A stretch of DNA of 64,000 nucleotides from Gammaproteobacteria bacterium (lineage in GTDB: Bacteria; Pseudomonadota; Gammaproteobacteria; Ga0077554; Ga007554): assembly GCA_023266055.1 (NCBI GenBank), contig JAHFRW010000003.1, positions 202 to 64,201 on the forward strand, given 5' to 3'. Every line of letters starts with the position of its first letter. Position 1 is the stretch's first letter. The notes below the pieces were generated by a model that saw nothing but the letters and a program-made list of their open reading frames with translations, had not been told where the DNA came from and did not search any database. Shown here in pieces: positions 1 to 64,000 of this stretch. A program made the position numbers and the translations under genes.

Positions 1-194
1 TATTGGTTGGTGAGGGAGTTGGGGGAGCGGCATTATTTTGAGATGCCAGCCCTGTTGATGGTGTAAGTGCTAATCCAGTTTGCATAGGGCGCAATCGTTA
101 TTGCGCCGCATGAAAATATAAAGCATTCGATGCAATGCACTTTGTTTATTGAGCCCCTGTGTCATTACCTTCATTATTCGAATGAAGGTGGTCA

Positions 195-515
195 TTAATC
201 CCAGCGATTATCCTGCACCTGTATTTCATTACCTTGCACGCGCACGGGAAAGATGGTGGTGGCTTCATAGGCCGGGGGGGTTAATGCCGTGCCGGTTTTA
301 ATGCAGAAGCGTGCACCGTGGCGTGGACAAATAATTTCGCCGCATTCGATTTTGCCGCCCGTGAGCAGCCCACCATCGTGGGTACATACGTCTTCAATCG
401 CGTAGTAGTCACCGTCAAGATGAAATATGGCAATTAACGTGCCGTCGATATCAACGATTTTAGGGGCGCCAGGGGTGATTTCACCCACGCTGGCAACGGT
501 AATCCAGTCAGCCAT
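195..515 (-). CDS. Rieske (2Fe-2S) domain ferredoxin-like protein, distal gene of suf operon
   Basis: 106 aa; CTHDGG...CPRHGARF = CxH...CxxH Rieske cluster ligands; co-oriented immediately downstream of nfu/sufU. Confidence 0.8.
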   Translation of the reverse strand: MADWITVASVGEITPGAPKIVDIDGTLIAIFHLDGDYYAIEDVCTHDGGLLTGGKIECGEIICPRHGARFCIKTGTALTPPAYEATTIFPVRVQGNEIQVQDNRWD

Positions 516-629
516 GTCATGTTCCCGGCAATGTTGATGAAGCTCTGATTTATTCCGTGCCTGTCATTTTGAGCACAGGCGACCGCCAGGAGTAGTGGTC
601 GGGAGAACTCCTAGGGGTTTTGGCAAAAC

Positions 630-1187
630 CTATATCGCAATGACTTCAAGATCCGGTTCAATTCTATGTAATACACTTTCAATCGCATTCAGTGTTCCCG
701 CCAATGAGCTGGGGCAGGTGCCACAGGCGCCCTGGTAACGTATGGTGAGCTTGTCACCCATGAGTTCCACGACCTCCAGGCCGCCACCATCCGCAAACAG
801 GGCAGGGCGGATTTGTTGGTCGAGCAGATTGTTGATATCTTCGAGACGTTGCACATCTTCCGGCGCAACGCGCGTCTGGAAAGCACGGGCTTCTTCGGCA
901 TCTTTTGCGACCTGGGGCGCAGGCTCGGCGGCGCGGATCGGTGGGGCGAGATCCATGAGTAATTTGTCCCAGTAGCCCTGGCCATCCTGCGTTACCGTCA
1001 GCCAGCGATCGACATAAAATACATTGGTGATATGTGGCACGGCGAAGAGCGCGGCGGCGAGCGGATCATTGGCGGCCTGCTCGGCATTGTCAAACGAACG
1101 CGCGATGCCCCAGGTGAGCGCTTCTTTGAGTACAAAGCGCATGGCATTGGGGTTGGGTGTTTTTTCAATTTCAGCAATTTTTGGCAT
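630..1187 (-). CDS. Nfu/NifU-like Fe-S cluster carrier (Nfu N-terminal domain + NifU C-terminal CxxC domain)
   Basis: 185 aa; C-terminal GACGTCPSS motif typical of Nfu/NifU C-domain; located in suf operon. Confidence 0.75.
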   Translation of the reverse strand: MPKIAEIEKTPNPNAMRFVLKEALTWGIARSFDNAEQAANDPLAAALFAVPHITNVFYVDRWLTVTQDGQGYWDKLLMDLAPPIRAAEPAPQVAKDAEEARAFQTRVAPEDVQRLEDINNLLDQQIRPALFADGGGLEVVELMGDKLTIRYQGACGTCPSSLAGTLNAIESVLHRIEPDLEVIAI

Positions 1188-1218
1188 AGTGACCTGACGT
1201 TACTTTTAAGTGCATCGC

Positions 1219-1677
1219 CTAAAAATCTTTTTCAGTGGATGTGCTGTTCATTTTCTTGAACGCGGCGTGTAATGTATGCCACGGCAAAATGGCGCATTTT
1301 ATCCGTGAGGGTAATTCACTGACACCTGCGAATACCGTCAGGCGTCCCAGATGGTGTGGTTGTGCATTCACATTCAGCTTGCCCGTTGCCATGTCACGGA
1401 ATTCCTGTATCAAGGTTTCAGCCTCGGCGACGGTTTTACCTTTAATCTGGCCGGTCATCATTGAAGCGGATGCTTTGCAGATGGCACAACTCTGTCCTTC
1501 AAAACTGATACCGGTGATGTATTCATCATCAATTTTCACATGAAGGGTAATGTGATCACCGCATACCGGGTTATGGCCTTCGGCGTGACGGTTAGCATTT
1601 TCAAGCACGCCAAAATTACGCGGCTTTTTATTGTGATCAAGAATCACTTCCTGATAGAGCGCACGTGGATCGTTCAT
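1219..1677 (-). CDS. sufU: SUF system NifU-family Fe-S assembly protein SufU-type scaffold
   Basis: 152 aa; YQEVILDHNKKPRNFG...NPVCGD...GQSCAICKAS motifs of IscU/SufU family; directly downstream of sufS. Confidence 0.8.
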   Translation of the reverse strand: MNDPRALYQEVILDHNKKPRNFGVLENANRHAEGHNPVCGDHITLHVKIDDEYITGISFEGQSCAICKASASMMTGQIKGKTVAEAETLIQEFRDMATGKLNVNAQPHHLGRLTVFAGVSELPSRIKCAILPWHTLHAAFKKMNSTSTEKDF

Positions 1678-1729
1678 ATGAAGCGTCGCGGGTGATTATC
1701 CATAACAGGATGTGCATGAGACATTTTCA

Positions 1730-3013
1730 TCAGGAGAATACCTTTTTCACCGCATGAATTCCTGCAATCAGCGCATCCACTTCTTCAAAGGTGTTATAAA
1801 AGGCAAACGATGCCCGTGCCGTAGCAGGGATGCCAAAACGCTGCATGACCGGTTGCGCGCAATGATGCCCCGCACGTACGGCAATGCCGTCTTGATCAAG
1901 CAGGGTGCCAATGTCGTGTGGATGTATGTCATCCAGAGTAAACGACAACACAGCGGCTTTATGTTGCGCTGTGCCAATAATATTCAAGCCCTGAATGTTG
2001 CGTGCCGCGTGTGTTGCATGTTCCAGCAAGGCGTGTTCATGGGCTGCAATGTTATCCAATCCAACGGCAGTGATATAGTCAATAGCCGCGCCCAGGCCGA
2101 TCCCTGCCGCAATGGCAGGTGTGCCTGCCTCGAACTTGTGCGGTATGTCGTTATAGGTAGTGCATTCAAAGGTGACATTTAATATCATGTCACCACCACC
2201 TTGGTAAGGCTGCATTTTTTCCAGTAACGCGGCTTTGCCATACAGGATGCCCACTCCGGTGGGGCCACACATTTTATGGCTGGAAAATACATAAAAATCA
2301 CAATCCAGCGCCTGCACGTTTACCGCAATGTGTGGTGCGGCTTGTGCGCCATCCAGCAATACTGGCACACCCTGTTGATGCGCGGTGGCGATCATCTCGT
2401 GTACCGGGTTGATAGTGCCGAGTGCATTGGAGACGTGGGTCAAGGCAACAAATTTCGTGCGGGCGTTGAATAGTTTGGCATATTCATCCAGCAGTAACTC
2501 ACCAACATCATTCATGGGAATCACGCGCAGCTTGGCTTTCTTTTCTTCACACAGCATTTGCCACGGTACAATATTGGAATGATGTTCCATGGCAGAGATG
2601 ATGACTTCATCACCTTCGCCAATAAAACGGCGGCCATAGCCGTGCATGATCAGATTGATGCCTTCGGTGGCACCGCGCACAAAGATAATTTCACGGGCTT
2701 CCTGAGCGCCAATAAAATGCATTGCCTTGATGCGAGCATTTTCATATTCGGTCGTTGCCGCTTGACTCAGGGTGTGTACACCTCGGTGTATGTTGGCATG
2801 TTCATGGGCCTGGTAGTGTACCAGACGGTTGATGACTTGTTGCGGCATCTGACTGCTGGCGGCATTGTCCAGGTATACCAGGGGTTTGCCATTAATGCTG
2901 CGCTGCAGGATCGGAAAATCCGCGCGCAGACGTGCGAGGTTGAATGTCGATGACGTGTCAGTCGTGGCAAGTGTCTCTGGAAATGCGGCCTGATTTTTGA
3001 TGTGGGCGTTCAT
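1730..3013 (-). CDS. sufS: cysteine desulfurase SufS (PLP-dependent, class II)
   Basis: 427 aa; SSHKMCGPTGVGILYG PLP-lysine region and RAGHHCAQP active-site Cys loop; 4-bp overlap with sufD. Confidence 0.92.
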   Translation of the reverse strand: MNAHIKNQAAFPETLATTDTSSTFNLARLRADFPILQRSINGKPLVYLDNAASSQMPQQVINRLVHYQAHEHANIHRGVHTLSQAATTEYENARIKAMHFIGAQEAREIIFVRGATEGINLIMHGYGRRFIGEGDEVIISAMEHHSNIVPWQMLCEEKKAKLRVIPMNDVGELLLDEYAKLFNARTKFVALTHVSNALGTINPVHEMIATAHQQGVPVLLDGAQAAPHIAVNVQALDCDFYVFSSHKMCGPTGVGILYGKAALLEKMQPYQGGGDMILNVTFECTTYNDIPHKFEAGTPAIAAGIGLGAAIDYITAVGLDNIAAHEHALLEHATHAARNIQGLNIIGTAQHKAAVLSFTLDDIHPHDIGTLLDQDGIAVRAGHHCAQPVMQRFGIPATARASFAFYNTFEEVDALIAGIHAVKKVFS

Positions 3014-4344
3014 ACCACTTCCCCTACCTGACTGGAAACTTTCTGGCTCAAGCGTTGTTTGAGTGAGTTTACCGGAACCTTGTCAATGATTGCTTCGGCA
3101 AAAGCGTAGATCAGCAGATTACGGGCTGTATTGGCATTCAGGCCACGGCTGTTCAGGTAAAACATTTCTTCAGTTTCAAGCTGGCTAACAGTTGCGCCAT
3201 GTGCGCATTTCACATCATCGGCAAAAATTTCAAGTTGTGGCTTGGTGTCGACACGTCCCTTGTTTGACAGTAGCAGGTTGCGGCTGCTTTGTGTGGAGTG
3301 AGTGTGTTGTGCATCCTTACGGACAAAGATTTTGCCATTGAAAATCGCATGCGCGCCACCATCGACAATGCACTTGTGCAGTTGTGCGCTGTTGCCGTTG
3401 GGTTGAGTGTGATCCATCACGGTGTGCGTGTCGGCCATTTGTCGGCCAGAGATCAATACCAATCCGTTCAATGTGCAGTTTGCACCTTCGGCGTTCTGAA
3501 TGATGTTCAGGTTATAACGCGACAGGCGTGCACCAAAGGTAATGCTGTTCGAGTCATAAACGCTGTTGTGGCTCAGATGTATTGCCGCATGGCCTACATG
3601 GAAAGCCGAAGATGATTCGCGCTGTAAACGCGTGTGCCGTACTATGGCATTTTCGGCGATTACGATTTCTGTGACAGCATTGGTGAAATATGTGGATGCT
3701 GTGCGGGTGGTGGACAGGTGCACATAATCCTCAATGAGGGTGCACTCGCTGCCGGGCTCAGCCACTATCAGGCAGCGTGGAAAGGTGGCTACAGGGGTTG
3801 TGCTTGCAGTACTGACAAACAACACGTGCAAGGGCGTTGCGCAGGCAGTATTTTTGCCGAGTACGACCAATGCACCATCGTGTGCATGGCTGGTATTAAG
3901 CGCCACAAATGCTTCATTCTGGAAGGTGGCATATTGGGCCAGATGCGTACGCAGGGTTTCGCTGGCCAGTCCTGCGGTAAACGTGGTGACTATTACCCCT
4001 TGCGGTAAAGAGGACGATGATAAATGTTGCGCATGGACGCCGTTAACAAACACCAGTCGGCCATGAGTGGCTTCGGGCAGCAGAAACGGTGCGATATCAG
4101 CCGTCGTTAATGTGGCGGCGGCAATGGCCGGGGCAAACGTGGTTTTGCACATCAATGAAAAATCACTGAAACGCCACTCTTCATCACGCGTGGTGGGAAA
4201 GGGTAATGCGCGTACACGTTGCGCCGCATCGGCGCGCAGTGCGGTGAGCCATTCAGGGGTGGCCGTTTGCGCAGTAACGGTGGCTGGCAGCAAACCGGTG
4301 AGGTAACTGTCATGTGATGTAACGGATTGCATGACTGCGCTCAT
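3010..4344 (-). CDS. sufD: Fe-S cluster assembly protein SufD
   Basis: 444 aa between sufC and sufS with overlapping stop/start; SufB/SufD-family C-terminal beta-helix region. Confidence 0.85.
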
Positions 4345-5105
4345 GCATGCACCCAGTCGTAGCCGCGCGTTTCAAGCTCCAGTGCCAGTGCCTTGTCGCC
4401 GGTTTTGATAATCTGTCCGCCGCGCATCACATGCACAAAGTCAGGGGCAATGTAATTAAGCAGGCGTTGGTAATGCGTGACCATGATCACGGCATTGTTG
4501 GTGGTCATGAGTTTGTTCACGCCATTTGCCACAATGCGTAACGCGTCAATGTCCAGGCCGGAGTCGGTTTCATCAAGTATGGCCAGTGTGGGATCAAGCA
4601 CAGCCATTTGCAAAATTTCGTTGCGTTTCTTTTCGCCGCCGGAGAAGCCTTCGTTGACGTTGCGATCGAGAAAGCTTGGGTCCATTTCCACGATTTTGGA
4701 TTTTTCACGGATGTAGTCATTGAATTCCAGTGGGTCAAGGTCTTCGCCACCACGTCGTGCCTGCAATGTGTTGTACGCCAGGCGCAAAAAGGCGCTGTTA
4801 CTGACGCCAGGAATTTCAATGGGGTACTGGAAGGCCAGAAATACTCCCGCATGCGCACGTTCTTCCGGAGGCAGTTCCAGCAGATTTTTGCCCTGAAACA
4901 TAACGTCACCGCCGGTGACGGTATAACTGGGATGCCCGGCCAGCACTTTTGAAAGTGTGCTCTTGCCGGAACCATTAGGCCCCATGATGGCGTGTACTTC
5001 GCCTGCACGTACGGTCAGGTTGATGCCCTTGAGGATATCTACACCTGCGACAGAGGCTGAGAGGTTACGTACTTCCAGAATTACTTTGCTGCTACTGCTG
5101 ATCAC
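4341..5105 (-). CDS. sufC: Fe-S cluster assembly ATPase SufC
   Basis: 254 aa; Walker [13 protein letters not shown] signature LSGGEKKR, Walker [11 protein letters not shown]. Confidence 0.93.
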
Positions 5106-6538
5106 CCGACACTTCCTTCTAATTTAAGCCCTAGCAATTGTGTTGCCTCAACAGCGAATTCCATTGGCAAGTGATTGAACACTTCCTTGCAGAAACCGTT
5201 GATGATCATGGATACGGCTTCTTCTGCGCCGATGCCGCGACTGGCGAAATAAAACATCTGATCTTCACCGATGCGTGATGTGGATGCCTCGTGTTCTACC
5301 TTGGCAGTGCTGTTGTGCACTTCGATGTAAGGGAAGGTGTTGGCGCCACATGTTGCGCCAATTAACATCGAATCACATTGCGAGTAATTGCGCGCGTCGT
5401 CGGCTTTGGCGCTGACTTTGACCAGGCCACGATAGCTGTTGTTGGATTGCCCTGCGGAAATACCTTTGCTGACAATGCGACTGCGGGTATTTTTGCCGAT
5501 GTGGATCATCTTGGTGCCGGTGTCGGCCTGTTGATGGTGGTTGGTGAGTGCCACGGAATAAAATTCACCAATCGAATTGTCGCCGATCAGCACACAACTT
5601 GGGTATTTCCAGGTGATTGCCGAGCCGGTTTCGACTTGGGTCCAGGAGATTTTGGAGTTCACGCCCTGACATAGACCCCGTTTGGTCACGAAGTTGTAAA
5701 TGCCGCCTACGCCGTTTTCATCGCCGGCGTACCAGTTTTGTACGGTGGAATATTTGATTTCGGCATGGTCGAGCGCGACCAGCTCTACCACGGCCGCATG
5801 TAACTGATTGGTGTCGAAGCGTGGCGCAGTGCAGCCTTCCAGATAGCTCACATAGCTGCCTTCTTCGGCGACAATGAGGGTGCGTTCGAATTGCCCGGAT
5901 TCACCGTTGTTGATGCGGAAGTAGGTGCTCAAATCCATCGGGCAGCGGCAGCCTTTGGGGATGTAACAGAATGAACCGTCAGTGAAGACGGCAGAATTGA
6001 GCGCCGCGTAAAAATTGTCACCGGTGGGCACGACACTGCCGAGGTATTTTTTGACAAGTTCGGGGTGTTGCTTGACGGCCTCGGAGAACGAGCAAAAAAT
6101 CACGCCGACTTCAGCCAGTTTGTCTTTATAGGTGGTGGTTACCGAGACGCTGTCAAAGATGACGTCCACCGCTACATTTGCCAGCGCCTTGCGTTCTGAC
6201 ATGGGTACGCCGAGTTTTTCAAAGGTGCGTAACAGTTCCGGATCTACCTCGTCCATGCTCGCCAGTTTTTTCCTGGGCTTGGGTGCGGAGTAGTAGACCA
6301 TGTCCTGAAAGTCAACCTTCGGGTGCGCGACATTCGCCCATTCGGGGGGGGTAAGTGTCAGCCAATGGCGGTAGGCGTTAAGGCGGAATTCCAGCAGCCA
6401 GTCCGGCTCGTTTTTTTTACTGGAAATCAACCGTATAACGTCTTCGTTCAGGCCCTTGGGGAGGGCGTCGGATTCAATATCCGTGACAAAGCCGTACTCA
6501 TAGGGCCGGTTGATCAACGTTTCCAGCGCTGAGCTCAT
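5102..6538 (-). CDS. sufB: Fe-S cluster assembly scaffold SufB
   Basis: 478 aa; strongly conserved SufB sequence throughout; first gene of operon with 340-bp upstream promoter region. Confidence 0.93.
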
Positions 6539-6877
6539 CGCGGTTCTCCTGTTTCAGGGATGGGGATTATCCTGTGAAACTTAAGATAAATCATGTGGTT
6601 AATTTTATGATGTCCCAGGTTGTCAATGCCAAGAGGTGTTTAAGGTAAAGCCATGATGACTATTTACAAACGACAGCCAAATCAATCTATATTACAATAA
6701 GACCAGGGTTTTTGCTTGTCCGAGGACATCTGCTTTAAAATGATACAAGGCATAATACCATAGTAAAACACTCAGATATTATTTTAGTTAACCTGACCCG
6801 TTTAGTCAAATAGTGTTGTGGGTCGGGGTGGGCAGGATGATGGCTTCAAAGTATAACATGGAAAGGCACATTTAAGA

Positions 6878-7384
6878 TTGATGAATAAGCGTTTTTTGAT
6901 TGGTTGGCTGATGTTGGGGTGTGCCCTGTTGACCCTGTCGGGGTGTGGTTTCCGGCTGCGTGGGGGCAGTGGTGTGGTGTTGGCGATGCCCGCCACTTAT
7001 GTGGCAGGTGATGCCGCCAGTGCCGCATTGCTGTCTGATCTGCGCCGCAGTCTGCGTGATGCGGGTGTGGTGCTGGTGGAGAGGCGAGAGGATGGTCGAG
7101 CAGTGCTCACCGTTACAGGTGAGGAAAAGGGGCGTCGGGTATTATCGGTGGGCAGCGCTGGCACGGTGCAGGAATATGAGTTGCGCTATGCAGTGACTTT
7201 TGCTGTCGCTGATCACGCTGGCCAGGAAATCCTGCCGACACAAACGGTGGAGCGACTGCGCGCGGTGTCCTTCAGCGAAACCCAGGTGCTTGCCAAGGGT
7301 ACCGAGGAAGAATTGCTGTACCGTGATTTGCGCCGTGATGTGGTGCAGAGCGTGGTGCGGCGTTTGAGTGCGGTGGGTAAATGA
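6878..7384 (+). CDS. lptE: LPS-assembly lipoprotein LptE (RlpB)
   Basis: 168 aa; lipobox LTLSGC; followed with 4-bp overlap by holA as in the conserved lptE-holA arrangement. Confidence 0.75.
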   Translation: MMNKRFLIGWLMLGCALLTLSGCGFRLRGGSGVVLAMPATYVAGDAASAALLSDLRRSLRDAGVVLVERREDGRAVLTVTGEEKGRRVLSVGSAGTVQEYELRYAVTFAVADHAGQEILPTQTVERLRAVSFSETQVLAKGTEEELLYRDLRRDVVQSVVRRLSAVGK

Positions 7385-8415
7385 AGCTTAAACCTGATCA
7401 ACTTAAAAGCCATTTAACCAAAGCCCATGCCAGCGGTATGGTGCCAGTTTATCTGGTGAGTGGTGATGAGCCGCTGCAGGTCGGGGAGGCCTGTGATTTG
7501 ATTCGCAGCCATGCCCGCGAACTGGGATACGCCGGGCGTGAGGTGATGCACGTTGATACCGGATTTGACTGGAGTGCGTTGCATGCGGCTGCTAACAGTT
7601 TGTCGCTGTTCAGTGAGCAACGCATTATTGAGCTGCGCCTGCCCACTGGCAAGGCAGGTGATGCCGGTAGCAAGGCATTGGTGGAATATGCACAACGCCC
7701 CGCAGATGACGCTGTGTTGTTGATGATCACCGGCAAGCTTGATAAGGCAGTAATGTCGAGCAAGTGGGTGGGTGCGCTGGATAAGGTGGGGGTGATAGTG
7801 CAGGTGTGGCCTGTTGAAGCACGGCAGTTACCTGCCTGGATCACCCAGCGCATGCGTGTCAGGGGCATGCAGCCAGACACGGAGGGGGTGGCCCTGTTGG
7901 CGGAGCGCGTGGAAGGCAATTTACTTGCGGCTGATCAGGAGATTGAAAAGTTGTTTTTGCTGCACGGTGCGGGGCAGATTAATGCTCGTGCGATTGCCGA
8001 AGCGGTCGTGGTCAGTGCGCGATTTGATGTTTATGGCTTGGTGGACAGTGCATTAGCAGGTGATGGTACGCGGGCGGTGCGGGTGCTGAAGGGTTTGCAG
8101 AGTGAAGGCGTTGAGCCGGTGCTGGTGCTGTGGGCACTGGCACGCGAAATTCGCAGTCTCACGGAAATGGCCTATGAGATACATGCAGGTGCTGCCGTTG
8201 ACCGGGTGATGGCTGCTCACCGGGTGTGGGACGCGCGCAAGTCGCTGATCAAGGGTGGTTTGAAGCGCAATGGCCTGCCGCAATGGCAGGCCATGTTACG
8301 CCACGCCGGTCAGATAGATCGTATCATTAAGGGCGTAACGCCAGGCAATGTCTGGGATGAAATGCTGCAACTGGCATTATTGATGGCAGGGATACCGTTT
8401 CTGGTAAAAGTCTGA
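7381..8415 (+). CDS. holA: DNA polymerase III delta subunit
   Basis: 344 aa; conserved position after lptE; delta-subunit-like N-terminal LVSGDEPL and overall length. Confidence 0.85.
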   Translation: MKLKPDQLKSHLTKAHASGMVPVYLVSGDEPLQVGEACDLIRSHARELGYAGREVMHVDTGFDWSALHAAANSLSLFSEQRIIELRLPTGKAGDAGSKALVEYAQRPADDAVLLMITGKLDKAVMSSKWVGALDKVGVIVQVWPVEARQLPAWITQRMRVRGMQPDTEGVALLAERVEGNLLAADQEIEKLFLLHGAGQINARAIAEAVVVSARFDVYGLVDSALAGDGTRAVRVLKGLQSEGVEPVLVLWALAREIRSLTEMAYEIHAGAAVDRVMAAHRVWDARKSLIKGGLKRNGLPQWQAMLRHAGQIDRIIKGVTPGNVWDEMLQLALLMAGIPFLVKV

Positions 8416-8423
8416 AATCCGGT

Positions 8424-9431
8424 TTATTGCTCGACCAGTTCCACGCGCCGGTTTTTTGCTCGGCCGGTATCGCTGCTGTTGCTTGCCACGGGTGAAATAT
8501 TCGCAGCCCCTTTAGCGGCAAGACGTTTGGCGTCAATCCTGTAGTCTTTAACCAGCGTTGCAACCACCGCCTCCGCACGGCGTTGTGATAGCGTGACGTT
8601 AGCATCGTAGGCACCCTGATTATCAGTGTGGCCCACAATAAATACTTTAAGCGCGGCGTTCTGTTTTAGAAACTTTCCCATCTCGTCCAGTTGTGCCTTG
8701 GATTCAGGTTTGACATCGGATTTGCCCGTATCAAAGAAAATGCCGTATAGCGATATTTTTCCTTCTGTGTTTAACCCCGATGCGATCTTTGCAGCATCAA
8801 ATACGGCAACCTTGCCAGTGTCCATCACTTTGGGTTCGACAATTTGCAGGGCCGTCGAAGCGCGTCCGCCAAAGGTTTTAATATCTGTCGGAATGTCCAT
8901 TGAATAGACGGTGATATAGGTGTCCGCACCCCCACGTGACAGCCGAAAGACTGACAGGCGAAGGTTTCGAGAGAGTGAAGAGAATGCTTCATAAGTTGAA
9001 TGGCCACCGATCTGCTGGTTATACGGTACGACGCCATTCAGCAAGGTTTCTGTGGCGGGGCCACCAGGACTATAGCACCCCCAGTCGTCGACGGAGCAAC
9101 TGTGCATGAGTACGGCGCCTGCCTGTTTGAGCGCGGTTTCGTAGTTGCGTTGTACTTCCAGTGCTGTACGGCCCTTGGGTGATTGGTAATACAGTTCGGT
9201 GAGTTCACCCTCCACGGCAAAATCCCGACGCAGCTTTTTTTTCTGTGCGATGTCATCGGTCAGCATCGTAAAAGGCTTGATTTCGGCATAGGGTACGGCA
9301 TGCCAGGCGATGAGCTGTGAATCGGTATAACGGGAAATCAGCGGATGATCTTTTCCGCCTTTGACATCCTGAGCCTGTGCAATGGCTGCAAAAGCGAACA
9401 ATAACAGGGTGGCGATGGCTCTGACCGACAT
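8424..9431 (-). CDS. OmpA-family periplasmic/outer-membrane protein (unknown N-domain + C-terminal OmpA peptidoglycan-binding domain)
   Basis: signal peptide MSVRAIATLLLFAFAAIAQA (start moved to internal Met of the 9485 ORF); C-terminal GHTDNQG...LSQRRAEAV...NRRVE OmpA_C motif. Confidence 0.75.
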   Translation of the reverse strand: MSVRAIATLLLFAFAAIAQAQDVKGGKDHPLISRYTDSQLIAWHAVPYAEIKPFTMLTDDIAQKKKLRRDFAVEGELTELYYQSPKGRTALEVQRNYETALKQAGAVLMHSCSVDDWGCYSPGGPATETLLNGVVPYNQQIGGHSTYEAFSSLSRNLRLSVFRLSRGGADTYITVYSMDIPTDIKTFGGRASTALQIVEPKVMDTGKVAVFDAAKIASGLNTEGKISLYGIFFDTGKSDVKPESKAQLDEMGKFLKQNAALKVFIVGHTDNQGAYDANVTLSQRRAEAVVATLVKDYRIDAKRLAAKGAANISPVASNSSDTGRAKNRRVELVEQ

Positions 9432-9853
9432 TGTAAGCTCCTGATAGTCTGACGTTGTAATTCTAATGTGGTACGCGCTACCCAAACAGCGGGTGGATTC
9501 TGTTGTATAGTTGTGTAGAAGAAGTGCCCGATTTTAGCAGACATTTTTTACTACTGCCAGATTAGGTGGTGACGTGGGGGATATCGCCTGACGGTGTTCT
9601 TGCATTACCCTGACGGTTGTTTTTATGGGGTCTGGTATTCTGGTATTTTTAAAAACCACCCCGTTTAAAAGAGCTATTGGATGTTATAAAAATATTAAAT
9701 TTCAATGAGCTGTGTTTATCCGTCGTGATTTTGAATGACGTTTTCAGGGTGGAAATGTGCTACTCTATGCGTTTTTATCATGAAAATTATCAGGGTAGGG
9801 CTGTTCACTGTATAAAGTGGTGATGGAATCAATAAAGGAGCGCAAGTGCATTT

Positions 9854-11113
9854 ATGGCGACTATTAAAGATTACATGCTGGAGGTAGGAACACGTGCCAG
9901 GGTGGCGGCGCGCCAGTTAGGTCGTGCCGACACCGGGAGCAAAAATGCCGCGCTGCACGCCATGGCGGATGCGCTGCAAGAGCAGGCACCAGCGTTAATC
10001 AGTGCCAATGCCAGGGATCTACAGGCAGGTAAGGACGGTGGTCTGGACGCCGCCATGCTGGATCGTCTGACGCTCAACGAATCGCGCATTGCGCTGATGG
10101 CCGAAGGCTTGCGGCAAATCGCCGCGCTGGCGGATCCGGTGGGCGAAATCACGGGGTTGAAATATCAGCCCTCCGGCATTCAGGTGGGTCATATGCGGAT
10201 GCCGTTGGGAGTGATTGGCATTATTTATGAGTCACGCCCCAATGTCACGGCGGATTCTGCCGCGTTGTGCCTGAAGTCGGGTAATGCTGCGATTTTGCGT
10301 GGCGGTTCGGAGGCCATTCATTCCAACAAGGCGATTGCCGCCTGTATTCAGCTTGGACTAAGTCGTGCCGGATTACCAGCGGATGCAGTACAGGTGGTTG
10401 AAACGACGGATCGTGCGGCGGTGGGTGAATTGATCCGTCTGCGTGGTTATGTGGATGTCATCGTGCCCCGGGGTGGCAAGGGTTTGATAGAGCGTGTCAG
10501 CAAGGAAGCTCTGGTGCCGGTAATCAAGCATCTGGATGGCATTTGCCATGTCTACATTGATGACAAGGCGGATGTGAGCAAAGCCCTCAAGGTTGCGTAT
10601 AACGCCAAAACACAGCGTTATGGCACGTGTAACACCATGGAAACGTTGCTGGTGGCAGAGCCTATTGCCGCACGTGTGTTGCCTGAGCTGGCCCGCATGT
10701 ATCGTGCGGTGGATGTGGAGTTGCGTGGCTGTGCACGTACCCGCGATATTTTACCGGAATGCAAGGTGGCGACAGAAGAGGACTGGAAGACGGAATATCT
10801 TGCGCCCATTTTATCGATACGTGTGGTGGCCGATCTGGATGAGGCGATAGACCACATTCAGACCTATAGTTCTGCCCATACCGATTCGATTGTTACCGAA
10901 GACTTCACCCGTGCACGGCGTTTTCTGCGTGAAGTAGATTCTGGCTCGGTGATGGTAAATACCTCTACCCGACTGGCGGATGGGTTTGAATATGGTTTGG
11001 GTGCCGAAATCGGTATCAGTAACGACAAGCTGCACGTACGTGGCCCGGTGGGTCTGGAAGGGCTTACCAGCCAGAAATTTGTGGTGCTGGGTGATGGACA
11101 TGTCAGAGGTTAG
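9854..11113 (+). CDS. proA: glutamate-5-semialdehyde dehydrogenase (gamma-glutamyl phosphate reductase)
   Basis: 419 aa; full-length ProA similarity including catalytic Cys region. Confidence 0.92.
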
Positions 11114-11146
11114 GGCGTAGATGATGGGCGGAGTATCCCCGCACGC

Positions 11147-11773
11147 ATGATAGGTATCTTTGGAGGTACGTTTGATCCTGTGCATACGGGTCATGTGCGC
11201 GTCGCACTGGATATCCGTCAGGATCTGGCGCTGGACGAGGTGCGTCTGATTCCCTGTAATGTTTCGCCGCATCGTTGTGCGCCATTGGCCAGTGGCGCAC
11301 AACGCCTCGCCATGCTTCAGGCCGCGATTCAGGACGAAGCAGGGCTACGGGTTGATGACCGTGAGTTGCGTCGTGCGGCACCGTCGTACACGGTAGATAC
11401 ATTGTTATCGTTGCGTGCAGAGTTGGGGGATATACCCTTGTGTTTAATGATGGGCATGGATTCCTTTCAGGCATTGAATACCTGGCATCGCTGGCGTGAC
11501 ATCATGACGCTGGCACATATTGTAGTGATGACACGGCCTGGCTGGCTGCCACCCACACAGGGTGAAGTGGCAATGTTGGTAGAGCAGCATGGCGTGTATG
11601 ACCCCACGTTATTGCGTGGCACGTCGGCGGGACATGTTTTTTTGCGGCCGGTATCGCAACTGGATATTTCGGCGTCACGTGTTCGCGCCTGCATCAGGGA
11701 AGGTAAAAGCGCTCGTTACTGGGTGCCGGATGGCGCGTGGGGGATGATCGAAAAGGAAGGGATTTATCGTTAA
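11147..11773 (+). CDS. nadD: nicotinate-nucleotide adenylyltransferase
   Basis: 208 aa; GGTFDPVHTGH nucleotidyltransferase motif; proA-nadD-rsfS synteny. Confidence 0.9.
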   Translation: MIGIFGGTFDPVHTGHVRVALDIRQDLALDEVRLIPCNVSPHRCAPLASGAQRLAMLQAAIQDEAGLRVDDRELRRAAPSYTVDTLLSLRAELGDIPLCLMMGMDSFQALNTWHRWRDIMTLAHIVVMTRPGWLPPTQGEVAMLVEQHGVYDPTLLRGTSAGHVFLRPVSQLDISASRVRACIREGKSARYWVPDGAWGMIEKEGIYR

Positions 11774-11843
11774 CAGACACTGGATTTTCAGTGGTCTGGC
11801 ATGATTACACAGGGCATTGCCCATTATTTGAGACTATATAGTA

Positions 11844-12212
11844 ATGCATTCTGAACAATTAAAAGACCTTGCAGTGACCGCATTGGAAGATATGAAGGCG
11901 GTTGATATTAAAGTATTTGATGTGCGCGGTATCACCAGCATTGCCGATTATATGGTAATTGCCACGGGAACCGCAGATCGTCATGTTAAATCAGTGGCAG
12001 ATAATGTTGTTACCAGAGCCAAGCAAGCCGGGGAACGCCCGATAGGTGTGGAAGGTGAGCGTGAAGGTGAATGGGTGCTGGTGGACCTGGATGATGTGGT
12101 CGTGCATGTGATGTTGCCACGCACCCGCGATTTTTATCAGCTCGAAAAATTATGGGATGTGGGTGAAGGCATGAAAGCATCGCCAGGAAAGTGGCGAGAA
12201 GCTAGCACCTGA
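11844..12212 (+). CDS. rsfS: ribosomal silencing factor RsfS (Iojap)
   Basis: 122 aa; conserved RsfS core ([31 protein letters not shown]). Confidence 0.88.
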
Positions 12213-12217
12213 CTGAT

Positions 12218-12256
12218 ATTCAGCACATCACCATTAACGCGGGTGATGTGCTGAAT
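12218..12256. terminator. 15-bp-stem hairpin in the convergent rsfS / ompA-like gap (bidirectional terminator candidate)
   Basis: ATTCAGCACATCACC-(9 nt)-GGTGATGTGCTGAAT perfect inverted repeat starting 6 bp after rsfS stop. Confidence 0.45.
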
Positions 12257-12278
12257 GTATGCAGTGCCGTTTCAGTAA

Positions 12279-12965
12279 CTACCCCTGATTTTTCTGTGAT
12301 TCCTTGAGCAGTTGTTCGTTTGGTGAAATATGCAGCTCTACCCGCCGATTTTGCGTGCGGCCCTCGGCGGTGCCATTGGTGGCAATAGGATTGTCTGGCC
12401 CAAAGCCCATCACCGTCATACGGCTGGGTGCGACACCCTGATTTGATAAAAACAGACGTACTGCATTGGCGCGCCGCTCGGAGAGTTGCTGGTTATAGCT
12501 CATGGTACCGACGTTATCGGTGTAACCGGCAACGGTGACTTCTGTTTTATCATATTTCTTCAGGATTTCGGAAATCTTTTCCAGATTGGCTTTTGATTCC
12601 GGCTTGAGTGTGGCTTCGTTGGTATCAAACAGGATTTTGTCTTTCATGGTGGCGACGATGCCGTCTTCAACACGTTCAACCTGGGCTACCTGTGCCAGTT
12701 CCTGTGCCTGTTTATCCATATAGTTTCCCACGACACCCCCGGTTGCGGCGCCCAGCAAGCCGCCAATCAAGGCACCTTTGCCGGCATTTCCTTTTTTACT
12801 GCCAATCAGGCCGCCGACGATGGCACCACTCAAACCACCTATGGCGGCACCTTTTTGGGTGCGTGAGGCGTCAGAAGTGGCCGCACAACCTGCCTGCACC
12901 AACGCAAATGCGCTGAGGGTGAGAAGAATGAGTCCTTTTTTCCAGCAATTATTCATGAGCTTCAA
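12279..12965 (-). CDS. OmpA-family lipoprotein with Gly-zipper N-region (Pal/YiaD-like)
   Basis: 228 aa; lipobox LVQAGC; glycine-zipper GGLSGAIVGGLIGS...GGLLGAATGGVVG; C-terminal OmpA_C (GYTDNVG...LSERRANAV...NRRVE). Confidence 0.75.
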   Translation of the reverse strand: MKLMNNCWKKGLILLTLSAFALVQAGCAATSDASRTQKGAAIGGLSGAIVGGLIGSKKGNAGKGALIGGLLGAATGGVVGNYMDKQAQELAQVAQVERVEDGIVATMKDKILFDTNEATLKPESKANLEKISEILKKYDKTEVTVAGYTDNVGTMSYNQQLSERRANAVRLFLSNQGVAPSRMTVMGFGPDNPIATNGTAEGRTQNRRVELHISPNEQLLKESQKNQG

Positions 12966-13399
12966 GTCTCCATTGAAAATGGCGCAGATTGTGTGAATGG
13001 CTGCCCAATATAACCATGTGGTGAAAATATTATATAGCGTAGCTTTAACAGGATGCTAAATAAAGATCATTCATGGCCTTTATTTAGCGCATAAACCGTG
13101 CTTGAAAAATGGCAGTGCATCCATCCATTGCACGCAGACCGTTTTCAACAACCTGCTAAAGAATCAGCGAATGGCATAATGGAAATGTGAAACCATATGA
13201 TCGAGCGAGATTTTTCGTTTTCCGACCTTGTATTTTGAGTTTCCTTATGCCATGGCTGTGATGCCGATATGGCCTTCGTAGCTTTTTTAGAGGTACATTG
13301 TATTATATCACACGGTTTTTGCTGTATCTTGTTTTCCTGTTGCAGGAAGAGACATTTGCCGATAGTGTGTTATAACCAGTATGCAAGCAAGAGTCGGGT

Positions 13400-13870
13400 A
13401 TGAAAATTTATTTGATTGCGGTGGGTGATCGTATGCCGTTCTGGGTGACGCAGGGCTATCAGGAATACGCCAAACGTCTCCCGTCTGAATGCAGCTTGCA
13501 TTTGATTGAAACTGGTCTGGGCAAACGCAGTAAAAATACCAATATTGAACGCGCCGTGCAGGATGAGGGCGAGCGTATGCTGGCGGCTATCCCCAAAGGT
13601 TGTCGTAATATTGCGCTGGATGTACAGGGGCGGCAATGGAGTACCCCGGAACTGGCGCAGCATATGGAAGGCTGGATGCAGGGTGGCCGTGATGTGGCAT
13701 TGCTGGTGGGGGGGCCGGATGGGTTGGCGTCAGAATGTCTGGCACAGGCGGAGGGCCGATGGTCATTATCGCCGCTGACATTACCCCATCCATTGGTGCG
13801 TATTGTACTTGCGGAGCAATTATATCGGGCCTGGAGTATTTTGAAAGGGCATCCTTATCACCGTGGATAA
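13400..13870 (+). CDS. rlmH: 23S rRNA (pseudouridine1915-N3)-methyltransferase RlmH
   Basis: 156 aa; SPOUT RlmH family, typical partner of rsfS. Confidence 0.9.
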   Translation: MKIYLIAVGDRMPFWVTQGYQEYAKRLPSECSLHLIETGLGKRSKNTNIERAVQDEGERMLAAIPKGCRNIALDVQGRQWSTPELAQHMEGWMQGGRDVALLVGGPDGLASECLAQAEGRWSLSPLTLPHPLVRIVLAEQLYRAWSILKGHPYHRG

Positions 13871-14477
13871 TTCAGCTATGTGCAGCGCATCAAAAAAATA
13901 CACACATCCTCATTCGTCAGGCCGTTGTTTCAAGGCCATGTTACTGGGTTTTTTCTGTATGGTGGTTGTGTCTGTCGCTCTGGCGGAAGAGGCTGCTCCC
14001 TGGGTGGTAGTGGATACGCAGCAACAAACCTTGGCGGTGCTTGAGGCCGATGGAAAAATTATTGAATATTTTTCTTACGTGGCATTGGGGCGAGGTGGCG
14101 CGGCCCAGGACCGTGTGCACGGTGACCGCAAGACACCGCGGGGTACTTTTTACGTTGCGTGGATTAATCCCGATAGTCGCTTCACCCTTTTCTTTGGGCT
14201 GGATTTTCCCACAGTGGAGCATGCGGATCGTGCCTATCTTGGAGGTGTTATTGATCGCGATACTTATCGCAATCTGCTTGATGCTGCACTCGATAACCGC
14301 ATTCCTCCCCAGGATACACCTTTGGGTGGGCGCATTGGCATTCATGGTTTGGGGGATAAGGATTCACGTTTTCATTATGCGGATAACTGGACGGAAGGGT
14401 GTGTTGCGTTGACGAACCAGGAAATAAAAAAACTCGCGCAATGGATTCATCTCGGTACTCGGATTGTAATTTTCTGA
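13863..14477 (+). CDS. L,D-transpeptidase (YkuD domain), secreted
   Basis: 204 aa; catalytic GIHG...GCVAL (His...Cys) YkuD motif; probable true start at internal Met before signal peptide MLLGFFCMVVVSVALA (about 13938). Confidence 0.8.
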   Translation: MDNSAMCSASKKYTHPHSSGRCFKAMLLGFFCMVVVSVALAEEAAPWVVVDTQQQTLAVLEADGKIIEYFSYVALGRGGAAQDRVHGDRKTPRGTFYVAWINPDSRFTLFFGLDFPTVEHADRAYLGGVIDRDTYRNLLDAALDNRIPPQDTPLGGRIGIHGLGDKDSRFHYADNWTEGCVALTNQEIKKLAQWIHLGTRIVIF

Positions 14478-14672
14478 GAATATATTCGGGTTGATTTTGA
14501 ATAATGGCAGTGCTTCATTTCATTAAATTCCCTGTTTTTGTCGTCATTTGGTGACGCGTTTTTTGCGTTCTACTGCTGGAAAAACTATTGAATGTAGTTT
14601 ACCCTAGCTACGCATGGAATTTCGTGCTGTAGTCTGGATGTATTTTTGATAGTTAAAAGGATGTAAGGAGAC

Positions 14673-15059
14673 ATGCTGATGAATGAGATGAGTAACAAGT
14701 CAATCACCGCCCTGAAATTAATCCCCATTGTGTTGACGCTGGCCCTGACGGCCTGTGCAACGAGTGGTGATCTGGAGAAGGCAACCGCTGCCGCTGATGA
14801 TGCACAAGGTGCTGCCACTACGGCACAAACCAAGGCAGATCAAGCCTTGACAAAATCCGACCAGGGCTTGACGAAGGCCAGCACAGCGCAGTCCACAGCC
14901 GATCAAGCCTTGAGCAAGGCGACTGCCGCACATTCCGCAGCCGATCAGGCCCTGGGAAAGGCGAATGCAGCGCAATCCACGGCGGATGATGCTAATCGCA
15001 AGGTTGATCAGTTGAGTGAGAAGCTGGATCGTATGTTCAGGAAAGCGATGGAAAAATAA
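14673..15059 (+). CDS. extended Braun lipoprotein (Lpp)-like Ala-rich coiled-coil lipoprotein with C-terminal Lys
   Basis: 128 aa; lipobox LALTAC; heptad repeats ADQAL(T/S/G)K; C-terminus KVDQLSEKLDRMFRKAMEK resembles the Lpp tail ending in Lys. Confidence 0.6.
   Translation: MLMNEMSNKSITALKLIPIVLTLALTACATSGDLEKATAAADDAQGAATTAQTKADQALTKSDQGLTKASTAQSTADQALSKATAAHSAADQALGKANAAQSTADDANRKVDQLSEKLDRMFRKAMEK
14820..15000 (+). repeat. imperfect tandem 21/42-bp coding repeats (heptad units) inside the lpp-like gene
   Basis: recurring GC(A/C)GATCA(A/G)GCC(T/C)TG... units at 14835, 14898, 14940. Confidence 0.5.
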
Positions 15060-15095
15060 GGCGTCGCCGAATTCTGGCGATTTCTTCAGTAGTTA

Positions 15096-15158
15096 AATGC
15101 ACTCTCACACAACAAAAAACCCCGTATAACGGGGTTTTTTGTTGTGTGAGAGTGCATT
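15096..15158. terminator. bidirectional rho-independent terminator embedded in a perfect 29-bp-arm palindrome
   Basis: AATGCACTCTCACACAACAAAAAACCCCG-TATAA-CGGGGTTTTTTGTTGTGTGAGAGTGCATT; GC clamp with A6/T6 runs on both sides. Confidence 0.6.
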
Positions 15159-15168
15159 ATTTTCCTTC

Positions 15169-15258
15169 GAGCCTATTCAATATCTCGCTGAAGGGCGCAT
15201 CGCGGCGTTGGAAACCCTTCGCTTCGCTCTTCCCTTGATCGAGATATTGAATAGGCTC
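15169..15258. repeat. REP/MITE-like palindromic intergenic element, copy A
   Basis: GAGCCTATTCAATATCTCG...CGAGATATTGAATAGGCTC outer inverted repeats around a core ATCTCGCTGAAGGGCGC...CGCTCTTCCCTTGATCGAGAT that recurs at 45912-45974 (about 85% identity). Confidence 0.6.
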
Positions 15259-16638
15259 TTAATTAGTACTGGTGCGGCGAGATGCGATCGGTTTCATCAG
15301 TGTTTTGATGCCGAGCTGTGTCTGGATGCGGCTTTGTGATCCCTGCGCTTCATCCTTGTTGCTGAATGGGCCGACCAGCACGCGGTGTCCAGTGCTGGTA
15401 GAAATATACTGTGCCTCTGCGGCTATGGCAGGGGTCATGTCACGCAACTGGGTGGTGAGTCGTTGTGCGTTATCCTTATTTTTGAAATTACCTACCTGAA
15501 TGTACCAGCGGGTTGATTCAGGTGCTGCTGGTGTTGTTGAGGCTATTTGAGGGGTGGGCAAGGGTGTCGGCGTCGCTGTGGTGGGAGTTGTTTTTGCCTG
15601 TCCGCTATTATCGTCGGATGCTTCTGTGATGCCAGTGCTGGTGGGTACGGTGCTGCTATCATCCATCATTGGCAATGCCGCAAACAGGTCGCTCAACGGT
15701 GGAGCGTTTGTTGAGATGGGTACCGGGAATCCCGGGTGGTGTTGAGCGACGCGGATTAACCTGCTCCAGTTAATATTGGTGCGATCTTCGGCTTTGGTTG
15801 CACGAATCACTTCCTTGACGGCGGGTGTCAGGCTGCCATCCAGTATTTTTATTTCTTCTTCCAGGGGTGTATGCGCTTCTATGTAAAGCGTATTGTTGTG
15901 CCATCCAGCGGTATAGGGTTTATTGATAATGTTAACGGCAACCCCGATGGGGATTGTTTCAAACAGTTGGGCAATGTCTTCAGGATACAGGTGAATACAG
16001 CCATGGCTGACACGCATGCCAATGCCGAAGGGTTTGTTGGTGCCATGGATCAGGTAGCTTGGTAATCCCAAACGCATGGCAAACTGGCCCAGCGGATTAT
16101 CCGGGCCGGGAGGGACCACGGCAGGTAAAGGGTCACCCTTTTTGGCATGTTCTTCCCGAATGGAGGCGGGTACAGTCCAGGTGGGGTCTTTTTGCTTGCC
16201 AATCACCTGGGTGGTACCGAGAGGTGTTGACCAGCCTTCCTTGCCAATGCCGATGGGATGGGTGACCACTACCGCTTGTTCACCCGGTTTGGCAGGCGGG
16301 AAATAAAACAGGCGCATGGTCGCCACATTCAGAATGATGCCCTGGCGGGGGGCATCGGGCAATATAAACTGGGTGGGTAAGACGATGACGGTACCTTCGC
16401 CGGGTAGCCAGGGATCGACGGTGGGGTTGGCGGCAACAATTTCGTTATAACCCAGATCATGCCGCCGCGCGAGATCCGACAGCGTGTCTGCATGTTTGGC
16501 GACGGTAATGCGCAGCTCACCCACAAGATCGCTCCCGGGGTTCAGCGGGAAAGTATCTGCCATGGCGGGTGTATATGCGTACAATAACGTGCTGGACAGC
16601 GCGACGACGCGTAATGGGTGTGAGAATGGTGTGTTCAT
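15259..16638 (-). CDS. L,D-transpeptidase with N-terminal LysM and C-terminal SPOR domain
   Basis: 459 aa; LysM (TVAKHADTLSDLARRHDLGYNEIVAANP), YkuD catalytic HGT...SHGCIHL, C-terminal SPOR-like RWYIQVGNFKNKDNAQRL...HRVLVGPFSNKDEAQ. Confidence 0.8.
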   Translation of the reverse strand: MNTPFSHPLRVVALSSTLLYAYTPAMADTFPLNPGSDLVGELRITVAKHADTLSDLARRHDLGYNEIVAANPTVDPWLPGEGTVIVLPTQFILPDAPRQGIILNVATMRLFYFPPAKPGEQAVVVTHPIGIGKEGWSTPLGTTQVIGKQKDPTWTVPASIREEHAKKGDPLPAVVPPGPDNPLGQFAMRLGLPSYLIHGTNKPFGIGMRVSHGCIHLYPEDIAQLFETIPIGVAVNIINKPYTAGWHNNTLYIEAHTPLEEEIKILDGSLTPAVKEVIRATKAEDRTNINWSRLIRVAQHHPGFPVPISTNAPPLSDLFAALPMMDDSSTVPTSTGITEASDDNSGQAKTTPTTATPTPLPTPQIASTTPAAPESTRWYIQVGNFKNKDNAQRLTTQLRDMTPAIAAEAQYISTSTGHRVLVGPFSNKDEAQGSQSRIQTQLGIKTLMKPIASRRTSTN

Positions 16639-16998
16639 TAATTAAACGCTCCCTGCGTTGCCTGTAATCCGGGGTACGAAAGTAAAAAATCCATTTTTAA
16701 TCTTTTATTTATATGGTTCAATGCATTATTTTGCATAAAACGTCACCTGTAGCTGGCTGTGATCAGGTTTCACCAACGGCGTGGGGGCGTATGGTGATCG
16801 CCCGATTATCTATTCCTTATAATGTTGCTATAAATAGCAGCTATTTTCCAGTCATTTATTATACGGCATGCGGGGAACGGCCGAAAACAGGAGTTTTTTC
16901 GAGCAATGGGTTATTTGACTGATTTTAGGGGGTGTTGATGTTTTGGACGGGTGATCGTGCTTGCATCTTGACGTCTAAACATTGACACTTTCTGTCTG

Positions 16999-17649
16999 AT
17001 GCATACATTTCAGATTCATTTGGCTTCAACCTCACCACGGCGTCGAGCATTGCTCGATCAATTGGGGATACGTTATTGTGTCCAGCCGGTTGAAGTCGAT
17101 GAAACTTTACGTCTTCACGAGACGTCTGAACAGTACGTGCTGCGTCTGGCGCTTGCAAAGGCACGTGCTGGTTGGCAGGCGTGTAGCGCTAGCGCCCAGT
17201 CACTTTCTTCGATAACGGTTCCCGATAGCCAGATTTCGGCAACGTCCGGGTCTGCGCCACGGTGTCCGGTGCTGGGTGCGGATACGTCGGTCGTCATTGC
17301 GGGTGAGGTTCTGGGCAAACCCCGTGATCGTGAGGATGGTCTGGAAATGCTGGAACGATTATCTGGGTGCAGTCATCAGGTGATGACCGCAATAGCACTG
17401 GTAGAGGGCGCACGTGAAGCGACACGCCTGAGTGTAAGTACGGTAGTGTTTTGTACCACTACCCTGGCAGAGCGCGCCGCGTATTGGGAAACGGGTGAAC
17501 CGTTGGGCAAGGCGGGAGGTTACGCGATTCAGGGACGGGCAGCGGCGTTTATTACACGCCTGGAAGGCAGTTTTTCAGGTGTAATGGGTTTGCCGTTATA
17601 TGAAACGGCAGACATATTGAATGAATTTGGTATTGCCGTGCTGCGTTAG
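16999..17649 (+). CDS. maf: Maf-family nucleoside triphosphate pyrophosphatase (septum formation protein Maf)
   Basis: 216 aa; [12 protein letters not shown] motif; maf-rng-yhdP synteny. Confidence 0.88.
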
Positions 17650-19330
17650 CGCGTTATTTTTAATATTCAATAATTGGATACACGGGACGGCCAAGGTGAA
17701 TCAGGAAATTCTTATTAATGTAACACCTCGCGAAACACGGGTAGCCGTCGTAGAGAATGGTGTGTTGCAGGAAGTCTACATTGAGCGTACCGGGCGTCGT
17801 GGTTTGGTGGGTAACGTCTACAAGGGATGGGTGAGTCGTATACTGCCAGGTATGCAGGCGGCATTTATTGATATTGGCCTGGAACGTACCGCTTTTCTGC
17901 ACGCGTCTGATATTTCTGTCACGGTACCCGGGGAAGATCGGCGGGATAAGGTACAGGCTGCTGTGCATGATCCCATGACCGCTAATAATAGTGCGGTTGC
18001 ATGGGTTCATGATGTTGCGGACTGTGACACAGTATCTGGAGCGGTGATCGAGCAATCCGGGCAGTTACCAAAGGCGCCAGAAATTGTGTTGGAAGGAAAA
18101 AAAGAGCATTCGATTAATCATTTGTTGCGTGAAGGGCAGGATATATTGGTGCAGGTGGTGAAAGATCCATTAGGTACGAAAGGTGCACGTCTCACGACAC
18201 ATATTACCATTCCTTCGCGCTATCTTGTATTAATGCCGGATGTACATACAGTAGGGGTATCGCAGAAAATTGAAAGTGAAGAAGAGCGGCAACGTTTGAA
18301 AAATATTGTCACCTCGTTTATGACACCACCACCCGGTGATAGCAGAAATACCAGTGAAGGTTTTATTGTGCGTACTGCTGCCGAGGGGGTCACGGAAGAA
18401 GCCTTGCGAGCAGATATGGAATTTTTACGACGTGTGTGGGGATCGATTCGTCAGCGTATTCCTTCCATGGCAGCCCATACCATCGTGCATGAAGATTTAC
18501 CCTTGGCCTTGCGTATTTTGCGTGATCTTGTGGCAAGTGCGGTAGACAAGGTGCGTATTGATTCACGCGAAACCTATCAACGTGCTGTGCAGTTTGTTGA
18601 AAAATTTATACCTGATCTGGTGTCGCGTATTGAATATTATCCGGGTGAGCGCCCCATTTTTGATTTGTATTCCGTTGAAGACGAAATTCAAAAATCACTG
18701 GAGCGCAAGGTGCAGTTGAAATCAGGGGGTTATCTGATTATTGACCAGACTGAAGCCATGACAACGATTGATGTGAATACTGGTGCTTTTGTCGGCCATC
18801 GTAATCTTGAGGAAACCATTTTCAAAACCAACCTGGAGGCGGCACAGGCGATTGCACGGCAATTGCGCCTGCGTAATCTTGGAGGCATTATTATCCTTGA
18901 TTTTATTGATATGGTGGAAGAGGATCACAAGCGCCAGGTATTACGTGTTCTGGAGAAAAATATGGAGCGGGATCATGCCAAAACCTCCATCAGTGGGGTC
19001 TCGGCGCTTGGGTTGGTGGAAATGACGCGTAAACGTACCCGTGAAAGCCTTGCGCATGTATTGTGTGCACCGTGCCCGACCTGTGCCGGGCGTGGTCTGC
19101 TTAAGACACCGGAAACGGTTTGTTATGAGATTTTTCGGGAAATTCTCCGTTCGACGCGCCAATTTGATTCCAATCAATTATTGGTGCTGGCATCTCAGTC
19201 AGTAGTGGACGCGTTACTGGAGGAAGAATCTACCAGTATTGCAGAGTTGGAGGCCTTTGTCGGGAAGCCGATAAAATTCCAGGTGGAGGCATTGTATACG
19301 CAGGAACAATTTGACGTGGTGCCTGTGTAG
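17621..19330 (+). CDS. rng: ribonuclease G
   Basis: RNase E/G catalytic domain (S1 plus DNase I-like); six-frame ORF starts inside maf; a GTG start near 17696 ([18 protein letters not shown]) would give the canonical ~490 aa. Confidence 0.88.
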
Positions 19331-19376
19331 TGTCAATAGCGTGTTCAGTATATGTATATATAAATAGACGTTTTTT

Positions 19377-22300
19377 GTGAATTCTCTCCTGAGCAGTTTC
19401 CGATTCTTCAAGAAAGGCTGTAAATCCGCCGCGTGGCCAGTATTTGCGGGCCTGATAATTTTTGCTGGCATTGTCTTTACTCTCGTGCGACTTTGGTTGC
19501 CTGAGGCAGATCATTATCGTGCTGATATTGAGCGTTGGACCAGCGACTATATAGGGTTTCCAGTAACACTTGGTGCTATTCATGTCCGGTGGGACAGATT
19601 GCATCCACAGCTTGTTATCAAGGATGCTTGTCTCAGCAAAAAAGCCGGATCAAATGATGTAATGTGTGTCAAAGAGGTGCATCTTGCGCTTGATTTGTTG
19701 ACCCTCTTGAAGGGTGAGTCACCAGAGTTTGGTGATTTAACCCTGGTAGGCGTGAATATTTCTGTACTGCGTCGTGTTGATGGTAGTTTCGCAATTGTTG
19801 GTCTGGAGGATATGCCTGCCGATCCACATATGCAGGAATTGATGCAGCAATGGTTGATGAAACAGGATTATTTGATTATTAGAGATAGCCAGTTGCGCTG
19901 GCATGATGAGCGTAATGGACAGGTGCGGCAGTTCACACATGCGAATCTCGGATTGCACAACAAGGGCGATGCTCATTATCTGTCGGGAACGGTTTCCGTG
20001 GCGCCTGATCCTGCCACGAAAATAAAAATAATGCTTGATCTTCAGGGTGATATTTTTGGTTCGAGCGGCTGGTCAGGTAATGGGTATGTGGAGGGTGTTG
20101 CGGTTGATGTAGCCCAATGGTTGGCGGGGCGAGCGCTGGCAGGTGTCGAGGTTGATGCAGGACATGCTGATTTAAAAATCTGGGGTATCTGGGAGAATGC
20201 TCGTTTACAGCGAGTACGAGGTGAAGCGAAGCTGAGTCAATTACAACTTAAGAGTGCTGTGCAGCCATTGCTGGCCATGCAGGTCTTCACGGGACATTTT
20301 GACTGGCGTCGTCAGGCGCGGGGGTGGCGCCTGGATGCAGATCGCGTAACAGTAACGTATGCGGGTCATGCAAATGAAAAAGCGTCCGATAAAAAAATGG
20401 GGTTCCAGGTGGCTTTGTCTGAAGATGATGGCTCGTCTGTAATGGAGTTAGGCGCTCACCATATGCAATTGCAGGATGGTTTGGCGTTGGTGTTACTCAG
20501 TAATGTTATTGATGATACAACGCGGGAGGCGCTCACGGTAATGCGCCCAAGTGCGCAGCTTGATAAGACCTATATTCGTTATAACCACGACAAGGTGACT
20601 GGCAAGAATGCGTTTATTGCGCGTACTCGCTTTGATGATCTTGACGCGTCACGCTGGAAAAATCTACCAGGTATTACCGGGTTGGATGGTGTATTGCAGA
20701 TTAATGATCAGTCTGGTTCATTGATTCTGGATACGGCCGTGACACAGCTTGCCTTTGGTGATTTGTTTAGATCACCATTATCCATGAATACGTTAACCGG
20801 TGTTGTGGTATGGCAGCGTCAGGAAGGAATGTGGCGTATTCAGGCACATGAATTAAAAGTCGAAAATGCGGATATTGGTGGCTCGGTTAATGCGGTTATT
20901 GATCTTCCTGATGATGGAGGCTCTCCATTTGTTGACCTGGTCGCAGATTTTTCCAACGGTAATGTTGAACATGCAGCACGCTATTTTCCGGTGAGTATTA
21001 TGCCACAGGATACGATCACCTGGCTGGATCGCTCCCTGATAAGTGGTCAAGTTACGACAGGTCAGGCATTGTTTCATGGGCGTGTAGCAGATTTTCCGTT
21101 TGATGGCGGAACGGGGCGATTTGAAGTGCGGTTTAATGTTAGCGAAGGTGTTCTGGATTATGCTCCCGGTTGGCCGCGTCTGGAGAAAATAGCAACCGAA
21201 GTGGTATTTAGTGAGCGTCGTATGGATATCCATGCGGTGACAGCCCAAAGCCTTGCCTCGGACATCCGACAGGTTCATGCCTCTATTGAAGATCTGGATG
21301 GTAATCCAGCGCTGTTACGTATTAAGGGTAAGGCAGAAGGTCCGACAGCCGATGCCTTGCGCTATGTGAGGGAAAGCCCTCTGGATAAGGACATTGGCAA
21401 ATATTTTGGTAGTGCCCGTACGCAGGGTCGTAGTGCATTGAATCTGGCGCTTGACATACCGCTGACTGAAACTGCGACGAATCGTATCAAGGGCGCCCTG
21501 GATTTTAATAATAGCAGTCTGATTTTTACCGATACCGGTATGGATACGGGATCGGGGGGTGGCGTGGAATTATCCGCGATCAACGGTACTTTGAATTTTA
21601 CGGAAACATCGCTTGCAGCGCGTGATATTCGTGCTACGGTATTAGGGCAGAGCACGGGAGTTGACGTGATCACGGAAGCTGGAAAGGGTGGCGCGTTACG
21701 TTTTGAGGCACGTGGCCGAGTTGATACCCAGGTCTTGGCTCAATACGTGAAATCGCCTTTACTGGCTTATTTTTCGGGAGAATCGGGCTGGTTGGCCACT
21801 TTGCGGGTGGTTGATACGGACAAGGAAACGGTAAATGCTACATTGCGTATTGAATCACCACTAAAGGGTATGGTGGTGGCGCTGCCAGCACCCCTGGGTA
21901 AAACTGCCATGCAGCAACGTGGAATCGTTGTAGAAACGGTATTTCCGCGCACTGCCAGTACGCCTTTTAATGTAAAATACGGTGATTCCGTCAAAAGTGT
22001 GTTCAGTGTGGGCCATGACAATGTTCCCGATCGTGGTGAATTGCGTCTTGGTAATAGTGCAGGAGACAGTAATTTGACGCTTCCTGCGGCGCCTGGGTGG
22101 CGTGTTGCGGGGGAGTTACCCGAGTTTTCGGTGACGGAATGGTTGAATTTCATGGGTGCCGAGCCCCGAAATACTGCGTCACCCACGGCACCGCGCGTGA
22201 ACGATGTTGATGTGCGTATTGCTGCATTTGAGGCTTTTGGACATGCCTTGAAAAATGTTCAAATACAAGCCATAAATAATGTTCAGGAATGGGATGCAAC

Positions 22301-23261
22301 CATTACCAGTCCCAAAGTGAGTGGCAGATTGCGGCTGCCACATGCTGCATCTGCCCCGGTAACGGCTGATTTTGATTATATTGAGCTGGCCAGGGGGGGC
22401 GATAAAAATCGTGATGCGGGCGATTACACCCCTGATCCGTACCAGATTCCGCCGTTGCGTATTACAAGTAAGCGGTTTTCATATTATGGAATGAATCTGG
22501 GTAGTTTGAGTCTCATTACCTCACCGCAACCTGCCGGTTTGCATGTGGATAGCCTGCAAATAGTATCAGGTGCGACACAAATTACCGGATTGGGCGATTG
22601 GACTGTGGGTAAGCAGGGACAGAATTCATCATTCAATCTGACGATTAACAGTAACAATCTTGGCAAAACCTTTCGTGAGTTTGGTTTTGCTGATACCTTT
22701 GCCGAAGGATATGGGCGTGTCGATCTGATGGCTCATTGGCCATCGGCCCCTGCGGCGTTTACACTAGGGCAATTGCAGGGTAATTTACGCATGAATCTCA
22801 AAAAAGGCAGATTACTGGATGTTGATCCCGGCGCTGGGCGATTATTTGGTTTAATGGCCCTGAACTTCAAGGGATTGTTTAGCAAGGGTTTCAGTTTTGA
22901 TGATATTTCCGGAGATTTTGCCATTACGGATGGTAATGCCTATACCTCTAATTTGACCATGGTTGGCCCCTCGGCACAGGTTGCCGTACAGGGTCGAGTA
23001 GGTTTGGCCGCTAGAGATTATGATCAAAGTATTACGGTGACACCACGCTCGTCATCCGCCTTGCCTTTGGCGGGTGTATTGACGGGGGGGCCAGGATTGG
23101 GAGCGGCGATATTCCTGTTTCAGAAATTATTTCAGTCAGAGCTTGACCGGATTACACGTTATCAATATACCGTCAAAGGTGCATGGGATAACCCCGAATT
23201 TGATTTGTCATCCAAAGATAAGGAAACACCGCCGGCGGATGCCGTGACGGGACCACGATAG
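19377..23261 (+). CDS. yhdP: YhdP-family AsmA-like protein (inner membrane to outer membrane phospholipid transport bridge)
   Basis: 1294 aa; N-terminal TM anchor; size and position immediately after rng match yhdP. Confidence 0.8.
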   Translation: MNSLLSSFRFFKKGCKSAAWPVFAGLIIFAGIVFTLVRLWLPEADHYRADIERWTSDYIGFPVTLGAIHVRWDRLHPQLVIKDACLSKKAGSNDVMCVKEVHLALDLLTLLKGESPEFGDLTLVGVNISVLRRVDGSFAIVGLEDMPADPHMQELMQQWLMKQDYLIIRDSQLRWHDERNGQVRQFTHANLGLHNKGDAHYLSGTVSVAPDPATKIKIMLDLQGDIFGSSGWSGNGYVEGVAVDVAQWLAGRALAGVEVDAGHADLKIWGIWENARLQRVRGEAKLSQLQLKSAVQPLLAMQVFTGHFDWRRQARGWRLDADRVTVTYAGHANEKASDKKMGFQVALSEDDGSSVMELGAHHMQLQDGLALVLLSNVIDDTTREALTVMRPSAQLDKTYIRYNHDKVTGKNAFIARTRFDDLDASRWKNLPGITGLDGVLQINDQSGSLILDTAVTQLAFGDLFRSPLSMNTLTGVVVWQRQEGMWRIQAHELKVENADIGGSVNAVIDLPDDGGSPFVDLVADFSNGNVEHAARYFPVSIMPQDTITWLDRSLISGQVTTGQALFHGRVADFPFDGGTGRFEVRFNVSEGVLDYAPGWPRLEKIATEVVFSERRMDIHAVTAQSLASDIRQVHASIEDLDGNPALLRIKGKAEGPTADALRYVRESPLDKDIGKYFGSARTQGRSALNLALDIPLTETATNRIKGALDFNNSSLIFTDTGMDTGSGGGVELSAINGTLNFTETSLAARDIRATVLGQSTGVDVITEAGKGGALRFEARGRVDTQVLAQYVKSPLLAYFSGESGWLATLRVVDTDKETVNATLRIESPLKGMVVALPAPLGKTAMQQRGIVVETVFPRTASTPFNVKYGDSVKSVFSVGHDNVPDRGELRLGNSAGDSNLTLPAAPGWRVAGELPEFSVTEWLNFMGAEPRNTASPTAPRVNDVDVRIAAFEAFGHALKNVQIQAINNVQEWDATITSPKVSGRLRLPHAASAPVTADFDYIELARGGDKNRDAGDYTPDPYQIPPLRITSKRFSYYGMNLGSLSLITSPQPAGLHVDSLQIVSGATQITGLGDWTVGKQGQNSSFNLTINSNNLGKTFREFGFADTFAEGYGRVDLMAHWPSAPAAFTLGQLQGNLRMNLKKGRLLDVDPGAGRLFGLMALNFKGLFSKGFSFDDISGDFAITDGNAYTSNLTMVGPSAQVAVQGRVGLAARDYDQSITVTPRSSSALPLAGVLTGGPGLGAAIFLFQKLFQSELDRITRYQYTVKGAWDNPEFDLSSKDKETPPADAVTGPR

Positions 23262-23298
23262 TCGCTAACATTAAAATAAAAGGAAGGATGCCAGCCTG

Positions 23299-23592
23299 AT
23301 GCATTTTTTTAATTTACATTCCTGTTTCGCACGGATCCATCTGTTGTTGGCAGGTGTGTTTTTTATCCCTGTGGTTTGTCTGGCAACAGACGGATTGCCG
23401 GGTCAAGAGAATGCTGCTATGGCATCAAGTATAAGTGTCGGGCAATGGAGTGCGCCACGTAGTGGTGAAGCAGTACTCGCGTTTTCTGAGTTACGGGGGG
23501 TAATGGAAGAAATTATTCAACAGTCCGACAAAAGTATCATGCTGCATTATCCTCAGGGCGAGCGTGGCAAGGCATGGGGGGAAGTTGCGTGA
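23299..23592 (+). CDS. hypothetical secreted/lipoprotein-like small protein
   Basis: 97 aa with N-terminal hydrophobic signal (LLLAGVFFIPVVCLA); overlaps next ORF in another frame, so possibly one gene with a frameshift. Confidence 0.3.
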   Translation: MHFFNLHSCFARIHLLLAGVFFIPVVCLATDGLPGQENAAMASSISVGQWSAPRSGEAVLAFSELRGVMEEIIQQSDKSIMLHYPQGERGKAWGEVA

Positions 23593-23788
23593 TTGGTTAG
23601 TGACTCTGGGGTTGCCATCGAGTCGTATTCAACTGATGCCGGGTAATGCCGGTGATATGGTTAAGGTGATGCAAGTGGCCACCACACAACGTCAGAGTGA
23701 CTGGCAAAATGCCATGCCGCAACCCGTGGTAGAGTCATTTCAAATTCAGGAAGCTACGGATATTACCGATGGAGTGGAGATACCATGA
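23564..23788 (+). CDS. hypothetical small protein (possible continuation of the preceding ORF after a frameshift)
   Basis: 74 aa ORF; stop overlaps the start of the C-N hydrolase gene (ATGA). Confidence 0.25.
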   Translation: MARHGGKLRDWLVTLGLPSSRIQLMPGNAGDMVKVMQVATTQRQSDWQNAMPQPVVESFQIQEATDITDGVEIP

Positions 23789-24603
23789 GCCAGGTTGCCG
23801 CTATTCAAATGGCTTCAGGGCCCAATATCAGTGCCAACTTACTGGAAGCTTCACGGCTGATCAGCCGTGCCGCGGCTGCGGGTGCAGGGTTGGTCGTGTT
23901 GCCTGAAAATTTTGCCCTGATGGGTATGAGCGAATTTGACAAAGTGAGAATTCGTGAACCGGATGGCAGTGGGCCAATACAGGAGTTTTTGGCGTATCAG
24001 GCCACAAGAAACGGCGTGTGGCTGGTAGGTGGTACGATTCCGCTGATAGCTACCCATAGTCAGAAAGTACGCGCCGCCTGCTTGGTATTTGATCCCACAG
24101 GCACACGTGTTGCGCGTTATGACAAGATCCATATGTTTGATGTGCGCGTGACAGAAAGTGGCGAGAATTATACCGAATCTGACACCATAGAAGCGGGGGA
24201 TACACCGCTTGTGCTTGATACTCCGTTCGGAAAATTGGGATTGGCTGTATGCTACGACCTGCGTTTTCCAGAGCTTTTTCGGCAGTTACTCGAGAAGGGC
24301 GCGGAAGTGCTTGTCATACCGTCGGCCTTTACCGCCATTACGGGTAAGGCACATTGGGAAATTCTGGTACGTGCCCGAGCGATAGAAAATCTGTGTTATG
24401 TTGTCGCAGCAGCGCAAGGTGGCTATCATCTTGGGGGGCGTGAGACCCACGGTGATAGCATGATTGTTGGCCCATGGGGTGTGATATTGGACCGGTTGCC
24501 GCGTGGCTCAGGTTTTATAAGTACGGAAATCGATCATAATAGCCTGGAAAGCATGCGCCGCAATTTTCCGGCAACACAGCATCGTCGTTTGGGGTGCACT
24601 TGA
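23785..24603 (+). CDS. carbon-nitrogen hydrolase family protein (Nit/omega-amidase-like)
   Basis: 272 aa; nitrilase-superfamily pattern (E...K...C triad context VCYDLRFPE); conserved position between yhdP and tldD as in Pseudomonas. Confidence 0.85.
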   Translation: MSQVAAIQMASGPNISANLLEASRLISRAAAAGAGLVVLPENFALMGMSEFDKVRIREPDGSGPIQEFLAYQATRNGVWLVGGTIPLIATHSQKVRAACLVFDPTGTRVARYDKIHMFDVRVTESGENYTESDTIEAGDTPLVLDTPFGKLGLAVCYDLRFPELFRQLLEKGAEVLVIPSAFTAITGKAHWEILVRARAIENLCYVVAAAQGGYHLGGRETHGDSMIVGPWGVILDRLPRGSGFISTEIDHNSLESMRRNFPATQHRRLGCT

Positions 24604-24794
24604 ATTATCGCATTGGAATCCCGAAGTATGAATAATGCAGAATGGGTTGCCGCAAGGCCTGATAACATGCAAAGAGGTCAAAAAAATTGATGGGCAGGAG
24701 TATACGGCTATCAAAAATCTCTAGCGCCAGCCGGATGCCGAAAAATTGACAAAAAATCATTCCACGCACAGAACATGCGATTGACTCAGGAGAT

Positions 24795-26249
24795 ATGCAT
24801 CACACCATGAATACATCACTTGATATTGCCCGTCAGTTGATTCTGACTCCTTCTGGATTAGCAGAAAAAGACCTGCATAATGTGCTTGAGCAAGTGCTGA
24901 GCCATGCTGTCGATAGTGCCGATCTTTACTTTCAGAATACCCATTTTGAATCCTGGTCGCTGGAGGATGGTATCGTCAAGGAAGGTAGCTACAGCATAGA
25001 CCGTGGTGTGGGTGTGCGTGCCATCAGTGGTGAAAAAACCGGATTTGCCTATTCTGATGACATCGCCTTGCCTGCGTTGACTCAGGCTGCACACGCGGCT
25101 CGGGCCATTGCGCGCAGTAGCGGTCAAGGTCGGGTCAATGTCAGGCCAGGCATACAAGGGCGCGAATTATATCTTTCTGTTAATCCGTTACAAACACTGG
25201 CAGAGCAGGATAAGGTAAGTTTGCTGGAATCATTGGATGCCGAAGCACGCAAGCAAGATCCACGCGTCAAACAGGTGATGGTAAGTCTTGCGGGTAGCTA
25301 CGATGTGGTGATGGTTGTGGGCAGTGATGGCACATTGGCGGCCGATATGCGTCCACTGGTGCGATTGAATGTCAGCGTTATTGTCGAGCACAATGGCCGC
25401 CGTGAGCAAGGTTCCTCCGGTGGTGGCGGACGGGTAGGGTACGATTATTTTCTGCAAAATGATCGTGGTCTGGGCTATGCACATGAAGCGGTGCGTCAGG
25501 CACTGGTTAATCTGGATGCGCGTAATGCCCCTGCGGGAACCATGCAAGTAGTATTAGGGCCGGGCTGGCCCGGCATTTTGCTGCATGAAGCAATTGGTCA
25601 CGGCCTGGAAGGGGACTTTAACCGCAAGGGTACCTCTGCTTTTGCAGGACGTGTCGGTGAAAAAGTGGCGTCGGAACACTGCACTGTTGTGGATGACGGA
25701 ACACTTGACAGCCGTCGAGGTTCCTTGAATATTGATGACGAAGGCACGCCCACGCAATGCACGGTGCTGATTGAGAATGGCATACTCAAAGGCTACATGC
25801 AGGACAAGATGAATGCTCAATTAATGGGTGTTGCGCCCACTGGTAATGGGCGTCGTGAATCCTATGCGCATCTGCCCATGCCACGCATGACCAACACCTA
25901 CATGCTGGCGGGGAAACATGACCCACAGGAAATCATCGCCTCGGTTAAAAACGGGTTGTATGCCGTAAATTTTGGTGGGGGGCAGGTTGATATCACGTCC
26001 GGTAAATTCGTGTTTTCGGCAAGCGAAGCCTATATGATTGAGAACGGTAAAATTACTTACCCTGTCAAAGGTGCAACACTGATTGGCAATGGCCCTGATG
26101 TATTGACCCGTGTTGCCATGGTAGGTAATGACCTGAAACTGGATACAGGTGTAGGTACATGTGGGAAGGATGGACAGAGTGTACCTGTAGGTGTTGGCCA
26201 GCCAACCTTACGCATAGATGGATTGACGGTGGGGGGAACCAGTGCCTAA
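24795..26249 (+). CDS. tldD: metalloprotease TldD
   Basis: 484 aa; conserved TldD sequence ([19 protein letters not shown]...[11 protein letters not shown]). Confidence 0.92.
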
Positions 26250-26319
26250 GCGTTCATATTGGATTTCGATAACGATTTTGATCTGAAACGATTTTGATCT
26301 GATATGGCGCCCAGGGTTT

Positions 26320-26847
26320 CTATTCACCGATGACCTCTCTTAAATAGCGAAATAGGGTACGTGCGCTACTGGGTGGTTTACCGGCTTTGGACTCACGTTC
26401 GGCATTGCGAATTAATTGGCGCAAGTGCTGGCTGTCAGCCGCAGGGTACTCGCCGAGAAATTCGCTCACCGCCGTATCGCCTTCGCTGAGCAGTTGGTCG
26501 CGCCAGCGTTCCAGGCGATGGAAATGCACAGCGGCATGTTGACCATGATTGTGCAGTGCGTCGAGTGCTGCCTGAATCGGGGTGGCGTCGATTTTGCGCA
26601 TGACCTTGCCAATGTATTGTAACTGGCGCTTGTGCGCGCCACGTTCGGTAATGGTGCGTGCAGCCATGACTGCATTGAGCAGGTTTTCCGGCATGGGGAC
26701 CGTGTTCAATTGGCTGGCAGGGAGCTTCACCAAAGCCTCGCCCAACTCTTGCAAGGCGGTCATATCGCGCTTGAGTTGGGATTTGCTTTTCTGTTCGGGG
26801 TCTGTATCTTCAAAGGTGTCTTCAGTGGACATGGGCCGGATTATCAA
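26320..26847 (-). CDS. yjgA: ribosome-associated protein YjgA/DarP (DUF615)
   Basis: 175 aa; divergent from pmbA exactly as yjgA-pmbA in enterobacteria; charged helical protein. Confidence 0.8.
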   Translation of the reverse strand: MIIRPMSTEDTFEDTDPEQKSKSQLKRDMTALQELGEALVKLPASQLNTVPMPENLLNAVMAARTITERGAHKRQLQYIGKVMRKIDATPIQAALDALHNHGQHAAVHFHRLERWRDQLLSEGDTAVSEFLGEYPAADSQHLRQLIRNAERESKAGKPPSSARTLFRYLREVIGE

Positions 26848-26876
26848 AAAGTTAATGAGATTAGAGAGTATTCACA

Positions 26877-28229
26877 ATGCCACAGATTACAGCGATAGAC
26901 AACTTAACGCCAAATAATACCCAGCTTCAAGATCTGGTGCATAGCATGCTCGCCGAAGCGCGGACCCAAGGTGCCAGTGCTGCTGAAGTCGGAGTCAGTA
27001 TAGAAACCGGCTTATCCGTTAATGTTCGTTTGGGCGAGGTTGAGACGCTCGAATATAACCGTGACAAGGGTTTAGGTGTTACCGTGTATTTTGGCCAGCG
27101 TAAAGGGTCAGCCAATACCTCTGATTTTACACCAGAAGCAATGCGTGAGACAGTGCGCGCCGCGTGTGGTATCGCAAAATATACCGCTGCGGATGAATAT
27201 TCGGGCCTTGCGGATGCTCAGTTGATGGCACGTGACATTCCTGACCTTGATTTGTGTCACCCCTGGGGTATCAACGCAGAACAGGCGATCGAGCTGGCGA
27301 GTGAGTGTGAAGGCGTTGCACGCAGCATGGATACCCGTATCACCAATTCCGAGGGCGCCAGCGTCTCCAGTCATGAAGGTTACCGTGTGTATGGTAATAG
27401 TCACGGTTTTATCGGTGCCTATCCCAGCACCCGGCACAGTTTAAGCTGTGCCGTCATCGGTGGTGAAGGTGAGTCCATGCAGCGCGATTACTGGTTTAGC
27501 GTTGCACGTAACAGTGCCGATCTTGATTCGGCGACAGAGGTGGGGCGCCGTGCTGCTGAGCGCACGCTACGCCGTCTGAATGGCCAACGTTTATCTACCC
27601 GTCAGTCGCCGGTGATTTTCTCTGCTGAGGTTGCGACTGGCTTGCTGTCGCATTTCATTAGCGCGATTCGTGGTGGTGCATTATACCGTAAGGCGACGTT
27701 CCTGCTTGATCATTTGGGCAAGCCGATATTTCCTGATTTTGTACATATTCATGAAGCACCGCATATCAGGAAAGGCTTGGGCAGCGCTCCGTTTGATAGT
27801 GAGGGTGTGGCGACGTGCGTGCGTGATATAGTGAGTGAGGGTGTGTTGCAAAGCTATGTTCTTGATGCCTACGCAGCTCGCAAACTCGGCATGCAGACTA
27901 CGGGTAATGCGGGTGGTGTGCATAACCTGATTATTGATTCAGGCAAGCTTGACTTGAAGGCATTGCTGAAACATATGGACAAGGGTTTGCTGGTCACCGA
28001 GTTGATGGGGATGGGTATTAATATCGTTACGGGTGATTACTCGCGTGGTGCCGCCGGTTTCTGGGTGGAACATGGTGAAATTCAATATCCAGTAGAGGAG
28101 ATTACCATTGCGGGTAACTTGCGTGATATCTTCATGAGCATCATCGATGTCGGTACTGATATCGAACGTCGTGGCAGTATACATACAGGATCAATTTTAG
28201 TACGGGAAATGACTATTGCTGGTGAGTAA
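26877..28229 (+). CDS. pmbA: metalloprotease PmbA (TldE)
   Basis: 450 aa; TldD/PmbA family, partner of tldD. Confidence 0.9.
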   Translation: MPQITAIDNLTPNNTQLQDLVHSMLAEARTQGASAAEVGVSIETGLSVNVRLGEVETLEYNRDKGLGVTVYFGQRKGSANTSDFTPEAMRETVRAACGIAKYTAADEYSGLADAQLMARDIPDLDLCHPWGINAEQAIELASECEGVARSMDTRITNSEGASVSSHEGYRVYGNSHGFIGAYPSTRHSLSCAVIGGEGESMQRDYWFSVARNSADLDSATEVGRRAAERTLRRLNGQRLSTRQSPVIFSAEVATGLLSHFISAIRGGALYRKATFLLDHLGKPIFPDFVHIHEAPHIRKGLGSAPFDSEGVATCVRDIVSEGVLQSYVLDAYAARKLGMQTTGNAGGVHNLIIDSGKLDLKALLKHMDKGLLVTELMGMGINIVTGDYSRGAAGFWVEHGEIQYPVEEITIAGNLRDIFMSIIDVGTDIERRGSIHTGSILVREMTIAGE

Positions 28230-28276
28230 TTCTGTGTGCGCCAGTGAATGTCGTCATGGCATAAGGAAGCCTTTTA

Positions 28277-28921
28277 ATGGGAAACCTTTTCGGGATGGAA
28301 CAAGGTCTGATCTGGCTTTCGTTTATACTGCTGACGGGTTATCATGCCCACCTGATATACCGGGTGAAACATAAGCCCCTGACCACTACCATTGGGTTAA
28401 ACATCCAGGTGCGTCGCGCCTGGGTCGAAACCATTATGGAAGACCGGCTCGATATTCTGGCGGTACAGACTTTACGTAACTGGAGCATGGCGGCCAGTTT
28501 TCTTGCAACTACCGCGATCCTGATCTGTCTCGGTACACTTAATGCCGCGTTTGTTTCAAGTAGTAGTGGTGGCTTACGGGTTATTTCTGAGCTCAGTCAT
28601 GAAGGTAATGGATTACTGCAATTAAAACTACTATTATTGATTATTGTATTTTTCTTCGCCTTTTTTAACTTTTCGCTCGCTATCCGTTCCTACAATCGCA
28701 CTGGCTTCATGATTAATATCCCGCTGGCGCGCGCCCCCTTGATGACGCCGGATTTTGTTGCGCGTGTATTAGGACGTGGCATGAATCATTATTCACTCGG
28801 CATGCGTGGCTATTATCTTTCTGTGCCCTTGGTGTTATGGCTATTTGGCCCGTATTGGCTGGCGGCAGGCACAGTAGTGTTATTATTTGTGATGTATAAT
28901 ATAGATTATAGTCTGGATTGA
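28277..28921 (+). CDS. uncharacterised polytopic membrane protein (possibly DUF599-like)
   Basis: 214 aa, 4-5 predicted TM segments; first gene of the low-GC accessory stretch after pmbA. Confidence 0.5.
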   Translation: MGNLFGMEQGLIWLSFILLTGYHAHLIYRVKHKPLTTTIGLNIQVRRAWVETIMEDRLDILAVQTLRNWSMAASFLATTAILICLGTLNAAFVSSSSGGLRVISELSHEGNGLLQLKLLLLIIVFFFAFFNFSLAIRSYNRTGFMINIPLARAPLMTPDFVARVLGRGMNHYSLGMRGYYLSVPLVLWLFGPYWLAAGTVVLLFVMYNIDYSLD

Positions 28922-28991
28922 TTGTCTACGAAAAATGGCCTGGCTTGATAGCGTGCCCTGATAAGCCAACAGTGGTTTCACGTCATTGTAT

Positions 28992-29573
28992 TCAGGTTGA
29001 GAGTAACCGCCTTCGATACGCAATCATCAATATCAGCAGCAGGCATGCCAAGGCTATGACGGCAGGAAACAAAACCGTTGTCAGCGAATAGTGTTCCAAT
29101 GCCATAATCACGAGGCTATTGCGTGCCATAAACAGCATAAAAAACGATAATTGTTCATCAAAAGGAAAGTGGTATGCCTTTCTGAACGTTGGCGCAAACC
29201 CAAAAATATCCACTATGGTCAATATGATCACTGCCCATAATGGGTCAGAGGTGAAATACCAGAATGGCAAGGAGGACATTGCTGCCAGGAAGAAAACCCA
29301 GTCGGTCTTGGTGATGGTAATATCCGATCTTTTTATAAACGCAAGTACCGCAACATATATGGTAATAATGCCTGACACGCCTATTGGCCAGGCACCTGCG
29401 CCACCATCATCTTCGAGTTGCGCCAGAAAAACAATGAATGTAGTCGAACCCCAAATAACCCATGAAAAAACATGCGGCCTGATTTTTTCCTGCATGATTG
29501 AGCGTATATAGGGGAAAAAAGCAATAAATGTGAGTGCAATGGCAATTACACTGAGTAGCTCTTTATAGGCCAT
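28992..29573 (-). CDS. uncharacterised 6-TM membrane protein with internal 3-TM repeat (PQ-loop/SemiSWEET-like)
   Basis: 193 aa; two similar halves each with a F/LP(Y/F)(I/W) motif at the end of the first helix (FFPYIRS..., SLPFWYF...); AT-rich codon usage unlike flanking core genes. Confidence 0.55.
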   Translation of the reverse strand: MAYKELLSVIAIALTFIAFFPYIRSIMQEKIRPHVFSWVIWGSTTFIVFLAQLEDDGGAGAWPIGVSGIITIYVAVLAFIKRSDITITKTDWVFFLAAMSSLPFWYFTSDPLWAVIILTIVDIFGFAPTFRKAYHFPFDEQLSFFMLFMARNSLVIMALEHYSLTTVLFPAVIALACLLLILMIAYRRRLLST

Positions 29574-30003
29574 GGTTTGAGATTTTTACCTTTGGGTGAT
29601 TCCTCCAGTATAATAAAAATTTACCGATTTTGGGAGGCATGTCTTCTGGTGTGTCTGTATATAGTGCGATTTTCCAGGCTATTCAAAACGCCAGCATATC
29701 ATGGCTGCTGTTCTATCCTGAAGCCCGAGCTTTAATCTTCCAGGCGACGGTGTCCTGTAGGGTTATTACAGTCGAAGGAATCGTTATACCAAACAAAGGG
29801 TGTCGAGATTGAAGTTCTTTGACGCACATTTACATGTGACGCTGACTTGGAAAGAGTCAAGAGTTGCGAAGTCCTGGGTGGCGCTATTGTTTCAGCGGCG
29901 CCTTTGAGAGTTTAGGGGCAGGCCGTACGTTTGACATTTAGGCCAAATGCAACCGTGTCAAATGTAAGGCCTGGCCCCTGATGTTTGTGTTGCAAAAGGA
30001 CGG

Positions 30004-30828
30004 CTACGTTCCTATTTTTGGCGTCTGACCTGCAAGGTGGTTTTTTACATACAGGGCTGCGGAGCGAATTTCTGCATAGAACCACGGAACCTCGCATGTT
30101 GGTGTAGATGATAATTGCAGTATCTCTGCCTCAGTTTTATACAGAAAAGATACCCAGTTGTTTGTTAGCAAATTAGCCTCTGCAACAAGGAGCTTTATTT
30201 CCTCTATTGTAAATGGCGTACCTCTGTGGTGAAGCTTTACAGGAGGTGTTACCTGAAGACCAAATACACAGTACAGTATCTGAAGCCCACCCGTTGGGTC
30301 GCGGTCTGAAAGAGTAAGGTCAAATGAGTCATTACTAACGGTCATAGTAATAAGATCAATGCCGTAGGTTCCTCTATTATCTTCCTGTGGATTACCCAGG
30401 CCAAGTGCCAATGCTACATTTTCAATCGAAAATGTAGCATTGGCACTGACTGTACTCGTTCTGTTTTTCTCAATCCATGCAAGCAGTGTCTCAGAGTTTG
30501 TCTGGGAGGCTTCGGCATTAGAGGGATTAGCCCCTTGGGCAAAGATGTTTACTGAGCCGACAAATGTTTTGTTCACAATCTCGAAGAACGTTTCAAACCT
30601 CTCAGTACGGCTAAGGTGAGTAAGCGCCACGATGGGGTTGCTATCAGCGTCAAGCCCCTCTACCACCACTATGATGCATGATGTGGCGCTATCCGAGTAT
30701 AGGTATTTTTCGGGATTATTAACGTCAGGTTTATTAAGGTTTGCGATATAGTAGTTGTCTTGGTCGATATAATAAAAGCCCTCTGGTATGGGTAAATTAC
30801 GCTTCCTATCATTAAATTTAAATTTCAT
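30004..30828 (-). CDS. uncharacterised soluble Asn/Ser/Thr-rich protein (islet gene, no recognisable domain)
   Basis: 274 aa; low GC (about 42%), no TM segments or signal peptide; co-oriented 430 bp upstream of the 6-TM protein gene. Confidence 0.55.
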   Translation of the reverse strand: MKFKFNDRKRNLPIPEGFYYIDQDNYYIANLNKPDVNNPEKYLYSDSATSCIIVVVEGLDADSNPIVALTHLSRTERFETFFEIVNKTFVGSVNIFAQGANPSNAEASQTNSETLLAWIEKNRTSTVSANATFSIENVALALGLGNPQEDNRGTYGIDLITMTVSNDSFDLTLSDRDPTGGLQILYCVFGLQVTPPVKLHHRGTPFTIEEIKLLVAEANLLTNNWVSFLYKTEAEILQLSSTPTCEVPWFYAEIRSAALYVKNHLAGQTPKIGT

Positions 30829-30869
30829 CTTATTTCTCCCTTATTCGATTAAAGTAGCGTTTATGTAAG

Positions 30870-31043
30870 GCGGGTTCTACCCATCAGATATAGCGACCGA
30901 GATCAACCTTTCCATCAGAGCCAGCATGCCGTGTGGGTAATCTTTCAGTAATCGCTTGAATGCGTAGCAGAAGGCATCGACAGTGGCCTCTGTCGATGGT
31001 GTAGGGGCATCGTTACTCTGCGCAATGGTTTTTACCCGTGACG
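30870..31043 (-). pseudogene. start-less C-terminal gene fragment beside tRNA-Thr (possible decayed integrase/transposase remnant)
   Basis: minus-strand frame reads PESSRVKTIAQSNDAPTPSTEATVDAFCYAFKRLLKDYPHGMLALMERLISVAISDG* and is preceded by an in-frame stop. Confidence 0.25.
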
Positions 31044-31491
31044 ACTCCGGTTAGTCGTGTTAGGGAAGCTCTGATTTATTCCTTCATGTCATTTCGACCG
31101 CAGGGGGAAATCTTTTACCATGCTGATTTTATTGATTTTATAAGTAACAGATTTCTCGCTAATGCTCGAAATGACAAATTATTCAGAGGTTCCTTAGAGC
31201 ATACCGACATGCGCATGATATAGAAGATGTCGAAGTAGATTTGGATCAATGACGTGGGCTGTTACACATTTTGTCTACACGTGTGCTCCCCCGCACACCT
31301 TCCGACAAAACAGGGAAACCTCGGCTATCCGGGGGGTGCCCGCCACCGCTCGCTTTAGGCGCCTTTGAGTTTAAAACGTCCAGTTCCTATTGCAAATTGT
31401 CAAAAATGATTATATATGACCATCTTCAGCACACGATCCACCCTGCATGCAGGGGGCCGAGCTTAAAAACTCTGATCACAAAACTTTAAAA

Positions 31492-31567
31492 TGGTGCCGG
31501 CGGAGGGAATCGAACCCCCGACCTACTGATTACAAATCAGTTGCTCTACCAACTGTGCTACGCCGGC
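31492..31567 (-). tRNA. tRNA-Thr (anticodon UGU)
   Basis: 76 nt cloverleaf: acceptor GCCGGCG/CGCCGGC, D-arm GCAC..GAGC, anticodon stem ACTGA/TCAGT with loop TTTGTAA, 5-nt variable loop, T-arm GGGGG-TTCGATT-CCCTC, CCA encoded. Confidence 0.85.
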
Positions 31568-31666
31568 GGGTGCGTATGGCGAAAAATACCCGTAATATTC
31601 TCAGTATTTTATATGATGCAGTAAAGCAGTCCGCTATTTTAAGGCAAGGCGCTGCGTAAGGCAATT

Positions 31667-32161
31667 TCAATTATTGGATATTGGGTCGCATGTATGGGGT
31701 TGTTGCTGAATATTGCCAAATGTGCTGATCAGGGTTTGCCATAAGGGCTCGGATACCGGGGGGGGCGGTTGTGCGGGGTTGCTGCCTATATCCAGCCAGT
31801 GTTCGGGGTTGTCGAGCGTTCCACCGGCACGCAGGCGAGGGATGAATTGTTCCATTTCTTCTAGCAGGGTACTGGCGCGTTGGGCCTCTTGTGCGGTAAT
31901 GAATGGGCCTATCGTATAACATGGCAGGGTGGGTGCAACGGTAGCCGGGGGGGGCTGTAAAGTGTTGTCTCCTGCGGTGCTTGCATTTCCGGGGAGGGTA
32001 GTGGGACGGATTTCGCGCAATAATACCAAGGATTTGATGCTGTTGTCGGGAGGCAATGCAAGCGCGGTGGTGGAATGTGCTTCACCCGATTTCTGTACGC
32101 TGTATTGCCAGATGAAAAATCCCGTGTTTAATAGTAGTAGTAAGGCAAACAACCATCTCAT
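31667..32161 (-). CDS. SPOR-domain-like membrane-anchored protein
   Basis: 164 aa; N-terminal TM helix, Pro-rich linker, C-terminal SPOR-like CYTIGPFITAQEAQRASTLLEEM; position after coaX as in many gammaproteobacteria. Confidence 0.5.
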   Translation of the reverse strand: MRWLFALLLLLNTGFFIWQYSVQKSGEAHSTTALALPPDNSIKSLVLLREIRPTTLPGNASTAGDNTLQPPPATVAPTLPCYTIGPFITAQEAQRASTLLEEMEQFIPRLRAGGTLDNPEHWLDIGSNPAQPPPPVSEPLWQTLISTFGNIQQQPHTCDPISNN

Positions 32162-32931
32162 TATGTATTTTCCGTAGCAAAAATGGCCAGACCTTGTAAT
32201 ACAAGTGTGGGTTCGTGGCGATACCGACCTGCCAATAATGGTAGCAGGGTCGTCGTATCGCCACCAGTGATGACGCGTGTCATGTTTTTACCTAATTCGG
32301 TGGCAAGGTCTGTCGTTACGCGGTCTATGACCGAGATGGCAGTATAAAGGGTGCCACCGTTGACACCGCCTTGTGTGTCACGCGCCAAAATGGCACAAGA
32401 TTGGTTTTCATCATCCATTTTGCCATCGATGTCCTGAGTGTTTGCCAGTAATGTGCGGCGCATCATGGTCAGGCCAGGTACAATCAATCCCCCTTGATGT
32501 TCGCCGGACGCTGTCAGAATGTCTATGGTAATGGCTGTGCCGCAATCAATCACGCACACGGGGCCTTTGACGTTACGGTGTGCGGCAATCATGGCTGCCC
32601 AGCGATCCGCCCCTAATTTTTGCGGGTCGAGATAGGCGTTGTGTATGCCACATGCTGCGTGTTGGGGGGTCATGAATTCGGTATCAATATTCCACGTTTG
32701 TCTGATCCAGCCAGACAAACTATTGGCAAAGTCAGGCCCGGCAACATTGGCGACGACTACACGAGCAGGGGGTGGTTGTGTAGACCAGTGTTGTGCAGCA
32801 AAAGCATCGAAATGGTCTTTGGTGTGTGTGTCCTGGTGTGATGCTTGCCCGGCATTATCCAGCACACCCTGGGCAAGTGTTGCCCATTTGATGCGGGTAT
32901 TTCCGGCGTCCATTACTAAAATTGTCATCAA
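32161..32931 (-). CDS. coaX: type III pantothenate kinase
   Basis: 256 aa; N-terminal LVMDAGNTRIKWA ASKHA-fold motif; birA-coaX synteny. Confidence 0.88.
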   Translation of the reverse strand: MMTILVMDAGNTRIKWATLAQGVLDNAGQASHQDTHTKDHFDAFAAQHWSTQPPPARVVVANVAGPDFANSLSGWIRQTWNIDTEFMTPQHAACGIHNAYLDPQKLGADRWAAMIAAHRNVKGPVCVIDCGTAITIDILTASGEHQGGLIVPGLTMMRRTLLANTQDIDGKMDDENQSCAILARDTQGGVNGGTLYTAISVIDRVTTDLATELGKNMTRVITGGDTTTLLPLLAGRYRHEPTLVLQGLAIFATENT

Positions 32932-33046
32932 TATTCCTGTTCAATGCCTGCCGTTTAAGTCACAGGTGGATGTACGTAGCTGCGGTTCGCAGGTTACCTC
33001 TGATTCTCGCGCTAACAATCGAGCGGAGGTTTTGTAAATTTCTGAA

Positions 33047-34039
33047 TCAAGGTGCCAGGCGCAGGCTTACTTCGCCATAAGCGTAGTGATGTATCCCGTT
33101 GTGGTCTTCCAGTAACAATGCGCCGGAGGTATCCACGCCTCGTCCTATGCCATTGATGATGCTGTTGCCCGTCGGATTGGGCAAGTGCAACATGATGGCC
33201 TTGCCGATCGTCAGGTCGTGCTGTGCCCACTCCTGATGAAACCCGGAGAATCCTGATGATTCAAATTCTTGCAGAGCATGTATGAGGTGTTTCAAGAGTT
33301 TTGCTGCAAGTTGATTTCTTGATACGGGACGCCCTCCCAATGCGGTTTCCAGATCGGCCCATGGCTGATCTATGGCCTGCATTGCGGTAGAGTGCATACG
33401 CACATTGATGCCCACACCTATCACGACAGCACAGGGGCCTGACATCTCACCACTCATTTCCAGCAGGATGCCCGCCAATTTACGGTTTTGCCATAAAATA
33501 TCATTGGGCCATTTCAGGCCGGTGTCAGCTAAGCCTTCTTCGTGCAGGACACGATGGAGTGCTACACCAATGGCGAGTCCCAGGCCAGATAAGGATACCG
33601 CATTGAGTGTGAACCGCCATAGCAGAGAGAGGTAGATATTGGCACCAAATGGGGATACCCAAACCCGGTTGCGTCGACCGCGTCCTGCCTGTTGGTGCTC
33701 GGCCAGACACGCCTGTCCGGACGGTGCGCCGAGTCGTGCCTTGTTCATCAGGTAGCGGTTAGTGGAATCAATGTCCTGATGGATTTCGATGCCGGTCAAC
33801 GCACGCGCCGTGGCGGAGGGCAAGGCGTTGAGGATAAGGTCGCGCTCCAATAATTCCAGGGGCTGCGCCAGGCGATACCCCTTGCCAGGTACGGCATGCA
33901 GGTCGATGCCCCATTCGCTCAGTGCATGCAGATGTTTCCATACGGCACTGCGCCCTATGCCTAATACAGACCCCAGTGCTTCACCCGAATGAAACTGACC
34001 ATCTGCAAGAATGCGAAGAAGTTGAGAACGTTGCTGCAT
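33047..34039 (-). CDS. birA: bifunctional biotin-[acetyl-CoA-carboxylase] ligase / biotin operon repressor BirA
   Basis: 330 aa; N-terminal HTH, central GRGRRNRVWVSPFG biotin-binding loop. Confidence 0.88.
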   Translation of the reverse strand: MQQRSQLLRILADGQFHSGEALGSVLGIGRSAVWKHLHALSEWGIDLHAVPGKGYRLAQPLELLERDLILNALPSATARALTGIEIHQDIDSTNRYLMNKARLGAPSGQACLAEHQQAGRGRRNRVWVSPFGANIYLSLLWRFTLNAVSLSGLGLAIGVALHRVLHEEGLADTGLKWPNDILWQNRKLAGILLEMSGEMSGPCAVVIGVGINVRMHSTAMQAIDQPWADLETALGGRPVSRNQLAAKLLKHLIHALQEFESSGFSGFHQEWAQHDLTIGKAIMLHLPNPTGNSIINGIGRGVDTSGALLLEDHNGIHHYAYGEVSLRLAP

Positions 34040-34145
34040 GGGGTTATTTTATCAGAATTCGTTCGTCAGGAGTGTACACATACCGTTGCCGGTGACATGA
34101 ACGCGGTATATGAAAGACAGGATGCCGGAGATGCTGAGGTTTTGT

Positions 34146-35438
34146 TTATCCCATCCATTCATATACAATCTTTCCACCCAGCAGGGTGTGAGTTACCTTG
34201 CCTTTGAATTCCCAATCCATAAAGGGTGTATTTTTCCCACGACTTAGCAGGGTTTTAGCCGTTAAGGTCCAATAGTGGTTTGGATCAAAGATGCAAATAT
34301 CGGCATTTGCACCAATACTCAAAGTGCCTGCATGAATGCCCAGGATCTTGGCAGGTTGATGAGTCAGGCAGGCAATGGTATCACTCAGGCTTAATATATC
34401 TTCATCGACCAGCCGCAAGCTGAGTGGCAGTAGTGTTTCAAGTGCAGATATGCCAGGCTCTGTGGCACTGAAGGGCGCAAGTTTGGCATCGCGTTCGTGT
34501 GGCTGATGATCGGAGCAGATGGCCGTAATCGTGCCACGCGCAAGGCTGGCGCGCAGGCCATCACGGTCACGCTGGGTTCTCAGCGGTGGTGTAATATGGC
34601 ATTGACTGTTGAAATCACTCACGTCCATCTCTGTGAGATAGAGATGATGAGCACTGACGTCGGCACTGATGGGCAGGCCTTCGTAACGTGCACGTGCTAC
34701 CATGCGTGCAGCGCGTGCCGTGGATAAGCGACAGAAATGGGCGCGTACGCCCGTTTGTTCGATAAGTATCAGATCACGTGCTACGGCAGCAATTTCGGCA
34801 GATTCAGGAATACCAGGCAGACCAAGGCGTGTGCTGACCATCCCTTCGTGCATGCAGCCCTGGTTGCGCAACCAGTAATCTTCCGGGTTTAAAAACACGG
34901 TAAGATTCTGGGTGGCGGCATATTCCATGGCGCAGCGTAACACGTGAGCGTTGTTGATGTGGCGTGACGCGTTGTTGACACCCGCACAGCCGGCTTCCTT
35001 GAGTGCCGCCATTTCACTGATATGTTCACTTTTCAAACCTTGCGTCAATGCACCGAGCGGTACTACGTGTGCATAGCCGGCGGCTATGGCGCGATTACGA
35101 ATCAGTGAGGCGACGGCAGGCGTATCGATAATGGGCGCGGTATCGGGAGGGCAGCATAAGGTGGTAATGCCGCCGCTGGCGGCTGCACGTGTTTCACTGG
35201 CGATGGTGGCCTTGTGTTCATGGCCGGGTTCACGCAATCGTGCGCTGAGATCGACCAATCCTGGAATGCAGATCTGATTTTCGGCGTCTATTTCACGGTC
35301 GGCAGTGAAGTCACGTGATGCGCTACCCAGGGATGGGCCAATGGCGTGAATCACACCATTGGCAATACAGATATCCTGCACACTATCAATTGAGTTGGCG
35401 GGGTCAATAACACGACCGTTGATAATACGCAAGCGCAT
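34146..35438 (-). CDS. pyrC: dihydroorotase-like amidohydrolase (PyrC' partner of PyrB)
   Basis: 430 aa cyclic amidohydrolase family; 1-bp-overlap coupling to pyrB as in Pseudomonas pyrB-pyrC'. Confidence 0.85.
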   Translation of the reverse strand: MRLRIINGRVIDPANSIDSVQDICIANGVIHAIGPSLGSASRDFTADREIDAENQICIPGLVDLSARLREPGHEHKATIASETRAAASGGITTLCCPPDTAPIIDTPAVASLIRNRAIAAGYAHVVPLGALTQGLKSEHISEMAALKEAGCAGVNNASRHINNAHVLRCAMEYAATQNLTVFLNPEDYWLRNQGCMHEGMVSTRLGLPGIPESAEIAAVARDLILIEQTGVRAHFCRLSTARAARMVARARYEGLPISADVSAHHLYLTEMDVSDFNSQCHITPPLRTQRDRDGLRASLARGTITAICSDHQPHERDAKLAPFSATEPGISALETLLPLSLRLVDEDILSLSDTIACLTHQPAKILGIHAGTLSIGANADICIFDPNHYWTLTAKTLLSRGKNTPFMDWEFKGKVTHTLLGGKIVYEWMG

Positions 35439-36430
35439 CAGTTGATTTCTCCTTCGGGGTTGGATCTGCTGGATGTCTGGGCAGACAGTACCATTGACAT
35501 GATTGCCATGCGCACGGCGATACCATGTGTGACCTGCTCGAGAATGACGGAGCGTGGCCCATCTGCGATTGATGAATCTATTTCAACGCCGCGATTAATG
35601 GGGCCGGGATGCATCACGATGGCGTCCGGTTTGGCATAAGCCAGTTTTTCTTCAGTTAATCCGTAAAGGCGGAAGTATTCATGTTCGCTGGGCAGCAATG
35701 CCCCCTTCATGCGCTCATGTTGTAGACGCAACATTATAACGACATCCACATCACGTAAACCTTCACGCAAATCATGATAAACATGTACGCCCAGAGTTTC
35801 TGCTTCACATGGAATAAGTGTTTCCGGGCCAATAACCCGTACTTCGTTGACGCCCAGCGTGGTCAGCGCATGAATTTGTGAGCGTGCGACACGTGAATGC
35901 AGAATATCACCGACAATGGCCACCGTCAGTTGTGAAAATTCTTTTTTGTGGCGGCGAATGGTGAACATATCCAGCATTGCCTGGGTAGGATGTGCGTGGC
36001 AACCATCACCAGCATTCAGGATGCTGATGTGGGGAGCGACGTGTTGCGCAATGAAGTGAGCAGCACCTCCGCGATCATGCCGTACCACGAACATGTCGCA
36101 GTGCATGGCTTGCAGATTATGCAGCGTGTCGAGCAGAGTTTCACCCTTGCTGGTGGCAGAGGCTGTAACGTTGATATTCAGCACGTCCGCAGAGAGTCGT
36201 TTAGCGGCCAGCTCAAACGTGGTGCGGGTACGCGTGCTGGGCTCAAAGAATAAATTAACGACGGTCTTGCCACGTAACAGAGGTACTTTCTTGATGCTTT
36301 GTGTCGTAACGCCAGAGAAGGATTCAGCCGTGTCGAGTATATCTATCAGAAGTTGGCGTTTTAATCCTTCAATAGTGAGAAAGTGCTTCAGGCAGCCATT
36401 TTTATCGAATTGTATGTTGTAATATGTCAT
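35438..36430 (-). CDS. pyrB: aspartate carbamoyltransferase catalytic subunit
   Basis: 330 aa; STRTR carbamoyl-phosphate motif and HPTQ/HPGP motifs. Confidence 0.93.
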
Positions 36431-36446
36431 GTTTTTGTTGAGCTTG

Positions 36447-36950
36447 TCAGGTATTTTTGAAATGTAATGCCAAAGGTTGGGGCCCGGTGAGTTTAATGTG
36501 TGTGTCGGTCAGGAGATCCATGCGTTGTCCGATAATATCTGCCTGAATGGGTAGTTCGCGCCCGTTACGATCGATCAGTACGGCAAGTGTAATGGCGGCG
36601 GGGCGGCCATAATCAAAAATTTCATTGAAGGCTGCGCGAATGGTGCGACCTGTGTACAGTACATCGTCCACCAAGATGATGTGATGATCATCGACATTGA
36701 AGGGTAGGTGTGAGGGCTTCACCTGCGGATTGATGCCAATACGTACAAAATCGTCACGGTAGAACGAAATATCCAGACTGCCTAAAGGTTGTTGCAGGCC
36801 AAGCAAGGCATGTAAACGTTCTGCAACCCATACGCCACCACTGTGTATGCCGACCATGGCAGGATCCTTTACATGATGTGCATCTAACCGTGTTCTGAGG
36901 TTTTCTGCCATTTCAAGGAGAAGTTGTTCGACATCAGGAAGTGGAGTCAT
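36447..36950 (-). CDS. pyrR: bifunctional pyr operon regulator / uracil phosphoribosyltransferase PyrR
   Basis: PRTase motif [12 protein letters not shown]; start placed at internal Met ([11 protein letters not shown]) giving ~168 aa and a 4-bp overlap with ruvX. Confidence 0.88.
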
Positions 36951-37423
36951 TGTGATACCTGCTGTTGGGTGCGCTGCTCGGTGAACCATGTTTCCAGGAT
37001 AATTTGCGCGGCCATACAATCAATTTTCTGCTTGCTGGATTGAGTGTGTGGGTTCGCGCGCTGTTTGCGCGATTTTTTACCTGGGATTGTGGCAATCTGT
37101 TGTGCGGCCAATGATGATAGCCGTTCGTCAATCATATGCACGGGCAGATTATAACGCTGCTGCAGGTGCATGCCAAAGTCCCGTGCGGCGCGTGTCATAT
37201 CGTGTTCTGTGCCATCCAGATTGGAAGGCAGGCCGACGATCAGTGCATCAGGTCGCCAACTGTTCACCAGGCGCGTGATGAGCGCCCAGTCCGGTATTGT
37301 ATCAACCACGCGTGCTGCTTCAAGTGCCGTGGTAGTCGCCGTTAAGTCTTGGCCCGCAGCGATGCCGATTCGTTTCATTCCAAAGTCGAAACCGAGAAAT
37401 GTACGGGGGCGCGCAGTCATCAT
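36947..37423 (-). CDS. ruvX: Holliday junction resolvase-like nuclease RuvX (YqgF)
   Basis: FLGFDFGMKRIGIAAG RNase H-fold N-motif; start adjusted to internal Met of the 180-aa ORF. Confidence 0.85.
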   Translation of the reverse strand: MMTARPRTFLGFDFGMKRIGIAAGQDLTATTTALEAARVVDTIPDWALITRLVNSWRPDALIVGLPSNLDGTEHDMTRAARDFGMHLQQRYNLPVHMIDERLSSLAAQQIATIPGKKSRKQRANPHTQSSKQKIDCMAAQIILETWFTEQRTQQQVSQ

Positions 37424-37469
37424 CACTTGTGGCCCTGTGTTGAGCATGGCCAACGTTGTACGCACCTGT

Positions 37470-38030
37470 TCACGCGTGACCGATGTCACTGGAAAGCCGG
37501 TTTAGATCTACACCTGTTAATGCCGCTGCTGCATGCCAGCGTTGTTCACTGGGCAGATCAAATAATACAGAAGTGTTCGCGGGTGCATTCAGCCAGTGGT
37601 TATCGGCGAGTTCTGCTTCGAGTTGCCCTGGACCCCATGCGGCATAACCCAGCGCGATTAACGTGTGTTTGGGGCCATTGCCACGTGCAATAGCTTCCAG
37701 AATATCACGCGAACTGGCAATGCCGACATTTGAGACTTTCAACACGCTGTCCCATGATCCTATAGGGGTGTGAATGACAAAGCCGCGCTCACGTTGCAGT
37801 GGCCCGCCAAGAAATATCGGTCGATTCAGAATGGTTGGTGTCTGAGTGTCGATATTCATATGCTGTAATACTTCGCCAAGCTGAATGTCCAGGGGATGGT
37901 TAATGACAATGCCCAAGGCACCTTCCTGACTATGTTCGCAAATATACGTAACGCTTTGGGAAAAGTCCGGGTCTGCCAGAGAAGGCATGGCAATAAGGAA
38001 CTGATTGGTCAGTGAGAGGTTTTCGCTCAT
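37470..38030 (-). CDS. yqgE: YqgE/AlgH family protein (UPF0301)
   Basis: NQFLIAMPSLADPDFSQSVTYICEHSQEGALGIVINHP conserved N-region; start at internal Met MSENLS. Confidence 0.85.
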   Translation of the reverse strand: MSENLSLTNQFLIAMPSLADPDFSQSVTYICEHSQEGALGIVINHPLDIQLGEVLQHMNIDTQTPTILNRPIFLGGPLQRERGFVIHTPIGSWDSVLKVSNVGIASSRDILEAIARGNGPKHTLIALGYAAWGPGQLEAELADNHWLNAPANTSVLFDLPSEQRWHAAAALTGVDLNRLSSDIGHA

Positions 38031-38089
38031 GGGGATAGTATCATGCACAATGGTACCCAGTGACAAGGGGGGAGGCGAATAAGCGGTGG

Positions 38090-38998
38090 TTATTGGTCGG
38101 TAACTAATCGGTTATTCTCAAGAAATTGCCAGGTACGGATAATATGCAGAATATCAGTTTCCTTGCGCATCTCCAGAGGCAGCTGGCTGAAGGGGGCGGC
38201 CTGGTTCACAATACGGATAGCGGCATCATCCAGTACTTTGTGCCCGGACGAACGACGTACGCTGATATCATTAACACTGCCGTCATGATTGAGGGCGACA
38301 TCCAGCAGTAAACTGCCCGCGATATTACGGCGGCGTGCTTCTTCAGGATAGTTGAGGTTGCCAATCATTTCGATCTTGGCCTGCCAGGCAGCCATGTAGG
38401 CCGCATCACGGAACTCTGCAGTGCGTGCCGAAATGAAACGGTGTTTCGGTCGCCGTGCGTAGGCTTGCATGGAACTGTTTAATTCGGCGCTGAGCCTGGC
38501 TATTTCCAGGCTACGCATTACCATGTCAGCACTCTCGGGAGTTTCTGTGGGTGTTGAAGCGGGTGCGATCTCTGATGTGACTTTTTGTTGTGGGTTATGC
38601 AGAGTAGTGATTTGCATGGGAGCAGGCGTCGCCGCCGGTGGAGTGGCGCCTGAGAATTTGGTAACAGGCGCCCCTCCTGCCAGTGGGCGGGACGTTGCGG
38701 GTGCCGTTGGCTGTGAAGTGGGCTTGTGAGGAGTATCCTGATTACCGCCGCCTTCCTGATGCGCCTGTGCCAGAAAATCCGGGTTAGTGATCTTTTTGGC
38801 GCCAGGGTTGGTTGCCAGAATAATTTCGAGAGTGGGTTGATCATTGGCCGGTTTTTCATCGGGTGCGATGAAGGTAATGCCAAGAATGATCAGCGCGTGG
38901 ATGACAACCGCAAAAAACAGTGTCAAACCCAGGCGGTCAGTGGAGGTGATCGCCGGGGTGGCTGAATTCATGATGGATGATGAAGCAACAGCAGTCAT
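38090..38998 (-). CDS. TonB-family energy transducer (TonB3-like)
   Basis: 302 aa; N-terminal TM helix, Pro/Ala/Thr-rich spacer, C-terminal TonB_C-like domain; gshB-tonB3-yqgE-ruvX-pyrR-pyrB synteny as in Pseudomonas. Confidence 0.7.
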   Translation of the reverse strand: MTAVASSSIMNSATPAITSTDRLGLTLFFAVVIHALIILGITFIAPDEKPANDQPTLEIILATNPGAKKITNPDFLAQAHQEGGGNQDTPHKPTSQPTAPATSRPLAGGAPVTKFSGATPPAATPAPMQITTLHNPQQKVTSEIAPASTPTETPESADMVMRSLEIARLSAELNSSMQAYARRPKHRFISARTAEFRDAAYMAAWQAKIEMIGNLNYPEEARRRNIAGSLLLDVALNHDGSVNDISVRRSSGHKVLDDAAIRIVNQAAPFSQLPLEMRKETDILHIIRTWQFLENNRLVTDQ

Positions 38999-39002
38999 GT
39001 AC

Positions 39003-39578
39003 TTAACGCACCGGAGATTGACGAGGCTGATTTAAAGAACGCCCTAAAATCAGGTGTGCAATAAACCCACTAATTATACCAAAAATCACTGCGGCTGTCA
39101 TCAGCACGGGCAGCAAGTGAAATAGTGCATCGTGTGGAATAAACAGCAGATAGGCGGTATAAAATTGCCCGGCCATATGCGCCATGGCAGCCAGTACACT
39201 GTAGCCTATCGGGCCAAAGCCTGAGCCACCCGAACCAATAGTCCCGGTGCCTTGTTTGCGTCCCGACAGAGGTAGCCAGCTCGCCACACGCAACACCATA
39301 ATACTGGATATCGCTCCTGCCAGACTCAAAATAAAAGTGGGAGAGAGAAAGCTGCCTACCAGTACACTGCCTACCAGCACACGCAACAGATTGACCCATG
39401 CTGCGGTAGACCAGCCAAATTGGATCAGCGTTAGAATGGTAATGATATTTGCCAGGCCCGGTTTGACGCCAGGGATCGGACTGGGCAGGGTGCTTTCCAC
39501 GATATGCAGGGTAATGGCCAACGCCGCAAGCCAGGCAATGCGATGATCTTCACGAGTGGTGAGCAGGGCGAGTGACAT
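39003..39578 (-). CDS. Gx-transporter-family polytopic membrane protein
   Basis: 191 aa, 5-6 TM; co-occurs with NusG_II protein and ApbE flavin transferase. Confidence 0.6.
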   Translation of the reverse strand: MSLALLTTREDHRIAWLAALAITLHIVESTLPSPIPGVKPGLANIITILTLIQFGWSTAAWVNLLRVLVGSVLVGSFLSPTFILSLAGAISSIMVLRVASWLPLSGRKQGTGTIGSGGSGFGPIGYSVLAAMAHMAGQFYTAYLLFIPHDALFHLLPVLMTAAVIFGIISGFIAHLILGRSLNQPRQSPVR

Positions 39579-39580
39579 TT

Positions 39581-39940
39581 TTAAAATACGATGCTGTCAT
39601 AACGTTGTTCCTGGGCGATCACCGCAATGCTCACCCGATTTGGCAGGCACGCCGCGAATTCACCCCCTTGACCCAGCCAGCCAGTGTGCACACACTGCTT
39701 TCCCCGGCAGGGTGAGCTGACAAAACGTGCCTTGCCGTCATGAATATCAATCACACTGGCGCCTAATGGGCCCGGTACTGTAATGTGTTTGTTTTCGTGC
39801 AATGAGAGTACCATTGTTTCCTTGCCATTCACCATGACGCGCAGCTCGTTTCCCTGTTGAGATGATCCCCAATAGGTTATGTAAAGAAATGGCAGTAACG
39901 CGACGGCGAGTATCACCACTACTATATCGGCACGTGTCAT
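39581..39940 (-). CDS. NusG domain II-containing membrane-anchored protein
   Basis: 119 aa; N-terminal TM helix then beta-rich domain with CxGxxC (SPCRGKQCVHTGW); sits between ApbE and Gx transporter. Confidence 0.55.
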   Translation of the reverse strand: MTRADIVVVILAVALLPFLYITYWGSSQQGNELRVMVNGKETMVLSLHENKHITVPGPLGASVIDIHDGKARFVSSPCRGKQCVHTGWLGQGGEFAACLPNRVSIAVIAQEQRYDSIVF

Positions 39941-40989
39941 GGCAATGTGCTGATAGTCATGTGGGGTGTTGGGTTAGACTCAAAATGTATGCGCTCTGCC
40001 ATCGCAGGTGTCATGGTGACCTGTCCTTTATCGTCCATTATCATGATGTATTGAATGCCCATTTTTTTTGCAATTTCGCGCCAGCGCTGTGGGCCTGCAA
40101 CAAACAGGGCGGTAGATGCGGCATCTGCGGTGGCGGCATCATGGTATATCACGGTGACCGAAGTGAATCCGTTGGCTGGATAGCCGGTGCGTGGATCAAG
40201 AATATGGTGATAGCGCTTGCCTTTGTACTCAAAAAATCTTTCATAATCCCCTGAAGTCAATATGCTTTCGTCGTCATGTGCCTCGATAGAAGCCAGTATG
40301 CCCGGCGCACGGGGGTGGCGTATGCCAATGCGCCACGGGCGGTCACCGTGTTTGCCAATAACACGCAGATTACCGCCGGCATTTACAATGGCATTATGAA
40401 TGCCAAGAGCGCGCAATTTGTCAATTGCCAGATCGACGGCGTATCCCTTGGCAATCGCACCAAAATCAAGTTGTACATTGGTGTTATGGCTTTGCAGCTG
40501 ATTATGAGTCAGTGTCAGGTTCTGCATTTTGGGTTGCAGGGCAGTAGTGGCATTTATTTCAGCATCATCAGGCGGCGTGCTCTCCGGCAAGTCATCCTGC
40601 TGAAATCCCCATAGTTTCACCAGTTTTCCCATTGCAGGGTTAAACAGGCCATCGCTGGCATCGGACAATGCCATGGATTTTTGTACCAATGGAACCATCG
40701 AAGGCGGTACCGTTGCGGACTGCCCCGAGGCCAGCATTTTATTCAGACGGGTCAGCGGGCTGTCATGCCAGGCATGCCATTCGTTGTGCATGTTCTCCAG
40801 ATCTGTTGAGATTTGAGCGATAGCCTGTTGGGCCTGCTGTTTGTCTGTACCCCAGATGCTGATATCTACCAGTGTGCCAAACAGCAGAAATTGCTGTTGA
40901 TGCAGTTGTGCCTGCTGCGTGCTGCATGCCGTGAGTAGCAGTATGAGTGCCAGAGTAAATCCGTGTGATTTTTTATGGGGAAAAGTCAC
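39937..40989 (-). CDS. apbE: FAD:protein FMN transferase ApbE (lipoprotein)
   Basis: 350 aa; lipobox LLTACS; ApbE family core (DFGAIAKGYAVD...). Confidence 0.85.
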   Translation of the reverse strand: MTFPHKKSHGFTLALILLLTACSTQQAQLHQQQFLLFGTLVDISIWGTDKQQAQQAIAQISTDLENMHNEWHAWHDSPLTRLNKMLASGQSATVPPSMVPLVQKSMALSDASDGLFNPAMGKLVKLWGFQQDDLPESTPPDDAEINATTALQPKMQNLTLTHNQLQSHNTNVQLDFGAIAKGYAVDLAIDKLRALGIHNAIVNAGGNLRVIGKHGDRPWRIGIRHPRAPGILASIEAHDDESILTSGDYERFFEYKGKRYHHILDPRTGYPANGFTSVTVIYHDAATADAASTALFVAGPQRWREIAKKMGIQYIMIMDDKGQVTMTPAMAERIHFESNPTPHMTISTLP

Positions 40990-41041
40990 TCTGCACCTTG
41001 ATTTTATATAGCGCTATATCTTGAAACAGCCTCTGAATAAA

Positions 41042-41998
41042 TCAGAGGTCTCCTAGCTTTGTCTCAATGCAATCCATTAACCATCCACTGATATTTAAAT
41101 CATAAATGGTATCAAGTTCACGTATACAGGTGGGGCTGGTCACGTTAATTTCCGTAAGATAATCACCAATCACATCCAGGCCTACAAACATCAAGCCTTT
41201 GGCACGTAACGTCGGCCCCACCTGCTCACATATCCATAGATCACGCTCGCTCAACGGTACGCCTTCACCGTGCCCTCCCGCCGCTAAATTGGCACGTGTT
41301 TCTCCAGGTGCGGCAATACGCGCCAATGCAAAGGGAATGGGGCGACCATCAATCAGTAAAATACGTTTATCACCTTCACTTATTTCAGGTATAAAGCGTT
41401 GTGCCATCACAAAGCGCGTCTCATGCCCGGTAATGGTTTCAATAATCACATTGATATTCGGGTCATTTTCGTGCAGGCGAAATATGGAAGCGCCGCCCAT
41501 GGCATCCAATGGTTTAAGAATAATGTCACCGTGTTCATGGAGAAACTCGCGTAATTGAGCAGCATTCCGGCTAATCAGTGTTGCGGTACAACATTGCGGA
41601 AACCAGGTGGTGTAGGCTTTTTCATTGACGTCGCGCAGACTTTGCGGTTTATTGATGACTAATACACCATCATCTTCGGCATGTTCGAGTAGATAAGTTG
41701 TGTAAATATACTCCATGTCAAATGGGGGGTCTTTGCGCATCAGGATGACATCAAGTTCGTCCATGGTTTTGAGGCTGGGCTGCCCCAATTCAAACCAATG
41801 ATCCGGATCATGACTGACGGTTAATGACCGCATTTGCGCATATGCCTTGCCATCACGTAGAAACAAATTATGCTGTTCCATGTAATACAGAATCCAGTCG
41901 CGTGCCTGGGCTTCCAGCAACATTGCCAATGTGCTGTCCTTTTTTGGGTTGATGGAGTCAATGGGATCCATGACTACACCCATGTTTGTCGTGCTCAT
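41042..41998 (-). CDS. gshB: glutathione synthetase
   Basis: 318 aa; near-collinear with E. coli GshB (VMDPI..I..KKDS...ILMRKDPPFD...NKPQSLRD.NEK...SPTCIRE). Confidence 0.93.
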   Translation of the reverse strand: MSTTNMGVVMDPIDSINPKKDSTLAMLLEAQARDWILYYMEQHNLFLRDGKAYAQMRSLTVSHDPDHWFELGQPSLKTMDELDVILMRKDPPFDMEYIYTTYLLEHAEDDGVLVINKPQSLRDVNEKAYTTWFPQCCTATLISRNAAQLREFLHEHGDIILKPLDAMGGASIFRLHENDPNINVIIETITGHETRFVMAQRFIPEISEGDKRILLIDGRPIPFALARIAAPGETRANLAAGGHGEGVPLSERDLWICEQVGPTLRAKGLMFVGLDVIGDYLTEINVTSPTCIRELDTIYDLNISGWLMDCIETKLGDL

Positions 41999-43344
41999 GT
42001 TTTTGTGCCTGCGCCGGGCAGGATGCCCGAGTGCGGTGAGCGCAGGGATGCGCTAGAAGCGCCGATTTCCCGCGCTGCCGCAAGCAGTGCCAGGCGAGCG
42101 ATGACCCCATAAGCATAGAAACGGTTAGGGTGGGCGTCAGGATCTTTGTGGGGATCGGGATTATTGCAAGGCTCCGCAAATGCCAATGGCTCAAACTGCA
42201 TACCGGGAGAATTCAGGTTTTCGTTGGGACCACGTGTCGTGTGTACGCGGTAAAAGCCACCTACTACAAAGCGATCGACCATATATACCACCGGTTCCGC
42301 CACCTTTTGTGCGTCACCCCAGGTTTCAAAGGTATATACGCCCTCTTGAATAATAACCTGTGTGACATCCTGTCCACCTTTTGTTGCTGCCATGTGTGTG
42401 CGTTGTTTTCGGTTTAACTCATAAATTTCCCTGGAAGAGTGCACAGTCATAATGCCCATGCCGTAGGTGCCCGCATCGGCTTTCACGATCACAAAGGGTT
42501 TCTTGTCCAGGTGGTATTCATCATATTTACGTTGAATGGAATTCAGCAAGCCATCGACGTTGGTTGCCAGACATTCTTCACCCTCACGCTTCATGAAGTT
42601 GATTTCACCGCATTGACGGAACAGTGGATCAATCAACCATGGATCAATATCAATAATTTCCGAAAATTCCTGTGCAACACGTCGATAGTGAGTGAAGTGA
42701 CCGGACTTTAAACGGCTGAACCATCCCAGATCCAGCGGCGGCATGACAGGTTGTTCCAGCCCTTCAAGAATTTCGGGATGGCCTGCCGAAAAATCATTAT
42801 TCAGTAATATCATGCAAGGAAAAAAATCCTTGACACCAACGCGATCGCCAACCCGTAATAAGGGTTCAAGCTCAAGCGTGCGCCCTGAAGGTAACTCGAT
42901 GGTGCGTGATTCCGCGAGGTCTTCGATCAATGAACCCAGGCGTACTTCAAATCCGGCTTTGTTAAACATGCTGACCAGGGTGGACAGATTTTCAAGATAA
43001 AATAAATTACGTGTATGACTTTCGGGAATGATCAAGACCTTTGCTGCGCGTGGACAAACGCGTTCTACCGCTGATTGTATTGCCTGGATACACAGCGGTA
43101 TAAATGCCGGATTGAGATTATTGAATCCCGCCGGAAACAGATTGGTGTCTACGGGGGCCAGCTTAAATCCCGAGTTACGCAAGTCCACGGAGGCATAAAA
43201 GGGTGGGGGCGTTTCCAGCCATTGATTTCGTAACCACCATTCAATCGCGGCCTGATGGCTCAATAAGTGGCGTTCGAGTTGTAATAACGGGCCCGTCAAC
43301 ACCGTTGTCAGGTGCGGTACTTCATGCAGATGCTCAATGCTCAT
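41995..43344 (-). CDS. gshA: glutamate--cysteine ligase, proteobacterial 'ferrooxidans-type' family
   Basis: 449 aa; 4-bp overlap upstream of gshB; resembles the short GshA family rather than the E. coli GshA type. Confidence 0.75.
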   Translation of the reverse strand: MSIEHLHEVPHLTTVLTGPLLQLERHLLSHQAAIEWWLRNQWLETPPPFYASVDLRNSGFKLAPVDTNLFPAGFNNLNPAFIPLCIQAIQSAVERVCPRAAKVLIIPESHTRNLFYLENLSTLVSMFNKAGFEVRLGSLIEDLAESRTIELPSGRTLELEPLLRVGDRVGVKDFFPCMILLNNDFSAGHPEILEGLEQPVMPPLDLGWFSRLKSGHFTHYRRVAQEFSEIIDIDPWLIDPLFRQCGEINFMKREGEECLATNVDGLLNSIQRKYDEYHLDKKPFVIVKADAGTYGMGIMTVHSSREIYELNRKQRTHMAATKGGQDVTQVIIQEGVYTFETWGDAQKVAEPVVYMVDRFVVGGFYRVHTTRGPNENLNSPGMQFEPLAFAEPCNNPDPHKDPDAHPNRFYAYGVIARLALLAAAREIGASSASLRSPHSGILPGAGTKT

Positions 43345-43651
43345 GCAGGCTGTTGTCCTTATGAGGTCGATTGAAAATGAATAATGTAACGTATTTTAGC
43401 ATTGGGTGATGTTCCTTGGGGAATTGATGGTGAGATCTGAAAAGGAAGGGGTTTACATTAAATCTGTTGACTGCTAACTTATTAATTTTATTGATATAGA
43501 TATAATGTCATTTATGGGGGGCATTCCCTGGCAGGCTGCTGAAAAACAGCTTGCCAAGGATGACCGGGTTGATGAGCCGTGGTGTTTTTTGTAAGGTTCG
43601 TGGTTTTTCCTCGACTAATACCAGAATGCGTATTTATCCAGATCGCATCGA

Positions 43652-45898
43652 ATGTTGTCAAATACACTCTACATATTGCGCACGGCATATTTTATGGCTG
43701 AAAAGGGATACATGAAAAAAATTGCCATTATTTTGTTGCTTGTGGTCGGCATGGCACTGTTTTTCAGTTTTGGTCTTGACCATTATCTGACGCTCGAAGC
43801 GCTCAAGGCAAGTTACAGTACGTTTGCCTCCTTGCAGGCGCAATCCCCGTGGTGGGTTGCCGCCGGATTTTTTATGATGTATGTCCTTGTGGCAGCACTG
43901 TCACTGCCAGGCGCGGCAATCATGACGTTGGCGGGTGGTGCGTTGTTTGGTTTATGGGGGGGCGTAATTCTGGTGTCCTTTGCATCAAGCATTGGCGCCA
44001 CCGCCGCGTTTCTGGTCTCGCGTTATGTGTTTCGTGATAGTGTTCAGCGTCGTTTTGGTGATCGACTCCATGCCCTCAATGATGGCATGGAAAAACAAGG
44101 GGCGCTGTATCTTTTTACGCTGCGGCTGGTACCCGCATTTCCATTTTTTCTGGTTAATTTGCTGATGGGATTGACCTCTATCCGCATGGTTACTTTTTAT
44201 TGGGTAAGTCAGGTGGGTATGCTGGCGGGTACGCTGGTGTATGTGAATGCAGGCACGCAGCTTGCCCAAATCAATAGTCTATCTGGTATTGTTTCGCCAG
44301 GGTTGCTGTTATCTTTTGTTTTACTCGGTGTATTTCCCTTGATTGCGAAGCGGTTCATTGACTGGGTTCAACGGCGGCGTGTTTATGCCCATGATACCCG
44401 CTGGAAGCGCCCGAAGTCCTTCGATCGCAATTTGATTGTGATCGGTGGCGGCGCTGCCGGATTGGTGACATCTTATATTGCTGCGGCCGTTAAAGCCAGG
44501 GTTACACTTGTTGAAGCACACAAGATGGGTGGAGACTGTCTGAACTATGGTTGTGTGCCGAGCAAGGCGCTCATCAGAAGCGCCAAGCTTGCACGCCAGA
44601 TGGCGTCTGCGGGTCGTTATGGATTGGAGTATGCAACACCACAACATGCTTCTGAGACTGCGTTACCGCGTTTCAATTTCAAGGCAGTGATGACACGTAT
44701 TCATGAGATTATTCGTGCCGTAGAACCTCATGACAGCATTGAGCGTTATACCCGACTGGGTGTTGAGGTATTGCAGGGTTACGCAAAAATTGTTGATCCG
44801 TGGACAGTAGAAATTGCGTTGAACGATGGTGGAGTACAACGACTAACGACACGCAGTATTGTCATCGCCGCCGGTGCACGACCCCTGATTCCACCGTTGC
44901 CGGGCCTCGACGAGGTGGGTTATGTGACGAGCGATACGCTATGGGAAGAATTTTCAAAACTTGATGTGCCTCCGCAACGTTTGTTGGTGCTGGGGGGTGG
45001 GCCGATTGGCTGTGAGTTAGCCCAGAGCTTCGCTCGACTGGGTTCTAGGGTAACCCTCGTGCAGTCTGGTGAGCACATCATGGCACGGGAAGACGAAGAG
45101 GTATCGATATTGGCGCGTGCAGCACTCGAAGCCGATGGCGTCACCGTGTTGACTCAGCACAAGGGTTTACGTTGCGAGAAAGTGGGCGATAGAAAGATAC
45201 TCGTTCTTGAGTATCACGGTGTGGAAAAGCGTGTCGAATTCGATGTTTTACTATGTGCTGTAGGGCGGGTGGCTCGGCTGACGGGTTACGGTTTGGAGGC
45301 GCTGGGTATTCCCACACACCGCACCGTGATTACCAATGAATTTCTGGAAACACTTTACCCTAATATTTTTGCTGCCGGTGATGTTGCCGGGCCTTACCAG
45401 TTAACGCATATCGCTGCGCATCAGGCCTGGTATGCTGCAGTTAATGCATTGTTTGGAGAGTTCAAAAAATTCAAGGTGGATTATTCGGCGGTACCCTGGG
45501 CTACATTTCTGGATCCGGAAATAGCGCGCGTGGGCTTGAATGAGCAGGATGCCAGAGCCAAAGGCATTCCTTACGAAATCACACGTTACGGTTTGGATGA
45601 TCTCGACCGGGCCATTGCAGATAGTGCGGCACACGGATTTGTTAAAGTGCTCACTATTCCGGGCAGGGATCGTATTCTTGGTGTCACTATTGTGGGTGAA
45701 CATGCGGGTGATCTATTGGCCGAGTTTGTGCTGGCGATGCGGCATGGTTTGGGTTTAAACAAGATTCTCGGCACCATTCATACGTATCCTACACTTGCCG
45801 AGGCCAACAAGTACGCGGCGGGCGAATGGAAACGCGCGCATATGCCGCACCGCCTGCTCGCATGGGTGGAGCGTTATCATGCCTGGAAGCGAGGCTAA
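43652..45898 (+). CDS. fusion protein: DedA/TVP38-family membrane domain + class I pyridine nucleotide-disulfide oxidoreductase (Lpd/MerA/Gor-like)
   Basis: 748 aa; N-terminal DedA-like TM region; FAD GxGxxG VIGGGAAG; redox-active GGDCLNYGCVPSK; C-terminal dimerisation domain; likely true start MKKIAII at 43712. Confidence 0.8.
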   Translation: MLSNTLYILRTAYFMAEKGYMKKIAIILLLVVGMALFFSFGLDHYLTLEALKASYSTFASLQAQSPWWVAAGFFMMYVLVAALSLPGAAIMTLAGGALFGLWGGVILVSFASSIGATAAFLVSRYVFRDSVQRRFGDRLHALNDGMEKQGALYLFTLRLVPAFPFFLVNLLMGLTSIRMVTFYWVSQVGMLAGTLVYVNAGTQLAQINSLSGIVSPGLLLSFVLLGVFPLIAKRFIDWVQRRRVYAHDTRWKRPKSFDRNLIVIGGGAAGLVTSYIAAAVKARVTLVEAHKMGGDCLNYGCVPSKALIRSAKLARQMASAGRYGLEYATPQHASETALPRFNFKAVMTRIHEIIRAVEPHDSIERYTRLGVEVLQGYAKIVDPWTVEIALNDGGVQRLTTRSIVIAAGARPLIPPLPGLDEVGYVTSDTLWEEFSKLDVPPQRLLVLGGGPIGCELAQSFARLGSRVTLVQSGEHIMAREDEEVSILARAALEADGVTVLTQHKGLRCEKVGDRKILVLEYHGVEKRVEFDVLLCAVGRVARLTGYGLEALGIPTHRTVITNEFLETLYPNIFAAGDVAGPYQLTHIAAHQAWYAAVNALFGEFKKFKVDYSAVPWATFLDPEIARVGLNEQDARAKGIPYEITRYGLDDLDRAIADSAAHGFVKVLTIPGRDRILGVTIVGEHAGDLLAEFVLAMRHGLGLNKILGTIHTYPTLAEANKYAAGEWKRAHMPHRLLAWVERYHAWKRG

Positions 45899-45980
45899 GA
45901 GCCTGTTTACGATCTCGCTGAAGGGCGCTTCGCTGCGCTAAAACCCTTCGCCGCGCTCTTCCCTTGGTCGAGATCGTGAC
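45899..45980. repeat. REP/MITE-like palindromic intergenic element, copy B
   Basis: fills the entire 87-bp convergent gap; core ATCTCGCTGAAGGGCGCTTCGC...CGCTCTTCCCTTGGTCGAGAT matches copy A at 15182-15246. Confidence 0.6.
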
Positions 45981-45985
45981 AGACG

Positions 45986-46909
45986 CTAAAGTTTTTCACC
46001 CCAGCGTAACTTGGTGCGCAGGATTTGGTAATGGTCATGATCAGCTGGGTGCACCAATCGCACAGGTGGATTCTGTTTGTGTATATGAATTTGATCACCT
46101 TCGAGCAATCCGGCATTAATCTGTCCATCACAGGTGAGCTGCGCACGGTCATGATGGCATTCAATGATTGCGATGGAAATCCGGCTATCACTGTTAACCA
46201 CGATAGGCCGGTTACTCAGGGTGTGTGGGCAGATCGGTACCAGTGCCAACGCGTTCAATGTCGGATGTAAAATGGGTCCGCCTCCCGACAATGCATACGC
46301 AGTGGAACCCGTGGGCGTGGCGACAATCAGGCCATCCGAGCGCTGGCTATTAACAAACTGACCATTGATATAGGTCTCAAACTCGATCATGCGTGCCATG
46401 TTCCATTTGTGAATCACGGCATCATTGAATGCAGTGCTGGTACTGATTTGCTGGCCATTGCGTTCCACGGTAGCGGAGATCAGGCAACGTTCTTCCAGCA
46501 AATAATGACCATGCAGGATTTCCTCCATGCGGTCTATCATTAATGCCGGTGAGATGTCGGCAAGAAACCCGAGTCGACCCAGATTAACCCCAGCAAGAGG
46601 AATGCCATATTCGGCCAGGGCGCGCGCAGCATTGAGCAGTGTACCATCACCCCCTACCACCATCACCAGATCACATTGCGTGCCAATCTCCTGACGACTG
46701 GCGGTTTCCATGGTATGACCGGGGTACGTGAGTGCTGTATTTTCATCCAGCAATACCCGTACGCCGCGGGCGCGTAAATGTGCGTGTAACGTATGCAATG
46801 TTTCGCCCACAAGTGGAGTACCATGCTTGCCGAGCAGGCCAATCGTGGTAAACGTGGCGGGTACTTCCTTGAGCATGGCGCCGGTTACTCCCGTATTAGC
46901 GTTATTCAA
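45986..46909 (-). CDS. nadK: NAD kinase
   Basis: 307 aa; GGDGT motif and NAD kinase family core. Confidence 0.9.
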   Translation of the reverse strand: MNNANTGVTGAMLKEVPATFTTIGLLGKHGTPLVGETLHTLHAHLRARGVRVLLDENTALTYPGHTMETASRQEIGTQCDLVMVVGGDGTLLNAARALAEYGIPLAGVNLGRLGFLADISPALMIDRMEEILHGHYLLEERCLISATVERNGQQISTSTAFNDAVIHKWNMARMIEFETYINGQFVNSQRSDGLIVATPTGSTAYALSGGGPILHPTLNALALVPICPHTLSNRPIVVNSDSRISIAIIECHHDRAQLTCDGQINAGLLEGDQIHIHKQNPPVRLVHPADHDHYQILRTKLRWGEKL

Positions 46910-47071
46910 ATGGCAACACCCGCAAACTTACCATGGTGCAGCCTGGACGCCAACCTGTGTATCAGCAATAAATGTCATGATTACGGGTTATCGAGGGTAA
47001 TTGCAAGGGATGTGCTGAGCGACCATGCGGAGGGAGAAGGGGAGTCGTCGATGCGCAGGAGGTGTATCACA

Positions 47072-47101
47072 AACGGGGATTACGTTAACGTAATCCCCGT
47101 T
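47072..47101. terminator. perfect 30-bp palindrome 3' of yccA (terminator / binding-site candidate)
   Basis: AACGGGGATTACG-TTAA-CGTAATCCCCGTT, 29 bp downstream of the yccA stop. Confidence 0.4.
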
Positions 47102-47129
47102 GCCCGGTTCGGGAAAGCGAATTCAGTGA

Positions 47130-47798
47130 TTAATCATCACCACTGGCTGCGCCAAAAATATGCAACAGGCTGGCAAATAAATTATAGATGCTGACATACA
47201 ATGCAACTGTTGCAATAATGTAATTGGTTTCACCACCGTGAATGAGCTGGCTGGTTTCATACAGAATCAAACCCGAAGCAAGCAGCACAAACATGGCGGA
47301 CACGGCCAGTGCCAGCATGGGCATCTCGAAGAATATGGCACCCAAACCGGCCAGGAAAGCTACCATGACCCCCACAAACAGAAAGCCTCCCATAAAGCTG
47401 AAGTCTTTGCGAGTGGTCAAGGCATAGGCCGACAGCCCCAGGAACAGCACACCAGTGGCACCCATGGCGTTCATGACCACTTGGCCACCATTGGGCAGGC
47501 TCAGGTAGTGACTGATAATCGGGCCAAGGGTAATGCCCATGAAACCTGTAAGGCCAAATACCGCCAGCAGGCCCCACGCGCTGTTCTTCAGCTTGTAGGT
47601 CAGGAACAGCAGGCCGAAGTAACCCACCAGGGTAACGATGATGCCAGGGTGGGGCAGGTTCAAGGCAATAGAAGTGCCCGCCATCGCGGCGCTAAATAAC
47701 AGCGTCATTGACAGCAGCATATAAGTGTTTTTAATCAGCTTGTTAGTGGCAGCAGCGGTGCCAGTAGCATGAGTGACAGGTTGCTGATAGGTGTTCAT
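47130..47798 (-). CDS. yccA: Bax inhibitor-1/YccA family membrane protein (FtsH modulator)
   Basis: 222 aa, 7 TM, characteristic BI-1 family hydrophobic pattern and C-terminal charged tail. Confidence 0.85.
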   Translation of the reverse strand: MNTYQQPVTHATGTAAATNKLIKNTYMLLSMTLLFSAAMAGTSIALNLPHPGIIVTLVGYFGLLFLTYKLKNSAWGLLAVFGLTGFMGITLGPIISHYLSLPNGGQVVMNAMGATGVLFLGLSAYALTTRKDFSFMGGFLFVGVMVAFLAGLGAIFFEMPMLALAVSAMFVLLASGLILYETSQLIHGGETNYIIATVALYVSIYNLFASLLHIFGAASGDD

Positions 47799-48027
47799 GG
47801 GCGCACTATCTCCTTAAATTGAAAGTCAGTCAAGGCTATACAATGTGAATAGGTTCAATACTCATTGGAGTATATGAATGTCATAATAGTTCCAATGAGT
47901 TTATCGGTATTTGGCAGGGATTGCTATACTAAAATCCGGCGTTTTATAACAGTCTCGATGAATTTCAGTGGAATCCTGGAGTGCTTTTGGGTTATCCTTC
48001 CGCCGATATCTTGGTTGGTTTGCTTAT

Positions 48028-48115
48028 GGAGAGGTGGCTGAGCGGTCTAAAGCGACGGTCTTGAAAACCGTTGAAGGGAGACCTTCCGTGGGTTCGAATC
48101 CCACCCTCTCCGCCA
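48028..48115 (+). tRNA. tRNA-Ser (anticodon UGA), class II with long variable arm
   Basis: GGAGAGGTGGCTGAGCGGTCTAAAGCGACGGTCTTGAAAACCGTTGAAGGGAGACCTTCCGTGGGTTCGAATCCCACCCTCTCCGCCA; anticodon loop CTTGAAA. Confidence 0.85.
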
Positions 48116-48147
48116 TTCCCCCCGCCCGATGATATAAACTGTTTTTT

Positions 48148-49080
48148 ATGAATTCCCTTCCCCCTGCCATTTTCCTGATGGGCCCCACTGCGGCGGGAAA
48201 AACAGACCTGGCCCTGGAGTTGGTGCGGCATTTGCCGTGCGACATCATTAGCGTTGATTCGGCGCTGATCTACCGCGATATGGATATTGGTACCGCCAAA
48301 CCTGACCCTGTACAATTGGCGGTAGCCCCCCATCGTCTGATTGATATTCGTGACCCTGCCGAAGCCTATTCCGCGGCGCAGTTTCGGCGCGATGCGCTGC
48401 ATGAAATGGCGCAAATAACACAGGTTGGCCGCATCCCCCTGTTAGTGGGGGGGACGATGCTGTATTTTCGGGCATTGGAATACGGGTTGTCTGATTTACC
48501 GGCAGCAGATGATGGGGTGCGTGCACGGCTTGGAGCCGAGTTGCAGCACAATGGCCTGGCTCATCTGCATGCCCGTTTAGCGCAGGTGGACCCGCGTGCA
48601 GCAGCGCGTATTCACCCGCATGATACACAACGTATCCAGCGCGCTCTGGAAGTGTATGATGTCAGCGGTATGTCCTTAAGTGATTTGCTGGACAAGCCGC
48701 AAGGCATGCTGTTTCCCTATCGGGCCATAAAGATTGCCGTGTTACCTGAAGATCGTGCCGAACTACATCGACGTATCGAAGTACGTTTTCGTGCGATGCT
48801 GGCACAGGGTTTTATTGATGAGGTAGCCCGGCTGCGTAGCCGGGGTGATTTGCATCCTGGGTTGCCTGCGTTACGGGCCGTAGGCTATCGGCAAATGTGG
48901 CGTTATCTGGAAGGGGAGATCAGCTATGACCATATGGTTGAACAGGGTATTTTTGCCACACGCCAGTTCGCCAAACGGCAATTGACCTGGTTACGTTCCG
49001 CGCATGACACGACAAGATTTGATATTTCTGAAAATATTTTTGATAAGGCCTTGAAACATTTGATAGATACCCTGATCTAA
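48148..49080 (+). CDS. miaA: tRNA dimethylallyltransferase
   Basis: 310 aa; P-loop GPTAAGKT; miaA-hfq-hflX-hflK-hflC synteny. Confidence 0.92.
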
Positions 49081-49208
49081 ACAAAGTTCGATAACAACTA
49101 TGTTATCATTATCGAAAGATGTATCCTAGATGATGTGAGGCTTTATCAAGCTTAATATTGTGAGATACCGACATGGATAACATAACCAAAAACAAAGGAG
49201 ATACAACT

Positions 49209-49469
49209 ATGACCAAAGGGCAAAGCATACAAGACCCTTTTTTAAATGCTCTACGCAAGGAACGCGTGCCTGTGTCGATCTATCTGGTAAATGGGATAAA
49301 ATTGCAAGGTCAAATTGAATCGTTTGACCAGTTTGCGGTGCTGCTAAAAAATACCATCAGTCAAATGGTGTACAAACACGCCATCTCTACAATTGTGCCA
49401 GCACGCAACGTGAAATTGCCAGGCAGCAATGATACGCCAGCCGATGTCAATGAAAGTGAAGACGAATAA
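49209..49469 (+). CDS. hfq: RNA chaperone Hfq
   Basis: [62 protein letters not shown] Sm motifs; start set at MTKGQS (ORF extends to 49173). Confidence 0.93.
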
Positions 49470-49475
49470 TCCCCA

Positions 49476-50756
49476 TTGGTAAGCTCATTTGAACATTCTC
49501 ATCGCAGAGAGCGTGCCATTCTTGTCAGTGTGAATTTTCACTCGGCAAAAATGTGCGAAGAGTTGGACGAATTTCGTGAACTGGCGGCGTCGGCAGGGGC
49601 GGAAGTCGTGGCGATCATTACCGCTACACGTAAAACCCCTGATGCACGTCATTTCGTGGGCAGTGGCAAGGCCGAGGAAATTCGTGCCTGTGCCGAGAAC
49701 ATGAAAGCGGATGTGGTGTTATTCAACCACGAACTATCCCCTGGCCAGGAGCGTAACCTTGAACAATTATTGCAATGTCGGGTACTGGATCGGGTTGGTT
49801 TGATTCTGGACATATTCGCACAACGTGCTCATTCTTTCGAAGGCAAGCTACAGGTTGAGCTGGCACAATTGCAGCATCTTTCAACGCGCCTGGTGCGGGG
49901 TTGGACACACTTGGAGAGACAGCGTGGCGGTATTGGTCTGCGCGGCCCCGGTGAAACACAGCTAGAAACAGACCGTCGTTTGATTGGCGCACGCATCAAA
50001 CAGCTTAACAAGCGTCTGACCAAGGTGGGTGGTCAGCGTGACGAGCGGCGCAAGGCGCGACGCAAGGCAGCGGTTCACACCGTTTCATTGGTGGGTTACA
50101 CCAATGCGGGCAAATCAACCTTGTTTAATTGTCTGACAGGGGCTACAGTGTACGCGGCCAATCAGTTATTCGCCACGCTTGATCCCACCTTGCGCCGGGT
50201 TGAATTACCGGGTGCCGAGGCTATTGTACTGGCGGATACGGTGGGGTTTATTCGTCATTTGCCTCATGATCTGGTGGCCGCTTTCCGTTCGACGCTAGAA
50301 GAAACCTGCGAGGCGGCCCTGTTATTGCATGTGATTGACGCAAGCAACGAAAACCGTCACGGTTGCATCGAGCAGGTTAATGAAGTATTGAAGGAAATCG
50401 GAGCCGATGGCATTCCCCGAATTGAAGTTTATAATAAAATAGATTTGTTGAGTGATTGTGAGCCACATATAGACCGTGAAGGGCATGATACCGGAGGGCG
50501 AGTGCAGCGTGTCTGGGTATCTGCTACAACGGGTGTCGGCATGGATTTATTGCGGCAGACCCTGGCTGAATATACCTGGGCTGAAGATTCGCCGCACATG
50601 GATGTGCAAGTGCCGTCAGAGGCAGGATGCCGGAAGCGGCCGCCGCATATGGATGTGCCGCCCGAGAGTGGTCGCCGCAAGCGGTCACGGCGTACTGAAA
50701 CACCAGCGACAATTGATGAACAGGATAAACAGGAAATATTTTACATCGCCTCTTGA
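49476..50756 (+). CDS. hflX: GTPase HflX (divergent repetitive C-terminus)
   Basis: 426 aa; collinear with E. coli HflX through N-domain and G-domain (GYTNAGKSTLFN, DTVGF, NKID); the last ~60 aa do not resemble the canonical C-terminal domain. Confidence 0.9.
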   Translation: MVSSFEHSHRRERAILVSVNFHSAKMCEELDEFRELAASAGAEVVAIITATRKTPDARHFVGSGKAEEIRACAENMKADVVLFNHELSPGQERNLEQLLQCRVLDRVGLILDIFAQRAHSFEGKLQVELAQLQHLSTRLVRGWTHLERQRGGIGLRGPGETQLETDRRLIGARIKQLNKRLTKVGGQRDERRKARRKAAVHTVSLVGYTNAGKSTLFNCLTGATVYAANQLFATLDPTLRRVELPGAEAIVLADTVGFIRHLPHDLVAAFRSTLEETCEAALLLHVIDASNENRHGCIEQVNEVLKEIGADGIPRIEVYNKIDLLSDCEPHIDREGHDTGGRVQRVWVSATTGVGMDLLRQTLAEYTWAEDSPHMDVQVPSEAGCRKRPPHMDVPPESGRRKRSRRTETPATIDEQDKQEIFYIAS

Positions 50757-50871
50757 CGGGATATATCTGTAGTATAGGGCTCTCGGCTTAACCAGGGCCT
50801 GTCGAACAAGCGTTGGAAAATTTATAGAAACACCCTTAATATGAAATATATTCAACAATATGGAGTATCTC

Positions 50872-52101
50872 ATGGCTTGGAATGAACCGGGAGGTTCACG
50901 GGATAATGACCCGTGGGGTAACCGCAGCAACAAAAATAAAAACTCGCCCCCTGATCTGGATGAAGTCATCCGCAAGCTGCAGAAAAAATTCAGCGGTTTG
51001 TTTGGTGGCAAGAGCGGTGGTGGTGGCAGCGGTGATCGCCCGGCAGGGTGGACACCCTCCAGCCCACTGAAACCCATCGGCATTCTGGCGCTGGTGGGTA
51101 TGCTGATCTGGCTCGCCACAGGAATATACATTGTTGATGAAGGTACACGTGGTGTCGTGACGCGATTTGGTCAATATGTCGACACCACCTTGCCTGGCCC
51201 GCATTGGCATATTCCTACGCCTGTTGAAGCGGTACAGAATGTCAATGTCGAGCAGATTCGTACGGTGGAAATTGGCTACCGTTCCGGGGGTGCCGGTGCT
51301 CAGGCGAATGCCATCGCTGGTGAAGCGTTAATGCTTACCAAGGACGAAAACATCATTAGCGTCAAATTTGCGGTGCAGTACAAGGTAAAAGACGCGCGTG
51401 ACTATCTGTTCAACACCCGTGATCCGGATGCGTCACTGCGCCAGGCTACGGAAAGTGCAGTACGTGACGTGGTAGGTAAAAATAATCTGGATTACGTGCT
51501 TAAGGAAGGCCGCACTGAAATTGCTGCACGTGCCAGTGAGTTGATTCAGAGTACGCTGGATCGCTACGATGCCGGGCTGCAGGTTACCAGTTTGAACATG
51601 CAGGATGCCCAGCCACCGGAAGAAGTGCAGGGTGCTTTTCTTGATGCTGTTAAGTCACGTGAAGATGAGCAGCGCCTGATTAACGAAGCAGAAGCCTACG
51701 CTAACGACGTGATCCCCAAGGCGCGTGGTGGTGCAGCACGTCAACTTGAAGAGGCCAATGGTTATAAAGCCCAGGTCGTAGCACAGGCTAAAGGTGAAGC
51801 CAGCCGCTTTTCGCAGGTGCTGGTAGAGTATGAAAAAGCCCCCAAGGTCACACGTGACCGCCTCTATCTTGAGTCGATGGAGTCGGTGATGTCTCGGAGC
51901 AGCAAGGTTATGGTCGATGTGAAAGGTGGTAATAACATGCTGTATCTGCCGCTGGATCGGATGACGCAACGCCAGACGACGGCCGAGAATCCTGCGGCGG
52001 GTGTCATGCAATCGGATCAACTATTGCTGGACAAGCCAGCAACAATACCACAGACAAATGGTCGTGGGAGTGATAGCGCACGTGCGCGGGAGCAACGCTA
52101 A
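50872..52101 (+). CDS. hflK: FtsH protease modulator HflK
   Basis: start at MAWNEPGG (canonical HflK N-terminus); SPFH/band-7 domain; stop overlaps hflC start. Confidence 0.9.
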   Translation: MAWNEPGGSRDNDPWGNRSNKNKNSPPDLDEVIRKLQKKFSGLFGGKSGGGGSGDRPAGWTPSSPLKPIGILALVGMLIWLATGIYIVDEGTRGVVTRFGQYVDTTLPGPHWHIPTPVEAVQNVNVEQIRTVEIGYRSGGAGAQANAIAGEALMLTKDENIISVKFAVQYKVKDARDYLFNTRDPDASLRQATESAVRDVVGKNNLDYVLKEGRTEIAARASELIQSTLDRYDAGLQVTSLNMQDAQPPEEVQGAFLDAVKSREDEQRLINEAEAYANDVIPKARGGAARQLEEANGYKAQVVAQAKGEASRFSQVLVEYEKAPKVTRDRLYLESMESVMSRSSKVMVDVKGGNNMLYLPLDRMTQRQTTAENPAAGVMQSDQLLLDKPATIPQTNGRGSDSARAREQR

Positions 52102-52973
52102 TGGAACAGAAAAAAGTGATGATTTTGGTGATTGGTCTGATCGCTCTTTTGCTGATCACCGCAGCGTCAGTGTTTACTGTTGCCGAACATCAAAAAGCAG
52201 TATTGTTTCGTTTGGGAGAAGTGGTGCGTTCCGACTTTAAGCCGGGTCTGCACTTCAAGGTTCCGATTGTCAACAATGTGCGTAAATTTGATGGACGTAT
52301 TCTGACGCTGGAAGCCGCGCCTGAGCGTTATCTGACAGCAGAAAAGAAAAACGTCGTGGTCGATTCATTCGTTAAATGGAAAATCAAGGATGTGTCACGT
52401 TACTACACCACCATGGGAGGTGATGAAGAGCGTGCCAATGTCCGTTTGGCTCAGATCATCAAAAACGGTTTACGTGATGAGTTTGGCAAACGTACTATTC
52501 AGGAAGTGGTTTCAGGCGAGCGCGAACAGATCATGGCGATTCTGTCCACCAACGCTAACAAGCAGGCGCACGAGTTTGGTATAGATGTGGTGGATGTTCG
52601 CATCAAGCGTATTGATCTGCCAGAGGAAGTCAGTAGCTCGGTCTATCGGCGTATGGAGGCGGAGCGTTCCCGTGTTGCAAAGGATCTGCGTTCACGTGGT
52701 GCGGAAGCCGCTGAGCGGATTCGTGCCGATGCTGATCGCCAACGTGCGGTAATCATTGCTGAAGCCTATCGTGAGGCCGAGCGCATCCGCGGTGAAGGCG
52801 ATGCCCAGGCATCAGATACCTATGCTCAAGCGTATAAGAAAAATCCGGAATTTTATGCATTTTACCGTAGTATCAATGCATACCGGTCGGCCTTCAAGGA
52901 TCAAAGTGATATTGTTGTCATTGATCCTGGTTCGGATTTCTTTAAATATTTCAAGAACCCGAACGGGAAGTAG
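52101..52973 (+). CDS. hflC: FtsH protease modulator HflC
   Basis: 290 aa SPFH-domain protein following hflK. Confidence 0.9.
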   Translation: MEQKKVMILVIGLIALLLITAASVFTVAEHQKAVLFRLGEVVRSDFKPGLHFKVPIVNNVRKFDGRILTLEAAPERYLTAEKKNVVVDSFVKWKIKDVSRYYTTMGGDEERANVRLAQIIKNGLRDEFGKRTIQEVVSGEREQIMAILSTNANKQAHEFGIDVVDVRIKRIDLPEEVSSSVYRRMEAERSRVAKDLRSRGAEAAERIRADADRQRAVIIAEAYREAERIRGEGDAQASDTYAQAYKKNPEFYAFYRSINAYRSAFKDQSDIVVIDPGSDFFKYFKNPNGK

Positions 52974-53085
52974 TCGTATCGCAAGATTTTGGTATTATGC
53001 TGGATCGGAGGCAATGGAAGGGGTGGCAGGCGCAGGCTTGTCACCCCTTCTGTATTTTATCAATCGGGAGTGCGGAATGTTATGT

Positions 53086-53267
53086 GGCAAGACTTGTTTG
53101 CAGCATTGGCGCTGGTACTGGTCATAGAGGGCATCATGCCTTTTCTTAATCCACAAGGGTGGCGCCAGACCATGTCCAGCATTGCACAAATGGATGACAA
53201 GGCATTACGTATTGCTGGATTGGTCAGTATGATCGTGGGCGTTGGGTTGCTATATCTGGCACGTTAA
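53086..53267 (+). CDS. yjeT: DUF2065 small membrane protein (YjeT-like)
   Basis: 60-aa core MWQDLFAALALVLVIEGIMPFLNPQGWR...; conserved position after hflC; the longer upstream ORF extension is probably not translated. Confidence 0.6.
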
Positions 53268-53318
53268 GGCTCGGCATATTGTCCATGCTGGCTGTATGTT
53301 TACCGTGAGTGGGTTTTA

Positions 53319-54545
53319 ATGTCGTCATCCCGCAAAAAATGGTTTTTCTTCGGTGTAGTGGTGCTGATTACGACCACACTGGTATTTTATTACCGCTATA
53401 GCAAAGTGCTTGCCGTGGAGGCGGTATCTACTCAGCGGGGTGATCTGGTGATTACCGTAACGCCCACGGAAACCGGTACCGTAGATACAGATAAAACCGC
53501 GCAAATCAAGGCGGAGATTGCGGCCCGCGTCGTTGAAATCGTGGTGCGGGAGGGCAGAGAGGTAAAAGCAGGCGATATACTGTTGCGTCTTGATGCGGGT
53601 GAGGTGCAGGCACGTTTTAATCTGGCGGTATCCGCCATGGCTGCTGCTCAGTCCCGGCTTGATTCGACGCGGATTGCGTTACCTATGGAGAAAGCGCGCA
53701 CAGCCGCCGGCCTTGCCGAGGCGCAAGCACGTTTTGCTGACGCAAAACAAAAGCATGACAAAAAGAAGCGGCTTTTTGAAAGCCGCCTGATTGCATCAGG
53801 AGAGATGGAATCCAGTGAGGCGGAATTCAATGCTACCCAAGCCGCGCTGAATGTGGCACGGGCTAATCTTGAACAGGTCGCCGTACAGGAACAGCAAATT
53901 AAAGTTGCCGAGTCTGATGTTAAGCAACAGATGGCGCAATTGCGTGTCGCTGAACTTAATCTCGAACACAGCGTGGTGCGTGCACCACTGAGTGGCACGG
54001 TGATGGAATTACCGATAAAACTCGGTGAACTCGTGCAGCCAGGTATCATGGTGGCACGCATCACGCGTCTGGATGGGTTGTATGTCAAAGCACTGGTTGA
54101 TGAGGTTGATCTTGGCCGATTAGGCATTGGCCAGTCGGCCGAAATTACATTTGATACGGTTCCTGATAAAAAATTTGCGGCCCGGCTATTTGAAATTTCG
54201 CCTGGCGTTTCTGTCGAAAAACTCAAAAGCCGCAATGTCACAATCAAATTAAAAATTCTTGATCCCCCGGTTTTTTTGCGGCCTGGCATGTCAGCTGACG
54301 TAGAAATTATTGTTGAGACATTGAGAAATGTATTACATATTCCTGCGCAAGCCATTATGACAAAAGACAAGGAGCAGATTGTTTATGTCATTGATGCGGG
54401 CAAGGCCGCCAGGCGTGTTGTGGAAACAGGTCGTTCAAACTGGAATTCCACGGAAATTCTCACAGGGTTAAGCGAAAATGAAGTAGTCATTACTTCGCTG
54501 GATCAGGAAGGACTCATGCCAGGCGTGCGGGTACAGCAGAAATAA
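53319..54545 (+). CDS. efflux ABC periplasmic adaptor (MacA/HlyD-family membrane fusion protein)
   Basis: 408 aa; N-terminal TM anchor, long coiled-coil, beta-barrel/MP domains; followed by ABC ATPase and FtsX-type permease. Confidence 0.85.
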   Translation: MSSSRKKWFFFGVVVLITTTLVFYYRYSKVLAVEAVSTQRGDLVITVTPTETGTVDTDKTAQIKAEIAARVVEIVVREGREVKAGDILLRLDAGEVQARFNLAVSAMAAAQSRLDSTRIALPMEKARTAAGLAEAQARFADAKQKHDKKKRLFESRLIASGEMESSEAEFNATQAALNVARANLEQVAVQEQQIKVAESDVKQQMAQLRVAELNLEHSVVRAPLSGTVMELPIKLGELVQPGIMVARITRLDGLYVKALVDEVDLGRLGIGQSAEITFDTVPDKKFAARLFEISPGVSVEKLKSRNVTIKLKILDPPVFLRPGMSADVEIIVETLRNVLHIPAQAIMTKDKEQIVYVIDAGKAARRVVETGRSNWNSTEILTGLSENEVVITSLDQEGLMPGVRVQQK

Positions 54546-55280
54546 ATGATAACAGGTACATCACCGCTCATACAGCTTGCCGGGATTACCAAGGTTTTTG
54601 TAACGGGTAGCCTTCATTATGAGGTGCTCAAGAACATTAACCTGCAAGTGCAGCGTGGCGAGTATGTGGCGCTTACAGGTGCATCAGGGTCGGGAAAATC
54701 TACACTGCTGAATATCATGGGTTGTTTGGATGTGCCTACCAGCGGACATTATTATCTGGAAAGTGATGAGGTATCTACCAAGACAGATACCGAGCTGGCA
54801 CACATTCGTAACCGGTTTTTCGGCTTTGTATTTCAATCCTTTAATCTTCTGGGGCGTTACACTGTTGCTGAAAATGTTGCGTTACCGATGGTGTACGGTG
54901 GACTGGGGCGCAAGGAGCGACTGGAAAAGGCCAAAGTCCTGCTGGCGCGCGTTGGGCTGGAAAAATTTACGGGTCATTATCCAGCGGAATTATCGGGAGG
55001 TATGCAGCAGCGTGTTGCCATTGCGCGTGCTCTGGCGAATAATCCGGCGGTATTGTTTGCAGACGAACCTACCGGTAATCTGGACAGTAAAACCGGCATG
55101 GAGATTATTACCTTGTTTGGTCAGCTCAATATGGATGGAACCACGTTGATTGTCGTAACCCATGATGCGCGTGTGGCGCAGCATGCACGTCGAATGCTGG
55201 TACTTGCCGATGGTAGCATCATGACTGATCAGACATCGCGTATGGATGTGTCAGTGTCGTCCGGAGAGGCACCTGCATGA
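54546..55280 (+). CDS. ABC transporter ATP-binding protein (MacB/LolD-type)
   Basis: 244 aa; Walker [10 protein letters not shown], signature [15 protein letters not shown], Walker [12 protein letters not shown]. Confidence 0.9.
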
Positions 55281-56476
55281 ATCCCTTTGAACATGTGCGT
55301 ATTGCACTTGACGCGCTGGCCGCCAGCAAGGTGCGTGCCTTTCTTACCATGCTAGGGGTTATCATTGGTGTGGCATCAGTGATTATGCTGGTGGCAATAG
55401 GCGAGGGTGCCAAGACATATATACGTACGGAGTTGATGGGAATCGGTACCAATTTGCTCATTATCGTGCCCGGCAAAACCGAAACCAGTGGTGCGGGACA
55501 CATGCCCAGCAGTATCCGCAAGTTAACCATCAGTGATATGCGTGCATTGGAAAAACGTACTACGTTAATACGTGTTATGGCAGCAGCGGTAGTGAGTAAT
55601 GCGGCCGTGAAATACCAGAACCGGTTGCGCAACGTACAGATTGTCGGTACCGACCAGAATTTTGAAGCTGTACGTAACCTGCATGCTGAAATTGGTGCCT
55701 TTATTTCCAGGTCTGATGTGGATGCGCGGCGTCGTGTTGCCGTGCTGGGGCGCACAGTACGCACCGAATTATTCGGTGAAACCAATCCATTGGGACGCAT
55801 GATTAAAATCGGTGAAACCAAATTCCGTGTCATTGGTATTATGGAAAAGAAAGGCGTGACGCTGGGTATGGATATTGATGACCATGTATTTATTCCTGTG
55901 GAGACGGCACAGGAAATCTTTGACCAGGACGGTCTGACCAACATTCTTGCCCAGGTCATTAACGAAAGTGAGATTGAGCGGGCCAAGGAACAAATACGTT
56001 TGATGCTTACCGAGCGCCATGGTGAGGAAGATTTCACTGTTGTCAGTCAGCAGGCCATGCTCGCCACCATGCAGGGTATTTTAAGTACCTTTACGTATGT
56101 GTTGGGGGGTATTGCCAGTATTTCTTTACTGGTGGGGGGAATCGGTATCATGAATATCATGCTGGTTTCAGTACGTGAACGTACCCGTGAGATTGGATTA
56201 CGCAAGGCGATTGGTGCATCGAAGCGTGACATTCTTCTGCAATTTATCATTGAGTCGGTAGCGTTGTCGGTGGTGGGTGGCATTATCGGAATTTTATTTG
56301 GCGCGGGTGTAGCGTATGGTGCGAAGGCTATTTTTCCGGTGATTCCGGTAGATGTGACTGCTTGGTCAGTGACAATGGCATTTACGTTTGCATTTCTGGT
56401 GGGCGCTTTTTTCGGTATTTACCCTGCCGTCAAGGCCGCACGGCTTAATCCTATTGAGGCTTTGCGTTATGAATAG
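55277..56476 (+). CDS. ABC transporter permease (FtsX/MacB-type, 4 TM with large periplasmic domain)
   Basis: 399 aa; MacB_PCD-like periplasmic domain followed by FtsX C-terminal TM bundle; start overlaps ATPase stop. Confidence 0.88.
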   Translation: MNPFEHVRIALDALAASKVRAFLTMLGVIIGVASVIMLVAIGEGAKTYIRTELMGIGTNLLIIVPGKTETSGAGHMPSSIRKLTISDMRALEKRTTLIRVMAAAVVSNAAVKYQNRLRNVQIVGTDQNFEAVRNLHAEIGAFISRSDVDARRRVAVLGRTVRTELFGETNPLGRMIKIGETKFRVIGIMEKKGVTLGMDIDDHVFIPVETAQEIFDQDGLTNILAQVINESEIERAKEQIRLMLTERHGEEDFTVVSQQAMLATMQGILSTFTYVLGGIASISLLVGGIGIMNIMLVSVRERTREIGLRKAIGASKRDILLQFIIESVALSVVGGIIGILFGAGVAYGAKAIFPVIPVDVTAWSVTMAFTFAFLVGAFFGIYPAVKAARLNPIEALRYE

Positions 56477-56491
56477 CCCGGAAAGTGAGAG

Positions 56492-57514
56492 TCATTTCCG
56501 GCGTTCTGTGTCGAGTGATGCTTGTGTATCCACGCACGGCTCAGGCGCAACGTGCTTGGCAGGCACGTATTTTGACCAATCATGCCGCGCATCACCAAAT
56601 ACCAGAAAGGAGGGGTTAAGCAGGGATTCCTTGGTGTTGTAGCGCAATGGGCGGAGAGCGGTGTCGGTAAGGTGTCCTCCGGCTTCTTCGACGATGCATT
56701 GGGCTGCGGCGGTATCCCATTCTGACGTCAATCCCAGGCGTGGATAGATATGGACGGTGCCTTCAGCCACCAGGCAGGATTTCAGTGAGCTGCCTACGCG
56801 AATAACCTGACAGTCACCAATGCTGGCAAGAAATTTGTCAAATGAATCACTACGGTGTGATTGACTGCCTGCCACGATCAGCGGTTCATCATCCCATGCC
56901 CGCACACTGATTTTTTGCGCCGTGCATGGATGCACAAGTGTCGCGTGAGGCACGATGCCAGGAGCGACCGCCGTGCATGGATGGCGGTTCTTGTCCATCC
57001 CTGAACCCACCGCACTTGGGCTTCCTGCCCGGCGCACAAGTGTTGCAGAATATGGAATGTCGGGAGCGGCAGGTGTATTGCCGAGCTCCTGCTTGTAGGC
57101 ACCCTTACCTTGCCGGGCATAGTAGCACACGCCGGTGACGGGTACATATACGACACCCAGTATGGGTTTGTGATCTTCAATCAAGGCAATGTTTACGGTA
57201 AATTCACCGTTGCGTTTTACGAATTCGCGCGTACCATCCAGCGGGTCTACCAGCCAGTAACGGTGCCATGTTACACGTGTGGTATAGGGTACGGCGGTGG
57301 ACTCTTCCGAGAGTACGGGAATACCGGGGGTCAGTTTTTCCAGGCCCGCAACAATAATGTGATGCGCCGCCATGTCAGCTTCAGTGAGCGGGGAGAGGTC
57401 AATTTTTTTAATAACGTTGAAGTCCTGCGCATAGATGTGCATGATGGCATGACCTGCATCGACCGCCAGGGCGATGACAGCATCGAGCAATGCGGCAGTC
57501 TCCTTAGCGGTCAT
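56492..57514 (-). CDS. cysQ: 3'(2'),5'-bisphosphate nucleotidase CysQ with ~50-aa internal in-frame insertion and C-terminal extension
   Basis: 340 aa vs ~250 typical; inositol-monophosphatase motifs WLVDPLDGTREF and WDTAAAQ present; extra segment NTPAAPD...RHPCTAVAPGIVPHATLVHPCTAQ lies between conserved blocks. Confidence 0.8.
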   Translation of the reverse strand: MTAKETAALLDAVIALAVDAGHAIMHIYAQDFNVIKKIDLSPLTEADMAAHHIIVAGLEKLTPGIPVLSEESTAVPYTTRVTWHRYWLVDPLDGTREFVKRNGEFTVNIALIEDHKPILGVVYVPVTGVCYYARQGKGAYKQELGNTPAAPDIPYSATLVRRAGSPSAVGSGMDKNRHPCTAVAPGIVPHATLVHPCTAQKISVRAWDDEPLIVAGSQSHRSDSFDKFLASIGDCQVIRVGSSLKSCLVAEGTVHIYPRLGLTSEWDTAAAQCIVEEAGGHLTDTALRPLRYNTKESLLNPSFLVFGDARHDWSKYVPAKHVAPEPCVDTQASLDTERRK

Positions 57515-58052
57515 TCTTTAGCAACTCCTTCACCATGAACAACGCTGCAATGCTGCGTGCTTCGGTGCAATCATCACATTGCACAAGCTCATTAAGCTGA
57601 CTTAATTTCCAGGGAACGACTTCGATTTCTTCGGGTTCATCACCCGGTGCGGTGCACGGATACAGGTTTTGCGCGAGTATGATATGAGTCACATGGCTCA
57701 AATAGCCGGGCGCGACGGTAAGCGAGGTGATATGTTGCAGGGTGTTGGCAGCGTATCCTACTTCTTCCATGATTTCGCGGTTGGCCGCGTCCAGTATGCT
57801 CTCGCCGTGTTCGATGCGGCCTTTGGGCAGGGCAAGTTCATAGCGTTGCACGCCAGCGGCGTATTCCCGAATCAGCAGCACAGTGTCGGTATCAAGCATG
57901 GGCACAATGAGCACGGCACCGCGCTCCGAGCCACGCAAACGTTCATATTGCACCACGATGCCGTTGGAAAATTTCAGGTCCAGTTGTTCAACGTGGAATA
58001 GACGCGTCTTGACGATAGTCTGTGTTTCTAATATTTGGGGAGGTTTACGCAT
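57504..58052 (-). CDS. nudE: NUDIX hydrolase, ADP-sugar pyrophosphatase-like (NudE-like)
   Basis: 182 aa; Nudix box GRIEHGESILDAANREIMEEVG; cysQ-nudE adjacency as in Pseudomonas. Confidence 0.75.
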   Translation of the reverse strand: MRKPPQILETQTIVKTRLFHVEQLDLKFSNGIVVQYERLRGSERGAVLIVPMLDTDTVLLIREYAAGVQRYELALPKGRIEHGESILDAANREIMEEVGYAANTLQHITSLTVAPGYLSHVTHIILAQNLYPCTAPGDEPEEIEVVPWKLSQLNELVQCDDCTEARSIAALFMVKELLKNDR

Positions 58053-58064
58053 GTGATGGAGGTG

Positions 58065-58466
58065 TTAATCCTTGCCCCAGGTCTTGAAACGTTTTTTACA
58101 ATAACGCAACAATGATTCGTAGCCATCGAAAAACAATTCGAAACCATCTTCGGCAGACGCGTCAAATTCGCAATAGTCATTGGAGTAAGCGCGGCATACT
58201 TCGGGCCGGGTTTCATAAATGCCACAGCGCCCGTCCTTTTGCAGGTGATTACAGGTGCTGTTGATCAGCAGGTACCAGCCGTCGGTGTCTTTGTAATACT
58301 GCACGCCCTGATGTGAAATCTGCCACAGCATGTGGTCGAAGTCATTCTTGGCGCGGGGTGTGGGCACCCACTGGGTGATATAGGTGCAACACTTGGAATT
58401 GGTGCAAAAACCACATTTGGTTTCAGGTGTAATGCCAATGGGATGAATAGGGATGATGCGGGTCAT
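58065..58466 (-). CDS. YkgJ-family cysteine-cluster protein (UPF0153)
   Basis: 133 aa; CGFCTNSKCC...C...CxxLxxDGRCGIYExRPxxCR arrangement typical of YkgJ/Fe-S-flavoprotein-like zinc/iron cluster family. Confidence 0.65.
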   Translation of the reverse strand: MTRIIPIHPIGITPETKCGFCTNSKCCTYITQWVPTPRAKNDFDHMLWQISHQGVQYYKDTDGWYLLINSTCNHLQKDGRCGIYETRPEVCRAYSNDYCEFDASAEDGFELFFDGYESLLRYCKKRFKTWGKD

Positions 58467-58474
58467 GGTGTATT

Positions 58475-58789
58475 TTAATCCTCATCATCCATTGGAGGTG
58501 GCCAGCCGAGTGCGCGCGCCTTGGTAATGGCGGCATCGTGAATGAGCGTATGACGTGCGCTTACATCCGGTGGTAGATTGCTGACCATGCTGCCATGAGG
58601 CGCCCAGGCGGCGATCACTTTTTCGTTTAGCGCAAGTAACTGCTCGCGCGTCCAACCTTTGCAGTCCTGGCTCTCCGGCAGTATGTTGAATACCCAGGCA
58701 TCCTTGACCAACAGCCCCGTGGGTGTCATGCCGCCATAGGCATCTTCATGCAGGCCAACATAAACATTTTTTTTCATTATGGTTTCCAT
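58475..58789 (-). CDS. hypothetical protein
   Basis: 104 aa ORF co-oriented between thiC and ykgJ-like gene; no recognisable motif. Confidence 0.4.
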   Translation of the reverse strand: METIMKKNVYVGLHEDAYGGMTPTGLLVKDAWVFNILPESQDCKGWTREQLLALNEKVIAAWAPHGSMVSNLPPDVSARHTLIHDAAITKARALGWPPPMDDED

Positions 58790-58848
58790 TTTTACAAATC
58801 GGGGATGAGTAATATATTGTTGTCGAGTGCAGTGGACGTTTGCTGCGA

Positions 58849-60890
<2,042 letters not shown>

Positions 60891-61180
60891 AACTCAGCAA
60901 TATACTGAATTGCTGCAAAAGTTATATTATACTCCAGTGACTTGCAAGTAACACTGGGTATTTGTTGCCTGACGTGGGTAAAGCGCTTACTCTGTAATAT
61001 AAGTGCTGAACAACGCTGTTCTGGAACTCTTTGGTGCGCGTAATAGAGAAAACGCGGCCATCGCATATAATGGCTCTTTCCTTCATTTTCAAGGCCCTAT
61101 TGTCCTTGAAAAGGGCGGCCCATCCCGGTGCCGCAGGTAAAGGTAAACCACATAAAATATAGTGTAAAAAATGGTGAATT

Positions 61181-61831
61181 ATGAATATAGAACAAGCCCG
61201 TTTTAACATGATTGAGCAACAAATACGCACCTGGGAGGTGCTGGATCAACAGGTGCTGAATTTGATAGGCCAGATGCGCCGTGAGGCGTTTGTGCCGTCA
61301 CAATACCGGGATCTGGCTTTTGCCGATATCATGGTTCCCTTGGATCATGGCCAGGTGATGATGGAGCCGAAAATGGAAGCGCGTTTGTTGCAGGCCCTCA
61401 ACATTGCCTCTACCGATGTGATTCTGGAAATCGGTACCGGCAGTGGTTTTTTTACCGCGCTGCTGGCCAAGCTGGGCAAGCACGTCTATAGCGTTGATAT
61501 CATGCCGGATTTTACCGAAAGCGCGCAGCGTCGCCTGACCGAGCACGGCATTCGCAACGTCACACTGGAAACCGGCGATGCGGCCAATGGCTGGGATAAG
61601 CATGGCCCCTATGATGTTATTGCCATTACCGGCTCCCTGCCAACCATTCCCGAGGCTTTTGAACGTAGCTTGAGGCCGCACGGCCGCATGGTGGTCATCG
61701 CCGGCAAGGGCGCGGCCATGGAAGCGGTTCTGGTCATGCGCGATGGGCGCGAAGGGTGGGGGCGCGAGAGCCTGTTTGAAACCAGCATTCCGGCCTTGTT
61801 GCACCTTGATCAACCCCGGTTTGTATTTTGA
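61181..61831 (+). CDS. pcm: protein-L-isoaspartate O-methyltransferase-like SAM-dependent methyltransferase
   Basis: 216 aa; SAM motif I VLEIGTGSGF; Pcm-like length and N-region. Confidence 0.8.
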   Translation: MNIEQARFNMIEQQIRTWEVLDQQVLNLIGQMRREAFVPSQYRDLAFADIMVPLDHGQVMMEPKMEARLLQALNIASTDVILEIGTGSGFFTALLAKLGKHVYSVDIMPDFTESAQRRLTEHGIRNVTLETGDAANGWDKHGPYDVIAITGSLPTIPEAFERSLRPHGRMVVIAGKGAAMEAVLVMRDGREGWGRESLFETSIPALLHLDQPRFVF

Positions 61832-61876
61832 TGCAAATTTTAATATTATTATTTTCTAATATATGTGGAGTGTGGC

Positions 61877-62197
61877 ATGCGTGAGATCAGCGCCCAACAA
61901 CTCAAGGAACACCTGCAGGCCAGCGTTTCATCCCCTTTATTGCTGGACGTGCGCGAGCCTTGGGAATACCAGATTTGCCACATTGAGGGCGCGCAGTTAA
62001 TGCCCATGTCGCAAATTCCCCAGACATACAAAACACTCGATCCACAACAGGAAATTGTCGTGATTTGCCATCATGGACGACGCAGCCTTCAGGTCGGTAA
62101 TTATCTTGAGCGTGCGGGATTTGCGCGCATCGTTAACCTGACGGGCGGTGTCGATGCCTGGGCGCGTGACGTTGACCCGTCAATGCCAACCTATTAA
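61877..62197 (+). CDS. rhodanese-like single-domain sulfurtransferase
   Basis: active-site loop CHHGRRS; about 107 aa from MREISAQ. Confidence 0.8.
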   Translation: MREISAQQLKEHLQASVSSPLLLDVREPWEYQICHIEGAQLMPMSQIPQTYKTLDPQQEIVVICHHGRRSLQVGNYLERAGFARIVNLTGGVDAWARDVDPSMPTY

Positions 62198-62207
62198 AGG
62201 ATTAATC

Positions 62208-63566
62208 ATGAAGGCACACTCACTTGTTCTGGCCGTCACGGTGGCGATATCGTCAATGGCGGCGGGGGGAGGCGTTGCGCAGGCAGAAAACCTGCTCGAT
62301 GTATATCGTCTGGCCCTCGACAGCGACCCGCAGGTAAAGGCGGCTGAAGCTTCGTGGCAAGCCGTGCAGGAAACACGCCAGCAAAGCCGTGCCTTGTTTT
62401 ACCCGAAAATCAGCCTGGATGGAAATGCCACTCGCAACCGTCAGGAAGTGACCGGCTCTTCCAGCGCATTGTTTCCATCGGACAGCACATTTTACTTCAC
62501 CAATAAATCACTGGGCCTGAACTTGAACCAGCCGTTATATCATCACGACTACTATGTGCAATTGCGCCAGACCGACGCGCGCATTCGTCAGGCCGAGGCG
62601 GAATATCATGCCGCACAACAAGAATTGTTACTGCGGGTTTCAGAGCGTTATTTTGAAGTATTGGCAGAGACCGATACATTGGGGTTCGCGCAAGCTGAAA
62701 AACAGGCAATTGCAAGGCAACTGGAGCAGACGCGCCAGCGTTTTGATGTTGGCCTGGTAGCGATTACCGATGTGCATGAAGCACAAGCGCGCTTTGATCT
62801 GGCCAGCAGTCAGGAAATTGAAGCACAAACCCGTCTGGCCAGCAGCCGTGAAGCCTTGCGTGAAATTACTGCCATCTTGCCTGCAACACTCAGCGGACTG
62901 GCGGATACTGCCGTCCCACTGACATCGCCCGAGCCGCAGAATGTTGAAGCCTGGGTAGACGCCACGCGCAACCAGAACTTTCAGATTATCGCCGCGCAGG
63001 CCGCCACCGAAGTGGCATCACACAATATCGAAGCGCAGCGTGCCGGGCATTACCCGACGTTTGATGCCGTGTTGAGTCATGGCTATGGATCGTCGGGCGG
63101 TGCATTTGGCAACAGGGAAACACTCGACAGCGCCATTGGCCTGCAGTTAAGTGTGCCGTTGTACAGTGGTGGCGCCGTTAACTCACGAATGCGTGAAGCG
63201 CAGCATCGGCTGACGCAAAGCAAAGAAGTGCTGGAGCAGCAACAGCGCACGGCGGTGCGTCAAACCCGTGACAGCTATATGAACGTGCTCGCCAGCATCA
63301 GCCGCACCAGCGCCCTGCGACAAGCCACCGTCTCCAGTAAAAGCGCGCTGGATGCCACCCAGGCGGGCGCCGAAGTAGGCACGCGTACCACCGTAGACGT
63401 GCTGAATGCGCAGCGTGATGTATACCGCGCGCAACGTGACCTGTCACGCGCACGTTACGACTATGTGCTTAACATGGTGCGCCTGAAGCAGGCGGCAGGC
63501 ATGTTGTCGCTGGTGGATCTGGAACAGGTGAATGGGTGGTTACAGACTGCGCCATCCATTCCCTGA
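62208..63566 (+). CDS. tolC: TolC-family outer membrane efflux channel
   Basis: signal peptide MKAHSLVLAVTVAISSMAAGGGVAQA; two TolC repeats; start set to MKAHSL inside the 62148 ORF. Confidence 0.85.
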   Translation: MKAHSLVLAVTVAISSMAAGGGVAQAENLLDVYRLALDSDPQVKAAEASWQAVQETRQQSRALFYPKISLDGNATRNRQEVTGSSSALFPSDSTFYFTNKSLGLNLNQPLYHHDYYVQLRQTDARIRQAEAEYHAAQQELLLRVSERYFEVLAETDTLGFAQAEKQAIARQLEQTRQRFDVGLVAITDVHEAQARFDLASSQEIEAQTRLASSREALREITAILPATLSGLADTAVPLTSPEPQNVEAWVDATRNQNFQIIAAQAATEVASHNIEAQRAGHYPTFDAVLSHGYGSSGGAFGNRETLDSAIGLQLSVPLYSGGAVNSRMREAQHRLTQSKEVLEQQQRTAVRQTRDSYMNVLASISRTSALRQATVSSKSALDATQAGAEVGTRTTVDVLNAQRDVYRAQRDLSRARYDYVLNMVRLKQAAGMLSLVDLEQVNGWLQTAPSIP

Positions 63567-63778
63567 CATTTGATTCGGCGCAACGTCACCCCTGTCGTTA
63601 CGGTATTCTGCATTCTCCATGTTTCAATCACCTGAAGTGATTGAAACATGCCAGCACCGCCTTGGGCCGTGGAACCTCTGGCACATCAGGGATTTCTTGT
63701 GTATTGAAAATATTAAAGATGGTGTGTCATGCCAGTCATCAATCTTCGTAGCAGATTAATATTTCCCGGAGCGTCCTT

Positions 63779-64000
63779 TTGTTTAAACTGATTGGTGTCA
63801 TTGCAGGTTATTACTTTCTCGGATTCTTCGGCGGACTTCTTGGTCTCTTGGTGGGTGCGTTTTTTGATCGTGTGCGGGCGTATGGTTCGGGTGCAGTGAA
63901 TCCGCTGCGGAACGCGATTCGTAAAACCGTTTTCCTTGAAACGGTTTTTATTTCGATGGGCAAGCTTGCCAAAGCCGACTCGCATGTCTCTCAGGATGAA
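63779..64000 (+). CDS. djlA: co-chaperone DjlA, N-terminal fragment (runs off window end)
   Basis: frame reads LFKLIGVIAGYYFLGFFGGLLGLLVGAFFDRVRA... matching the DjlA N-terminal TM/Gly-rich region; probable TTG start. Confidence 0.55.
   Translation, partial: MFKLIGVIAGYYFLGFFGGLLGLLVGAFFDRVRAYGSGAVNPLRNAIRKTVFLETVFISMGKLAKADSHVSQDE

Follow-up and report, generated by a model that had tools for sequence, protein, structure and literature searches.

The window, by which we mean the whole stretch of 64,000 nucleotides analyzed here, contains between 28230 and 31491 an interval of lowered GC content that adjoins the 3' end of a threonine tRNA gene. It holds three protein-coding genes, together with the remnants and smaller features listed below.

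28277 to 28921, plus strand: DUF599 membrane protein, 214 aa, lineage backbone (PF04654, E 7e-61)
28992 to 29573, minus strand: membrane protein, 193 aa, seven predicted helices, solitary gene (AF2, homologue search)
29635 to 31491, no strand: variable (accessory) segment of ~1.86 kb (breaks in collinearity with relatives)
29914 to 29979, minus strand: long, imperfect hairpin that follows the stop codon of the amidase gene at a distance of 25 nt (MFE)
30004 to 30828, minus strand: intact, orphan gene for a 274-aa NTAN1-family Cys/His/Ser amidohydrolase, a predicted N-terminal-Asn deamidase (PF14736, AF2, Foldseek)
30404 to 30447, no strand: perfect palindrome of 20+4+20 nt within the amidase coding sequence, in the codons for SANATFSIENVALA
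30829 to 30876, minus strand: 5' leader with a good Shine-Dalgarno sequence, AAGGGAG, and a 7 nt spacer to the ATG (read from the sequence)
30877 to 31050, minus strand: start-less ORF remnant of 57 codons (translation)
31176 to 31252, plus strand: probable remnant of the C-terminus of a tyrosine integrase, frameshifted, weak evidence (alignment to the L137 integrase)
31492 to 31567, minus strand: tRNA-Thr(UGU), its 3' end being the right-hand edge of the variable segment (ARAGORN; Rfam tRNA, 72 bits)

The three reading frames, the spacing of 430 bp between the two minus-strand genes, and the tRNA-Thr (tgt), located by ARAGORN and Rfam with its 3' end next to the interval, are as the first-pass annotation had placed them. 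The dip in GC that it reported is real and was overstated in size, being 45% against 51-55% and not 40-45% against 55%. The GC content of 28230-31491 is 0.449 compared with a window mean of 0.5085, which lies in the lowest 0.6% of equal-sized windows. GC3 is 0.493 for the DUF599 gene and 0.485 for the 193-aa gene, and the core genes tldD and pmbA have values of 0.48-0.49. As the GC3 of the two membrane-protein genes equals that of core genes, their low overall GC can be attributed to the amino acid content of membrane proteins. The 274-aa gene, with a GC3 of 0.418, is the only one of the three that is atypical at synonymous sites, and this check of codon composition agrees with the accessory origin suggested for it.

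Comparison with related genomes places the boundaries of the variable DNA. The DUF599 gene is syntenic with pmbA in the relative L050 (93% amino acid identity), which is collinear with the window over 20979-29634 at 94.6% nucleotide identity and unrelated beyond; the contigs of this close relative (L050/L136) both end inside the interval. On the other side, the relatives L137 and L138 carry the orthologous tRNA-Thr and are collinear with the window as far as 31485 and 31480, i.e., 7-12 bp past the tRNA 3' end, beyond which they hold an ICE or unrelated genes. In L137, the ICE sits at the orthologous tRNA-Thr and includes an integrase, a TraI_2 relaxase, and a TraG-type coupling protein. Content varies among relatives from the tRNA 3' end, as in tRNA-integrated islands. 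The variable DNA extends from about 29635 to 31491, with the 3' end of tRNA-Thr(UGU) as its right-hand edge, and the DUF599 and 193-aa genes are lineage backbone beside pmbA. The proposal of foreign DNA at the tRNA-Thr 3' end therefore holds, but for ~1.86 kb and not for an islet of 3.2 kb, which had taken in two shared backbone genes with core-like GC3.

Beside the tRNA, a frameshifted stretch of ~30 codons at 31176-31252 (KLFRGSLEHTDMRM / IEDVEVDLDQ*) shows a collinear alignment with the L137 integrase at residues 276-306, with a linked E value of 0.029 within 892 nt, a small search space; Pfam detects nothing in it. The L137 integrase has the same position and orientation beside its orthologous tRNA-Thr. 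The start-less fragment described earlier is present as weak debris only, comprising this integrase-like stretch and the 57-codon ORF at 30877-31050, for which we found no Pfam match, no plasmid tblastn match, and no similarity to the partner families A1, A2, and ASPG introduced below. Direct repeats of ≥12 nt flanking the segment, which could represent att repeats, were not found; the 24-mer of the tRNA 3' end has no second match at up to 3 mismatches, and the sole other match of its 16-mer is the T-arm of a tRNA-Ser. The segment resembles tRNA-associated islands and ICEs in that variable DNA begins within 7-12 bp of the tRNA 3' end, a possible, weakly supported integrase remnant lies beside the tRNA, and the cargo gene has an atypical GC3, but it differs in the absence of an intact integrase, a flanking att repeat, and mobility genes. 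Given its length of ~1.9 kb and its single intact gene, it appears to be a relic rather than a functional island. An element probably integrated at the tRNA-Thr 3' end and was then eroded, leaving a weak integrase-like remnant and debris with no att repeat, and 29635-31491 would accordingly represent its decayed remnant. The integrase-like remnant reads towards the tRNA 3' end.

The 193-aa membrane protein belongs to a large uncharacterized family of >3,596 homologues. The best 120 of these share 72-100% identity and carry no Pfam domain, and the protein itself has no Pfam match above noise and no PDB sequence match. It had been described as having six transmembrane helices in two similar halves of three. 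The AF2 model (pLDDT 62.8) instead predicts seven helices, hhalign of the halves gives a probability of 0.2%, and no internal repeat is found; the best Foldseek match of this low-confidence model has an E value of 3.6. The protein is similar in helix number and small size to the seven-helix PQ-loop/SWEET transporters (3+1+3), and the P-Y and P-T motifs with which its helices 1 and 5 end resemble PQ-loops, which serves as a lead only. Assignment to this clan is not supported, as the two homologous triple-helix bundles of those transporters were not detected and there was no Pfam match, no PDB match by sequence or fold, and no similarity between the halves.

The 274-aa protein is an NTAN1-family cysteine amidohydrolase, as judged from both family and fold. 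Its score with PF14736 (N_Asn_amidohyd) is 26.7 bits, the gathering cut-off being 24; this match is barely over threshold and covers mainly residues 17-86. When compared with human NTAN1 by phmmer, its DSATSC and STPxxExPWF motifs both align, corresponding to the catalytic site and the C-terminal lid, respectively. The AF2 model (pLDDT 92.3, pTM 0.90) shows an alpha-beta-beta sandwich of the CNF1/YfiH-like type with an appended C-terminal lid, as supported by Foldseek and HMMER. The best six Foldseek matches in the PDB are all human NTAN1, at E values of 8e-13 to 1e-11 and TM scores of 0.60-0.63 over 275-294 columns, the top one having E 7.8e-13 and TM 0.61. We collected 79 homologues, most of which carry a precomputed PF14736 assignment, and a profile built from the bacterial proteins finds the canonical PF14736 proteins of 300-330 aa, which themselves score 136-264 bits. 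The protein had first been taken to contain no recognizable domain and to be assignable to no known family; the PF14736 score and the Foldseek result overturn both statements, and a confident match to an enzyme family had been named beforehand as an outcome that would count against an undescribed system.

These assignments bear on the claim that the 193- and 274-aa genes form a two-gene defense, abortive-infection, or effector-immunity module acquired together. The genes are neighbors with the same orientation on the minus strand, 430 bp apart, and lie in a low-GC stretch beside a tRNA, and neither protein has a characterized bacterial function. However, a homologue of the 193-aa gene occurs in none of 47 other NTAN1-like loci, an NTAN1-like gene occurs in none of six neighborhoods of 193-aa homologues, and the two are found together in the window's own population only. 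The 193-aa gene is solitary in those six unrelated contexts, and the family sizes differ ~45-fold (>3,596 versus 79 homologues). The breakpoint of the 95%-identical relative L050 separates the two genes, lying 61 bp upstream of the start of the 193-aa gene, and their GC3 values are unlike (0.485 versus 0.418). A search of PADLOC-DB gave no match at E ≤ 1 for the 214-, 193-, and 274-aa proteins. We consider such a module extremely improbable; its appearance results from adjacency and low GC, in a region where two of three genes are low in GC through membrane-protein composition. The interval is instead probably composed of three mutually unrelated parts, namely lineage backbone genes, the eroded stump of an element at tRNA-Thr, and a lone gene for an NTAN1-family amidohydrolase.

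The conservation of active-site residues allows the function of the 274-aa protein to be considered further. The catalytic triad of human NTAN1 is Cys75/His92/Ser69 (PMC7022378), and these positions correspond to Cys51/His71/Ser45 here; across bacterial and canonical members, no variation is seen at C51 and H71, and S45 is nearly invariant. In the human enzyme, Glu260 and Thr73 (here E246 and T49) bind the free alpha-amino group, with Glu260 forming a salt bridge to it; Thr74 and Thr255 (S50 and S241) bind the Asn side chain, and Gln51 and Ser254 (Q23 and S240) bind the peptide backbone (PMC7022378). Among these, E246, T49, S240, and Q23 are invariant across kingdoms, and the substitutions at S50 and S241 appear conservative. 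Residues D46, S47, A48, T49, S50, C51, H71, S240, T242, P243, and E246 are invariant in 23 bacterial homologues, and Y20, Q23, A48, T49, C51, H71, G99, S240, P243, and E246 are invariant across bacterial and canonical PF14736 proteins. By alignment, both the triad and the residues that bind N-terminal Asn are therefore kept, and the predicted substrate would be Asn with a free alpha-amino group, as found at the N-terminus of peptides and proteins. Hydrolysis of its side chain amide through a thioester at Cys51 could then yield N-terminal Asp and ammonia.

Another reading would place the protein with deamidase toxins or effectors of the CNF1/BLF1/CheD/XopAK type, which modify Gln or Asn residues inside a target protein. 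CheD (PDB 2F9Z) is the next PDB match after NTAN1 (E 5.7e-4), and a faint match to XopAK is seen (E 0.086; 12 bits, where the cut-off is 150). The core beta-sandwich and Cys-His dyad are shared with CheD and with CNF1/YfiH-like hydrolases (CNF1, BLF1, and YfiH). However, the CheD match covers only about 150-175 residues, at a TM score of 0.33 normalized to the query, and NTAN1 matches nine orders of magnitude better. The targets of CheD, CNF1, and BLF1 are internal Gln residues, and these enzymes have no C-terminal lid, whereas the window protein keeps both the NTAN1-specific lid, which excludes internal residues (PMC7022378), and the Glu that binds the alpha-amine. With no secretion signal, immunity-like neighbor, or toxin-delivery domain, a toxin is very unlikely.

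The genomic context of bacterial relatives adds to this picture. An NTAN1-like gene in bacteria is usually one of a cluster of two to four genes for amide hydrolases, and 42 of the 47 other loci carry A1, A2, and/or ASPG nearby. This set comprises an Ntn hydrolase of the C45/AAT type, an asparaginase-like protein whose C-terminal extension may be a lectin-like tail, and an unnamed protein in which Cys, His, and Asp residues are invariant. Fusions also occur, joining A1 to the NTAN gene (P0216) and A1 to A2 (L049). The recurrent neighbors are A1, A2, ASPG, LysR, HxlR, rSAM-SPASM, and an ABC exporter. No description of this conserved four-enzyme cluster was found in the literature searched, and it may define a new pathway.

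It could be speculated that the protein acts as a true N-terminal amidase of the bacterial Leu/N-degron pathway, in which Asn would be converted to Asp, leucylated by a Bpt-type enzyme, and degraded by ClpS/ClpAP. The protein conserves the full set of NTAN1 residues that recognize a free N-terminal Asn, among them the lid Glu that forms a salt bridge with the alpha-amine; the predicted chemistry would be the first step of the eukaryotic pathway, and the protein has no signal peptide and is therefore cytosolic. Against this, the family is rare and patchy, with 86 representatives among 1.84 billion, unlike a component of housekeeping proteolysis, and its neighbors are amide hydrolases, LysR/HxlR regulators, an rSAM-SPASM enzyme, and ABC exporters, with no ClpS, Aat, or Bpt among the recurrent neighbor families scanned in the 47 loci. 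Aat and Bpt are also absent from the ten window ORFs scanned, which span 204-426 aa, a range above the size of ClpS (~100 aa). Bacterial N-degron pathways are not known to have tertiary residues (Graciet et al. 2006; reviews by Varshavsky). Such a role is thus unlikely, and a role in which Asn-bearing peptides are processed or catabolized may tentatively be preferred to phage defense, at low certainty. In the Leu/N-degron scheme, Asn would be a tertiary destabilizing residue in bacteria.

The window contains no A1, A2, or ASPG partner, and orphan loci are a minority (5 of 47, some being contig-end artifacts). Homology to the closest locus, that of a Gallionellaceae MAG (L004), covers the amidase gene and its 48 bp leader only: L004 6973-7806 matches window 30876-30036 at 82% in blastn, the leader at 30829-30876 being the last homologous stretch. 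The window may therefore have received or retained the last gene of a cluster alone, with 48 bp of leader. This truncation, the debris around the gene, and the absence of a sigma-70-like promoter between it and the tRNA would fit a functionless cargo gene on its way to loss, the only ORF to survive in an island that is being eroded, now separated from the operon that it needs. With no such promoter and without its usual partners, the gene may be inactive or unexpressed here. However, the ORF is full length with all invariant residues intact, its dN/dS against L004, averaged over both lineages, is 0.14, three contigs of separate datasets encode an identical protein, and the same-strand tRNA gene upstream could supply read-through transcription. 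We therefore give the cargo explanation a low probability. The stop codon of the ORF remnant at 30877-31050 adjoins the end of the L004 homology.

The 274-aa protein adds a new member to a known enzyme family, the bacterial branch of which is uncharacterized. It shares with eukaryotic NTAN1 (PF14736; PDB 6A0E/6A0F/6A0H/6A0I), the protein N-terminal asparagine amidohydrolase that turns an N-terminal Asn into Asp, the fold and C-terminal lid, the triad, the residues that recognize N-terminal Asn, a cytosolic location, and a similar size. It differs in having 274 rather than about 310 aa, without the first ~28 residues, in an unlike middle region, in an identity of only 18-20% to the human protein, and in its rare, patchy bacterial distribution. 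Eukaryotic NTAN1 works in the ubiquitin/N-degron pathway, whereas the bacterial relatives elsewhere lie in an amide-hydrolase operon. N-terminal amidases are regarded as eukaryotic inventions. It is possible, if doubtful at present, that bacteria own a true N-terminal asparagine amidase, a horizontally spread NTAN1 orthologue that is usually found in an undescribed operon of four amide hydrolases and of which the window carries an orphaned yet active copy. If so, the operon could add an Asn tertiary tier to bacterial N-degron proteolysis or form a new step of N-terminal maturation or catabolism acting on Asn-bearing peptides. With all substrate-reading residues preserved, this bacterial branch provides a simple way into experiments through a single soluble protein of 274 aa. 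It also bears on the origin of NTAN1, the human sequence of which was reported to resemble no known eukaryotic or prokaryotic protein (PMC7022378).

Two structures in and around the amidase gene may be added. The region 29890-30010 has an MFE of -41.4 kcal/mol (z -3.5 compared with shuffles), and the hairpin that it contains at 29914-29979 is possibly a transcript-end structure; it has no U-tract and was not called as an intrinsic terminator. The palindrome at 30404-30447 is a quasi-palindrome only in relatives, and the differences found in the window are clustered there, every one of them perfecting the palindrome.

We lean, with somewhat better than even confidence, toward reading the interval between pmbA and tRNA-Thr(UGU) as one that contains an eroded tRNA-Thr island with an orphaned, probably still functional, predicted N-terminal-Asn amidohydrolase of the NTAN1 family, beside two unrelated backbone membrane-protein genes. 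The features concerned are as follows.

Features of the pmbA to tRNA-Thr interval
28229: stop of pmbA, left edge of the interval
28277-28921, plus strand: DUF599 gene, 214 aa, intact ORF
28992-29573, minus strand: gene for a 193-aa membrane protein, intact ORF
30004-30828, minus strand: 274-aa amidase gene, intact ORF
30877-31050: start-less 57-codon ORF, no match
31176-31252, plus strand: frameshifted integrase-like stretch reading KLFRGSLEHTDMRM/IEDVEVDLDQ*
31492-31567, minus strand: tRNA-Thr(tgt)

The 274-aa protein, which the first-pass annotation described as having no recognizable domain, does carry one: it scores 26.7 bits against Pfam family PF14736, "Protein N-terminal asparagine amidohydrolase," above the gathering threshold of 24. 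A phmmer search of PDB sequences returns human NTAN1 as the sole match, with SDSATSCIIVV of the 274-aa protein aligned to SDDATTCHIVV of NTAN1 and, in a separate second motif, LSSTPTCEVPWF aligned to LSTSPLAEPPHF. A confident AlphaFold2 model built with 23 homologues as input (pLDDT 92.3, pTM 0.90) retrieves human NTAN1 as all of its top six Foldseek matches in the PDB (E 7.8e-13 to 1.2e-11, TM 0.60-0.63, about 280 columns), and the chemotaxis deamidase CheD comes next (E 5.7e-4). A role as a deamidase toxin appears very unlikely.

The functional residues of the human enzyme can be placed on this alignment. In NTAN1, Cys75, His92, and Ser69 form the catalytic triad, Glu260 makes a salt bridge to the N-terminal amine, Thr73, Thr74, and Thr255 grip the amine and the Asn side chain, Ser254 and Gln51 bind the peptide backbone, and mutation at most of these positions abolishes activity (PMC7022378). 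The 274-aa protein has C51, H71, and S45 as its triad, E246 for Glu260, T49, S50, and S241 for the three threonines, and S240 and Q23 for Ser254 and Gln51. When bacterial members are aligned with canonical 300- to 330-aa PF14736 proteins, Y20, Q23, A48, T49, C51, H71, G99, S240, P243, and E246 are invariant. From these residues, we infer that the enzyme would recognize asparagine whose alpha-amino group is free and turn it into aspartate.

The bacterial NTAN1-like family is rare, patchy, and mostly accompanied by other genes. It comprises 79 clusters at 90% identity, its profile matches 86 representatives among 1.84 billion, with canonical NTAN1s in the lower ranks, and a genome scan found 46 loci with NTAN1-like genes, in Gallionellaceae, Colwellia, Pseudoalteromonas, Maribacter, Desulfoluna, Pseudomonas, Leisingera, Stappia, Propionispira, Lachnospiraceae, Bacteroidales, Saccharibacteria, and others. 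When neighboring ORFs were clustered into partner families, at least one of three, here called A1, A2, and ASPG, was present in 42 of 47 loci, forming a cluster of two to four genes in many phyla (loci L003-L049; for example, L043, 7123-11341, and L007, 8001-11983). A1 (33 loci) starts with MCTIG, bears the PF03417/C45 (C45/AAT-type) Ntn-hydrolase signature, and weakly matches PDB entry 3GVZ. In ASPG (23 loci; L043, 8905-10491; L003, 6265-7974), the N- and C-terminal domains of an asparaginase are followed by about 150 further aa, which include a QxDxNxVxY motif like that of bulb lectins (MQDDGNLVFY); Pfam B_lectin reaches just E 0.078. A2 (20 loci; about 270 aa; L004, 6052-6897; L043, 10523-11341) contains several invariant Cys, His, and Asp residues within the motifs NNCYxY, GHxVAL, WPGDYHWxRxD, and WSQKDGxDQVTNFDFAG. 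As it has no Pfam or PDB match yet so many invariant residues, its sequence suggests an undescribed Cys/His/Asp hydrolase. The WPGDYHW motif presumably resembles the "WDYHV" motif of NTAQ1 (formerly WDYHV1); a PDB profile search gave neither NTAQ1 nor any other significant match, so that an NTAQ1-like enzyme is unsupported at the sequence level.

A functional link between the partners is supported by two fusions, A1-NTAN in protein P0216 and A1-A2 in locus L049 (8698-10248). In certain Lachnospiraceae loci (L017, L026, and L031, about 9700-11430), the NTAN1-like/Ntn-hydrolase pair is followed by a gene for a radical-SAM/SPASM enzyme and, in L026 and L031, also by one for a small uncharacterized protein. 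At other loci, there is an adjacent ABC exporter (for example, L015, 1122-2906). Such neighbors hint at a peptide-maturation (RiPP-like) context. Since every operon partner at other loci is an amide hydrolase, apart from the occasional RiPP-like enzyme or exporter, a possible role is the processing or breakdown of peptides that bear Asn. An N-degron role would be chemically attractive, but the neighborhoods lend it no support, and the partners Aat and Bpt were absent among ten scanned ORFs of the window (204-426 aa); we regard it as unlikely. The searchable literature yielded no description of bacterial NTAN1 homologues or PF14736, nor of the amide-hydrolase cluster around them, and the four-gene cluster, which lies outside the window, is apparently undescribed. 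What remains is one more bacterial protein in an established enzyme family and a lead to that cluster.

The copy in the window is an orphan. With all proteins of the three partner families as tblastn queries, A1, A2, and ASPG are absent from the window. At the closest locus, L004 of a Gallionellaceae MAG, the NTAN1-like gene is 82% identical in nucleotides and 84% in amino acids and has an A2 gene directly upstream; DNA homology to the window is limited to 30036-30876, that is, the gene and a 48-bp leader. The ORF of the window gene is intact and preceded by a good Shine-Dalgarno sequence, and its dN/dS against the closest homologue is 0.14; that it is functionless cargo seems improbable. Within its coding sequence, 30404-30447 forms a perfect palindrome of 20+4+20 nt, where the homologues in L004, L003, and L005 have only a quasi-palindrome; the clustered substitutions and a 6-nt insertion in the window all perfect the palindrome and keep the reading frame, a pattern that suggests mutation by template switching (quasi-palindrome correction).

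The 193-aa gene is not a partner of the amidase. A homologue is missing at all other NTAN1-like loci, and its own homologues stand solitary in six contexts, near MerR, OsmC, GFA/radical-SAM, DinB/SMR, and RecN/thioredoxin genes. The proposal of a novel two-gene, defense-like module thus loses its basis, and a PADLOC scan for defense systems was empty; of the four alternatives weighed, this one is the least credible, ranked below a toxin and, further up, cargo, all being less likely than an orphaned enzyme. The protein has more than 3,596 homologues, the best 120 of which are 72-100% identical and lack any Pfam domain, and the family (proteins P0080-P0199) is unusually conserved, at 72-84% identity across Gallionellaceae, Methylococcales, and Ca. 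Manganitrophaceae. Its genes often lie among small stress or detoxification genes; judged from neighboring genes only, we would guess at a small membrane protein linked to solutes or stress. It had been described as a 6-TM protein built from two similar halves; a low-confidence AlphaFold2 model (pLDDT 62.8) has seven helices, and no similarity between halves was detected. A PQ-loop/SWEET-like internal duplication was likewise set aside, with neither fold nor sequence match to this poor model and its protein in the PDB.

Composition separates the amidase gene from its neighbors. The GC dip of the interval is real, at 0.449 against 0.5085 window-wide and among the lowest 0.6% of equal-sized windows, but smaller than first claimed. 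GC3 of the DUF599 (0.493) and 193-aa (0.485) genes equals that of the core genes tldD (0.482) and pmbA (0.490), so that their AT-richness stems only from encoding membrane proteins; the 274-aa gene stands at 0.418. Over 28000-32200, including the 430-bp spacer, Rfam finds the tRNA alone, other matches falling far under gathering scores and giving no riboswitch or ncRNA, and predicted intrinsic terminators and promoters do not exceed counts in shuffles. Just 3' of the amidase stop lies an imperfect, stable hairpin (29914-29979; MFE -41.4 kcal/mol for 29890-30010, z -3.5) with no U-tract and only a spurious sub-threshold miRNA match in Rfam.

Comparison with relatives sets the boundaries. Contig L050 of the closest relative (94.6% nucleotide identity) runs collinear with window positions 20979-29634 and is unrelated beyond, the break lying 61 bp upstream of where the 193-aa gene starts. 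On the right, relatives L137 and L138 share birA, coaX, a 164-aa ORF, and tRNA-Thr with the window (pyrC in L137 only), and their collinearity breaks off at 31485 and 31480, beyond the 3' end of the tRNA by 7-12 bp. These breakpoints delimit a variable segment of about 29635-31491; the proposed islet at the tRNA 3' end is thus right in kind, but spans 1.9 kb instead of 3.2 kb and is a relic. Past the orthologous tRNA-Thr(UGU), L137 carries an integrative conjugative element (10565-20459: integrase, TraI_2 relaxase, DsbC-like, SLT, and TraG/TrwB-type genes), which makes this tRNA a hot spot for integration within the lineage; L138 has unrelated genes there. The 80 metagenome loci of PmbA relatives are only 59-72% identical, and in all of them DUF599, the 193-aa gene, NTAN, coaX, and birA are missing downstream, a result that does not bear on close relatives.

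Within the segment, the stretch at 31176-31252 gives one weak, linked tblastn alignment, to the C-terminal 30 residues of the L137 integrase, and is oriented to the tRNA as that integrase is; Pfam is silent on it. The 57-codon ORF gave nothing in Pfam, plasmid tblastn, or comparison with the partner families, and no att-like repeat of the tRNA 3' end was found. Both contigs that border the interval in the assembly of the closest relative (SRR22387985) break off here (L050 1-194; L136 3762-3901), one 194 bp past the breakpoint and beginning with a 24-nt palindrome, the other inside the tRNA, as would fit DNA that is repeated or varies between strains at this site. A GC-rich element of about 55-65 nt with the core ...CGCCGCACATGGATGTGC... 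recurs at 85-92% identity in the window (42011-42063, 50588-50646, and 56918-57035) and in relatives (L137, 9198-9263 and 17167-17220; L138, 9168-9226); it is possibly an interspersed repeat of the REP or MITE type.
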